This document shows, piece by piece, positions 1-32,000 of a stretch of DNA of 32,000 bases. The DNA is from Crocosphaera subtropica ATCC 51142 (lineage in GTDB: Bacteria > Cyanobacteriota > Cyanobacteriia > Cyanobacteriales > Microcystaceae): contig NC_010546.1 in NCBI RefSeq assembly GCF_000017845.1, positions 4,050,001 through 4,082,000 on the forward strand, in the 5' to 3' direction. The notes beneath the pieces are model-generated. The model ran no database searches. It was not told where the DNA came from and saw only the letters and a list, made by a program, of their open reading frames with translations. The position numbers and the translations under genes were made by a program. Position 1 is the stretch's first letter. The number at the start of each line of letters is the position of its first letter.

Positions 1-2053
1 TAATGAAATTTTCGTGTCCCTTTAAAGTTTGCTCACAAATACCTGTTTTAAGATGCCAAATTTTAATTTGATTATCCATTCCACCACTGGCAAAAATAGA
101 TTGATGAGGATGCAAACTGACCGATAAAACGCTTTGTGAGTGGCCTTGAAATTGTCTTAATTCTTGTCCAGTTGAAATTTCCCATAATTTAATAGTCGTG
201 TCTTCGCTACTACTCATTAAATAACAATTATCCTGACTAAATGATAAATCCCAAATATAGCTATTGTGACCATTTAAAGTCATTAAAGGGGTTAAATCGG
301 GAAAACACCAAAGACGAATCTTTCCCCCTGAATCTCCCGTGGCTAACAGTTGTCCATCATGACTAAATTTGAGTGAAAAAATACTGCCAAAAGTTTGTGT
401 AAATTGACAATGAATTAAACTCGCTTTGGTAAAGTTGACATTGTTTAAAATTCTTCCTTGTAGATGACCATGACAAATTGATAACCCAGAAAAATCATAG
501 TCACTTAAGTTAACCCCTAAGTATCGAGTTAAATTGAAAAAGTTGCCACCCCCATAATGATGAACTTGTTTCGGATATTGTTTAAGTTGTTTCAGAATTT
601 TATGACAATGTTGGCTCAAATAAGTTTGAGAGGTTAAACTCTGGGTTAATTTTTTCGCAATAGGTTCTAAAATCAGTCTTAATTGAGTTTGATGAAGATA
701 ATCTTTTACATTCGTAGGGGTTAAAGATAATTCTAAAAAGAGAGAAAAATTGAGGGAAATTAATTCAGTTGTTATGGTTTTAACTAAATGTTCGGTAACA
801 TATTCCATCACCACAGGCTGTAAAGTATAGGTATCTTGTTGATTTTCCAGCAGCGATCGCCATCTTAAAGATTCTAAAGCGTCTAAAATATGATTTGGCT
901 CAATCCAAGATGATAGTTGTTCAGTTAAGCTTTTGATCTTTGTCCATTCTCGATTAATGGCTAAGAGATAGATGATCTTTTTTTCTAAGTCTGATAACCG
1001 AGAAAACTGCTGATCAATCAACCGATGAATATTATTAAAAGCAAAAGTGTTTTGAGCTAAAAATTGTTGAATTTTCCCCTCAAATAAATCTTGGATAGAT
1101 GTTGCCAAAATCTTCAAAGCTAACGGATTACAACGATAATGTTCTACTAATTTTTGTTTTTCTTGGCTAGATCCTTTTAACCCTTTCGCATTTAAAAGAG
1201 CCATTCCTGCTTCTAATGATCCTCTTAAATTTAAAGAACGAACTGATAATTTTACTCCTTCTAATTCAGCCACCTCTAATGGTTTTTCTCGTGAGGTCAG
1301 GAGGAGACAACTTTGATGGTTATTTTCTCCAATTAATCGTAAGAGTTTGCCATAATCTTCATAGTCAAGACGATATTGACCCACAACTGTCTTCGGTTCA
1401 AATAGGGTTTCAAAGTTATCTAAAATAATCAAACAACGTCGATTTTTTAACCAATATAGTAACCTTTTAAAACTTAGTTCATCATCTTGTTGATCAGACA
1501 GAAAAGGAATTAACTCGATTAATAACGTATTTAAGAATGGAGCATTTGTCAGCGATCGCCAAATCACTAAATCAAACTCAGACGTTATTTCTTTCGCTAA
1601 TTTGATGGCTAAAGTGCTTTTGCCAACCCCTCCTAAACCCAATAAAGAAATTAATTTACAATTATCTTTTAAAAGCCAAGTTTTTAGCTTATTTAATTCT
1701 GATATTCTGCCCCAAAAATACTCAGTTTCAATTGCTTCTCCCCAATCTTGATGTTTATTAAATTTTAGGGTTACTTGTTGATTTAAGTCTGTTTTAGATT
1801 TGCGCTCTAAAGCTGCTTTAAAATTAGTTTTACTAACCTTTTCTCCTAAAACTTGGCTGAGTTTTTTCCATAATTTAGGACCAATATCTCGCCTTAAATA
1901 ACTATCAGCATAACCTGCCTTATCAGCAATTTGGTCATAAGTTTCATCTTGCCATGCTCCTACTAAGATGATAGTTTCTACATCACTGAGATATTTTCCT
2001 GTTGTTTTATAAACTAAATTATTTACTAATAGCAAAGATTGTTCAAGAGTCAT
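1..2053 (-). CDS. STAND NTPase: LuxR/sigma70-region-4-like HTH + NB-ARC/NACHT-type P-loop + pentapeptide-like linker + WD40 repeats; the C-terminus runs off the left window edge
   Basis: Reverse-strand ATG at 2053-2051. My translation begins MTLEQSLLLVNNLVYKTTGKYLSDVETIILVGAWQDETYDQIADKAGYADSYLRRDIGPKLWKKLSQVLGEKVSKTN. Walker A GLGGVGKSTLA, Walker B-like LIILDNFE, LLLTSREKP and CNPLALKI (GxP-like) motifs. WD40 units such as GHSQSVLSVSLHP...NQIKIW, and GHENFI at position 1. I spot-translated both ends (about 2053-1560 and 500-1) plus part of the middle. Continuity of the rest is inferred from the absence of any listed minus-strand ORF here (ORFs without an in-window stop appear to be omitted from the track). 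Confidence 0.8.
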   Translation of the reverse strand, partial: MTLEQSLLLVNNLVYKTTGKYLSDVETIILVGAWQDETYDQIADKAGYADSYLRRDIGPKLWKKLSQVLGEKVSKTNFKAALERKSKTDLNQQVTLKFNKHQDWGEAIETEYFWGRISELNKLKTWLLKDNCKLISLLGLGGVGKSTLAIKLAKEITSEFDLVIWRSLTNAPFLNTLLIELIPFLSDQQDDELSFKRLLYWLKNRRCLIILDNFETLFEPKTVVGQYRLDYEDYGKLLRLIGENNHQSCLLLTSREKPLEVAELEGVKLSVRSLNLRGSLEAGMALLNAKGLKGSSQEKQKLVEHYRCNPLALKILATSIQDLFEGKIQQFLAQNTFAFNNIHRLIDQQFSRLSDLEKKIIYLLAINREWTKIKSLTEQLSSWIEPNHILDALESLRWRSLLENQQDTYTLQPVVMEYVTEHLVKTITTELISLNFSLFLELSLTPTNVKDYLHQTQLRLILEPIAKKLTQSLTSQTYLSQHCHKILKQLKQYPKQVHHYGGGNFFNLTRYLGVNLSDYDFSGLSICHGHLQGRILNNVNFTKASLIHCQFTQTFGSIFSLKFSHDGQLLATGDSGGKIRLWCFPDLTPLMTLNGHNSYIWDLSFSQDNCYLMSSSEDTTIKLWEISTGQELRQFQGHSQSVLSVSLHPHQSIFASGGMDNQIKIWHLKTGICEQTLKGHENFI

Positions 2054-2267
2054 AGTTAATTTGGGTTTAAGTAGAGAAAGAAAAACATAAGTCTTAGACT
2101 AAATTTTCAACTTAACTGTAAAGACATGGGCAATTGCTAATAGTCCAAGATTTCCAGCGTTTTCATTATTTTTAACATAGATCAATATCTTAATGGAAAC
2201 CATAACTATTTTAAGATTCATGTTCCTCATATTCGTTTTGGGGATAAATATTCTTACCTCTTCAAAA

Positions 2268-2314
2268 AAGTTAAGTCCTTAAGGTAAGAAAAGTTAAGTA
2301 TCAGCAAAGTTAAG
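2268..2314 (+). promoter_or_regulatory. Three exact direct copies of the octamer AAGTTAAG (2268-2275, 2291-2298, 2307-2314) in the divergent intergenic region; candidate operator/activator boxes
   Basis: Read directly: aaaAAGTTAAGtccttaaggtaagaaAAGTTAAGtatcagcaAAGTTAAGctt. Inverted near-copies: CTTAACTG at 2111-2118, CCTAACTT at 2333-2340, and exact CTTAACTT at 5073-5080 in the second promoter region. Confidence 0.35.
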
Positions 2315-2330
2315 CTTAAACGCTTCTATC

Positions 2331-2376
2331 TCCCTAACTTTTCTGTATCGACTCTCAGTTTAATTCAGTTTATAAA
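2331..2376 (+). promoter_or_regulatory. Putative promoter A: conserved box TCCCTAACTTTTCTGTA + -35-like TCGACT (2348-2353) + 17-nt spacer + -10 TATAAA (2371-2376)
   Basis: Paralogous to 5071-5116 at an ungapped offset of exactly 2740 nt (core 23-mer 20/23 identical). Lies 38 nt upstream of the ATG at 2414. GGAGAC Shine-Dalgarno at 2402-2407. Confidence 0.4.
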
Positions 2377-2413
2377 AGTAATATCAACCCATCAGATTAA
2401 CGGAGACAAAATC

Positions 2414-2674
2414 ATGAAACTTATTTATAGAGGGATTCAATACGATAACACCAACACACCTAACATCGTGAACCAAGAGAAACAACTGACAGCTAAATAT
2501 CGAGGAATCAGCTATCAAGTTTCTTTAAATTCCCAAAAAGCTAAACAAGTCAATCATATTTTGAAGTATCGAGGGGTTAACTATAACAGTCAACCTAACA
2601 AAAATGTTCTTCAAACCACTCCTTATTCTACTGGTATCGACGGTGATCATATTCCTAATCATTTAATCGCATAA
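2414..2674 (+). CDS. DUF4278-family small protein with three YRG(I/V)xY repeats
   Basis: 86 aa: MKLIYRGIQYD...AKYRGISYQ...LKYRGVNYN. The MKLxYRGxxY N-terminus is the hallmark of the cyanobacterial DUF4278 family. Good SD sequence. Confidence 0.7.
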   Translation: MKLIYRGIQYDNTNTPNIVNQEKQLTAKYRGISYQVSLNSQKAKQVNHILKYRGVNYNSQPNKNVLQTTPYSTGIDGDHIPNHLIA

Positions 2675-2788
2675 GACCATTGATACCTAATATCTAGAGA
2701 CTGAGGAAAGAAATTTCTAATCCCTATTGTTATCTTTAATTTCTATCTCAATCCCTTGCTAATTTACACACACATTTTGGACAAAATC

Positions 2789-3715
2789 ATGACTATTGCT
2801 AAACCTTCTCCGACGATTGAACTAAAAACATCAGAGAGAATTAACCTAAAACTTTTACCCTGGATAATCTCAACTCTACTCAAAAAAACTGACAGTAATT
2901 ATCAACCTACTCTCATCGGTCATATTCTCTTAGCCTTAGTTTTATCCTGTACCTTCTTTGGCAGTTATGCCCTACATATTCATCGTTCTGCTGCTCGTTT
3001 AAATCAATGGTTAAATCCTTCAACAACCGTGGAAACAGATGTTACGCTTCAACGCCTCGAAAGTAAGATGGCAGAAGCACAACAACAACTCAAAAAAACA
3101 ACAAAACCTGAAACAAAACATAACATCGAACGTACTTTATCTGAGCAAGAAAGACTGAAAACGCAATTATATGAAATCGATAAAAGACTGGAACGTTATC
3201 GATACATGATGGTCTTTTTTTACAGTCGTAATTATGCGTCAATTACTTTAACAACCTTTTCTGCAATCATTGCTGGTTCTTGTGTTTTATTAATTAGTCG
3301 TGCAGGTTGGCAACGCATTAATAATCTTGTCATTCATCTCTGTATTTTTTCTTCAGGTTGCGTCATTTTATTTTCTGACATCTCAGGTATCTTTCAATAT
3401 GACCTAAATTACCAAAATGTCGCTAATATTTATGGCGAACACATGACGCTAAAAAATGCCATTCGTAGCTTTTTTGCCACTGGGGGATTTCTTCAAGAAA
3501 ATCCAAATACCGGAGAAACCCAATACATCGAATTACAAGACACAAACCGCTTTATTTATTACGTCGATCAACAACTAACCAAGTTTAATCAAATTCCCTT
3601 AGCTATCGATAATTCTACCCTAGAACGAGTTGTTAATTCTGCCAATTTAGGAGATCAATTGGGAGATAGAATTTCCTTCGATGTCCCCGAATCTGCTAAG
3701 GAAATACCTCAATAA
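2789..3715 (+). CDS. 3-TM membrane protein with a central coiled coil; the TM hairpin plus following helix is loosely SLATT/DUF4231-like (candidate pore/holin-like effector)
   Basis: I prefer the ATG at 2789 (MTIAKPSP...) over the TTG at 2756. Hydrophobic helices: LIGHILLALVLSCTFFGSYAL, ASITLTTFSAIIAGSCVLLI, LVIHLCIFSSGCVILFSDISGI. Charged heptad-like stretch: LQRLESKMAEAQQQLKK...QERLKTQLYEIDKRLERYRY. The family assignment is pattern-based only. Confidence 0.6.
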   Translation: MTIAKPSPTIELKTSERINLKLLPWIISTLLKKTDSNYQPTLIGHILLALVLSCTFFGSYALHIHRSAARLNQWLNPSTTVETDVTLQRLESKMAEAQQQLKKTTKPETKHNIERTLSEQERLKTQLYEIDKRLERYRYMMVFFYSRNYASITLTTFSAIIAGSCVLLISRAGWQRINNLVIHLCIFSSGCVILFSDISGIFQYDLNYQNVANIYGEHMTLKNAIRSFFATGGFLQENPNTGETQYIELQDTNRFIYYVDQQLTKFNQIPLAIDNSTLERVVNSANLGDQLGDRISFDVPESAKEIPQ

Positions 3716-3780
3716 ACGATTAGCAGAAATTTAGTGAAAAGTTTGTCCATTTAGTTCCTATTATTCTGGAGATATTCATC

Positions 3781-4998
3781 ATGAACACCATCAAAGCAAC
3801 CACTCAAACTTTCCTCAAAAAAGTAGTAACCCAAGCCTCTCAACTCTCAGATAACCAAAAAGTACAAGTCCCCCAAGGAAAAACCTACCAAATTATTAAT
3901 TACGCTGAAGCAGAACAAGGTCACTACCAAGTAGAATTAAACTATGGTGCCGGAACCTGGTACCTTTGGTCAGGTCACTGGCAACTCCCCTGGGAAGATA
4001 ACCAAGAGGAAGCAGAAATTACAAAGACAGACTTCTTTTCCCCTGAAAATCTTAAAGCGATTATGCCAAATGCTACTTCGGCCGACATCGCTACCTATGT
4101 TAACCCCCTTAATAAAGTCTTGTCTGACTTTGATTTAGCCACAACCACTAGGGCTTGCGCCTTCATTGCTCAAATTGCTCATGAAAGCGGTTCTTTACGC
4201 TATAAAGAAGAAATCGCATCAGGGGCAGCCTATGAAGGACGACGGGACTTAGGCAACACTCAACCAGGAGACGGTAAACGCTTCAAGGGCAGAGGTTTGA
4301 TCCAACTCACCGGCAGGGCAAACTATCGTCAATGTGGACAGGCGTTAAATTTACCCCTAGAACAAAATCCCGAATTAGTTGTCAAAGATCCTTACACCAA
4401 TGCTGCGGTGGCCGGTTGGTATTGGCAAAGTCGTAACATTAACGCAGCAGCTGATGCTGGAGACTTTCAACGGGTGACACGGTTGATCAACGGCGGATTG
4501 AATGGATATAGCGATCGCCTTCAATATTGGGAGAGAGCTAAGAAAGTGTTAGGACAACAAGACCATCAAAAAAGCAATGTTCCTAGCTCTTGGAAAGCAG
4601 TGAACTGGAATGATGTCAATGCCAAGGTGTCCAACTATTTTACCGTCCGAGAAGTGATCAACGGCGATCGCCGTCGCATTCCCACTGATGACACCATTAA
4701 GCAAAACATTTTTACCTTAGCCCAAGAATTAGATAAGGTGCGAGAAGCCTGGGGATCTCCCATTATTGTCACCTCTTGGTATCGTCCCCCTGCCATTAAC
4801 CGTGCTATTGGTGGAGCGACCCGTTCTCAACATATTTTAGGAAAAGCTGCCGATATTCGACCGGTTCAGGGCAATTTATATCAATTCCAAGATTGGTTAG
4901 ATAAGGTAGCCTGGAAAGATAAAGCGTTGGGCTATGGGGCGAAAAAAGGCTTTGTCCATGTTGATCTGCGTCCTGGAAAGATTCGCTGGAATTATTAA
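3781..4998 (+). CDS. Two-catalytic-domain cell-wall hydrolase: N-terminal SH3-like module + GH19/COG3179 chitinase-lysozyme-like domain + peptidase M15A (zinc D-Ala-D-Ala carboxypeptidase-like) domain; no signal peptide
   Basis: GH19-type block: AFIAQIAHESGSLRYKEE...FKGRGLIQLTGRANY...AAVAGWYW...INGGLNG. M15-type zinc motif: SQHILGKAADI ... GFVHVDLRP. The N-terminus MNTIKATTQTFLKKVVTQASQLSDNQK is hydrophilic. Confidence 0.85.
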   Translation: MNTIKATTQTFLKKVVTQASQLSDNQKVQVPQGKTYQIINYAEAEQGHYQVELNYGAGTWYLWSGHWQLPWEDNQEEAEITKTDFFSPENLKAIMPNATSADIATYVNPLNKVLSDFDLATTTRACAFIAQIAHESGSLRYKEEIASGAAYEGRRDLGNTQPGDGKRFKGRGLIQLTGRANYRQCGQALNLPLEQNPELVVKDPYTNAAVAGWYWQSRNINAAADAGDFQRVTRLINGGLNGYSDRLQYWERAKKVLGQQDHQKSNVPSSWKAVNWNDVNAKVSNYFTVREVINGDRRRIPTDDTIKQNIFTLAQELDKVREAWGSPIIVTSWYRPPAINRAIGGATRSQHILGKAADIRPVQGNLYQFQDWLDKVAWKDKALGYGAKKGFVHVDLRPGKIRWNY

Positions 4999-5021
4999 AT
5001 CTTAGATGAGTTGACTAAACG

Positions 5022-5052
5022 GGGTTGATGAGTATCATCAACCCTAATTTTT
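5022..5052 (+). terminator. Rho-independent terminator after the hydrolase gene
   Basis: GGGTTGATGA (5022-5031), loop GTA, TCATCAACCC (5035-5044), then TAATTTTT. Perfect 10-bp stem. Confidence 0.6.
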
Positions 5053-5070
5053 GTCTTAACCGAAAATAAC

Positions 5071-5116
5071 TCCTTAACTTTTCTACATCGACTTTTCCAG
5101 AAAATCAGCCTATAAG
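5071..5116 (+). promoter_or_regulatory. Putative promoter B: conserved box TCCTTAACTTTTCTACA + -35-like TCGACT (5088-5093) + 17-nt spacer + -10 TATAAG (5111-5116)
   Basis: Paralog of 2331-2376. Followed by a 5' UTR with the hairpin GATCTCGAAGAGATC (5133-5147) and GGAGAC SD (5154-5159) before the ATG at 5170. Confidence 0.4.
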
Positions 5117-5169
5117 TATTACTAAAGAGGGGGATCTCGAAGAGATCACAATTTGGAGACAAGCTTCTG

Positions 5170-8100
5170 ATGTATGACTCAACTTCATCATATCAATACC
5201 AGGTGGGAGGAGGGCTACCCGCCAATGCCCCAAGTTATGTGGTTCGTAGTGCCGACGAAGAACTCTATCAAGCCCTAAAAGCAGGAACCTTCTGTTATGT
5301 TCTCAACTCTCGTCAAGTCGGTAAATCCAGTTTACGGGTAAGAGTAACCCAACGCTTACACCAAGAAGGCTTTGCCTGTGTTACTGTCGATTTATCGGGT
5401 ATTGGCAATCGCAACAGTAGCCCCGATCAATGGTATGCCGATATTATTATGCGTTTAGTTCGGGGTTTAGGACTGACAAAACAGATTCCTGTGCGTCGTT
5501 GGCTCGAAGAGCGGATGTTTCTCTCTCCTATCAATCGTCTAGCAGAAATATTACAAGAAGAACTCCCCAAAGCGATCGCCAAACCCATTGTTATCTTCTT
5601 CGATGAAATTGATAGTACCCTCAGTCTGCCTTTCAATACAGACGACTTTTTTGCGCTCTTACGGTCCTGTGACGAATACGATCATCTTACCTTTACCCTG
5701 TTAGGGGTAGCTACTCCCTCCGATCTCATTGCCGACAAAACCCGAACCCCTTTTAATATTGGTCGTGCCATTCAACTCCAAGGGTTTCAAGAAGCTGAAG
5801 TCAAACCTTTAATCTTAGGACTCACCCCAAAAGTGAAACAACCCCAATGGGTGATGAAAGAAATTTTAAGCTGGACAGGAGGACAACCCTTTCTGACCCA
5901 AAAACTCTGTCAATTAATGATTTCTCAAGGAGACAAGCTCCTAGATACCTCCCATGTGGCCAAGATTGTCCAAACTCAGATGATTGACAATTGGATCGCC
6001 CAAGACGAACCTCCCCATTTTCGCACCATCCGCGATCGCCTTCTTTGTCATGAACAACGGGCCAGTCGACTGTTAGGACTCTATCAACAAGTGTTAGAGG
6101 AAGGGCAACTGTTAGCCGATGATAGCCCCGAACAAATCGAACTCTTACTCTCAGGGTTAGTGGTGAAACAAGCCGGTTATTTACGCCCTTATAACCCCAT
6201 TTATCAAGCTATTTTCAACCTAGACTGGGTAGAAAAGCAATTGCAAACATTGCGTCCCTACGGAGAACGTCTTAACGCTTGGGTTCATTCTAACTACCAA
6301 GATCCCTCCCACCTCTTGCGAGGACAAGCCCTCATCGATGCCCAAACTTGGGCAAAAGGGAAAAACCTCAGTAACCAAGATTATCGCTTTTTAGCTGCCA
6401 GTCAAGAACAGGAAAAACAGGAAGTCCAAGGGACTCTCTTAATCACAGAACAAGCTAACCATATCCTAACCAAAGCTCAACAAAAAGCTAATCGCACCAT
6501 TCGTCGTGGTTTCTTGGGTTTATCCGTCGTCTCTGTTGTGGCCCTTTCCCTGTTAGGGATGGCGGGTTGGTTGACCCAGAAAACCGTCCGACAACAACAA
6601 CAGGTAGCTTTAGGAGAAGTCAAAGCTATGACCTTAGCTTCAGAAGCCTCCTTTGAAGCCCATCAAACCCTAAACGCATTATTAGAAAGCCTCAAAGCTG
6701 GTAACAAACTGACGGAGATAGGATGGCATCGAGCAGACACCGATCTCAAAATTCGTGTAGAAAAAGCCCTACATCAGTCTCTCTACCGAATACAAGAACA
6801 AAACCGCTTCAATGGCCATCAAGATATGGTCACACGGGTTAAATACAGTCCCGACGGACAAACCTTAGCCACAGCCAGTTGGGATAAAACCTTAAAAATT
6901 TGGGCTAAAGACGGAACCCTACTCCAAACCCTCAACGGCCATCAAGACGCAGTGTGGAGCGTTAATTATAGTCCCGATGGTCAATTCCTCGTCAGTGCCA
7001 GCCGAGATAAAACCGCTAAACTCTGGCGTGTGGCCGATGGAACCAAAGTGGCCACGCTTGATTTTAATGATGATTGGGTGGCTTGTGTGGGGTTTAGTCC
7101 CGATAGTCAACGGGTGGCTACCATGGGATGGAATGGGGTCGTCAAACTCTGGAATTTACAAGGGAAAGAGATCCTCTCCTTTAAAACCCACAATGCTCCT
7201 GTGATGGCTATTCACTACAGTCCGAAAGCAGAGTTAATTGCTACAGCGAGTCGGGATGGAACAGCCAAAATTTGGAATCTTCAAGGGGAAGCAGTGGCTA
7301 CCCTCCGAGGTCATCAAGATTGGGTCATGTATGTGAATTTTAGCCCCGATGGTCAAACGTTAGTGACAGGGAGTAAGGATAAAACCGCTAAACTTTGGGA
7401 TCTTCAGGGACGAGAATTAGCTACCTTAGAAGGTCATACAGAGACAGTAGGCAGTGGGGCGTTTAGTCGAGACGGTCAAACCATTGCCACAGCGGGTTTT
7501 GATAAAACAGTCCGTCTTTGGAATCGTCAAGGTAAACTCTTGAATGTTCTTCGTGGGCATACAGATGCGGTTTGGGGGGTGAATTTTAATGAAACGGGAC
7601 AAATTTTGGCCAGTAGTGGGGAGGATGGAACTGTACGCCTTTGGAATCTAAATCATGCCTTGAAATCAGCCCAAAGCCTCACTATACTCCCAGAAGAGGA
7701 TGCTGCTAAAGCCGATATTAGTCTCAGTCCCGATGGTCAATTATTAGGGACAGCCGGACGCTATACTATGGGGAAACTTTGGGATTTACAGGGGAATATG
7801 GTTGCTAAATTGAGCAGTCATGGGGATAACCTCAGAAGTATCGCATTTAGTCCCGATGGTCAATTATTAGTCACCGCAAGTCGGGATAAAACGGCTAAAC
7901 TGTGGAATCGACAGGGAGACGCTCTGGCTACCCTCCGTGGCCACCAAGGGGATGTGAGGGATGCCAGTTTTAGCCCTGATGGTCAATGGATTGTAACAGC
8001 CAGTTGGGATAAAACCGCTAAACTGTGGAATCGACAGGGACAAGTGTTATTCACCCTACAAGGTCATGAAGAGAGTATCAGACAGGTGGAGTTTAGCCCC

Positions 8101-8694
8101 AATGGTCAAATCATTGCCACTGCTAGTGATGATGGTACAGTTCAACTGTGGACTCCCCAAGGAAAGCCCTTAAACACCTTACGAGGGCATCAAGAAGGGG
8201 TGTTAGGGGTCGCCTTTAGCCCCGATAGTCAACGGGTAGTCACCGCCAGTAAAGATTCCACCCTCAAACTCTGGACGACCAAGGGGGAGGCGATCGCCAC
8301 GTTACGGGGCCATGAAACGGCAGTTAATTCTGTCAGTTTTAGTCCGGATGGTCAATTTATTGTCAGTGGGGGGAATGATGGTACGATTCGCCTCTGGACC
8401 AAAGACGGAACCCTCCTGCAAACCCTAGGGGGTCACGAGTCTGGGGTAAGAAAAGTCTTGTTTAGGCCCAATGGTCAGCAACTGATTTCTTCTGATGTAA
8501 CGGGGACTGTGATGCAGTGGGACTTAACCTTAGAGGCTAACCCTGAAACGTTACTAAAACAAGGATGTGAATGGGTTAAGGATTACTTGCAAACCAATCT
8601 CTATGTAAGCGAAACTGACAAACAGGTGTGCGCGCCGCAAAGCGGATCTCTTCGAGATCGCTTTCTTACTGCTAAAATATCCTTAACTCTCTAG
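5170..8694 (+). CDS. AAA-like (Pfam AAA_35-type) P-loop NTPase + single hydrophobic TM-like helix + 14 WD40 repeats (two 7-bladed propellers)
   Basis: Walker [11 protein letters not shown], Walker [19 protein letters not shown] and [14 protein letters not shown] blocks. Hydrophobic helix [22 protein letters not shown] (nt 6508-6573). Fourteen units of type GHQDxVxxVxFSPDGQxLATASxDKTAKLW. Confidence 0.9.
6814..8520 (+). repeat. Intragenic tandem array of about 123-nt WD40-coding units with near-identical DNA segments between some units
   Basis: GGGATAAAAC(G/C)GCTAAACTGTGGAATCGACAGGGA occurs at 7883 and 8006, exactly 123 nt apart with one mismatch. GATAAAACCGCTAAACT also recurs near 7008 and 7377. 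TTTAGTCCCGATGGTCAATTATTAG recurs near 7727 and 7847. Confidence 0.8.
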
Positions 8695-8710
8695 GGTGAC
8701 ATGATAGTTT

Positions 8711-10102
8711 ATGGCAGGTCGTCGTCAAGAACCCCTTATTTCTTTTGAAAATGCTTTAACCATTGCTGATCAAGCGGTTTTTTCCAAGACAGGAAGACAT
8801 CTCAAAAATATTGAAGTTGCTGTCTTACAAGGCTCTTTATTGGGTCATAATTACGACCAAATTGCTGATGAAGTGGGTTATGCACCAGAATATATCAAAC
8901 ACGATGTTGGTCCAAAATTGTGGAAACTTCTCTCGGCCAGCTTTGGAGAAAAGGTGAGCAAAACCAATGTGATGGCGGTCTTAGCGCAACAAACCCATCG
9001 CCATAACACCACTTCTGTGTTGCCTGGAGACAATGGCTTTAAACCTTCTGCCTTAGAACCCCCAGTCGGACCGGTTTCCCTTCACTCTCCCCTTTACCTA
9101 CAACGGCCTCCCATTGAATCTCGTTGCTACGACGAGATTTTACGTCCCGGTTCTTTGATCCGCATCAAAGCCCCCCGTCAAATGGGAAAAACGTCTCTGA
9201 TGCTGCGAATCTTAGACCATGCTAAACAACAATTAGAGCATGATGGGGTGATGACTGTAGCCTTGAGTTTACAACGGGCTGATAAAGCTGCATTTTCAGA
9301 TTTAGATCGCTTCTTACGTTGGTTTTGTACGGTCATTACCCGCAAACTCAAACTCCCCTATCGGGTTGAAGACTACTGGAGTGATACGTTTGGCAGCAAA
9401 AGCAACTGTACCGCCTATTTTGAAGATTGCATTCTATCAGAAATTGACGGGCCTTTAGTGTTGGCCTTAGACCAAGTGGATGAAGTCTTTCTACATCCAG
9501 AAGTGGCGGATGATTTTTTCACTTTACTCCGTTCCTGGTACGAAGAAGCTTCCTATGGAGACAGTGGCAACCCCCTTTGGCAAAACCTTCGTCTAATCAT
9601 TGTTCATTCTACAGAAGTTTATATTCCCCTTGATATTAATAAATCTCCCTTTAATGTGGGGTTAGCAATCGAATTACAACCGTTTACCTTTGACCAGGTT
9701 TCTATCTTGGCTAAATCTTATGCTCTAAACCTCTCAAACGCTGATCTTCAGCAACTTATGGACTTCATTGCTGGCCACCCTTATTTAGTACAACAAGCCC
9801 TGTATCATCTGGCTACCCAAAACCTTACCCTAGAAGGGTTGATCAACACAGGGGCAACCGATGCGAGTATTTATCATCATCATCTTCATCGATTATTACA
9901 AAATTTGCGAGAACATCATATTTTATCAACCACTTATCAACAAGTTTTAGAAGCATCAGCGCCGATTGAATTGGAACAATTACCAGCGTTTAAATTACAT
10001 AGTATGGGTTTGGTTGTTTTACAAGGAAATCAAGTAATCTCAAGTTGTCAATTATATAGGCAATATTTTTTAACAAAAAACATTGTCTGTGATGAAGGAT
10101 AA
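8711..10102 (+). CDS. LuxR/sigma70-r4-like HTH module + AAA-like (AAA_35-type) P-loop NTPase
   Basis: N-terminus LKNIEVAVLQGSLLGHNYDQIADEVGYAPEYIKHDVGPKLWKLLSASFGEKVSKTN is paralogous to the N-terminus of the 1-2053 gene. Walker A APRQMGKTSL, Walker B LALDQVDEV, DDFFTLLRS and SPFNVGLAIELQPF are paralogous to the 5170 NTPase. Only 16 nt separate it from the upstream stop. Confidence 0.85.
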   Translation: MAGRRQEPLISFENALTIADQAVFSKTGRHLKNIEVAVLQGSLLGHNYDQIADEVGYAPEYIKHDVGPKLWKLLSASFGEKVSKTNVMAVLAQQTHRHNTTSVLPGDNGFKPSALEPPVGPVSLHSPLYLQRPPIESRCYDEILRPGSLIRIKAPRQMGKTSLMLRILDHAKQQLEHDGVMTVALSLQRADKAAFSDLDRFLRWFCTVITRKLKLPYRVEDYWSDTFGSKSNCTAYFEDCILSEIDGPLVLALDQVDEVFLHPEVADDFFTLLRSWYEEASYGDSGNPLWQNLRLIIVHSTEVYIPLDINKSPFNVGLAIELQPFTFDQVSILAKSYALNLSNADLQQLMDFIAGHPYLVQQALYHLATQNLTLEGLINTGATDASIYHHHLHRLLQNLREHHILSTTYQQVLEASAPIELEQLPAFKLHSMGLVVLQGNQVISSCQLYRQYFLTKNIVCDEG

Positions 10103-10414
10103 GAGATTGTTCCTTTGGCTTTAATATTCAAGCTTCTAATTTCTGAGTTGTCAATTCCGATTCCAACGTTTACCCTAACCTAACCTGAGTTCGGAGTTAA
10201 AATATATGCAACGAAATAATGGGTGTTTTAGGCAACGATTTGATTAACCCTTTGAGCTTATCCCGAACTCAGGCTGACAGAAATTATACTCCCACAACCA
10301 GTAAAAAAGCGAGAAATAAAATTTTCTACTGCTCCATTTTTCTCAAGAGTTGCTAAGATGCTAAAAACTGTTGGCTCTAGATTAATCATGTCTTGAGACT
10401 GATGGCTAAATGTA

Positions 10415-10921
10415 ATGGATTCTACAAATAAGAAAATGCTTAAACAATTATTATGGAACGGGTGTCTAGGCGTAGTTATTTGCGCCACTGGTTTTGGGGG
10501 ATTTCCCGCTTATAGTCAGCCAGGAGAAATGATCGCTCAATCTTCTTCTGAAATGGCTGCTAAAGATATTTCACAACAAGAGTTAGAAAAATTTGCCAAA
10601 GCGATCGCTGATTTACGGGCGATCGATGAACAAACTCAGCAAAGAATGATTGAAGCGGTTCAAGCGACAGGAATGTCCCCCGAAGAATTTATGGAAATTG
10701 GCAAACAAGAAGATACGCAAATGAATCTCTCGGCCGATAAACAAATGCAGTTTGAAGAAGCCTTAGAAGCGGTGAGAGACCTCAATGAAGAAGATCGCAA
10801 GAAAAAACGAGTTGCTGTCCAAGAGGCAGGTTTAGAAATTTCACGGTTCAATGAAATCGGCAGAATTGTCGAAAATAATCGTGATCTACAAAAGCAAGTG
10901 GTTGAAATCTTATCTCGATAA
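10415..10921 (+). CDS. DUF4168-family exported protein
   Basis: Signal-like N-terminus (LLWNGCLGVVICATGFGGFPAYSQ). Blocks ISQQELEKFAKAIADLRAIDEQ and ISRFNEIGRIV are typical of DUF4168. Alternative start at ATG 10436. Confidence 0.7.
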   Translation: MDSTNKKMLKQLLWNGCLGVVICATGFGGFPAYSQPGEMIAQSSSEMAAKDISQQELEKFAKAIADLRAIDEQTQQRMIEAVQATGMSPEEFMEIGKQEDTQMNLSADKQMQFEEALEAVRDLNEEDRKKKRVAVQEAGLEISRFNEIGRIVENNRDLQKQVVEILSR

Positions 10922-11157
10922 TATAAAAGGGAGTATCAGCCAACTTAACATTACTCTGGTGGGTACTCCCTTTCCTTCATCCTGATATAAAAGCGGAGTT
11001 GAGTCTTTTTTTACGAGATAATAGGGGTTTGAAACTACTGCTTCCTCTGCTTACCCTACTATACAGTCTAGTATTCAAAGAGATTTCATTTAGAGAGATA
11101 TCCGAAAAAGACGAACAGAGGATTAAAATGTTTTAGATAGCACTCATTTTTCTTCCT

Positions 11158-12552
11158 ATGTTTAATTGGTTTCGCCGTAAAATTAATAAGACCGAATCAG
11201 AACCAGTTTCAGAACCCACTGAACAAGTGACCACTCCTGAAACTGAACCTTCTAGCAAACAAAGCGATCAAGAAGATTATTTAACTTGGGCAAAAACCGC
11301 ATATAAAAATATTCAACAACGTCAAACCCCCTCAACCTCACAGCCAGAAGCAACAGAACTCCCCCCAGAAACCACAGAACAGCCAGTTACTGAAGTTGAA
11401 CCAGAAACCCCTCAAAACTCTCAGTCCCCTCCAAAAGAGACTAAGAAAGAAGAAACCCCGGCGTGGATGCAAAAATCCGATCGCCTAGAAGCCCTCAAAG
11501 AAACGGCCATGGAAACGGCGGCCGTAGAAGACACCACTCCTATCACCTTCGACGAAGAATTTGTTTGGTCAGCGAAAGTTTTAGCAGCCCAAGGACGGGC
11601 CCCAGATGACATTTCAGAAGAAGAAATTAACTGGTTAAAACGGCTACGTCAAGGTTTAGGCAAAAGCCGTCGTGGGTTAGTTAACCAATTAAAATCCATC
11701 GTCGGTCAAGGGCCTCTGAATGAAGATGCCGTTATGGAAATTGAAGCCCTGTTATTACAAGCAGATACAGGGATAGAAGCGACGGATTACATTATTTCTA
11801 CCTTACAAAATAAACTCTTAGAAGAAGCTTTACCCCCAGAACAGGCACTAGACTACCTCAAAAGTATTTTACGGGATATTTTAGACCGTCCTTTGCAAAA
11901 AGTGGTTAACCCAGGGTTTGCCCCAGAAAAAGGGGTTTTGAATATTTGGTTATTAACCGGGGTCAATGGCGCAGGAAAAACCACAACCATCGGCAAATTA
12001 GCCCATTTAGCTCAAAAATCTGGCTACAATTGTATCATTGCTGCTGCTGATACCTTTCGGGCTGCTGCTGTTGAACAAGTGAAGGTTTGGGGTGAAAGAA
12101 CCAACACCCCTGTTATTGCTAACCCTGGCAAAAATACAGACCCGGCTGCTGTAGTATTTGACGGCATTTCGGCAGCCCAAGCCCGTCAAGCAGATTTATT
12201 ATTAGTAGATACAGCCGGAAGACTCCAAAATAAAAAGAATTTAATGGCCGAATTAGCAAAAATTAGGCGTATTATTGATAAAAAAGCAGATAAAGCTCAA
12301 GTAGAATCCTTGTTAGTCTTAGATGCCACTTTAGGACAAAATGGGCTACGTCAAGCGCAAGTTTTCTCCGAAGCAGCCAATTTGAGTGGGGTAGTTTTAA
12401 CCAAATTAGACGGAACAGCAAAGGGTGGGGTTGCTTTAGCGGTTGCCCAACAATTAGAATTACCTATTCGTTTTATTGGGGTTGGAGAAGGAATCGAAGA
12501 TTTACGACCTTTTTCTAGTTATGAATTTGTCGAAGCTTTACTAAATGAATAA
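11158..12552 (+). CDS. ftsY: Signal recognition particle receptor FtsY
   Basis: Acidic/Pro-rich A-domain followed by the NG domain: GVNGAGKTTTIGKLA, DTAGRLQNKKNLMAEL, TKLDGTAKGG. Confidence 0.95.
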   Translation: MFNWFRRKINKTESEPVSEPTEQVTTPETEPSSKQSDQEDYLTWAKTAYKNIQQRQTPSTSQPEATELPPETTEQPVTEVEPETPQNSQSPPKETKKEETPAWMQKSDRLEALKETAMETAAVEDTTPITFDEEFVWSAKVLAAQGRAPDDISEEEINWLKRLRQGLGKSRRGLVNQLKSIVGQGPLNEDAVMEIEALLLQADTGIEATDYIISTLQNKLLEEALPPEQALDYLKSILRDILDRPLQKVVNPGFAPEKGVLNIWLLTGVNGAGKTTTIGKLAHLAQKSGYNCIIAAADTFRAAAVEQVKVWGERTNTPVIANPGKNTDPAAVVFDGISAAQARQADLLLVDTAGRLQNKKNLMAELAKIRRIIDKKADKAQVESLLVLDATLGQNGLRQAQVFSEAANLSGVVLTKLDGTAKGGVALAVAQQLELPIRFIGVGEGIEDLRPFSSYEFVEALLNE

Positions 12553-12564
12553 TTAAGGTAAAAA

Positions 12565-12596
12565 AGTTTAGAAAAGGTATCAACTTTTTCTAAACT
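12565..12596. terminator. Hairpin between convergent ftsY and the TspO-related gene
   Basis: AGTTTAGAAAA (12565-12575) pairs with TTTTCTAAACT (12586-12596). The stem is AT-rich, so this is moderate evidence only. Confidence 0.45.
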
Positions 12597-12662
12597 AATC
12601 TTTTGATTAATTTAGGTATAACTGACATCTTGCAGGCCTTACAAATAAACTTAATAATGTAA

Positions 12663-12708
12663 GCATTCAGCACTCACCGTTGAGCAGTCAGGGTTATAGG
12701 AATATAAG
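12663..12708. repeat. STRR-like heptamer run (GCATTCA GCACTCA CCGTTGA GCAGTCA) + GGGTTATAGGAATATAAG; related to 16127-16156
   Basis: 7-nt periodicity read directly. Similar to GCGTTCA GCGTTCA GGTTATAGAAATATAG downstream of the nuclease gene. Confidence 0.35.
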
Positions 12709-12759
12709 TAGAAGATAATAGTGACCGAATCATAGCGAGAATAACACACACAGGAAAAT

Positions 12760-13536
12760 TCAATCTAGCCTTAATCTAGTCTTTTTTGCAGGGTTTAATA
12801 ACATCATGACTACCAATATTGTTGCGGAAACCCCAGACGCTAAGGCAATAGCAAGAATATCTAAATGACGCATCATAATAGCAATTAAAGCCCAAATAAA
12901 GACACCGCAATACACTCGATCACTTCTACGAATTATTATTAAAATACCTAGAATAGCTGCAAGAATAATTATAATTACTGTCCAAAAAATATTAGAAATA
13001 CCCAAACCATCCCATTTTATCCAATATAAAGCCAAAGCAAAGTTAACAATTGTAGCGACTGTAATCCATCCTAAATAAATACTAATAGGAAAATTAACCA
13101 ACCATTTTTGAGTTTTTGTAACCAAATTTAAAGGGATTTCTAATTTTAAATAGAGTAAAATCAAAGAACCCAAAATTATCAACATGGCTACAGTAGATAA
13201 GATAAAAAAGCGAGATAAAAATAAGAAAACCCAAACAATTTGCGCCAGACTACTAACTACTAAATAGTAACCCATTTTCTGTAAATAAGAATCATCCTTA
13301 TTTTTAGGTAAACCCTGATAAATGGCTAAACTAATTAATCCTAAATAAATAAGTCCCCAGATAGCGAAAGCATAACTCGCAGGGGTAATTAAAACATCCT
13401 TAAAAAGAGTATTAGAAATTTCTCCAATCGTTAAACCATTAATCGGCACAATGTTGGCTAATACATTAGAAAAAAAAGCAGCTAAAATGGCTAATAAATT
13501 AGCCCATTGTCTCATCATATTTTTGTCTAATTTCAT
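12760..13536 (-). CDS. Polytopic membrane protein, TspO/MBR-related (tryptophan-rich sensory protein-like)
   Basis: 258 aa with about 7 hydrophobic helices. The N-terminal block NVLANIVPINGLTIGEISN...ITPASYAFAIWGLIYLGLISLAIYQ resembles proteins usually annotated this way. Confidence 0.55.
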   Translation of the reverse strand: MKLDKNMMRQWANLLAILAAFFSNVLANIVPINGLTIGEISNTLFKDVLITPASYAFAIWGLIYLGLISLAIYQGLPKNKDDSYLQKMGYYLVVSSLAQIVWVFLFLSRFFILSTVAMLIILGSLILLYLKLEIPLNLVTKTQKWLVNFPISIYLGWITVATIVNFALALYWIKWDGLGISNIFWTVIIIILAAILGILIIIRRSDRVYCGVFIWALIAIMMRHLDILAIALASGVSATILVVMMLLNPAKKTRLRLD

Positions 13537-13643
13537 GATTAATAATGTTGAAAATTTTAATACTAAAAAATAGAAGTCAAGAACTATCCTTAATTCTCAA
13601 CTTCTTTAAAAGTTAACATTTATTTCTAAAATAGACTATTCTT

Positions 13644-13886
13644 CTAAGAAGGTTTAGGATAACTTCTGGCGTAGTAATCAGAAGCAACTACCTCTAAAAC
13701 TTCTCCTGGACTGAGAAGGGGATAAATGCAATTCATCCGATTTTCCCAAACGATATGGGCAATTTCATAATCAGGACAGTTGATACGATAAGTGTTATCT
13801 GATACCACCGATAAACGACAACCCCTCGGAAGTAGTATAGACAATAATAACTGAAGACTTTGCGGACCTAGTACATTAGAAGCCAT
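13644..13886 (-). CDS. Hypothetical small protein (80 aa)
   Basis: ORF only. Same strand as, and upstream of, the membrane protein. No motif recognised. Confidence 0.4.
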   Translation of the reverse strand: MASNVLGPQSLQLLLSILLPRGCRLSVVSDNTYRINCPDYEIAHIVWENRMNCIYPLLSPGEVLEVVASDYYARSYPKPS

Positions 13887-14159
13887 GTTAGAAATTTTTT
13901 ATATTTTTTTAAGACTTGCATCCCATTGTACAAGGTAACGGAACCAGTATTTTGAGAATAAACCGTGAAAAGGCAAAAATGCTAAGAGAATCTTTAGCTT
14001 ACTTCAGTGGCGTAATTAATTAACGTTTCATCAGGGTTAGACATCGCTATATTTAAAAGAATACATAGAAATTTTGAATGAATTAACTTGACATTAACCC
14101 AAAATAAGCAACTTACTCTTAAGCTTAGAGATAAATCAAACAATAACCAGCTTATCGTC

Positions 14160-16121
14160 ATGATTCAGAAAATTGCTCGTATTTTCTTAAGCACGTTATT
14201 CTGTATTTTACTGGTAGCTAAACCCAGTTGGGCTATTAATGTGTCTCCTGGCGATCGCATTGAACTCCAAGCCACTTCTTCCTTAGGCGTTCCCCTTCAT
14301 GATCGTCCGTCTCCAAGCTTAGTGGGCAGAACACCCGATAAAACCATTGCCGAAGTGGTAGCGATAGCCAATGATCAACGCTGGATTGAGATCAAGTTAC
14401 CCTCTGGGGCGCAAAATTGGATTGTAGAGCGATATATCGGTCGTATCGTCTCATCTTCGGGGGAAACCATCGATACTCGTGAAGTAACTAACTTGCTATC
14501 GGGAGAAGATAAGCTCACTGTAGCAGCCATGAACGTAGAAAATTTAGACCCAGACGATAGCGATCGCTTAAATCCTTTGGGTAAACTCATTGTTAACAAT
14601 TTAAAATCTCCCGATATTATCGTTCTGATTGAAATACAAGATAACGATGGTCCCAATAATTCAGACATTACCGACGGAACCGAAACTTATAATGCTTTAA
14701 TTGATGCCATTACCACGGCTACGGGACCTGATTATATTGCCTTTGATATTCCCCCTGGCGATGACAAAGACGGAGGACAACCGGGGGGCAATATTCGTGT
14801 CGGTTATCTATATCAACCCTCTAGAGTGGCGTTAAACCCAGGAACTGCAGGAACGGCAACAGATACAGTTACCGTTTTAGAAGGTCCAACATTATCCTTA
14901 AACCCTGGCCGCATTGAACCCGATAATGGTGCGTTTCAGAACAGTCGTAAGCCGATTGTAGCTGAGTTTCAATTTAAGCAAAATCCTATATTTATCATCG
15001 GTAATCATTTTGTTTCTCAACGGGGTGGTAATGATGATAAACGACGAAAACAAGCGACGGTGGTGGGGAATTTTGTTAAAGCGTTATTGTCTGAAGATAG
15101 CAAAGCCAATGTGATTGTCGCAGGGGATCTTAATGATGTGATTGATTCAGAACCTATTACTATTTTAGAAAGGTCTGGATTGACCAATTTGTCTAAGTTA
15201 TTGCCTCCAAGCGATCGCTATACCTATGAATTCAACAATAATCTTCAACAACTTGATTACATTTTAGTCAGTGACAATTTATTCACCACAGGTAAGAGTC
15301 AATTTGATATTGTTCATGTTAATGTCAATCAACCCAGTAATCTCGCTTTGAGTGATCATGATGTGGTACTCGGTCAATTTCCCTTACCTGAAATGGCTGA
15401 AATGCTAGAAACCCCGTCTTCTGAAAGCATTTTTCCAGACTTGAGTGGAGAAGCGTTACGCTCACGTTTAGCAACAGAATATCGAGTGAAAACCAGTTTA
15501 GGATACGATAATGCAAGAGACTTTATGTACAGCGAACTGGATAATGAAAACGGTATGGTTAGGGGAATTTATTCGGATTTTACCGTGGAAGTTAATCCTA
15601 ATTCTTCTCGTCCTCGATCAGATGCTTATCAAAAGGGGAAAGGAATTAATGCTGAACATTCTTGGCCTCAAAGTAAAGGAGCAACTGGGGTGGCTAAAAG
15701 TGATATCCATCATCTTTTTCCCACTCAAGTAAGAGTGAATAGTCTTCGGGGTAGTTTTCCGTTTGCAGAAATTGAGGATAGTCGCACCGAACGCTGGCTA
15801 ATCGATAACCGAGAGGAAAACACCATTCCTAGCAGTAATATTGATGCTTATAGTGAATGGATCAACGGTGGTTTTGAACCTAAAGAAAGTGTGAAAGGGA
15901 ATATTGCCAGAGCCTTGTTTTACTTTTACACGATTTATCGGGATCAAGCCGAAGAAGGTTTCTTTGAGGGGCAACAAGATACCCTTTGTGATTGGAATGT
16001 CAATGATCCTGTCGATGCTGCTGAACTCAAACGCACTCATGAAATTGCGCTAAAACAAGGCAATGATAATCCTTTTGTTGTTGATCCAACCTTAGCAAAG
16101 CGTCTCTATTGTAATCCTTAA
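14160..16121 (+). CDS. Secreted dual nuclease: signal peptide + SH3-like module + endonuclease/exonuclease/phosphatase (EEP) domain + endonuclease I (EndA-type) domain
   Basis: Start preferred at ATG 14160 (MIQKIARIFLSTLFCILLVAKPSWA). EEP blocks: AAMNVENLD, VLIEIQDNDG, IGNHF, AGDLND, DYILVS, LSDHD. Endonuclease I blocks: INAEHSWPQSKG, DIHHLFPTQVRVNSLRGSFPF, GNIARALFYFYTIY. Confidence 0.85.
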   Translation: MIQKIARIFLSTLFCILLVAKPSWAINVSPGDRIELQATSSLGVPLHDRPSPSLVGRTPDKTIAEVVAIANDQRWIEIKLPSGAQNWIVERYIGRIVSSSGETIDTREVTNLLSGEDKLTVAAMNVENLDPDDSDRLNPLGKLIVNNLKSPDIIVLIEIQDNDGPNNSDITDGTETYNALIDAITTATGPDYIAFDIPPGDDKDGGQPGGNIRVGYLYQPSRVALNPGTAGTATDTVTVLEGPTLSLNPGRIEPDNGAFQNSRKPIVAEFQFKQNPIFIIGNHFVSQRGGNDDKRRKQATVVGNFVKALLSEDSKANVIVAGDLNDVIDSEPITILERSGLTNLSKLLPPSDRYTYEFNNNLQQLDYILVSDNLFTTGKSQFDIVHVNVNQPSNLALSDHDVVLGQFPLPEMAEMLETPSSESIFPDLSGEALRSRLATEYRVKTSLGYDNARDFMYSELDNENGMVRGIYSDFTVEVNPNSSRPRSDAYQKGKGINAEHSWPQSKGATGVAKSDIHHLFPTQVRVNSLRGSFPFAEIEDSRTERWLIDNREENTIPSSNIDAYSEWINGGFEPKESVKGNIARALFYFYTIYRDQAEEGFFEGQQDTLCDWNVNDPVDAAELKRTHEIALKQGNDNPFVVDPTLAKRLYCNP

Positions 16122-16126
16122 AAAAA

Positions 16127-16156
16127 GCGTTCAGCGTTCAGGTTATAGAAATATAG
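16127..16156. repeat. STRR-like heptamer repeat copy (GCGTTCA GCGTTCA GGTTATAGAAATATAG)
   Basis: Starts 6 nt after the nuclease stop codon. Related to 12663-12708. Confidence 0.35.
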
Positions 16157-16314
16157 CTGACGGCTAGTGAACTTTTTACCCTGATGGGGTGTCAGTTTTG
16201 GTGTAGGCAAAACACGCCCATCACTACGCGCACTCTATCTGATAAAATTGTCATGGAAGTTCCTATTCTTAAGCTGCCTCGAAGGAGCGATCATTACAAT
16301 TTTAATAAGACCTA

Positions 16315-17313
16315 ATGAGCAAAAACGAACGCCGAACCTTCTTATTAGACTTTGAGAAACCACTATGGGAATTAGAGGCTCGCATTGAACAAATTCGGCA
16401 CTTAGCTGAGGAAAATAATGTCGACGTTTCTGAACAAATTGCTCAGTTGGAAAGTCGAGCGCAAAATCTCAGACAAGAAATTTTTAGCAGTCTTACTCCG
16501 TCTCAGCGTCTGCAATTGGCTCGTCATCCTCGTCGACCTAGTACCTTAGATTATATTCAATCCATTGCCGATGAATGGTTTGAGTTGCATGGCGATCGCG
16601 GGGGATACGATGATCCTGCCTTGGTGGGAGGAGTCGCCCGTTTAGGGGGTCGTCCAGTCGTGATTCTGGGTCATCAAAAAGGACGGGATACCAAAGATAA
16701 TGTAGCCAGAAACTTCGGAATGCCGGCACCAGGTGGATACCGTAAAGCTATTCGCTTAATGGAACACGCTAATCAGTTTTCGATGCCCATTTTGACCTTT
16801 ATTGATACCCCTGGGGCTTGGGCGGGGGTGGACGCTGAAAAACTCGGTCAAGGAGAAGCGATCGCTTTTAACCTTCGTCAAATGTTTAGTTTCGATGTCC
16901 CTATTATTTGTACGGTGATCGGGGAAGGGGGATCGGGAGGAGCTTTAGGAATTGGGGTGGGAGATAAACTAATGATGCTCGAACACGCTGTTTATACAGT
17001 GGCTACCCCCGAAGCTTGTGCAGCCATTCTCTGGAAAGATGCTAAAAAATCTTCTCAAGCAGCCGTGGCTCTGAAAATTACAGCCAAGGATTTGAAAGAA
17101 CTGGGGATTATTGATACTATTATTCCAGAACCTTCTGGTGCTGCCCATGTTAATCCTTTAGAAGCAGCAGCTATTCTTAAAGAAACCCTGGTGAATAATT
17201 TAGAAGAATTATCCAATTTAACCCCAGAAGAACGAAAAACCCTACGCTATGAAAAATTCCGTCAGATTGGTGTGTTTCTAGAGTCAGACTCGAATCTTGC
17301 TCTTCATTCATAG
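16315..17313 (+). CDS. accA: Acetyl-CoA carboxylase carboxyltransferase subunit alpha
   Basis: [52 protein letters not shown]. Confidence 0.95.
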
Positions 17314-17608
17314 TTCTTGGTCGGGGATCATCAACAAAATCATTGATTTTTAAGATCCCCCGTAAAGAACCGACCAGGAGATGTTATAATTGACTAGGTA
17401 AACTTTTGTAACAAAACATTAAAATCATTGTAGATGTTACTGAGGCTTTCCCCAAGGTAACCACTTTCTAGGAAAATTAGAAAGTTTCTGACGACACTGT
17501 AGGATAATTCCCCCGTGTCAGTTCCTAGAACCTGGCATCAAACCCTTGCCCACCATCTATGACGCTCTCCAGAGTGTTGAAATTTGAATATAGAAAGTAG
17601 ACTATATC

Positions 17609-18337
17609 ATGAGTTCTTCTTCAAGTCAACTAAACGCCATCATTACTGGAGCAAGCAGTGGTATAGGCAAAGCAACAAGTTTAGCCTTTGCTCAAGCGGG
17701 GATCAACGTCGCTTTAGTCAGCCGTTCTCTAGATGCCCTAGAAACGGTAGCTCAAGCTTGTACCCAAAAAGGAGTGAAGGCCAAACCCTATGTTATGGAC
17801 TTAAGTGAGTTAACCAAAATTCCAGCAACGATTCAGGATATTGTGGCTGATTTTGGCAACATCGATATTATAGTCAATAACGCAGGAATGGGCTACACCA
17901 ATTTGCTCAGGGAGACTTCCTTAGCAGACTGGCAACAGGTTATTAATTTGAACTTAACCAGCGTTTTTCAATGTGTACAAGGGGTTTTACCCCAGATGCG
18001 AGAGCGTAAAAAAGGGACCATTATTAATGTTGCTTCCATTGCAGCCAATCAAGTATTCCCAGAGTGGGGAGCCTATTCTGTGAGCAAAGCAGCTTTACTG
18101 TCTTTTTCTAAAGTATTAGCGGCCGAAGAGCGCAGTTATGGCATTCGTGTGATGACAGTCTCTCCTGGTGCGGTTAATACATCCATTTGGGACACAGACA
18201 CGGTACAAGCAGACTTTGATCGTAGTGCCATGCTAACTCCCGATCTGGTGGCGCAAACCATTCTTCAAGCGGCCTTATTACCAGCCGAAGCCGTTATTGA
18301 AGAGTTGACGATTTTACCTAGTGCTGGAACCCTTTAA
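17609..18337 (+). CDS. Short-chain dehydrogenase/reductase (SDR) family oxidoreductase
   Basis: [10 protein letters not shown] cofactor motif, NNAG, catalytic YSVSKAA. Confidence 0.9.
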
Positions 18338-18363
18338 TCCCAAGATCAGCGTTTTTTATTACT

Positions 18364-19083
18364 ATGACAATAGCTTCCTCCAACGGCTCCAACTTTCGTC
18401 AGTCTAATGGCTCTAACGTGCTTAACCCTAATTTAGTGGAACGGGTGGCCAGTAGACCTGATCGCAACACCCATAATGGACAACAGGCTACAATTCAGCC
18501 TACGTCTGATGAAAGCACCGAGAAAATGAAAGAAGCCGTCTACACCATGTTAGAAGCAGTAGGAGAAGATCCTGAACGTGAAGGGTTACTCAAAACCCCA
18601 AAACGGGTTGCAGAAGCCATGAAATTTCTAACTCAAGGCTATAATCAGTCCCTAGAAGAGTTGGTCAACGGAGCCATTTTTGATGAAGGCCATAATGAAA
18701 TGGTTCTAGTGCGAGATATCAATTTCTTTAGCCTCTGTGAACATCATATGTTACCTTTTATGGGACAAGCTCATGTAGCTTATATTCCTAACCAGAAAGT
18801 GGTCGGGTTGAGTAAATTGGCTCGTATCGTTGAGATGTACTCCCGTCGTTTACAAGTACAAGAACGTCTCACCCGTCAGATCGCTGAAGCCATCCAAGAA
18901 ATTCTAGAACCCCGTGGTGTAGCGGTAGTAATGGAAGCCAGTCATATGTGTATGGTCATGCGTGGGGTTCAAAAGCCGGGATCTTGGACCGTTACCAGTG
19001 CGATGATCGGCGAATTTGATGAAGAACAAAAAACCCGTGAAGAGTTTCTTAATTTAATTCGTCATCAACCCAAATTTTTTTAA
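18364..19083 (+). CDS. folE: GTP cyclohydrolase I (FolE type 1) with an Asn/Ser-rich N-terminal extension
   Basis: [57 protein letters not shown]. Confidence 0.95.
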
Positions 19084-19105
19084 AGGATTGAGTGCTTAAA
19101 CTATT

Positions 19106-19129
19106 AGGGGTCAACCATAGTTGACCCCT
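19106..19129. terminator. Bidirectional terminator hairpin between convergent folE and the Psb34-like gene
   Basis: AGGGGTCAAC (19106-19115), loop CATA, GTTGACCCCT (19120-19129). Perfect 10-bp stem. Confidence 0.6.
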
Positions 19130-19160
19130 TAGTTAATATAAATTAATTTGGTTAGGTAAT

Positions 19161-19349
19161 TTAGCTAACACCAGCATTGGAGGAGGCGTAAACAGCAACG
19201 GTTAGTAAGCCACCGATTAACAACACGGCCGCAACTCCCATGATAATATAGTTACGTTGTTGAGAGGGGCTGGGAGGCTTTGCTTCATAAACCTTGGGTT
19301 CTACGGCAAAGTTATTTAAGCGTCCGCCTTCTTCTGTGGTATAGGGCAT
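19161..19349 (-). CDS. Single-TM small protein, ssl1498/Psb34-like (photosystem II assembly, light-harvesting-like family)
   Basis: MPYTTEEGGRLNNFAVEPKVY followed by one TM helix (YIIMGVAAVLLIGGLLTVAVYA). Family recalled from memory, not searched. Confidence 0.55.
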   Translation of the reverse strand: MPYTTEEGGRLNNFAVEPKVYEAKPPSPSQQRNYIIMGVAAVLLIGGLLTVAVYASSNAGVS

Positions 19350-19704
19350 AAAAAATCCTCTTATGTACTTTTTTTTAATCTAGGTTTCCCTCTTAATATA
19401 ATATAAAAAAACTTTACAAACAAGGGTAAGACGAATGAACTAAGAGCCAACCCATAAGAATAATATCTTGTCCCTTATCACCAGTATTTAGGCACATTAT
19501 TAACTGTGCGCCAATGGGTACCATTATCTATTCTCCTATAAGTAAAAATTAGCAGAAATCCGTAGCTTTACTGAAACTATCATCATCTCAATAAGTTAGC
19601 CTATATAATAGCCCCGATTATTACTTATTTTTATCAACAAAATTAAAGTTCTTAAATTAGGGTTATTGTATCACCTTTACTTTTTATGTTGGTAGTTTCT
19701 GCTG

Positions 19705-22269
19705 ATGAAATTTCCATTTTATCCTCGTTATTTATCTTTCTATCTTCCTCTAGTTATTAGTCTTTTCATAGGAGGAGGACTTTCAATTTTGCTTACTTTA
19801 ATATATTGGTCTTCAGAAGTTTACAAAGTTAAGACAAATTTTGAAAAACAAGGAGATCATTTGGTTGAAAATTTACAACAACATATTCAAGAATATATCA
19901 ACATTACGGACGCATTAGGAGCATTTTATGAGGCTTCAGATCAAGTTACACGCCAAGATTTTAAACTTTTTACCGAACATTTTTTAGATGAAAATTTAGG
20001 AATTTTAGGAATGGCCTGGGTTCCAAAAGTTTCCCAAAAAGACCGTTTTCTTTATGAAGAAGAAATGAAAAAAGCCGGATTTCCAAATTTTAAAATTTGG
20101 ACTAAACAGGGAAATAATCTTAGGGATAGAAATGAATATTTCCCAGTAACCTACGGCGAACCCAAAGAAATTTATCACTCAGTTATTGGTCTAGAATTAA
20201 GTTCAAGTGAAATTTTAAATAGTCCATTAAAAAAAGCAAGAGATACAGGGGAAATTACTGCGAGTCAGCCAGTTAAGCTAATTAATGAAGGTCAAGGTTT
20301 TATGTTATACTATCCCGTCTATCGTCGGGAAAGTTATGCTGAAACTGTTGAAGAACGTCGTCAAGAATTTAAGGGAATTGTTTATACAGTTTATCGACTT
20401 GAAGATTTAATTAAACTTACGCTACATCATTCATCTTCTCCTAACCGTAGTTTTTTTCTGAGTAATACACCAACTTTACAAGATAATAGCATTATTTTAA
20501 GTTTTGATGCTGATACACAAATCATTAACACAACGACAAGGCTTCCGTTTTCAATACCATCAAGCTGTCAAAGCTTATTACAATGCCAGAGAAAAATAAC
20601 AATAGCTGATACTCACTGGTTTATAACAATAATTCCTACAAATCAACAGAACTTAATTATTATAAAATCTGTTTTTGTTTTTCTATTAGGATTACTATTG
20701 ACGGTATTAATAACAACCTATTTATGGAAAACTTTATCAGAAAAAAATCATATTGAACAAGTTATTACCGAAAGAACAAATGCTTTAATCAAAACCACTG
20801 AAGAATTAGAACAAATAGTTGAACAAAGAACTAATGAATTAGAAAAAGCTAATGAAGAGAAAAATCAAATCCTAGATAAAATTAATCATGAATTAAGAAT
20901 CCCTTTGAATAATGTTTTGGGTTTTTTAGATTTATTAGGTTCAGAACATAGTTTAACAGAAAAGAAAGACAATAGTCTTCAGATTATACAGGAAAATAGT
21001 CAGTATTTATTGAGATTGTTTAATCAAATATTGGAATTTTCTAAGGTAACATCAGGGGAGATATTAATTCAATGTAATATTGTTAATTTAGAGAATTTAG
21101 TGACTACCGTTTTGAAGCAATTTGAGCAACAAGCTGAAGTGAAAAAACTCACGTTAAGTTATTCTATTGATTCAGAAGTTTTTCCCTATCTAAAAATTGA
21201 TGAAAGTAAACTGATTAAAATTTTAAGTAATCTGCTAGATAACGCTATAAAGTTCAGTAATCAAGGGATTATTACTATTAGAGTATTTTGTGATAATCAG
21301 GCGTGGCTTTTAGATAATGAGATTGATGATTACACTGATGATAACTTTCAAAAAAATCTTTGGATTGAAATAGAAGATCATGGAAATGGTATTCCGATAG
21401 AAATTCAAGAAAAAGTTTTTGATCCTTTTTTTAGATCAAAAGATAATAAAGGAGTTGGTTTAGGATTATCTATTACTCATAAATTAGTCGATTTAATGGG
21501 GGGAAAAATTTATTTAAAAAGTCAATTAGGTCAAGGAACAATCGTTCAATTTCATTTTCCAGTCACGGTTCCTAAACCCGAAGAAATTTATAAAACTCCT
21601 ACAAACCAAAAAATAGTAAGTATTGCTAATTATGAACCAGACTATCGTATTTTAGTTATTGATGATCAAATTGAAAGTAGAGAAGTATTCATCAATTTTT
21701 TAGAACCTCTTGGTTTTCAGCTTAAACAAGCAAATTACCTAGAAAATGCTCTTAATATAGCGCAAAATTGGCATCCTCATTTGATTTTTATAGATATTAA
21801 AATACTTTTTTTAAATAAGAAAGTCAATCTGAAGAAGCTTAAAAATTATTGCTCATTAGAGCAGGTTATTGTTATTGGAATAGCATCAGGAAAATTTGAA
21901 GATAGTCAAGTCAATAAATTGCAATTTTGGTGTGATGATTGTCTTTATAAACCATTTGCTATTGAACTTATTTTAGACAAAATAAACTATTATTTAGGAG
22001 TTCGCTATCGTTATGAACATGAAGAAAATGAAATAATTAGTACAGGAAAAATTGTCAAAAAATTAAACTCTGCTTCTGTAGCAATGATGTCTTCACAGTG
22101 GCTTGAGCAAGTTTATTGGGCTGCTAGTTCAGGAAACAGTAATGTTTTAAAAGAATTAATTCAACAAATACCTGATAATTATTCTCCAGTGATAAACGGG
22201 ATGATGGAATTAGTTAATACTTTTAATTATCGTAAAATTAGACAAATTATTCAACCCTTGATTGATTAA
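19705..22269 (+). CDS. Hybrid sensor histidine kinase: TM + CHASE-type extracytoplasmic domain + TM + coiled coil + HisKA + HATPase_c + receiver + C-terminal helical (Hpt-like, no obvious His) module
   Basis: CHASE-like FKLFTEHFLDENLGILGMAWVPKV...YFPVTY...ASQPVKLINEGQGFMLYYPVY. H-box INHELRIPLNNVLGF, N-box NLLDNAIKF, DHGNGI, GVGLGLSI. Receiver ILVIDDQ...LIFIDIK...LYKPF. Confidence 0.85.
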   Translation: MKFPFYPRYLSFYLPLVISLFIGGGLSILLTLIYWSSEVYKVKTNFEKQGDHLVENLQQHIQEYINITDALGAFYEASDQVTRQDFKLFTEHFLDENLGILGMAWVPKVSQKDRFLYEEEMKKAGFPNFKIWTKQGNNLRDRNEYFPVTYGEPKEIYHSVIGLELSSSEILNSPLKKARDTGEITASQPVKLINEGQGFMLYYPVYRRESYAETVEERRQEFKGIVYTVYRLEDLIKLTLHHSSSPNRSFFLSNTPTLQDNSIILSFDADTQIINTTTRLPFSIPSSCQSLLQCQRKITIADTHWFITIIPTNQQNLIIIKSVFVFLLGLLLTVLITTYLWKTLSEKNHIEQVITERTNALIKTTEELEQIVEQRTNELEKANEEKNQILDKINHELRIPLNNVLGFLDLLGSEHSLTEKKDNSLQIIQENSQYLLRLFNQILEFSKVTSGEILIQCNIVNLENLVTTVLKQFEQQAEVKKLTLSYSIDSEVFPYLKIDESKLIKILSNLLDNAIKFSNQGIITIRVFCDNQAWLLDNEIDDYTDDNFQKNLWIEIEDHGNGIPIEIQEKVFDPFFRSKDNKGVGLGLSITHKLVDLMGGKIYLKSQLGQGTIVQFHFPVTVPKPEEIYKTPTNQKIVSIANYEPDYRILVIDDQIESREVFINFLEPLGFQLKQANYLENALNIAQNWHPHLIFIDIKILFLNKKVNLKKLKNYCSLEQVIVIGIASGKFEDSQVNKLQFWCDDCLYKPFAIELILDKINYYLGVRYRYEHEENEIISTGKIVKKLNSASVAMMSSQWLEQVYWAASSGNSNVLKELIQQIPDNYSPVINGMMELVNTFNYRKIRQIIQPLID

Positions 22270-22271
22270 TT

Positions 22272-23723
22272 ATGAATACACATAAATTGCAAAAAGCTAA
22301 TATCTTAATCGTTGATAATCAAATTGATAGTCTAAAATTATTATCCAAAATTCTTGAAGAGCAAGACTATCAAGTCAGACAAGCCATCGATGGAGAAATG
22401 GCTTTAATTGCAGTAAACACAGAAATTCCTGATTTAATTATTTTGGGCATTAATCTAGATAAAGTCGATGGCTATCAAGTATGTGAAAAAATAAAAAAAC
22501 AAGAAAAAATGTCTGATATTCCTATTATTTTTTTGAGTAATTTTGATGATTATGGGCAAAAAATAAAAGCCTTACAAATGGGAGCAATTGATTATATTAT
22601 TAAACCCTATCAACAAAAAGAATTCTTAGCCAGGGTCAATAATCAAATTAACTTAAGCTTAAAAACTCAACAATTAAAAGAAACCAATCATAATCTAGAG
22701 CAGAAACTAAAATTAATTGAAGTTTCTCAACAATTTAATCAAAAAATCCCACTAGAATCTTATTTATTATATGAAGCGATCGCCGCAACAAATAATAGTA
22801 TTGTGATTACAGATGCAACTGCTTCTGATTATCCCATTATCTATGTTAATCCAGGGTTTGAAACAATGACAGGATATTCCTTGGAAGAAGTAACTGGAAA
22901 AAATTGTCGTTTTTTACAAGAAAGCGATCGCCAACAACCTCAACTTGAGGAAATACGTCACTGTCTTCAACAGGGACAACCCTGTCATGTTACCCTCAGA
23001 AACTATCGTAAAGATGGTTCATTATTTTGGAACGAAATGTCTCTATCTCCCATTAAAGATGAATCAGGTAAAATTATTTATTATCTGGCAGTACAAACCG
23101 ATGTTACTGATAAAAAAAGAGCCAATAAAGAGCAACAAAGATACGAAGCTTCTCTACAAAAAATGAATCGAGAATTACATGAACTTAACCGAAAATTATA
23201 TCGTTTAGCTAACATGGATGGGTTAACAGAAGTAGCTAACCGTCGCTGTTTTGATGAGACGTTAGAACAAGAATGGCGGCGGTTGAGTCGAGAAAAAAAA
23301 CCTTTATCCCTAATTTTGGGAGATATTGATTACTTTAAACGCTATAATGATAACTATGGACATTTAGGCGGTGATGATTGTCTCAAGAAAGTCGCAGCAA
23401 CCATCGCTAAAGCTGCTTTAAGACCGGCTGATTTAGTCGCCCGTTATGGGGGAGAAGAATTTGCTGTAATCCTCCCTGATACCCCCTATGAAGGGGCTAA
23501 ACAAGTGGCTCAAAGAATTTTAGAGTCTCTTCGTAGATTGAGGATACCTCATCAAGTCTCCGATGTTCAACCCTATGTCACCATGAGTTTAGGGGTAGGA
23601 ACCATTAATCCTTCTTTGGAGACAAAGGCCACTTGCTTTGTGGATCAGGTGGATGAGGCCTTATTTGAGGCCAAAAAACAAGGACGTGATCGCTTTAAAG
23701 GGGTTGACAAACAGACATCTTGA
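22272..23723 (+). CDS. Pseudo-receiver + LOV (blue-light PAS) + GGDEF diguanylate cyclase
   Basis: Receiver fold with Gly at the phospho-acceptor position (PDLIILGINLDKVDG) and DN in place of DD. LOV core GKNCRFLQ (Cys codon 22905-22907) with RNYRKDGSLFWNEMSLSPI. GGDEF active site RYGGEEFAVIL. Starts 2 nt after the kinase stop codon. Confidence 0.9.
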   Translation: MNTHKLQKANILIVDNQIDSLKLLSKILEEQDYQVRQAIDGEMALIAVNTEIPDLIILGINLDKVDGYQVCEKIKKQEKMSDIPIIFLSNFDDYGQKIKALQMGAIDYIIKPYQQKEFLARVNNQINLSLKTQQLKETNHNLEQKLKLIEVSQQFNQKIPLESYLLYEAIAATNNSIVITDATASDYPIIYVNPGFETMTGYSLEEVTGKNCRFLQESDRQQPQLEEIRHCLQQGQPCHVTLRNYRKDGSLFWNEMSLSPIKDESGKIIYYLAVQTDVTDKKRANKEQQRYEASLQKMNRELHELNRKLYRLANMDGLTEVANRRCFDETLEQEWRRLSREKKPLSLILGDIDYFKRYNDNYGHLGGDDCLKKVAATIAKAALRPADLVARYGGEEFAVILPDTPYEGAKQVAQRILESLRRLRIPHQVSDVQPYVTMSLGVGTINPSLETKATCFVDQVDEALFEAKKQGRDRFKGVDKQTS

Positions 23724-23778
23724 TCCCTGTGTAACAATGTAAGAGTTAGCAGATAGTTAACCAAGAGGAAAATTCAAG

Positions 23779-24222
23779 ATGACTACCGAATCTCAAGTAC
23801 CCAAAGAAAGAGCCATTACCCCGACAGACACCGAAGATACAGCGATTACCCCTGAAGTGGTTTCCGAGGAATCATCTTCAACCTCTAGCGAGATTCAACA
23901 AGAAACAACCGCCCTCATTGAGGCCATTAGAAGTAAAGCCTTGACCGAGGCCAAAGAGGCGGGAGAATTAGCCCGTGAGAGTTATTTAGACACAGTTCGT
24001 CGCATTCGTCAAGATATCGAAGAACGAAAACTATTTGATCCTCATCGCATTGATGAAGCGGTCAAATATATTCAAAAGGAGGTAGAAAAAGATTGGGACA
24101 GTATTGTTAAAGAATGGAATAGCGTCGTTAAAGAAGTGAGTAGTTTTGGCGATCGCCTGAATGAAGCGGCCAAAGCTGCCTGGGAAATTTTAACCGCACC
24201 TTCTAAGGATAAGAATAGTTAG
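23779..24222 (+). CDS. Hypothetical acidic, helical protein (147 aa)
   Basis: ORF with SD (AAGAGGAA). Followed by the terminator at 24269-24303. No family recognised. Confidence 0.55.
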   Translation: MTTESQVPKERAITPTDTEDTAITPEVVSEESSSTSSEIQQETTALIEAIRSKALTEAKEAGELARESYLDTVRRIRQDIEERKLFDPHRIDEAVKYIQKEVEKDWDSIVKEWNSVVKEVSSFGDRLNEAAKAAWEILTAPSKDKNS

Positions 24223-24268
24223 GTTTAATTTTTTCCGCTAGATTCCTAACTCAATAACTGAAACTTTT

Positions 24269-24303
24269 TAGGTGGGCCATGCTCACCTAAATTTTATTTT
24301 TTT
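24269..24303 (+). terminator. Rho-independent terminator; its stem is a diverged copy of the GGTGGGC...GCCCACC hairpin family
   Basis: TAGGTGGGC, loop CAT, GCTCACCTA (one G-T wobble), followed by AATTTTATTTTTTT. Confidence 0.6.
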
Positions 24304-24587
24304 AGAAAAATCATAATAGTAATCTAATTTTTTGTGAGAATCAATTTTAACCATTTTCTTGCCTTTCTTTAATTATCCTGTTTTATTTGATAGTTAAATT
24401 GAGTGATGATTGAAACAAAATCAAAATTTAAGGCTTTTTGCTTATTGACATTTTATCTCATTTTTTTGCTTAAAGTTTGTTTATTTATCTTCATTTATTT
24501 TGATTTATTTTTTACTTTTCTTTGACTTACTTTATTTATTTTATCAACTTATTGATGATGAAAAAATAGAGGTAGCTGTCAGTTATA

Positions 24588-25970
24588 ATGGCATTATTGC
24601 AACGAAAAGCAATACCCCGCTACAAGGAAAAAATTGTTATGAGTGATGTCGTACTTCATGTGTTTAATTGGAAGTATCAAGAAATTATTGATCGACTAGG
24701 AGAAATACGGGAAGCAGGTTATGGTGCGCTACTCATTCCACCTATTCTTTATTCAGATGTCAATTCTCATGACTGGTGGCAACGTTATCAACCTAAAGAT
24801 TATCGAGTGCTTTTGTCCCATTTAGGAGGGAAAAAAGAACTAGAAGAACTAATTAAACAATGTCATACCGGTAAGCCTAAACTAAAAGTCTATGCTGATA
24901 TTGTCATCAACCACATGGCCAATGAAAATAGGGAAGATCGGTTAAACTTTCCAGGGGAGGCTGAACTCGCTAACTATCGACATAACCGAGACTTATTTGA
25001 AGCCAATAAATTGTATGGCGATTTGAATGAAGGCTTATTTTCTGGTCATGATTTTAATCGTTCAGGAAATATTCAAGATCATGAATGGTCTGACCGGCAC
25101 CGAGTTGTCTATGGAGATATTAGTGATTTACCCGATTTAATGGACTCTCCTTGGGTTTTGTTGCAGCAACGAACCATGTTGGCGGCTTTAGCAGAAATGG
25201 GCTTTGATGGATTCCGTATTGATGCTATTAAACATATCAGCACCCGAATGATTGATAATTTTGCTGATAGTGATTCATTGGCTGGACGCTATTTGTTTGG
25301 GGAAGTTTTGACCACGAATGATCATGAAGAAAAAACCTTTTTAGATCCCTTTCTCCAAGAAACTTGGATATCTGCCTATGATTTCCGTTTGTTTCAAACC
25401 ATCCGCAACGCATTCACTATGGGAGGTTCCCTGAGAACACTAGCGCGTCCTGAAAGTGAGAATAATGGTTTACCTTGGGCTAGGTCTGTTACTTTTGTCG
25501 TCAATCATGATCTTCCTCATAATGAGGATTTTCGTAACTTGTTACTGGACCGCACCGATGAAAATTTAGCTTATGCTTATATTGTGGGGAAAGATGGCGG
25601 TCTTCCGTTAATTTATTCTGATCATAACGAATCTGTTCACAGACATCCTGAAGATCACGATCGCTGGTGTGATGCGTTTAAACGAGAGGATATTAAGCGC
25701 ATGATTCGCTTTCACAGTCAGGTTCAGGGGAAAAAGATGACCATGTTATATGAAAGCGACTTAGTGTTAATCTTCAGACGGGGAGATTGTGGCATTGTTG
25801 CTATCAATAAAGGGGGTGATCATGCTTCAGTGGAGTTTGACACTTCAGGCTTAAAAAATCCCAGTCTCTACGAAGATTGTCTGAATAATAACAAAATGAC
25901 AATCGAGGGCGATCGCTTTAACCTATCAATTAATCCGAGAACCGCTCAAATGTGGTTAGCTCAAAAATGA
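24588..25970 (+). CDS. GH13 alpha-amylase-family glycoside hydrolase
   Basis: Conserved regions DIVINHMA, GFRIDAIKH, GEVL, FVVNHD. The real start may be ATG 24639 (MSDVVLHVFNW). Confidence 0.85.
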   Translation: MALLQRKAIPRYKEKIVMSDVVLHVFNWKYQEIIDRLGEIREAGYGALLIPPILYSDVNSHDWWQRYQPKDYRVLLSHLGGKKELEELIKQCHTGKPKLKVYADIVINHMANENREDRLNFPGEAELANYRHNRDLFEANKLYGDLNEGLFSGHDFNRSGNIQDHEWSDRHRVVYGDISDLPDLMDSPWVLLQQRTMLAALAEMGFDGFRIDAIKHISTRMIDNFADSDSLAGRYLFGEVLTTNDHEEKTFLDPFLQETWISAYDFRLFQTIRNAFTMGGSLRTLARPESENNGLPWARSVTFVVNHDLPHNEDFRNLLLDRTDENLAYAYIVGKDGGLPLIYSDHNESVHRHPEDHDRWCDAFKREDIKRMIRFHSQVQGKKMTMLYESDLVLIFRRGDCGIVAINKGGDHASVEFDTSGLKNPSLYEDCLNNNKMTIEGDRFNLSINPRTAQMWLAQK

Positions 25971-26055
25971 AGCGCACCGCAAAACAGATCTCTTTGCGAT
26001 CGTTTTATTTTTGTTGAGGATTGTATATCAGTTTTCAACAATTTTCAAACAGTAA

Positions 26056-26072
26056 GGTGGGCATTGCCCACC
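26056..26072. repeat. Palindromic hairpin GGTGGGCATTGCCCACC, copy 1 (identical copy at 28359-28375)
   Basis: 7-bp GC-rich stem with a 3-nt loop, read directly. It abuts the truncated higA-like fragment. Confidence 0.7.
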
Positions 26073-26086
26073 CTACTATTCATAGG

Positions 26087-26155
26087 AGTTTATTATAAAT
26101 ATCTTGGTTAATTATAAGAATCATAGTTTTAGATTAATCTCATTCAATTAAGTTA
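26087..26155 (-). pseudogene. Remnant of the 5' end plus upstream region of a higA-like gene (paralog of 27076-27144)
   Basis: Ungapped alignment to 27076-27144 gives 53/69 identities. Encodes MILIINQDIYNKLL-stop versus MALTINPDTYNQLLIK in the intact gene. Confidence 0.5.
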
Positions 26156-26226
26156 AAATAGATTTTAATTTTAAGTGATTACGTTCCAATTAACTTATTA
26201 TATTCTGCATGAGATCCAATCCAAAA

Positions 26227-26433
26227 TCATGATCTTCCTCCTTTCACTTCAATTCCTAATGCTCTGTAATTTCTTCCTGCTCTAACTGACCAATATTTAC
26301 CTACTTTCTTTAGATGTAGTGAAGGATGAGAAGGATCAATTTTCAGCAAATTGTAACACTGATCAGCAGTTTTTTGAACTTCTTTAGGTAAAGCGGAATA
26401 ACATTGCCAAAAGCGACGGGTTGTATAGTGCAT
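26227..26433 (-). CDS. RelE/ParE-superfamily-like type II toxin, apparently truncated by an in-frame TGA (the reading frame continues to 26179)
   Basis: MHYTTRRFWQCYSALPKEVQKTADQCYNLLKIDPSHPSLHLKKVGKYWSVRAGRNYRALGIEVKGGRS-TGA-FWIGSHAEYNKLIGT-TAA. Its start overlaps the stop of the upstream small acidic gene (26433). Confidence 0.55.
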   Translation of the reverse strand: MHYTTRRFWQCYSALPKEVQKTADQCYNLLKIDPSHPSLHLKKVGKYWSVRAGRNYRALGIEVKGGRS

Positions 26434-26642
26434 TAAATTTCTTTACACTCTCCTGCTTCATATTCTGCAATCGCTTCTGCTGCTAAATCATCTAGTTTTC
26501 CTTGTTTAATATCTTCTTCTAATTGTTGATCCCAGTTTTGATAATCAAGATCAGATAACCATTCAAGTAACTGTTGAACTTCATGGGATGGTAATTGTAA
26601 AATAGCTGATTCAATTTGATCTAGTGTTAGCATAATATGCAA
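26433..26642 (-). CDS. Putative antitoxin (small acidic protein) of the 26227-26433 toxin
   Basis: 69 aa, acidic, helical. 1-nt overlap with the toxin start. Typical type II TA gene order and size. Confidence 0.55.
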   Translation of the reverse strand: MHIMLTLDQIESAILQLPSHEVQQLLEWLSDLDYQNWDQQLEEDIKQGKLDDLAAEAIAEYEAGECKEI

Positions 26643-26714
26643 TTAGAAGTGTCTCCTTTACTAAAAGAGATTATAACTTAGAAGTCCTAAGTTTTGATCA
26701 ATGTTTGTAACTTT

Positions 26715-27113
26715 TTAGATAAAGAGTGCAGGAGAAACATGAAATATCTCAGCTAAAGTTTTAGCTTGAGACTTGCTGATAGAGCGTTTTCCATTAACCA
26801 CTTCTGAAACAACGCCTTTAGACCCTATTTTACCCACTAAATCAACTTGTTTCATGTTATGTTCCTCCATCAAATATTGTAAGATTTCATGGGGAGAAGC
26901 AGGTTTTGGTTGCTCTTGCTTTTCATCATATTCTTTAATTAAAGCAGAAATTAACTTAAGAATAGCTGTTTCTTCTTCACTTCTGTTTGTTTCCATCATT
27001 AATTCAATTAAAATATCACCATACTCTTGATATTCTGCTTCAGTTTCAATGACTTTGGGTTGAAATTTAATCAAAAGTTGGTTATAGGTATCTGGGTTGA
27101 TTGTTAGAGCCAT
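26715..27113 (-). CDS. HigA-like HTH (Xre-type) antitoxin/transcriptional regulator, orphan (no cognate HigB-like gene upstream)
   Basis: C-terminal HTH MKQVDLVGKIGSKGVVSEVVNGKRSISKSQAKTLAEIFHVSPALF with a helical N-terminal domain, as in COG5499-type antitoxins. Confidence 0.7.
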   Translation of the reverse strand: MALTINPDTYNQLLIKFQPKVIETEAEYQEYGDILIELMMETNRSEEETAILKLISALIKEYDEKQEQPKPASPHEILQYLMEEHNMKQVDLVGKIGSKGVVSEVVNGKRSISKSQAKTLAEIFHVSPALFI

Positions 27114-27148
27114 AGTTGTGAATTAACCTCATTCAATTTAGCTAGGAT

Positions 27149-27172
27149 AATGGGGGGAAACAGTCCCCCATT
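27149..27172. terminator. Hairpin AATGGGGG / CCCCCATT downstream of the PEP-CTERM gene
   Basis: 8-bp stem with an 8-nt loop. No clear U-run on the minus strand, so it is weak as a terminator. Confidence 0.3.
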
Positions 27173-27244
27173 GGTTAAATTATTGAGTCGTTGGAGATAA
27201 TTTAGAATTGGTGTTTATCATAACCAGCATGGGTAAGAAAATAA

Positions 27245-28030
27245 TCAAGAAAGTGTTTTTGCTCTTAATACAGTTCCTAATCCTAATAATCCTAACCCTA
27301 ACAAAGTTGAAGGTTCAGGAACGCTAGGACTAGAAGCAGTTTCTAATATTAATCTTTGAATACCAGAACTTGTGCTAAAAGCAAATAAATATTCAGCACT
27401 TAAATTGTTTGGACGATCTAAACTCAGAATAGACATTCCAATTGAGAAAAAACCACCTGCATTATTATTGATTGCAGAAATTCCATTAGCATTAAGTTGA
27501 AATTCAAGAATCTCTGTTGAGGGTCCGCTAGTAGTTACACTAAATGTTCCATAACTCGTACCTGTTCCTAAATCATCATATATCGAAGCGTTTGCCCCTG
27601 ACGGTGTATTAAGGGTTAAAGCATTGGTAGAAACCTCAAATAACCCTAAAGTTTCTATCGGATCTCCACTACTTGTATAACGTTGAAGTTGTAGTTTTGC
27701 TGAGGTAATTGTATCAGCTAGAGAGGAGAGATCGAACGTTACAAAACTTCTGACAAGACCACCAGTGGGCAAATTTGTTCCAGTATTAAAAGCTTCTCCT
27801 AAGGCATAGGAACCACCATTTGGACTACCACCAGAAGGAGGAAAAGGAACACCACCAAAATTATTATCGAAACTTGGACTCCAATAGCCTTGACTATCTT
27901 CTGGAGAATTAAACTGAAAATCTGAGGTATTAAAGACAAAGGTGGTTGCTTGTGCAATATTGGAAGTGAGTATATTAATAAGTATTACCCCCCCCCCGAC
28001 AGAATAATTGATAAGTTTATCTAATGACAT
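27245..28030 (-). CDS. PEP-CTERM sorting-domain secreted protein
   Basis: C-terminus VPEPSTLLGLGLLGLGTVLRAKTLS (PEP motif + TM + basic tail). Gly/Ser/Thr/Asn-rich body. Start preferred at 28030 (MSLDKLINYSVGGGVILINILTSNIAQA); the ORF is open up to 28084. Confidence 0.8.
   Translation of the reverse strand: MSLDKLINYSVGGGVILINILTSNIAQATTFVFNTSDFQFNSPEDSQGYWSPSFDNNFGGVPFPPSGGSPNGGSYALGEAFNTGTNLPTGGLVRSFVTFDLSSLADTITSAKLQLQRYTSSGDPIETLGLFEVSTNALTLNTPSGANASIYDDLGTGTSYGTFSVTTSGPSTEILEFQLNANGISAINNNAGGFFSIGMSILSLDRPNNLSAEYLFAFSTSSGIQRLILETASSPSVPEPSTLLGLGLLGLGTVLRAKTLS
27988..27997 (-). repeat. Homopolymeric G10 tract (C10 on the plus strand) inside the signal-peptide coding region of the PEP-CTERM gene
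   Basis: agtattaCCCCCCCCCCgac, encoding V-G-G-G-V on the minus strand. Confidence 0.9.
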
Positions 28031-28186
28031 GAAGCATTTCCTCCAAACTTTGTGTGAATATCGATAGTATAGGATATTTTTCAACTTTCTATACTACAAA
28101 ATTAATCTAGTTTTTATAGTTAGGATTTGCTGAAAAAAATCTAAAGTTGTATAACTAAGTTATACAAGATATACATAACTTTATAA

Positions 28187-28336
28187 ATCTCAAAGGATAA
28201 TATGTTCTTAGCAGCTTCTTATGAAGCTAAAGCCGACTATTTAGTATCTCTATACAATCATTTACTGTATTTAAAATATTATCATGGTAGACAAATTTTA
28301 ACCCCAAGTTTATTTTTAAAAGCTTTAGAAATATAA
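28187..28336 (+). pseudogene. 3' remnant of a PIN-domain (VapC-like) toxin gene
   Basis: Open frame ISKDNMFLAASYEAKADYLVSLYNHLLYLKYYHGRQILTPSLFLKALEI resembles the C-terminal D(D/N)KFL...ADYLVSGDxHLL...ILTPxxFL block of PIN toxins. The GD is replaced by LY and a stop lies immediately upstream. Confidence 0.4.
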
Positions 28337-28358
28337 AAGTAAATCAAGAATAAAATAG

Positions 28359-28375
28359 GGTGGGCATTGCCCACC
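28359..28375. repeat. Palindromic hairpin GGTGGGCATTGCCCACC, copy 2; probably also the thrS terminator
   Basis: Identical 17-mer to 26056-26072. Lies 8 nt past the thrS stop and is followed on the minus strand by TATTTTATT. Confidence 0.7.
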
Positions 28376-28383
28376 ACAAACCG

Positions 28384-30210
28384 TTAGAAATTGCTATGAT
28401 TCGTGATAGCATCGTTTAACTTTTCTATCACTTCATCAACGGCCATTGTTCCTAACTCTCCTGATGCACGAGTGCGAATACTTAAGGCATTAGCTTCTAC
28501 TTCTTTTGCCCCAACAATAGCCATAACAGGAATCTTTTGTTTTTCCCCGTTACGAATCATTTTACCGAGTCTTTCTCCTGATGTATCCGCTTCTGCACGA
28601 ATACCTAAAGAAAGCATTTTATTAGCGACATCTTTAACATAGTCTAACTGGACATCACTAACCGGTAAAAGACGTACTTGAGTGGGTGCTAACCACAAAG
28701 GAAAATCACCGGCATACTCTTCGATTAAAATGCCAATTAACCGCTCTAATGAGCCAAAAGGTGCGCGGTGAATCATCACGGGACGGTGGCGGTTTCCCTC
28801 TTCTCCCACATATTCTAACTCAAATCTTTCGGGGAGGTTATAGTCAACTTGAACGGTTCCGAGTTGCCACTCTCTTTCTAAAGCATCTTGGAAAATAAAG
28901 TCTAATTTTGGACCATAAAAGGCCGCTTCTCCTTCTGCTTCAAAATAGTCCATTTCTAAGGTTTGAACCGCACGACGGATGGCATTTTCTGCCTTATTCC
29001 AAGCTTCATTTGAACCAATATATTTATCAGAGTTGGGATCTCGAAAACTCAATCTTGCTTTAAAATTCTTCAGTTGTAAACTTCTAAATACCGAGAGAAT
29101 TAAATCTACAACATTGAGAAATTCATCATCTAATTGATCTGGGGTAACAAACAAATGGGAATCATCCACTGTAAACCCACGAACACGGGTTAAACCTCCT
29201 AATTCTCCTGATTGTTCGTAACGGTAAACCGTTCCAAATTCTGCTAATCTCATGGGTAAATCACGATAAGATCGTAACTCACTCTTATAAATTTGGATGT
29301 GAAACGGACAGTTCATCGGTTTAAGAACAAACCCCATTTCTGAGGTTTTTGCTTCCTCAGTTTCGGCCATCATGGGAAACATATCTTCCTTATAATTTTG
29401 CCAGTGACCGGAAATTTTAAACAAGTCCACCCGACCAATATGAGGAGTCACCACAGGAAGATAACCCCGTTTCAGTTGTTCCTGTTTCAAAAAGTCTTCT
29501 AAGGTTGACCGAATAATGGTTCCTTTGGGGGTCCACAGAGGCAAACCAGGGCCCACAGGGTCTGAAAAGATAAATAACCCCAACTCCTTTCCTAACCGAC
29601 GGTGATCGCGCTTTAACGCCTCTTCCTTGCGTCGTTTATACTCCGCCAACTGTTCGGGCGTTTCCCACGCAGTCCCATAGATGCGTTGTAGCTGCGCTTT
29701 TGTCTCATCTCCTCGCCAGTATGCACCGGCCACGGATTCGATGTCAAACGCTTTCGGGTTCAAGTCTCCTGTAGTTTCCACGTGGGGACCGGCGCAAAGA
29801 TCCCACCATTGATCCCCTAAATGATAGAGAGTGATGGGGGGTTCTAAACCTTCCAGGATTTCTAGTTTATAGGGTTCTTGAAGCTCAGTAATGCGTTTTT
29901 TGGCTTCTTCGGCAGAAACCTCTTCACGAATGAGGGGAAGCTTTTTTTTGATGATTTTGATCATCTCTTTTTTGATCGCTTTTAGGTCTTTGTCCGTGAA
30001 GGGTTCGGGAACATCAAAGTCGTAGTAAAAGCCGGTTTCTGTCCAAGGGCCGATGGTAACTTGCGCTTTCGGGAACAATTTCTGCACAGCCATGGCCATC
30101 ACATGGGATGCTGTGTGACGGATACGTTTAAGTTTATCAGATTCGCTGGTGCGCGGTAGTTTGATGGGTTGTTGTTCTGATACTTCAGGTGATGCAGCTT
30201 GTTTAACCAT
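28384..30210 (-). CDS. thrS: Threonine--tRNA ligase (short cyanobacterial form without the N-terminal TGS domain)
   Basis: RHTASHVMAMAV (editing/SAD motif). Class II core FVLKPMNCPFH, RLAEFGTVYRYEQSGEL, GLTRVRGFTVDDSHLF, HRAPFGSLERLIGILIE. Anticodon-binding C-terminus. Confidence 0.95.
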   Translation of the reverse strand: MVKQAASPEVSEQQPIKLPRTSESDKLKRIRHTASHVMAMAVQKLFPKAQVTIGPWTETGFYYDFDVPEPFTDKDLKAIKKEMIKIIKKKLPLIREEVSAEEAKKRITELQEPYKLEILEGLEPPITLYHLGDQWWDLCAGPHVETTGDLNPKAFDIESVAGAYWRGDETKAQLQRIYGTAWETPEQLAEYKRRKEEALKRDHRRLGKELGLFIFSDPVGPGLPLWTPKGTIIRSTLEDFLKQEQLKRGYLPVVTPHIGRVDLFKISGHWQNYKEDMFPMMAETEEAKTSEMGFVLKPMNCPFHIQIYKSELRSYRDLPMRLAEFGTVYRYEQSGELGGLTRVRGFTVDDSHLFVTPDQLDDEFLNVVDLILSVFRSLQLKNFKARLSFRDPNSDKYIGSNEAWNKAENAIRRAVQTLEMDYFEAEGEAAFYGPKLDFIFQDALEREWQLGTVQVDYNLPERFELEYVGEEGNRHRPVMIHRAPFGSLERLIGILIEEYAGDFPLWLAPTQVRLLPVSDVQLDYVKDVANKMLSLGIRAEADTSGERLGKMIRNGEKQKIPVMAIVGAKEVEANALSIRTRASGELGTMAVDEVIEKLNDAITNHSNF

Positions 30211-30521
30211 TCACATTCATACAATAACTCTTTATCTAGTTTATTGTGTCTGAGGAAATAGTTGATGGTTGATAGCGAATAGTTAATTATAAATTTCTAT
30301 ATTTAGATGGCACAAGTATCTTCTTCCCAAGGGTAAGGAATATTTGTTTTTAAGATAATAGGATCATCAGATATTGTTGTGTATAGTTTAATGTCTACTT
30401 CCATATCATAATCATCTATTTCGTGAAAATTAAATCTAGTAAATGTTGTCTTAATCCAGAAACTTTCGCTACAATCTACTATAGATTAGTATTATCTTAA
30501 TTAATAAGGGGTAATAAAAAG

Positions 30522-30944
30522 ATGGAACGGCCTAAGGGTGTGATTATTCTAGCTATTCTTAACTTATTGGCTGGAATACTAGGGATTATTTCTAGTTTAC
30601 TTTTTTTACTATTTGGCAGTATAGGCACGGTAGGGGGATTTTTAGCTGGACAAGCAGATTTTACGGGAACCAGTTTTGTGATGGTAATTACTGCCATAAT
30701 CGGTTTAGTTAATAGTATTCTATCCTTAGGGGTTAGCTATGGTCTATTTGCCATGAAAAATTGGGCTTGGGCAATGGCAGTTGTTATCCAGTTTATCTAT
30801 GCACTCACCTACGTTACCAGTCTTTTAAATGGCAAAAATATCTTAGGATCACTCATCAGTTTAGGAATAGCTGGTTTCATTCTGTATTATCTCTATCAAC
30901 CTAATGTGAAACAAGCTTTTCGTATATCCCCTGGTGTGGATTAA
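30522..30944 (+). CDS. Hypothetical 4-TM membrane protein
   Basis: 140 aa with four hydrophobic helices. No family recognised. Confidence 0.55.
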   Translation: MERPKGVIILAILNLLAGILGIISSLLFLLFGSIGTVGGFLAGQADFTGTSFVMVITAIIGLVNSILSLGVSYGLFAMKNWAWAMAVVIQFIYALTYVTSLLNGKNILGSLISLGIAGFILYYLYQPNVKQAFRISPGVD

Positions 30945-31183
30945 AAAAAATAACATCAGAATATTAGATAGATTTAACTCATGCTTTGAGTAAAAAAGGC
31001 GAAAAATAGTAGGAATTTGTAACTTTATTGATTCAAAATTATCCCTTAAAAACTAATAGGACAGTTGACAAACTGTCACTCAAAAAAAAGATAAACCCGA
31101 CAAAAAGGATCGGTAATCAACCCTTGGTTATAACTATCAATAGATGCCAAACTAATAATAGTTAAAACGTTGCGGAAACATTC

Positions 31184-31477
31184 ATGGATTCTATTCTTAA
31201 ATCCTTCTACAATTGGTATCGGGAAAAAATACAACATCCTAAATATCGTTGGCTTATTATTCTTGGAACCGTTGCTTATTTATTGCTTCCCTTTGACATT
31301 GCGCCGGATTTTATTCCTATTTTGGGTTGGATCGATGACGGGCTAATTGTATCTCTATTAGTGACCGAATTATCGACTTTGTTTTTAGAACATCGTCAAA
31401 AAGGGAGTAAATCATCTATTCCCCAAGAAGATAAGATTAACCAAGAGCAAACGATCGACGTTGAACCCATTTCCTAA
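31184..31477 (+). CDS. DUF1232 (YkvA-like) membrane protein
   Basis: LLPFDIAPDFIPILGWIDDGLIV is the DUF1232 signature. Confidence 0.75.
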   Translation: MDSILKSFYNWYREKIQHPKYRWLIILGTVAYLLLPFDIAPDFIPILGWIDDGLIVSLLVTELSTLFLEHRQKGSKSSIPQEDKINQEQTIDVEPIS

Positions 31478-31528
31478 ATCACCTCAATTAACCATAGATA
31501 AGGTAAGAATTTTAGCTGTCTAGGTTTC

Positions 31529-31563
31529 AAAGCTGGTTACTTCCTAATCAGCTTTATTTTTTT
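31529..31563 (+). terminator. Candidate rho-independent terminator
   Basis: AAAGCTG (31529-31535) pairs with CAGCTTT (31549-31555), followed by ATTTTTTT. The loop is rather large at 13 nt. Confidence 0.4.
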
Positions 31564-31775
31564 GTCTGAACAAATATAACATTTCTGTAAATCTTCTCCT
31601 TTCAGAATGATAACCCCTTGCCTACTGCCTCTGGCAAAAGGAGATCAATGACTGTTCCCTGTCGCCTATCAAAACAAAAGCTTAAAGTTATCTTGTTTTA
31701 TTGAACTAGAACTCACACATTAACTATAATTGGAGATTGGGAACACCGTAAGCCAAAACGAAGGATTGAATAACA

Positions 31776-32000
31776 GTGACTGATACCAATTTAGATTTTT
31801 TAGCCCAAACCGATCCCACCCTTGCTGCTATGATCCAAGGGGAATTACAACGGCAACGGGAACATTTAGAATTAATCGCTAGTGAAAATTTTACCTCTCC
31901 CGCCGTCTTAGCTGCACAAGGCTCGGTGTTGACCAATAAATATGCAGAAGGATTACCGAAAAAACGTTACTATGGCGGTTGTGAATGGGTCGATCAAGCC
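31776..32000 (+). CDS. glyA: Serine hydroxymethyltransferase, 5' part (continues beyond the right edge)
   Basis: GTG start directly after an in-frame TGA, with AAGGA about 10 nt upstream. Translation: [75 protein letters not shown]. Confidence 0.9.

Follow-up and report, generated by a model that had tools for sequence, protein, structure and literature searches.

The six genes cce_3920–cce_3925 of Crocosphaera subtropica ATCC 51142 raise the question of how three STAND ATPases are linked to the genes for lysis-type proteins that lie between them. The genes form a chromosomal island in the analyzed stretch of 32,000 nt (the window). The minus-strand gene cce_3920 (1..2053) is divergent from two plus-strand transcription units. 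Unit 1 comprises cce_3921 (2414..2674), a small DUF4278 protein (Pfam E 5.8e-19), cce_3922 (2789..3715), a coiled-coil protein with three TM segments (3-TM), and cce_3923 (3781..4998), a GH19+M15 hydrolase. It is closed by an intrinsic terminator (5021..5052, plus strand) with an 11-bp stem at 5021–5045 (5 GC pairs, 3-nt loop) and then a T-run, AATTTTTGTC. Unit 2 comprises cce_3924 (5170..8694; AAA_35-TM-WD40) and, starting 16 nt after it, cce_3925 (8711..10102; HTH-AAA_35). By Pfam, hydropathy and reading of the sequence, all features listed in an earlier sequence-only reading of this DNA were found at their coordinates. Its view that phage genes are not nearby was also confirmed: no phage structural, integrase or transposase genes were found in the window or just left of it, and the neighbors are ridA, gidB, DUF4168, ftsY, accA, folE and similar genes.

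The protein cce_3923 is predicted to be a bifunctional murein hydrolase with a Glyco_hydro_19 domain of the muramidase type (residues 137–218), a Peptidase_M15_3 domain (residues 307–395) and a conserved N-terminal domain (about residues 1–85). No signal peptide, hydrophobic N-terminus or TM segment was found in it. The closest PDB matches were the phage endolysins 9ms7 and 4ok7, PHROG endolysin families matched the GH19 and M15 domains alike, and the products of the adjacent endolysin genes gp068 and gp069 of Microcystis phage Ma-LMM01 showed 51% identity to the two domains. These matches indicate an enzyme of the endolysin type. Residues E135, H351, D358, H393 and D395 were invariant in 20 homologues with identities down to 45%, and we take these positions, from knowledge of the families, to be the GH19 and M15 catalytic sites. 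Close phage relatives for both catalytic domains, a variable gene context, and hydrolase genes broken in locus L017 by an IS element and in L016 by an intron-like insert would also fit a decaying cyanophage lysis remnant. The same holds for an ordinary wall-remodeling enzyme; in either case there would be no special regulation and the NTPases would be there by coincidence, as cyanobacterial genomes are rich in such NTPase genes. We consider this extremely improbable in view of the invariant presumed catalytic residues, the 3-TM partner conserved alongside the hydrolase, the dedicated conserved operator (see below) ahead of the hydrolase in six lineages and the lack of other phage genes nearby.

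The 3-TM and hydrolase genes adjoin in five lineages, with identities down to 58% and 77%, respectively. Where the 3-TM gene is absent, unrelated multi-TM genes stand beside the hydrolase, coding for a 274-aa protein in L009 and L016 and for proteins of 329–375 aa in L014 and L017. The lysis-type pair proposed from the sequence was thus supported: the membrane protein and the neighboring hydrolase, leaderless and of the endolysin type, have the appearance of a lysis pair, in which the membrane partner was swapped in some lineages.

The candidate permeabilizer cce_3922 (308 aa) has hydrophobic segments at residues 46–64, 151–169 and 180–198 and long helices (AF2 prediction, pLDDT 87.4). It had no match in Pfam. 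We built a profile family around it with 322 representatives; the NCBIfam models SLATT_4 and SLATT_1 reached 16 and 11 of 46 family members, respectively, but cce_3922 itself was below every SLATT model. Its best fold matches in BFVD were SLATT proteins, with E values of 4e-3 or weaker and low TM-scores. The family therefore seems to belong to a remote SLATT-like group, and the SLATT guess made for this protein held in that form. No relatives were found in phage collections and no holin family matched; typical holins are much smaller than cce_3922. Further members of the SLATT-like family lie in unrelated gene contexts, which we counted against a role in a lysis regulon.

Taken literally, the proposal of the sequence-only reading would be an anti-phage system of fixed composition, with NLR-like NTPases that detect phage proteins and directly license the SLATT/hydrolase executioner. 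The STAND and WD40 architecture is in line with this, as are a SLATT-like effector, from a group whose domains are predicted as pore formers in conflict systems (Kaur et al. 2020, PMC7159879), and the adjacency of cassette and NTPases in two genomes. However, this adjacency is not kept across lineages. Outside the window only the sister genome Cyanothece BG0011 showed it, with the NTPase pair in inverted orientation and IS605 OrfB genes flanking the cassette-NTPase block. The cassette has no neighboring NTPases in L003, L005–L007, L008, L009, L013 and L014, and the NTPase/DUF4278 loci that the operator search brought up contained neither 3-TM nor hydrolase genes. The expected synteny thus largely failed, while the expectation that PADLOC would match no system was correct. 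For cce_3924, a position of the WD40 domain outside the cytoplasm is predicted, a nucleotide-signal enzyme is lacking, and the executioner genes share no effector-adaptor domain. All this makes direct licensing highly doubtful. Since the adjacency is not conserved, we concluded that the locus is not a fixed multi-gene defense system.

What connects the two units in the window is a common promoter. Its operator of 28 nt, almost without variation and widespread in cyanobacteria, overlaps a weak −35 (TCGACT), from which a spacer of 17 nt leads to the −10 box, TATAAA or TATAAG. Copy 1 of the operator, TATCTCCCTAACTTTTCTGTATCGACTC, lies at 2327..2354 (PWM 39.2 bits) on the plus strand, with TCGACT at 2348–2353 and, read from the sequence, TATAAA at 2371..2376, 17 nt past TCGACT. 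The transcription start is predicted at about 2383 and the RBS of unit 1, GGAG, is at 2402–2405. Copy 2, TAACTCCTTAACTTTTCTACATCGACTT, lies on the same strand at 5067..5094 (38.8 bits), with TCGACT at 5088–5093 and, by sequence reading and alignment, TATAAG at 5111..5116, again 17 nt downstream. The window contains two copies of the operator 19-mer where 0.05 would be expected, and the best PWM score in 20 shuffles was 10.3 bits; the proposal that both units have paralogous promoters was therefore borne out. Ahead of copy 1, AAGTTAAG is repeated three times on the plus strand (2268..2314; starts 2268, 2291 and 2307). Each repeat is the reverse complement of the operator core CTTAACTT and may serve as an extra binding half-site; BG0011 and L003 have kept the repeats, and L005 has kept them in part. 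No PWM site of at least 14 bits in the window was aimed at the NB-ARC gene cce_3920.

Operator copy 1 is conserved in L001–L007. A metagenome scan yielded 32 unique extended operator instances, which define the consensus AAnTCCTTAACTTTTCTGTATCGAC-N18-TATAAA; TATAA was invariant across the promoter alignment and in this consensus. Inverted half-sites upstream of the operator averaged 0.97 per extended promoter versus 0.12 in chance-type matches. The operator is kept ahead of the cassette in L001, L003 and L005 and is absent at the L008 cassette and at the hydrolase of L011, L013 and L014. Elsewhere, the commonest gene behind it codes for DUF4278; others code for AAA_35(-TM-WD40), giant LamG, RTX, NRPS, VanY+PG_binding and PG_binding+SLH proteins, a lipase and an ABC transporter, and the wall-active enzymes among them are leaderless. 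An independent analogue is present in L269, where an operator is followed by a leaderless VanY peptidase and a 3-TM protein, alongside operator-DUF4278 and operator-AAA_35-WD40 units. From these sequence comparisons, the operator appears to mark a hitherto undescribed cyanobacterial regulon. The AAA_35-WD40 orthologue of BG0011 keeps the operator upstream despite the inversion. The physical synteny of cassette and ATPases is not conserved and the common operator is: the link appears to be regulatory, through this operator and HTH-bearing NTPases, and is not a conserved operon. Of the earlier interpretation, the lysis pair, the SLATT guess and the common promoter stood, and the fixed linkage of cassette and NTPases, found again in BG0011 only, did not.

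Two of the three ATPases are candidates for reading the operator. The window holds the 5′ part of cce_3920 (684 of 1169 codons), which runs past the window start; the whole gene, seen in L295, codes for 1169 aa with HTH_VMAP-M9, NB-ARC and WD40 domains. In the window, NB-ARC (Pfam E 2.8e-13, 50.2 bits versus a cutoff of 23.5) and WD40 were matched, and the Walker A motif GLGGVGKS is at residue 139. Its N-terminal 86 aa have 44% identity to the N-terminus of cce_3925, the candidate transcription activator with HTH_VMAP-M9 and AAA_35 (E 8.6e-144) domains. The HTH assignment comes from precomputed Pfam matches (PF26355), and the N-terminal domain had no match in our own Pfam search; it might instead be an adaptor common to both ATPases rather than a DNA binder. 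In cce_3924, AAA_35 (residues 15–349, E 2.5e-26) is followed by a single TM segment at about 448–468 and 13–14 WD40 repeats (13 Pfam matches). Hydropathy and the charges beside this segment (RTIRRGF ahead of it) make a periplasmic position of the WD40 part probable.

Homologues of cce_3924 with 65–74% identity occur in eight operator loci, and the operator precedes every AAA_35-WD40 gene with a visible 5′ end. Homologues of cce_3925 (HTH identity 63–76%) lie beside operator sites in L219, L220, L244, L266 and L284, and a 5′-truncated one in L291. Altogether, ATPase homologues (HTH-AAA_35, AAA_35-WD40 or NB-ARC) were present at 12 of 28 extended-type loci versus 1 of 89 chance-type loci (Fisher p = 4e-8). 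The operator could also be read by a different regulator, or by an alternative sigma factor, whose gene lies elsewhere. The ATPases would then belong to the regulon without controlling it and would act at the protein level, e.g., as NLR-like sensors merely co-expressed with the lysis pair. A broad regulon with NRPS, RTX, LamG, lipase and ABC transporter genes suits a global regulator, the AAA_35-WD40 genes are themselves operator targets, and the HTH was absent from our own Pfam search. In addition, no ATPase homologue was visible at 16 of the 28 extended-type loci, many of these contigs being short. Against this, HTH-AAA_35 genes are very strongly enriched right beside operator sites, and in L219 and L220 stand-alone HTH-AAA_35 genes without a site of their own directly precede an operator-DUF4278 unit. 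A regulator gene directly before its target unit is the usual layout. We therefore consider a different regulator rather unlikely.

The island as a whole suggests self-lysis that is triggered by a signal and controlled through transcription. The explanation we tentatively favor, at somewhat less than an even chance, is an operator regulon that is controlled by STAND ATPases and includes the lysis pair. Each plus-strand unit would be transcribed from its own copy of the conserved cyanobacterial promoter. The HTH-bearing ATPases cce_3920 and cce_3925 would be signal-activated, oligomerizing, MalT-like activators at the operator, with cce_3924 as their periplasm-facing sensor partner. Activation would switch on the genes for DUF4278, for giant LamG/RTX proteins without a leader, for NRPS and for wall-active enzymes. 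Within the Crocosphaera clade, the regulon may also include the permeabilizer and the murein hydrolase of probable cyanophage ancestry, so that the producing cell would be lysed, for altruistic death or for release of large leaderless proteins. Either defense or lytic release resembling a type 10 secretion system (T10SS) is a candidate purpose.

T10SS is the holin/endolysin-dependent export of large leaderless proteins, as by YenLC for the Tc toxin of Yersinia entomophaga (PMC10847048, PMC10101115). In a device of this kind, part of the cell population would lyse by means of the membrane protein and the hydrolase and so set free giant LamG/RicinB proteins that lack a leader; the NTPases would have no role in it or would merely regulate it from upstream. 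A known precedent is the transcriptionally coupled release of Tc toxin (PMC10847048). A leaderless Laminin_G_3 gene (2279–2590 aa) is divergent beside the cassette in BG0011, L005–L007 and L009/L010, with a Laminin_G_3 fragment in L016, and the operator is aimed at LamG genes in L009, L016, L210 and L266. The cassette in the window, L003 and L008, however, has no adjoining LamG gene, a spanin and a recognized holin family are both absent, and no relatives of the LamG protein were found among solved structures or toxin families. Release as the whole explanation is thus unlikely, and we return to the ATPase-controlled regulon for comparison with known systems.

Phage holin-endolysin cassettes likewise have a leaderless muralytic enzyme gene next to a membrane protein gene, with endolysin families covering both domains of cce_3923, domains in the order of the Ma-LMM01 genes gp068 (GH19) and gp069 (M15), and membrane partners exchanged between lineages, as with holins. 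Unlike in Ma-LMM01, both enzymes are fused and carry the extra N-terminal domain; the SLATT-like partner is outside all holin families and phage collections, and the pair is in a chromosomal, non-prophage setting behind a host regulon promoter.

SLATT (SMODS and SLOG-associating 2TM) domains were reportedly described by Burroughs et al. in 2015 as effector domains in conflict systems. The TM hairpin of cce_3922 with long helices on either side, the family matches to SLATT_4/SLATT_1 and the BFVD folds resemble these effectors. The additional N-terminal TM helix, the C-terminal domain of about 100 aa, the lack of a match to any SLATT model, the absence of a nucleotide-second-messenger enzyme nearby and the murein hydrolase as partner do not; we found no description of such a pairing in the literature. 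With Avs/bNACHT and STAND/EAD systems (PMC7159879), the locus shares an NB-ARC/STAND ATPase with WD40 repeats and the association with effectors of the cell-death type, and peptidoglycan-attacking effectors are mentioned in some STAND/EAD conflict systems of multicellular bacteria (PMC7159879). In contrast to these, no PADLOC model fits, the common promoter takes the place of a fusion or an adaptor as the link to the effector, and one sensor (cce_3924) is predicted to face the periplasm.

The locus resembles T10SS in its chromosomal lysis cassette of phage origin, the giant leaderless LamG genes under the same operator in several lineages and a putative dedicated regulator. It differs in the window pair without spanin or recognized holin, in the cargo gene not adjoining the cassette in ATCC 51142, in the cyanobacterial host, and in its candidate regulators, which are STAND ATPases and not of a classical type such as the PhoB-like one. 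MalT, AfsR and GutR are STAND-class transcription activators with a P-loop ATPase, a repeat sensor and an HTH. The same elements are present here, together with promoters that have a weak −35 and several asymmetric boxes upstream. Different from these activators, the candidates here carry an N-terminal HTH of the HTH_VMAP-M9 class and an ATPase domain from AAA_35 or NB-ARC, and the sensor (the membrane protein AAA_35-TM-WD40) and the candidate DNA binder (the soluble HTH-AAA_35) appear to be split into two proteins.

The window carries a six-gene island, cce_3920-3925, and every feature that a sequence-only reading had listed for it (domains, TM segments, terminator and spacing) was reproduced. 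The divergent gene at 1-2053 encodes an NB-ARC and WD40 protein, which is 1169 aa long in its complete form and has an N-terminal HTH_VMAP-M9 domain, an assignment that was precomputed and was not reproduced by our own Pfam run. Its PF00931 match scored 50.2 bits versus a Pfam cutoff of 23.5, the Walker A motif is GLGGVGKS, and 13 WD40 matches were found in the full protein. With a P-loop domain and a C-terminal repeat sensor, this protein is a STAND NTPase (NLR-like). The first plus-strand unit encodes a DUF4278 (Pfam) protein of 86 aa (2414-2674), a protein that has three hydrophobic segments and fits no Pfam family (3-TM protein, cce_3922, 2789-3715) and a GH19 + Peptidase_M15_3 protein lacking a signal sequence (cce_3923, 3781-4998), and is followed by a strong terminator at 5021-5045. 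The second unit encodes a protein with AAA_35, one TM helix and 13-14 WD40 repeats (5170-8694) and an HTH + AAA_35 protein (8711-10102), whose gene begins 16 nt further downstream. The AAA_35 model (PF14516) is present in full length in both, with E 2.5e-26 (model positions 5-329 of 331) in the former and E 8.6e-144 (positions 2-330 of 331) in the latter. The N-terminal domains of the NB-ARC and the HTH-AAA_35 proteins share 44% identity over 86 residues.

Housekeeping genes surround the island: ridA and gidB lie to its left, and genes for DUF4168 and a CHASE kinase together with ftsY, accA, folE and thrS to its right. As had been stated from the sequence, no phage, integrase or transposase genes were found in the surroundings. 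Within 1-10000 the GC content rises from 32-37% (1-4000) to 44-48% (4000-9000) in a step near the beginning of the hydrolase gene, as would fit an island of mosaic origin. A 677-aa ORF at 14088-16121, an endonuclease/exonuclease/phosphatase domain fused to Endonuclease_1, may be a secreted nuclease and has no relation to the island. At 19705-23723 (28-30% GC), 2 nt separate a CHASE-domain hybrid histidine kinase gene from the gene after it, which encodes a response-regulator-PAS-GGDEF diguanylate cyclase, and the two look like a signalling pair.

The hydrolase showed clear relations to phage enzymes. Its closest solved relatives were phage endolysins (9ms7, E 1.4e-42, and 4ok7) and not chitinases, both domains matched PHROG endolysin families (phrog_181, 9506, 894, 28234), and the N-terminus is not hydrophobic. 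Cce_3923 is an endolysin-family muralytic enzyme without a secretion signal. Residue E135 in the AHESG motif, which we take to be the catalytic Glu of GH19, and H351, D358, H393 and D395, presumably the zinc/catalytic residues of M15, were invariant across 20 full-length homologues with at least 45% identity. Because these presumed catalytic residues are invariant, both domains look active. Few full-length relatives were obtained from a contig scan with the hydrolase alignment, which was swamped by Myxococcota GH19 domains. In IMG/VR contigs, GH19 domains were 50-57% and M15 domains 64-65% identical to the hydrolase. Microcystis phage Ma-LMM01 has adjacent genes for a GH19-type and then an M15-type endolysin, gp068 and gp069 (locus L306, NC_008562.1, 51615-53069), with 51% identity to the two domains and in the same order. 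Because of the phage endolysin relatives and this gene pair in domain order, we take the cellular hydrolase to be a cyanophage-type endolysin pair fused into one protein. It has a further conserved domain at its N-terminus (about residues 1-85), for which no family assignment was found.

Two orthologues were interrupted by other elements. In a Dactylococcopsis MAG (L016:2360-4552; L numbers denote related loci in other genomes, metagenomes or phage) an insert of roughly 960 nt divides the GH19+M15 gene. It contains an ORF for an HNH_3 endonuclease (2957-3757), and a group I intron model matched it at 3506-3794 over the full model length but below threshold (28.5 bits, E 1e-4). The insert is possibly a self-splicing intron, here within a cellular gene of endolysin type. 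At L017:10001-12342 the hydrolase gene is interrupted by an IS4/5-family transposase (DUF4096 + DDE_Tnp_1), so that the gene is dispensable in that lineage.

Close homologues of the 3-TM protein were rare: only 7 were found among 5.8 billion clusters, all Crocosphaera/Cyanothece-like. A profile of these found 322 representatives (144 at E <=1e-10), which have residues 110-280 in common, comprising a helix, a TM hairpin and a C-terminal domain; a third search with the family profile added one new protein only. No Pfam family covering these relatives was found, and the protein itself had no match in Pfam (E up to 1, SLATT and DUF4231 models included) or NCBIfam (E up to 0.1). Among 46 profile-defined relatives, 16 matched SLATT_4 (NCBIfam, best E 5.8e-8), 11 matched SLATT_1 (NCBIfam) and one matched Pfam SLATT_5, with the individual scores inspected lying below the curated cutoffs. 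An AlphaFold (AF2) model built on the 46-sequence alignment was confident (pLDDT 87.4, pTM 0.78), while the 7 close homologues alone gave an unusable model (pLDDT 59). The confident model has helices at 107-172 and 179-231 with TM segments at 151-169 and 180-198, and this predicted 2-TM hairpin between long helices corresponds to the SLATT fold. A BFVD fold search with the model returned SLATT proteins at ranks 1, 5, 7, 8, 12, 22, 23 and 27, at E values of 4e-3 to 0.14 and none below 1e-3; the PDB gave only generic long-helix (BAR or chemoreceptor) matches, none at E <=1e-3. Taken together, profile matches and model point to a remote SLATT-like protein and not to a proven member. SLATT domains are predicted pore formers (PMC7159879). 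The contexts of wider family members were uninformative, and no nucleotide-signal domains (SMODS, SLOG, TIR and similar) were found in the window or in L001-L008. The protein matched no holin family in Pfam or PHROG and had no homologues in phage collections (IMG/VR, INPHARED).

IF17, which inactivates glutamine synthetase (GS), contains a DUF4278 domain too, and its interaction with GS is mediated by its C-terminal region (PMC6212724). The island protein does not fit the IF17-like factors: it has the domain, but is only 86 aa long and is not accompanied by a glutamine riboswitch. Neither the glnA riboswitch nor any other Rfam family matched in the window, and no conserved RNA structure was found in the spacer between the DUF4278 and 3-TM genes. 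The protein encoded at 2414-2674 also matched phrog_5049 (E 9.5e-14) and phrog_545, PHROG families with no assigned function, so DUF4278-like small proteins occur in phages too.

The 3-TM and hydrolase genes were adjacent in five lineages, namely in the window, in the sister genome Cyanothece BG0011 (L001/2), and in L003/4, L005-7 and L008, and DUF4278 preceded the pair in three of these. Other lineages lacked the 3-TM gene, and the hydrolase was flanked by an unrelated multi-TM protein of 274 aa (L009/L016) or by an unrelated multi-TM family of 329-375 aa (L014/L017). Lysis cassettes typically swap the membrane partner, as seen here around the hydrolase. A giant leaderless Laminin_G_3 gene lies divergently beside the cassette or hydrolase in BG0011, L005-7, L009/10 and L016. 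The AAA_35 pair adjoined the cassette outside the window only in BG0011 (92% and 88% identity), where it is inverted. It was missing beside the cassette or hydrolase in L003, L005-7, L008, L009, L013 and L014, as it was in 160 further GH19/M15 loci, and by the criterion set in the sequence-only reading a fixed synteny of cassette and NTPases is not supported. In BG0011, IS605 OrfB/TnpB-like genes lie on both sides of the cassette-NTPase block (L001:919-2157 and 17719-18954), which suggests an IS-mediated rearrangement. A megablast search of plasmids with the locus gave no match.

Different neighbours were seen at two further loci. In a Crocosphaera MAG (L014:5749-13601) a 78% identical hydrolase is followed by the unrelated multi-TM protein (375 aa) and a patatin-like phospholipase and preceded by two DUF2589 proteins on the opposite strand, a candidate for a different death/effector neighbourhood around the same enzyme. 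At L011:7378-11215 the gene for an 848-aa AAA_16/nSTAND3-like NTPase, a second, unrelated STAND-like neighbour, ends 76 nt before a hydrolase gene of 66% identity; this locus has no operator site.

The paralogous promoters suspected upstream of the two plus-strand units proved to be real, with a 28-nt operator before the -10 box at 2327-2354 and 5067-5094. Within the window TAACTTTTCTRYATCGACT occurs only at 2335 and 5075 (0.05 expected), and in both copies a 17-nt spacer separates TCGACT from TATAAA or TATAAG, with transcription starts predicted near 2383 and 5123. Inverted copies of the operator core (AAGTTAAG) are conserved upstream of the operator, three of them at 2268-2314. The operator is kept upstream of the cassette in L001-L007 and, despite the inversion, upstream of the BG0011 AAA_35-WD40 gene. 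In L009/L010/L016 it is directed at the LamG gene and weaker divergent copies face the hydrolase; the hydrolase lineages L008, L011, L013 and L014 lack it. A perfect 6-bp hairpin (GATCTC-GAA-GAGATC) lies at 5131-5147 in the predicted 5'UTR of the AAA_35-WD40 gene, with a folding energy no better than that of shuffled sequences (z = -1.3).

An exact-pattern scan of metagenome contigs gave 120 loci, mostly chance hits within genes, and 32 unique metagenomic instances showed the extended architecture AAnTCCTTAACTTTTCTGTATCGAC-N18-TATAAA. The first gene downstream of these was DUF4278 in at least 7 independent cases and AAA_35(-WD40) in at least 5; others encoded LamG-like, RTX and further giant proteins, NRPS condensation modules, an ABC transporter, an LCAT-like lipase and leaderless wall-related proteins (VanY+PG_binding_1; PG_binding_1+SLH). 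Although the extended-type loci were retrieved through 18 nt of DNA alone, ATPase homologues were present in 12 of 28 of them versus 1 of 89 chance-type loci (Fisher p = 4e-8), with identities of 63-76% for the HTH of HTH-AAA_35, 65-74% for AAA_35-WD40 and 35-42% for NB-ARC. Inverted half-sites were likewise enriched (0.97 per extended site versus 0.12 per chance-type site). A PWM site precedes each AAA_35-WD40 gene with a visible 5' end. HTH-AAA_35 genes that stand alone lack such a site, and in L219 and L220 an operator-DUF4278 unit comes directly after them; L291 has the same layout with the HTH-AAA_35 gene cut by the contig edge. Viral contigs contained no extended form, their 4 matches being all chance-type. 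The operator sequence is not mentioned in the searchable literature, and judged by eye its conserved bases do not fit NtcA (GTA-N8-TAC), HLR1 or LexA-type boxes.

A similar arrangement was found at L269:5825-8381, where the operator precedes a leaderless VanY+PG_binding_1 peptidase and then a 430-aa coiled-coil/3-TM/TPR protein. Divergently to this unit lies one of operator and DUF4278, and the distance to an operator-AAA_35-TM-WD40 gene is 6 kb. The effector parts have no homology to those of the window, but the locus, an independent analogue, follows the same logic as the window cassette.

Beyond what was directly observed, which is the domain content, the gene pairings and the operator with its co-localisation with the ATPases, we propose a mechanism. 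That the promoter depends on an activator is suggested by its weak -35 region, by the conserved operator upstream and by the presence of several half-sites. MalT and AfsR are STAND-type regulators. Because of this analogy, and since they are encoded beside the operator promoters, the HTH-bearing STAND ATPases are the obvious candidates for the activators. The HTH_VMAP-M9 domain could instead be a protein-protein adaptor and not a DNA binder, in line with the lack of an HTH match in our own Pfam run, and the operator, for all its co-localisation with the ATPases, could be under another regulator. If the STAND ATPases are the activators, the sensor would be cce_3924, in which one TM helix, with positive charges on its N-terminal side, separates the ATPase from the WD40 propellers, so that the WD40 sensor probably faces the periplasm. 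Its cytoplasmic AAA_35 domain could form a joint assembly with HTH-AAA_35. On induction, DUF4278 would be made together with the SLATT-like protein and the leaderless hydrolase, and membrane permeabilisation would admit the hydrolase to the murein and lead to cell lysis. Lysis could serve abortive/altruistic death or, as in T10SS, the lytic release of giant leaderless proteins. We offer only tentatively, and regard as somewhat doubtful as a whole, that an AAA_35-TM-WD40 sensor and HTH-bearing STAND ATPases directly activate the 28-nt operator, with programmed lysis by a SLATT-type pore and a fused endolysin as output; NLR-like proteins (HTH-AAA_35, HTH-NB-ARC-WD40) would then act as transcription factors in an undescribed type of cyanobacterial signalling for defence or for the release of giant leaderless proteins. 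The earlier model of an NLR-like sensor with a holin/endolysin-like suicide module is partly supported: its observed features are confirmed, the promoter and the endolysin-type hydrolase among them, while fixed synteny is not supported.

If true, bacterial NLR-like (STAND) ATPases would steer cell fate via transcription and not via fused effectors, and SLATT-like proteins would gain a concrete holin-like partnership with an endolysin. DUF4278, giant LamG/RTX proteins, NRPS genes and wall-active enzymes would form a conserved cyanobacterial regulon with a sequence-defined operator. Crocosphaera is an abundant marine N2-fixer, and its programmed lysis would be relevant to how carbon and nitrogen are released in the ocean. 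Engineered cyanobacteria could also benefit from such a switch, with its defined promoter, where products have to be set free.

The components of the island are all of known kinds (STAND ATPases, SLATT, endolysins, lysis cassettes), and the regulatory signature is unexpectedly strong. A known anti-phage system (Avs, bNACHT, CBASS effectors or others) was rejected for lack of a meaningful PADLOC match, in agreement with the prediction that the island is not a named system: with PADLOC-DB v2 the six proteins gave only WD40-repeat matches to HEAT-ARM_XIII, the DUF4278, 3-TM, hydrolase and HTH-AAA_35 proteins had no match, and 46 members of the 3-TM family gave scattered single matches only. In the literature we found no description of the cce_3920-3925 gene set or of a SLATT-like/endolysin pairing. 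Compared with a phage holin-endolysin pair, the hydrolase fits the endolysin part, whereas the membrane partner matches no holin family. MalT-like activators have an HTH on a STAND ATPase; in the island proteins the HTH is a precomputed call and operator binding is putative. The T10SS of Yersinia entomophaga performs lytic release of giant leaderless proteins and is transcriptionally coupled (PMC10847048). The island cassette stands in a non-prophage context, and giant leaderless LamG genes adjoin the cassette or hydrolase in 4 lineages and have the same operator; in C. subtropica itself no LamG gene lies beside the cassette, and no spanin was found.

Follow-up and report, generated by a model that had tools for sequence, protein, structure and literature searches.

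A conserved promoter-like motif before a small cyanobacterial gene set probably marks an undescribed regulon of adjacent STAND ATPases

We observed that two copies of one promoter-like motif head two neighbouring gene units of Crocosphaera subtropica, and that the motif stands before the same small gene set in genomes from Crocosphaera to Anabaena. This gene set probably forms an undescribed regulon, controlled by the adjacent STAND ATPases. The motif is made of the core TCCYTAACTTTTCTRYATCGAC, a gap of N18 and the sequence TATAA(A/G), together with conserved flanks. An original prediction, made from the Crocosphaera DNA by itself, had proposed that the two units belong to one regulon. As far as sequence analysis goes this proposal is supported, the motif accompanying the gene set across genomes.

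We analysed a stretch of 32,000 nucleotides, referred to here as the window. It comes from the chromosome of Crocosphaera subtropica (Cyanothece) ATCC 51142 and covers cce_3920 to cce_3925, which are arranged as follows.

2..2053, minus strand: cce_3920, a STAND protein with HTH_VMAP-M9, NB-ARC and WD40 domains (Pfam); the 5' part of the gene, which runs off the window
2414..2674, plus strand: cce_3921, a small DUF4278 protein, first gene of unit 1 (Pfam, E 5.8e-19)
2756..3715, plus strand: cce_3922, 319 aa, unit 1 (no Pfam, NCBIfam or PADLOC match)
3781..4998, plus strand: cce_3923, a cell-wall hydrolase with GH19 and Peptidase_M15_3 domains, last gene of unit 1 (Pfam)
5170..8694, plus strand: cce_3924, an AAA_35 NTPase with ~13 WD40 repeats (Pfam)
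8711..10102, plus strand: cce_3925, HTH_VMAP-M9 and AAA_35 domains, unit 2 (Pfam), 16 nt after cce_3924

The gene cce_3920 is divergent from unit 1. The N-terminal 90 aa of its product matched the HTH-domain HMM with an E value of 5.5e-37, and the protein is orthologous to alr2800 of Anabaena (38% identity over 700 aa). One membrane helix is predicted in cce_3924, at residues 448-466. The remaining 22 kb of the window hold housekeeping and signalling genes (FtsY, AccA, FolE, ThrRS, a CHASE kinase and a GGDEF regulator), and vWA or MoxR genes were not found anywhere in the window. In PADLOC, we obtained a WD40-repeat similarity to one candidate model only, and the other four proteins had no match. 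An anti-phage defence system of the kind listed by PADLOC was therefore rejected, as the proteins match no described system's models. Unit 1 had been described as a lysis-type cassette. This description suits the Crocosphaera-type version, which is also present in Cyanothece BG0011 and in the Dactylococcopsis locus L028 with a GH19-M15 homologue, but in other genomes the cargo differs. No homologue of cce_3922 was found in the other fetched islands.

We next recounted the similarity between the two copies. The ungapped alignment of 2314-2380 with 5054-5120 gave 43 identities in 67 positions, and the cores at 2331-2353 and 5071-5093 agreed in 20 positions out of 23, both exactly as originally claimed. 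The register is also shared as claimed: TCGACT begins at 2348 and 5088, TATAAA at 2371 and TATAAG at 5111, with a 17-nt spacer in each case. A degenerate form of the core occurs at only two sites in the 32-kb window and at none in 100 shuffles. The highest identity of any 23-mer between the two intergenic regions is 20, and it was 18 or less in 300 shuffles. The similarity of copies 1 and 2 is not due to chance. A profile search found no motif copies beyond these two in the remaining 22 kb, and neither this search nor inspection of 2054-2320 gave a minus-strand copy for cce_3920.

Two details of the original description changed on closer comparison. From the 67-nt extent, about 2328-2376 and 5068-5116 are conserved in relatives, and the outer 5' part of the alignment lies outside this element. 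Of the first 17 aligned nt (2314-2330 and 5054-5070), the segment corresponding to 5054-5070 is not conserved in the close relative Cyanothece BG0011 and the sequence upstream of copy 2 is unrelated, so the first 17 nt of the alignment lie outside copy 2. Both leaders indeed carry GGAGACAA (at 2402 and 5155) as a shared ribosome-binding region, but its offset is 2753 nt and not 2740, and it is therefore 13 nt out of the motif register. The elements of the two regions are listed below; the nhmmer profile used for the window copies was built from the instances of other genomes.

2267..2275, plus strand: distal box AAAGTTAAG, third from the promoter (exact CTTAACTTT on the minus strand)
2290..2298, plus strand: distal box AAAGTTAAG, second (identical in BG0011; corresponds to the -41 class of other genomes)
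2306..2314, plus strand: distal box AAAGTTAAG, nearest (AGTTAAG begins 27 nt before the core TAAC)
2331..2353, plus strand: core of copy 1, proximal box CCCTAACTTTT fused to the -35-like ATCGAC(T) (nhmmer E 1.1e-8)
2371..2376, plus strand: -10-like TATAAA of copy 1 (predicted start at ~2383)
2402..2409, plus strand: GGAGACAA, ribosome-binding region of cce_3921
5021..5054, plus strand: intrinsic-terminator-like hairpin and T-run, an 11-pair stem followed by AATTTTTGTC
5071..5093, plus strand: core of copy 2, TCCTTAACTTTTCTACATCGACT (nhmmer E 5.6e-9), with no distal box
5111..5116, plus strand: -10-like TATAAG of copy 2 (predicted start at ~5123)
5155..5162, plus strand: GGAGACAA, ribosome-binding region of cce_3924

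In the promoter, the proximal box CCYTAACTTTT thus runs directly into a weak -35-like ATCGAC, and an 18-nt gap separates this from TATAA(A/C/G). Of 47 instances, 38 have the 18-nt gap between ATCGAC and TATAAA. The midpoint of the conserved 22-bp block, which is not palindromic, falls ~41 nt before the predicted start. In the majority of copies, one to three inverted AAAGTTAAG boxes lie 17-63 nt further upstream. The inverted AGTTAAG is found at -28/-29 in 26 of the 47 instances, at -41 as a second box in seven and at -20 in seven, and the centre-to-centre distances between the TTAA of the boxes are 17, 25-26 and 38-40 nt, spacings that have no clean helical phasing. The upstream partners that count for copy 1, its three AAAGTTAAG boxes (2267, 2290 and 2306), were absent from the earlier description; the one at 2267..2275 is inverted with respect to the proximal box, and its region is retained in Cyanothece BG0011. 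Copy 2 can be aligned with the promoters that five other genomes have before the orthologous genes. The terminator-like element at 5021..5054 closes unit 1 and ends 14 nt before copy 2 (5068); being placed directly before copy 2, it makes the two units separate, and unit 2 must start at or after the block.

A sigma-70 promoter has a -35 element near TTGACA and a -10 element TAnnnT, 17±1 nt apart. TCGACT agrees with the -35 consensus in four of six positions, some copies having ATTGAC, and the spacer is 17 nt. Among 46 instances, position 6 of the -10-like box is A in 32, C in nine, G in five and T in none, and no alternative register rescues TAnnnT. A sigma-70 consensus scan called neither copy, because of the A or G at this position; the same scan found the terminator at 5021-5045. 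Directly upstream of the -10-like box, we also observed a semi-conserved AAWTYC.

We then scanned one genome per species (185,579 species, 596 Gb) for the exact core TAACTTTTCTNNATCGAC. The scan gave at least 120 loci, and ~45 among the matches listed are cyanobacterial; by our own arithmetic, a few hundred chance matches of the exact core are expected in 596 Gb. The cyanobacterial loci belong to Nostocales, Oscillatoriales, Leptolyngbya-like and other groups, and have in common flanks that were not part of the query, AA.TCC before the core and N18 with TATAAA after it. Of these flanked copies, 44 of 46 are intergenic. The non-cyanobacterial matches, among those listed, are single, have no common flanks and lie inside long ORFs in 56 of 68 cases, and they look like chance matches. 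Since the exact search itself fixed the consensus core positions, the motif is supported instead by its flanks, by the degenerate copies and by the protein-anchored loci described below. A profile search of the same loci added 17 degenerate copies, with the -35-like variants ATTGAC, ATGGAC and ATAGAC. It should be noted that many instances are orthologous, so that the counts overstate independence.

In most instances, a co-oriented start codon lies 40-110 nt downstream of the core. The copies are clustered in islands of 10-40 kb. One Nostocaceae genome (L046/L035) has five copies within 10 kb, including a degenerate copy before a monooxygenase gene; Komarekiella has three motif blocks on one 59-kb contig, and Calothrix PCC 7103 two motif blocks 16 kb apart. 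A dispersed repeat or MITE was rejected, there being two copies in 32 kb, both promoter-proximal, and 44 of 46 flanked copies being intergenic. The idea of a ubiquitous dispersed repeat that bears no relation to genes, which had been named as grounds for abandoning the prediction, does not agree with the copies that we checked, as these face start codons. Among viral contigs we found 78 exact matches, none with the cyanobacterial flanks, and hence no phage link.

In the scan, an HMM search found an HTH-AAA_35 gene in only two of ~45 of the 8-kb motif blocks, which points to linkage at the scale of the island and not gene by gene. As blocks of 8 kb are too short for assessing such linkage, protein-anchored loci were used instead; and as the first sample had been chosen by the motif itself, the second was fetched only through orthologues of cce_3925. 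The motif was present in all six loci obtained in this way, from Anabaena 7120, Hydrococcus, Leptolyngbya, Scytonema, Cyanothece BG0011 and C. chwakensis. Each of the nine strongest matches (E ≤ 7e-6, one per promoter) has the orientation of a gene that starts 75 nt or less beyond it. The island of Anabaena PCC 7120 contains alr2800 (cce_3920), all2796 (cce_3925), asl2794 (DUF4278) and alr2791 (cce_3924), with two strong copies of the motif before asl2794 and alr2791, the orthologues of both window units. In Cyanothece BG0011, where the DUF4278 cassette occupies another position in inverted orientation, the motif is kept at both promoters. The cce_3924-type promoter of C. chwakensis has TCCTTAACTTTTCT and a -10-like box at the right distance, and has lost ATCGAC. 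The shared promoter or operator box that had been proposed before both units is therefore conserved before their orthologues in Anabaena, BG0011 and many other genomes, in spite of the rearranged gene order.

Looking at the genes behind the motif, we observed orthologues of cce_3924 with 57-65% identity downstream of it in 16 fetched loci, and DUF4278 genes in Anabaena, Hydrococcus, Scytonema, BG0011 and several Nostocales loci. From these comparisons, cce_3924 is the core gene of the proposed regulon. Other cargo is also recurrent: a 543-aa ABC exporter, a flavin monooxygenase (FMO), NRPS genes and a lipase; a 59-aa lipoprotein followed by a giant Laminin_G_3 protein of ~2,400 aa; RTX and CSLREA/beta-helix proteins; and DUF1830 and DUF4915 proteins. 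On a plasmid of Nostoc UHCC 0870 the motif is found before a cce_3924 orthologue and also before a divergent NRPS operon.

The HTH modules encoded at the locus had been named as candidate regulators. The proteins cce_3925 and cce_3920 share homology over their N-terminal 90 residues (38% identity), and both modules carry the precomputed Pfam label HTH_VMAP-M9; local Pfam and PDB sequence searches with the N-terminal domain gave no match. The AF2 model of the cce_3925 N-terminal domain has a pLDDT of 82, and its best Foldseek matches in the PDB are HTH domains of the LuxR/FixJ/NarL/GerE type, with weak E values of 0.4-3 and a TM score of ~0.6 against 65-residue targets. The stretch Y-I/L-K-x-D-V-G-P-K-L-W-K-L-L-S is nearly invariant in both HTH proteins of the window and their homologues, and in our own reading it would parallel T-V-K-x-H-x-x-x-I-x-x-K-L, the recognition helix of the LuxR/GerE-type family. 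The Walker motifs are intact in both NTPase modules (in cce_3925, Walker A is GKTS and Walker B is LALDQVDE). Orthologues of cce_3925 are 63-88% identical across cyanobacterial orders, which would be unusual for fast-evolving defence genes. Taking together the Pfam family, the LuxR/GerE-like predicted fold and the motif in six of six loci, the proposal of local HTH regulators gains support; cce_3925 is likely the best candidate for the factor reading the motif, and cce_3920 is also a candidate. Eight orthologues of cce_3924 have a hydrophobic segment between AAA_35 and WD40 (Kyte-Doolittle 19-mer score of 1.65-2.2), and by the same measure the HTH proteins have no segment of this type. A role of cce_3924 as a membrane-anchored sensor partner is thus plausible, the anchoring being suggested by this one hydrophobic segment in a simple hydropathy analysis.

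We also compared the motif positions with the published transcription-unit table of Nostoc 7120, converting coordinates with an offset of 2753 derived from two anchors. In this table, alr2790-alr2791 form one unit that begins at gTSS_3391021f, upstream of alr2790, and no unit is listed between 3395423 and 3408902 (PMC10287535). The latter interval corresponds to the DUF4278 cassette (asl2794 to all2792) and the HTH-STAND genes. The only start mapped at the motif is an antisense one, aTSS_3391700r, with a unit of 181 nt (PMC10287535). It lies 7 nt after TATATT, the reverse complement of the -10 stretch of the motif, and its unit runs back through the motif. As the table has no sense start at the motif, the motif promoters appear to have little or no activity under laboratory conditions, in keeping with a factor-dependent promoter, for which the start sites given above are predicted ones. 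Their counterparts in Nostoc 7120 would lie near NC_003272 3391715 (forward) and 3399198 (reverse).

The explanation that we favour, with moderate confidence, is that the copies represent an island-specific, factor-dependent promoter, conserved across cyanobacteria and read by the neighbouring HTH-STAND proteins in a MalT-like manner. Copy 1 would drive cce_3921-3923 and copy 2 cce_3924-3925. The LuxR-like HTH_VMAP-M9 domain of cce_3925, and possibly that of cce_3920, would bind the TTAA-centred boxes after activation and multimerisation of the NTPase module, and the bound regulator would recruit RNA polymerase to a promoter that is poor by itself, in the way known from MalT and the mal promoters. 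The arrangement of the boxes would imply cooperative binding by the multimerised NTPase. A possible sensing partner is cce_3924, whose WD40 propellers would lie beyond the membrane helix. As cce_3925 is itself encoded in unit 2, the Crocosphaera circuit would include a feedback loop.

Tentatively, the same parts could also be assembled into a split NLR-like signalling device whose output is transcriptional. In such a device the membrane AAA_35-WD40 protein (cce_3924/alr2791) would sense an envelope or extracellular cue and co-assemble through AAA_35 with its soluble HTH-AAA_35 paralogue (cce_3925/all2796); the complex would then bind the TTAA boxes and, from promoters with a non-canonical -10 box, switch on effector cassettes (wall hydrolase, nuclease, RTX/lipase and NRPS products). 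Cyanobacteria would thus share a conserved "immune or cell-fate regulon" under STAND transcription factors.

A dedicated alternative sigma factor could instead read the block directly, with AAAGTTAAG as an accessory element and the HTH-STAND proteins not binding DNA here. We consider this rather unlikely, but it remains a real rival owing to the lack of T at position 6 in all 46 -10-like boxes. The AAWTYC just upstream of this box, conservation over the whole interval from -53 to -7 and the ECF sigma/anti-sigma gene pairs in two fetched loci (L010 and L128) also speak for it. However, we saw no consistent linkage of any sigma gene to the motif, in contrast to the HTH-AAA_35 gene, which accompanies it in six of six loci. 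The spacing from AAC to CGA is 10 nt, unlike that of ECF-type promoters as judged by their general consensus, and an ECF-type promoter was rejected on this spacing. In C. chwakensis, moreover, the proximal box is kept and the -35-like element has diverged, which a separate binding protein fits better, and the return of the same 9-mer in the inverted distal boxes suggests that a protein site is repeated.

The block could also be an operator, at which an HTH-STAND protein or another factor represses an intrinsically active promoter at its -35 until a signal releases it. The overlap of the block with the -35-like element is in keeping with repression, and so is the Anabaena DUF4278 cassette, which has no transcription unit under laboratory conditions. 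Nevertheless, a -35-like element matching in four of six positions and a -10-like box without T6 look too weak for a strong unaided promoter, and the STAND regulators with a LuxR-type HTH that have been studied, MalT and LAL, are activators. We therefore regard repression as improbable, and for the favoured explanation activation as the probable sign of regulation.

An element acting at the RNA level, in which the inverted boxes would pair into a hairpin of a leader, small RNA or antisense transcript, appears very improbable. The distal and proximal boxes do constitute 9-nt inverted repeats, and the Nostoc 7120 antisense unit aTSS_3391700r begins within the -10-like stretch and crosses the motif. 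But the RNA folds of both regions and of the leaders were no better than those of shuffled sequences (z of +0.5 and +1.2, and +0.35 and -0.58), the spacing between the arms varies from 9 to ~20 nt and the number of boxes also varies. Copy 2 and the WD40 promoters of the Crocosphaera clade have no distal box, and because a terminator immediately precedes copy 2, there is no space for a start further upstream. An Rfam scan of the whole window gave no match at gathering score. Glutamine riboswitches have been found before some DUF4278 genes (PMC6212724); with no Rfam match and no fold signal, a known RNA family including this riboswitch was rejected. Finally, chance similarity, a dispersed repeat or a mobile-element remnant of no regulatory role deserves practically no weight and is already refuted by the comparative data: AT-rich intergenic DNA does yield many short matches, and the 9-mer by itself shows no excess in the window (24 matches, 21 expected), but the shuffles gave no match, flanks, orientation and start-codon distance are conserved across orders, the remaining 22 kb have no copy and none of the 78 exact matches in viral contigs has the flanks.

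Among known systems, the favoured explanation resembles the MalT regulon in outline. E. coli MalT is a STAND ATPase with a LuxR-type HTH that acts through multiple asymmetric boxes at the mal promoters. The candidate regulator here is likewise a STAND-type NTPase with a LuxR/GerE-like HTH, as far as the weak fold statistics allow. The MalT promoters have several short asymmetric boxes, one abutting a weak -35 and others upstream in opposite orientation, and here a proximal CCYTAACTTT is accompanied by zero to three distal inverted AAAGTTAAG boxes, copy 2 having the proximal box only. Unlike in MalT, where the HTH is C-terminal, the HTH_VMAP-M9 domain is N-terminal, and the boxes are unrelated in sequence. 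The NTPase module is of the AAA_35 or NB-ARC type, and the putative sensor is a WD40 propeller that is partly placed on a separate, membrane-anchored paralogue.

The LAL and SARP-STAND regulators of the PikD and AfsR type, pathway-specific activators of biosynthetic clusters in actinomycetes, are also large ATP-binding HTH proteins that switch on several units of one island, and the motif likewise heads NRPS, ABC-exporter and monooxygenase genes in Nostocales and on the Nostoc plasmid. They differ in phylum, domain order and NTPase clade, and the core of AAA_35-WD40 and DUF4278 genes is here conserved across orders and not cluster-specific. The 22-bp block, ~41 nt upstream of the predicted start and over the -35, resembles the class II arrangement of LuxR, where the lux box is near -42.5, and the candidate binder has a LuxR-like predicted fold; the block is, however, non-palindromic, and its symmetry partner is a separate box 17-40 nt upstream. 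The cyanobacterial Pho box consists of two to three direct PyTTAAPyPy(T/A) repeats with 11-bp phasing. The 8-mer CTTAACTT fits this unit consensus of the SphR/PhoB box, and the position 11 nt downstream of the Pho-like unit reads TGTATCGA. A Pho box was rejected, as the repeats are inverted, their spacings are 17-63 nt and the genes are unrelated to phosphate uptake.

The vWA-MoxR/VMAP conflict systems share with the present set the Pfam HTH family, STAND NTPases with WD40 arrays and a variable, effector-like cargo (PMC7159879), which here includes hydrolases, nucleases, RTX proteins and a lipase. The core proteins here are, however, 57-88% identical across orders, which is unusual for arms-race genes. 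In the text of Kaur, Burroughs, Iyer and Aravind (2020), we found no cis-element or transcriptional output (PMC7159879). The literature searched gave no description of the motif sequence or of cce_3920-3925, and for the genes of the Anabaena island only a table listing All2797 as a MinD paralogue. The architecture of the motif and gene set is MalT/LAL-like, with another domain order, NTPase clade, sensor and box.

STAND NTPases with WD40 or TPR arrays are very numerous in cyanobacteria, and hardly any of them has been assigned an output. The motif offers a concrete, testable read-out for one conserved STAND set, as it provides a defined promoter, a candidate DNA-binding domain (HTH_VMAP-M9) and a target set that occurs in both Anabaena PCC 7120 and Cyanothece 51142, two strains amenable to genetics. 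If the favoured explanation is true, it would raise the question of how a -10 box without the usual T at position 6 is recognised, and it would supply a tight, probably silent-by-default promoter for synthetic biology. It would also mean that HTH_VMAP-M9 makes STAND proteins transcription factors, and that cyanobacteria have a new regulon including cell-wall hydrolases, toxins and natural-product genes.

At position 6 of the -10-like box of the promoter-like element (window 2376 and 5116), T was found in none of the 46 instances, where A (32), C (9) or G (5) stands instead, and the motif instances carry a semi-conserved AAWTYC immediately 5' of the box. A -10-like box without T at position 6 and with AAWTYC upstream is atypical of primary-sigma promoters. 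In Nostoc PCC 7120 (L125 19242-19254 of the Anabaena island; NC_003272 about 3391700-3391712), a mapped antisense transcription start with a 181-nt unit, aTSS_3391700r (PMC10287535), lies 7 nt past a TATATT. This TATATT is the reverse complement of the TATAAATATA stretch of the motif upstream of alr2791, and the antisense transcript would run back across both motif boxes. We also observed a weaker but conserved divergent pair of motif-like sites 5' of the all2801-type 'spondin domain' gene:

L125 2428-2497, divergent motif-like pair (Anabaena)
L211 4870-4939, divergent motif-like pair (Nostoc plasmid)

The leader of unit 2 contains a small hairpin, GATCTC-GAA-GAGATC (window 5133-5147). Its stem is maintained with changed bases, since Cyanothece BG0011 has ATCTT-TAA-AAGAT at the equivalent leader position (L131 about 6293-6305).

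Other repeats were also seen in the window. A perfect GC-rich palindrome of the GGTGGGCATTGCCCACC type (repeat family D9) occurs in three copies, each shortly past a gene end, and these are probably terminator-like or REP-like elements. A 74-nt repeat (76% identity; 26087-26160 and 27076-27149) adjoins small toxin-antitoxin-like ORFs.

24268-24287, GC-rich palindrome
26053-26072, GC-rich palindrome
28356-28375, GC-rich palindrome
26227-27113, minus strand, toxin-antitoxin-like ORFs: a pair of 68 and 69 aa, together with a protein of 132 aa whose C-terminus is XRE/HigA-like

In the AAA_35-WD40 protein cce_3924 (window 5170-8694), residues 448-466 form a hydrophobic segment that separates the NTPase from the WD40 array. 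One such conserved segment was present in every AAA_35-WD40 orthologue compared (the window protein, L125 15617-19186 and six others), with TIRRG N-terminal of this 22-letter type of stretch; the HTH-STAND proteins lack it. Judged from simple hydropathy, the segment suggests a membrane anchor that would place the WD40 propellers on the opposite side of the membrane.

The islands of several genomes also hold a gene for a MinD/ParA-like ATPase (All2797 in Anabaena), either adjoining the HTH-AAA_35 gene on its 5' side or elsewhere; upstream of the ATPase gene there is often a PNPOx-like gene, along with one encoding ~136 aa:

L125 7701-9942, MinD/ParA-like ATPase region (Anabaena)
L130 7240-9941, MinD/ParA-like ATPase region
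L129 3822-4583, MinD/ParA-like ATPase region
L075 6917-7729, MinD/ParA-like ATPase region
L111 7708-7998, MinD/ParA-like ATPase region

The final gene of the Nostocales DUF4278 cassette, named by NCBI as a PD-(D/E)XK nuclease family protein (all2792, L125 14409-15602; L047 4937-6130), takes the place of the Crocosphaera wall hydrolase, and the cargo of the cassette is therefore exchangeable.

Follow-up and report, generated by a model that had tools for sequence, protein, structure and literature searches.

A predicted lysis- or release-type gene pair of phage ancestry in the cyanobacterium Crocosphaera subtropica ATCC 51142

The adjacent genes cce_3922 and cce_3923 of Crocosphaera subtropica ATCC 51142 encode a candidate membrane partner with three transmembrane (TM) helices and a predicted murein hydrolase without export signal, and the pair has the appearance of a device for lysis or release that the host has domesticated, not of a dead prophage. 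We predict that the two genes form a lysis or release module similar to type 10 secretion systems (T10SS) with a non-canonical membrane partner, a reading to which we assign a probability of about 0.45. The pair is located in a 32,000-nucleotide stretch of the chromosome of this strain, referred to here in its entirety as the window. Both open reading frames are on the plus strand at the coordinates first given for them, 2789 to 3715 for cce_3922 and 3781 to 4998 for cce_3923. Loci of other genomes are cited by their L numbers.

The pair had been placed outside any recognisable prophage, and this proved correct: the window contains no phage structural genes, and neither it nor any orthologous locus examined yielded a phage gene. 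Other genes of the window encode FtsY, AccA, FolE, a short-chain dehydrogenase, histidine kinases, a GGDEF protein and STAND NTPases. Spanin-like genes are absent, the window contains neither toxin-delivery domains nor secretion systems, and no other exporter is coded nearby. In ATCC 51142 the first gene of the unit encodes an 86-aa DUF4278 protein (2414 to 2674, plus strand; Pfam DUF4278, E 5.8e-19). This gene, with a dN/dS of 0.24-0.28, is present in L001, L002 and L020 and must be dispensable, since it is missing in L003. An Rfam scan of the window gave no matches, including no glutamine riboswitch ahead of the DUF4278 gene, and a literature search retrieved no publication naming cce_3921 to cce_3925.

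Judged from its sequence, cce_3923 (405 aa) is a bifunctional phage-type murein hydrolase with intact catalytic residues. An N-terminal mobile module of about 85 aa (nt 3781-4035) is followed, all on the plus strand, by an endolysin-type GH19 domain (nt about 4042-4554) and an M15 zinc peptidase (nt about 4588-4995). Pfam recognises Glyco_hydro_19 at aa 137-218 (E 2.5e-10) and Peptidase_M15_3 at aa 307-395 (E 3e-21), in agreement with the two-domain enzyme of the original prediction. The GH19 and M15 motifs quoted there are real and conserved across 16 orthologues: in the GH19 catalytic glutamate pair, whose members are ~9 residues apart, E135 is invariant and E143/E144 nearly so, and the M15 zinc triad of the form H-x6-D ... 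H (H351, D358 and H393) is invariant together with D395. The top PHROG match is the endolysin family phrog_181 (E 4.8e-62), and the top PDB sequence matches are phage endolysins (9ms7, E 1.4e-42; 4ok7), not chitinases. A GGAG Shine-Dalgarno sequence is found 9 nt upstream of the ATG.

The enzyme had also been said to lack a signal peptide, and hydropathy and motif scans, used in place of SignalP, bear this out for all 16 orthologues: an N-terminal hydrophobic core, a twin-arginine motif or a TM/SAR segment appears in none of them, and the highest 19-residue Kyte-Doolittle mean in the set is 1.24. Murein hydrolases accompanied by membrane regulators are frequent in bacteria, a circumstance that would suit an ordinary housekeeping autolysin acting in wall growth or division with cce_3922 as its accessory membrane protein. 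We consider this highly improbable, as the closest relatives of the enzyme are phage lysins, the export signal is missing and the distribution among cyanobacteria is patchy; in addition, an HNH endonuclease ORF or a transposase interrupts some copies of the enzyme gene (L025, L026), a disruption that would be intolerable in a gene with an essential function.

Relatives of the enzyme are encountered in cyanophages and, as distant homologues only, in viral contigs. The gp068/gp069 products of Microcystis phage Ma-LMM01 match aa 93-399 of cce_3923 at about 51%, and Pseudanabaena phage Pam2_13 matches aa 10-258, having the N-terminal module in common with it. The M15 domain is 60-65% identical to its counterparts in many viral contigs, and a full-length homologue (44%) is encoded on a 99.9-kb IMG/VR contig. 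The pair resembles cyanophage lysis genes in its GH19 and M15 domains, ~50% identical, and in that the enzyme gene or genes adjoin a membrane-protein gene: in Ma-LMM01, gp070 comes directly after gp068/gp069, and ORF70 of its relative MaMV-DC has been characterised as holin-like (PMC12843271). It differs from them in that the catalytic domains, separate genes in the phage, are fused in cce_3923, and in that the phage holin-like protein is small and has one TM (Ma-LMM01 gp070, at the matching position, 145 aa) and is unrelated to cce_3922; furthermore, the Crocosphaera locus carries no phage genes.

The membrane protein cce_3922 (308 aa) has three hydrophobic segments, aa 41-59, 151-169 and 180-198, corresponding to TM1 (nt 2909-2977), TM2 (3239-3304) and TM3 (3326-3391) on the plus strand. 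The ATG at 2789 is favoured over the annotated TTG at 2756 because the seven homologues of cce_3922 all begin with MTIAK. An AlphaFold2 model for which 80 family members were used (pLDDT 88.9, pTM 0.80) shows an unbroken helix (107-172) running into TM2, a tight hairpin and a helix (204-231) with an aromatic-rich stretch, so that hydropathy and model together agree with the architecture foreseen for this protein, three TM with a TM hairpin followed by an aromatic-rich helix. The TM hairpin is rich in Ser, Thr and Gly, and a folded domain of ~100 aa at the C-terminus ends in an acidic tail. In the model, the TM1-TM2 linker and the C-terminal region come together on one side of the membrane as one confident domain. 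The positive-inside rule gave an ambiguous topology across the 80 family members. Domain fusions in relatives, with PD40 repeats in the TM1-TM2 linker and LysM at the C-terminus, suggest that about 75% of cce_3922 is periplasmic. The bulk of the phage T4 holin T is a periplasmic domain, which regulates hole formation, giving a precedent for a mostly periplasmic holin, with one TM in T against three in cce_3922; the Pfam family of T was absent from the Pfam scan, and no antiholin-like partner was identified.

A mostly periplasmic cce_3922 would fit a regulator or an anchor as well as a pore or gate. The protein might then be a periplasm-facing regulator, anchor or immunity factor that forms no gate, the helical bundle of its linker and C-terminal 100 aa binding or positioning the enzyme at the murein or protecting the producer, with the enzyme crossing the membrane by another route. 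The one-sided confident domain of the model, the typically extracytoplasmic, wall-associated nature of PD40 and LysM, and the existence of the family without lysins all favour such a role, which we nevertheless consider unlikely: an export signal occurs in 0 of the 16 enzyme orthologues and no nearby gene offers another exporter, the window is free of toxin-delivery domains and secretion systems, and immunity-type binders should co-vary with their enzymes, yet, as described below, very similar enzymes are found with unrelated partners.

The family of cce_3922 comprises 322 clusters at 50% identity, all uncharacterised. In the four distant family loci examined the relatives of cce_3922 stand alone among housekeeping genes, and at least one function of the family must therefore be independent of lysins. 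A general association of the three-TM family with lysins was rejected on account of these four stand-alone members and of the 80 viral loci with relatives of the enzyme, none of which contains a member. No phage relatives of cce_3922 were detected by tblastn against 50,697 phage genomes or in IMG/VR, and a fold search against the PDB returned generic long-helix matches only, none better than E 0.08.

Membership of cce_3922 in known pore-forming families was approached through profiles and structures. It matches no holin family: Pfam gives no match at E 0.1 or better, and PHROG lysis families, NCBIfam and PADLOC gave none either. Typical holins have about 50-220 aa (PMC12843271), one TM or more and a charged C-terminal tail; cce_3922, with its 308 aa, three TM and acidic tail, is larger. 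Adjacency to an endolysin gene, as expected of holin genes, is present in the form of a 65-nt gap on the same strand, adjacency conserved in other genomes and probable co-transcription. The resemblance to SLATT/DUF4231 pore effectors put forward originally did not hold at accepted thresholds, since profile searches covering SLATT, DUF4231 and holin families produced no accepted match for cce_3922. What is left is a weak likeness at the level of models: of the 24 top Foldseek matches in BFVD 7 are annotated as SLATT, with weak scores (E 0.004-0.1, TM-scores 0.3-0.5), and sub-threshold Pfam matches occur among the 80 relatives to DUF4231 (five, best E 0.055) and SLATT_5 (two, best E 0.0019). Members of SLATT carry 2-3 TM helices, and a pore-forming effector role in conflict systems is predicted for them (PMC9226505). 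The TM hairpin of cce_3922, flanked by long helices, weakly resembles theirs, whereas the N-terminal TM and the conserved C-terminal domain of ~100 aa are additional. SMODS, SLOG, reverse-transcriptase and CBASS partners are absent from the window and from eight related loci.

The two genes have the layout of a single transcription unit, being on the same strand, 65 nt apart, behind one upstream promoter-like element and ahead of one hairpin resembling an intrinsic terminator. The hairpin (5021 to 5055, plus strand) starts 23 nt past the stop codon of cce_3923 and has an 11-bp stem with 5 G-C pairs and a 3-nt loop, followed by AATTTTTGTC. The adjacency persists across no fewer than four genomes (the window, BG0011, L001 and L003) with different flanks and at dS values of 0.66-1.8, close to saturation of synonymous sites. 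Purifying selection on both genes is strong (dN/dS 0.07-0.16), with values of 0.11-0.16 for cce_3922 and 0.065-0.085 for cce_3923. A decaying prophage remnant was accordingly rejected: dN/dS stays within 0.065-0.16, neither the ORFs nor the catalytic residues are disrupted, and no phage genes surround them.

Pairing of cce_3922 with the enzyme is limited to one Crocosphaera/Cyanothece-like clade with seven sequences. In other cyanobacteria, enzyme orthologues are followed after 43-198 nt by one of two other membrane proteins, unrelated to cce_3922 and to each other: a protein of 274-279 aa that combines two TM helices with HEAT-like repeats (L006, L023, L025) and a 328-aa multi-TM protein (L024, L026). 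Near-identical enzymes (65-88% identity) are thus paired with three unrelated membrane proteins, and such partner swapping is typical of lysis cassettes. A membrane-protein neighbour is absent from one orthologue (L008) and from an M15-only variant (L028). The lysis-cassette logic of the original prediction is strengthened by the two alternative partners. It stands as far as it concerns a signal-less hydrolase linked to an upstream membrane protein, retained as a pair under purifying selection; the possible pore-forming role given there to cce_3922 finds less support, as the protein matches no holin family and its own family is mostly stand-alone in housekeeping contexts.

The same comparison bears on whether the genes are neighbours by descent only, a leftover prophage lysin beside an unrelated cyanobacterial membrane protein. 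Confinement of the pairing to a single small clade and the lack of lysins beside the cce_3922 family in any other place are what this would produce. It is very unlikely, though, when both genes have a dN/dS not exceeding 0.16 with synonymous sites almost saturated, when the pair, the operator and the spacing have persisted through a reshuffling of the flanks, when other lineages show the same enzyme and membrane-protein layout with different proteins, and when not one phage gene is left in the loci.

A conserved operator-promoter of the form AAAGTTAAG-N19-21-CTTAACTTTTCTnnATCGAC-N17-TATAAA precedes the module. In the window, the putative palindromic operator, AAAGTTAAG-N18-CCTAACTTT, occupies 2306 to 2341 (plus strand) within a 360-nt divergent intergenic region. 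It overlaps a promoter-like element (2335 to 2376, plus strand) composed of the core motif TAACTTTTCTGTATCGACT (2335-2353), which includes the -35-like TCGACT at 2348-2353, a 17-nt spacer and the -10-like TATAAA at 2371-2376. The distance from the core motif to the DUF4278 gene is the same in BG0011 and L001. The inverted repeat occurs with 0-1 mismatch at L001, L003, L006, L020, L023 (twice), L025 and L027, in each case where the enzyme module or a giant-protein gene has its control region, the chance expectation per locus being far below 0.01. In IMG/VR, the bare inverted repeat has 66 matches and the 16-nt core 78, which is roughly chance level, and the two are never together.

The core motif has exactly 2 copies in the window against 0 expected. 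The second (TAACTTTTCTACATCGACT, 5075 to 5093, plus strand) is 77 nt upstream of a STAND-WD40 gene. An interpretation of the 19-nt repeats at 2335 and 5075 as att sites bracketing the module was rejected, because in BG0011, where the WD40/AAA_35 block is inverted, the second copy travels with the STAND-WD40 gene in inverted orientation (L020 12442-12460, minus strand), and because the motif can be aligned with the -35 and -10 elements of a promoter. The neighbouring operon that shares the promoter core (5170 to 10102, plus strand) has two genes of the STAND/AAA_35 type: an AAA_35-like NTPase fused to WD40 repeats (5170-8694) and an AAA_35 protein with a helical N-terminal domain of ~90 aa (8711-10102). 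This domain is LuxR/HTH-like by eye, yet has no PDB or Pfam match; it is 44% identical to the N-terminal domain of the divergent STAND NTPase-WD40 protein encoded on the other side of the module (1 to 2053, minus strand), whose long ORF starts at 2053 and continues beyond the window. The adjacency of the 5170 to 10102 operon to the pair is not kept elsewhere, and we regard it as context, possibly belonging to the same regulon.

STAND-type NTPase genes on both sides of the module raise the question of whether the pair serves a STAND-NTPase conflict system as its killing arm, in abortive infection or programmed cell death. The sensors, which would set off autolysis by way of the hydrolase and its membrane partner, would be cce_3924/3925, the divergent STAND-WD40 gene at the left and the STAND gene beside the L008 orthologue, which lies independently 77 nt downstream of an 848-aa AAA_16/nSTAND3 protein. 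The core promoter motif, common to module and STAND-WD40 operon and moved with the latter in the BG0011 inversion, is also in keeping with it, as is the weak resemblance of the partner fold to SLATT, a group of predicted pore-forming conflict effectors (PMC9226505). Such a role is distinctly unlikely: STAND-WD40 genes are very common in cyanobacteria, which makes their adjacency weak evidence, no STAND gene adjoins the module in L001, L003, L006 or L023, PADLOC finds nothing for the pair, and the STAND promoters have no upstream half of the operator.

The operator-promoter is also found ahead of genes for very large proteins. It precedes giant signal-less LamG/RicinB genes divergent from the module (L006, L025, L027) and an RTX gene in L023, and in L003 and L020 it lies in the same intergenic region. 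In the ATCC 51142 window no cargo gene is adjacent to the pair, the giant-protein gene of BG0011 being replaced there by a STAND gene. The giant protein has no sequence relative in the PDB, and Pfam and NCBIfam recognise lectin domains only, so that a Tc-toxin-like identity, which had been considered, is unsupported. One may speculate on an unrecognised cyanobacterial regulon for lysis-type release under one operator, comprising the signal-less hydrolase, one of at least three interchangeable large non-holin partners, and giant lectin-like and RTX exoproteins that would be released through it, with STAND NTPases perhaps as sensors or regulators; this broader proposal we hold to be rather doubtful.

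The core of a T10SS is a holin together with a signal-less peptidoglycan hydrolase (PMC13284979). In the pair, the signal-less hydrolase and the non-prophage context are present and the membrane partner is no recognisable holin. The systems compared were Serratia ChiWXYZ, Salmonella ChiH/ChiP and TtsA, the Yersinia entomophaga lysis cassette and Clostridioides difficile TcdE/TcdL. The pair resembles them in that: (i) a chromosomal, non-prophage membrane protein accompanies a phage-derived hydrolase without signal sequence; (ii) cce_3923 has an M15 peptidase domain, and ChiX is an endopeptidase according to Hamilton et al. 2014 (cited in PMC13284979); and (iii) in relatives the module apparently shares its regulation with very large signal-less proteins whose genes adjoin it, as occurs with T10SS and Tc toxins. 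It departs from them in that cce_3922, which has 308 aa, matches no family and lacks phage relatives, is not a holin that can be recognised, spanins are missing, the enzyme has two catalytic domains, the window offers no adjacent cargo, and the host is a cyanobacterium; a literature search gave no publication linking T10SS with cyanobacteria.

For the preferred type-10-like reading we propose a host-maintained operon of phage ancestry, headed by the DUF4278 gene in this strain, that would work in the manner of a holin/endolysin pair. In the model, the enzyme would accumulate in the cytoplasm and would meet the murein only once the co-transcribed cce_3922 lets it pass or perturbs the inner membrane. 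As an outcome, the murein would open locally or a sub-population would lyse, and this would free large proteins without an export signal of their own. Expression would be set by the conserved operator-promoter, which in relatives is also ahead of the giant lectin-like and RTX genes.

If this is true, holin/endolysin-dependent (type 10) release, so far characterised in enterobacteria and clostridia (PMC13284979), would reach cyanobacteria as well and would provide these organisms with a route for releasing giant signal-less proteins, or with controlled autolysis. The three-TM family, with its hundreds of uncharacterised clusters, would gain a first functional handle, and the conserved operator offers a concrete entry point to the regulator and the inducing condition. 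Such a module would have a bearing on bloom collapse, on how DNA and proteins are released in mats, and on self-lysis engineered for biotechnological use.

The enzyme cce_3923 (405 aa; 3781 to 4998, forward strand) matches the Pfam families Glyco_hydro_19 (E 2.5e-10) and Peptidase_M15_3 (E 3e-21). Its top PHROG match is the endolysin family phrog_181 (E 4.8e-62), and its nearest solved relatives among PDB sequences are phage endolysins (9ms7, E 1.4e-42, and 4ok7) rather than chitinases. Across 16 aligned orthologues, with identities down to 45%, the GH19 glutamate pair (E135 and E143/144) and the zinc-binding residues of M15 (H351, D358 and H393) are invariant or nearly so, in agreement with the original prediction of a joint lysozyme and peptidase. 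That prediction also gave the enzyme no signal peptide, and a scan of hydropathy and motifs detected neither an N-terminal hydrophobic core, nor a twin-arginine motif, nor a TM/SAR-like segment in any of 16 orthologues. At the sequence level, the identity of the enzyme, its intact catalytic sites and the absence of an export signal are established.

The enzyme has the modular build of endolysins, with a shuffled N-terminal module and exchanged catalytic domains. Residues 1 to about 85, without a Pfam match, are a module shuffled among lysins: it is joined to GH19 alone (P0039, phage Pam2_13), to M15 alone in P0051 and P0053, and lies between a GH24 lysozyme and M15 in P0043 and P0047, while at locus L024 a C39-like cysteine peptidase takes the place of the M15 domain. 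Sequence relationships point clearly to a phage ancestry. Microcystis phage Ma-LMM01 encodes the catalytic domains as the adjacent genes gp068 (M15) and gp069 (GH19), with about 50% identity to the enzyme and directly followed by gp070; in its relative MaMV-DC, ORF70 has been characterised as a holin-like protein (PMC12843271). The 99.9 kb predicted viral genome IMGVR_UViG_3300045998_000148 carries two relatives about 9 kb apart, one full-length (44% identity) with a degenerate GH19 and the other comprising the N-terminal module and GH19, and M15 domains 60-65% identical to that of the enzyme occur in many viral contigs. At two cyanobacterial loci the enzyme gene is split, in L026 (6001-8342) by a transposase-like ORF and in L025 (2360-4549) by an HNH endonuclease ORF, a homing-endonuclease-like insertion of a type typical of phage genes.

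The upstream gene, cce_3922 (308 aa; 2789 to 3715, forward strand), encodes three hydrophobic segments; its start at ATG 2789 is supported because every homologue begins MTIAK. The AlphaFold2 model (pLDDT 88.9, pTM 0.80; alignment of 80 family members) predicts a short helix and a short β-hairpin followed by TM1, a helical linker ending in a helix (107-172) that is continuous with TM2, a TM3 extending into a helix (204-231) that bears the aromatic-rich stretch, and finally a small β-hairpin and two further helices. The original description of a three-TM protein with a long coiled coil, a TM hairpin and an aromatic-rich helix was thus accurate. In the model the TM2-TM3 loop has six residues (SRxGWxxxN); across the family G173 is invariant and W174 nearly so. 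The proposed likeness to SLATT/DUF4231 proteins fared less well: no match was significant, and the PDB fold search with the model returned nothing in its favour. SLATT proteins nevertheless make up 7 of the best 24 BFVD fold matches (E 0.004-0.1), and a few relatives have sub-threshold DUF4231 or SLATT_5 matches, which weakly hints at such a relationship.

A profile run against 1.84 billion representatives gave 322 clusters, 144 of them at E < 1e-10, all with the whole three-TM architecture; no Pfam family covers them, and phage genomes, IMG/VR and the viral loci with enzyme relatives contain no relative. This widespread, uncharacterised family (P0128-P0276) conserves QPTxLGH ahead of TM1, the GW of the loop and the C-terminal domain, and some members carry SnoaL, PD40, Calx-beta or LysM domains. 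All four distant members with readable context (L017, L019, L109 and L110) are single genes amid housekeeping genes, with no adjoining lysin. The positions of the fused domains, SnoaL at the N-terminus, PD40 in the linker and LysM at the C-terminus, suggest that cce_3922 is N-in with its bulk in the periplasm. T4 holin T illustrates that a holin may possess a large periplasmic domain, but a role as regulator, anchor or immunity factor is a serious if unlikely rival.

The two genes have an operon-like layout: 65 nt separate them, a GGAG Shine-Dalgarno precedes the enzyme, and a strong terminator-like hairpin (11-bp stem and T-run; 5021-5055, forward strand) follows its stop codon. The unit opens with a gene for a DUF4278 protein (2414-2674), which matches two PHROGs of unknown function. 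The DUF4278 domain also occurs within the glutamine-synthetase inactivating factor IF17, and glutamine riboswitches often precede it (PMC6212724); the window has no riboswitch and no other Rfam match. The pair is also adjacent in Cyanothece sp. BG0011 (L020) and two metagenomic relatives (L001 and L003), two further pairs are indicated, and the flanks differ wholly between loci: ZnuABC and a rhomboid lie beside the pair at one, whereas another has a giant lectin protein together with a flavodiiron protein. Homology to BG0011 coincides exactly with the module (2271-4999); the block next to it is in inverted orientation. At dS 0.66-1.8, strong purifying selection acts on both genes, with dN/dS values of 0.11-0.16 (cce_3922) and 0.065-0.085 (cce_3923). 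As originally noted, the pair lies outside any prophage, and the rest of the window consists of housekeeping genes; a 677-aa protein with Exo_endo_phos and Endonuclease I domains (14088-16121), probably a nuclease, has no connection with the module. A decaying prophage is ruled out by the purifying selection, the conserved adjacency and these surroundings. The pair is a maintained cellular operon; that its members are mere neighbours by descent is very unlikely, and a housekeeping autolysin is the most improbable of the readings considered.

The most telling comparative result is the replacement of the partner, as read from orthologous loci. In other cyanobacteria, different membrane-protein genes lie 43-198 nt downstream of the enzyme on the same strand, encoding either a protein of 274-279 aa that combines a TM hairpin with HEAT-like repeats (L006, L023 and L025) or a 328-aa multi-TM protein (L024 and L026); neither is related to the other or to cce_3922. 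The full-length orthologue of L008 and the M15-only variant of L028 have no membrane neighbour. Retention of the enzyme with a non-homologous membrane partner is a known pattern for endolysin/holin pairs; specific binders, for example immunity proteins, would hardly be expected to show it.

The window contains exactly two copies of the motif TAACTTTTCTnnATCGACT, where 0 are expected; both are on the forward strand, at 2335 upstream of the DUF4278 gene and at 5075-5093 upstream of a STAND-WD40 gene. Copies with up to two mismatches lie beside the module in seven further genomic contexts. The aligned sites consist of AAAGTTAAG, 19-21 nt, CTTAACTTTTCT-RY-ATCGAC (-35-like), a further 16-17 nt and TATAAN (-10-like), and the outer 9-mers form a perfect inverted repeat. 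The composite element is absent from IMG/VR, where its parts turn up no more often than by chance and never in combination. It precedes the DUF4278-3TM-enzyme unit in the window, BG0011 and L001, the same unit without DUF4278 in L003, and the enzyme-2TM/HEAT unit in L023. On the opposite strand, in L006, L025 and L027, it precedes giant genes for signal-less LamG and ricin-type lectin proteins, whose homologues in L003 and BG0011 have the same divergent control region as the module. All these genes (L003 487-7326, L006 1-5536, L027 1-5607, L020 of BG0011 3-4325 and L025 about 1323-1913) are on the reverse strand, divergent from the enzyme module. The proteins, from four lineages, have 1,869 to 2,578 aa with several of each lectin domain; no signal peptide, PDB relative or toxin-complex signature was found, and they are possible cargo. 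A second operator in L023 (10204-10241), ahead of a 786-aa RTX (HemolysinCabind) protein gene (10490-12850), suggests that exoproteins are under the same control. Given this shared element, the module is part of a small regulon that has very large, probably extracellular, proteins among its members.

No giant gene is adjacent in Crocosphaera subtropica (Cyanothece) ATCC 51142, the strain of the window, where a divergent STAND-WD40 gene occupies its place. This STAND/NB-ARC-like ORF (reverse strand, from ATG 2053 to beyond the left edge at 1; P-loop GLGGVGKSTLA) comprises an N-terminal domain of about 87 aa, which shares 44% identity with the start of the 8711-10102 protein, followed by the NTPase part and WD40 repeats, so that STAND NTPase genes flank the module on both sides. 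The STAND-WD40/AAA_35 operon (5170-10102) has the core promoter motif in common with the module, and in BG0011 the entire block, promoter included, is inverted (L020 7306-12460). A suicide module under STAND control is quite unlikely. A second, independent STAND-enzyme adjacency occurs in L008, where an 848-aa AAA_16/nSTAND3 NTPase (3378-5924), with a DEDD-type exonuclease-like N-terminal region by eye, lies 77 nt upstream of an enzyme orthologue (66% identity).

We tentatively propose, with a probability of about 0.45, that the pair is a domesticated lysis-type module working like a type 10 secretion system (T10SS), the core of which is a holin and a peptidoglycan hydrolase without signal sequence (PMC13284979). 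On this reading, cce_3922 would let the enzyme through the inner membrane or control its passage, with local opening of the murein, or lysis, as the result; the giant proteins, whose genes share the operator, would be the cargo. The signal-less hydrolase is common to both systems, whereas cce_3922, large and without a match to any holin family, is the main weakness of the T10SS-like reading. The searchable literature mentions neither cce_3922 and cce_3923 nor a T10SS in cyanobacteria. The kind of enzyme is known; what is best called new is a partner that is no recognisable holin and comes from a large uncharacterised family, the interchangeability of partners and a conserved operator tying the module to giant exoproteins, and the module merits experimental follow-up.
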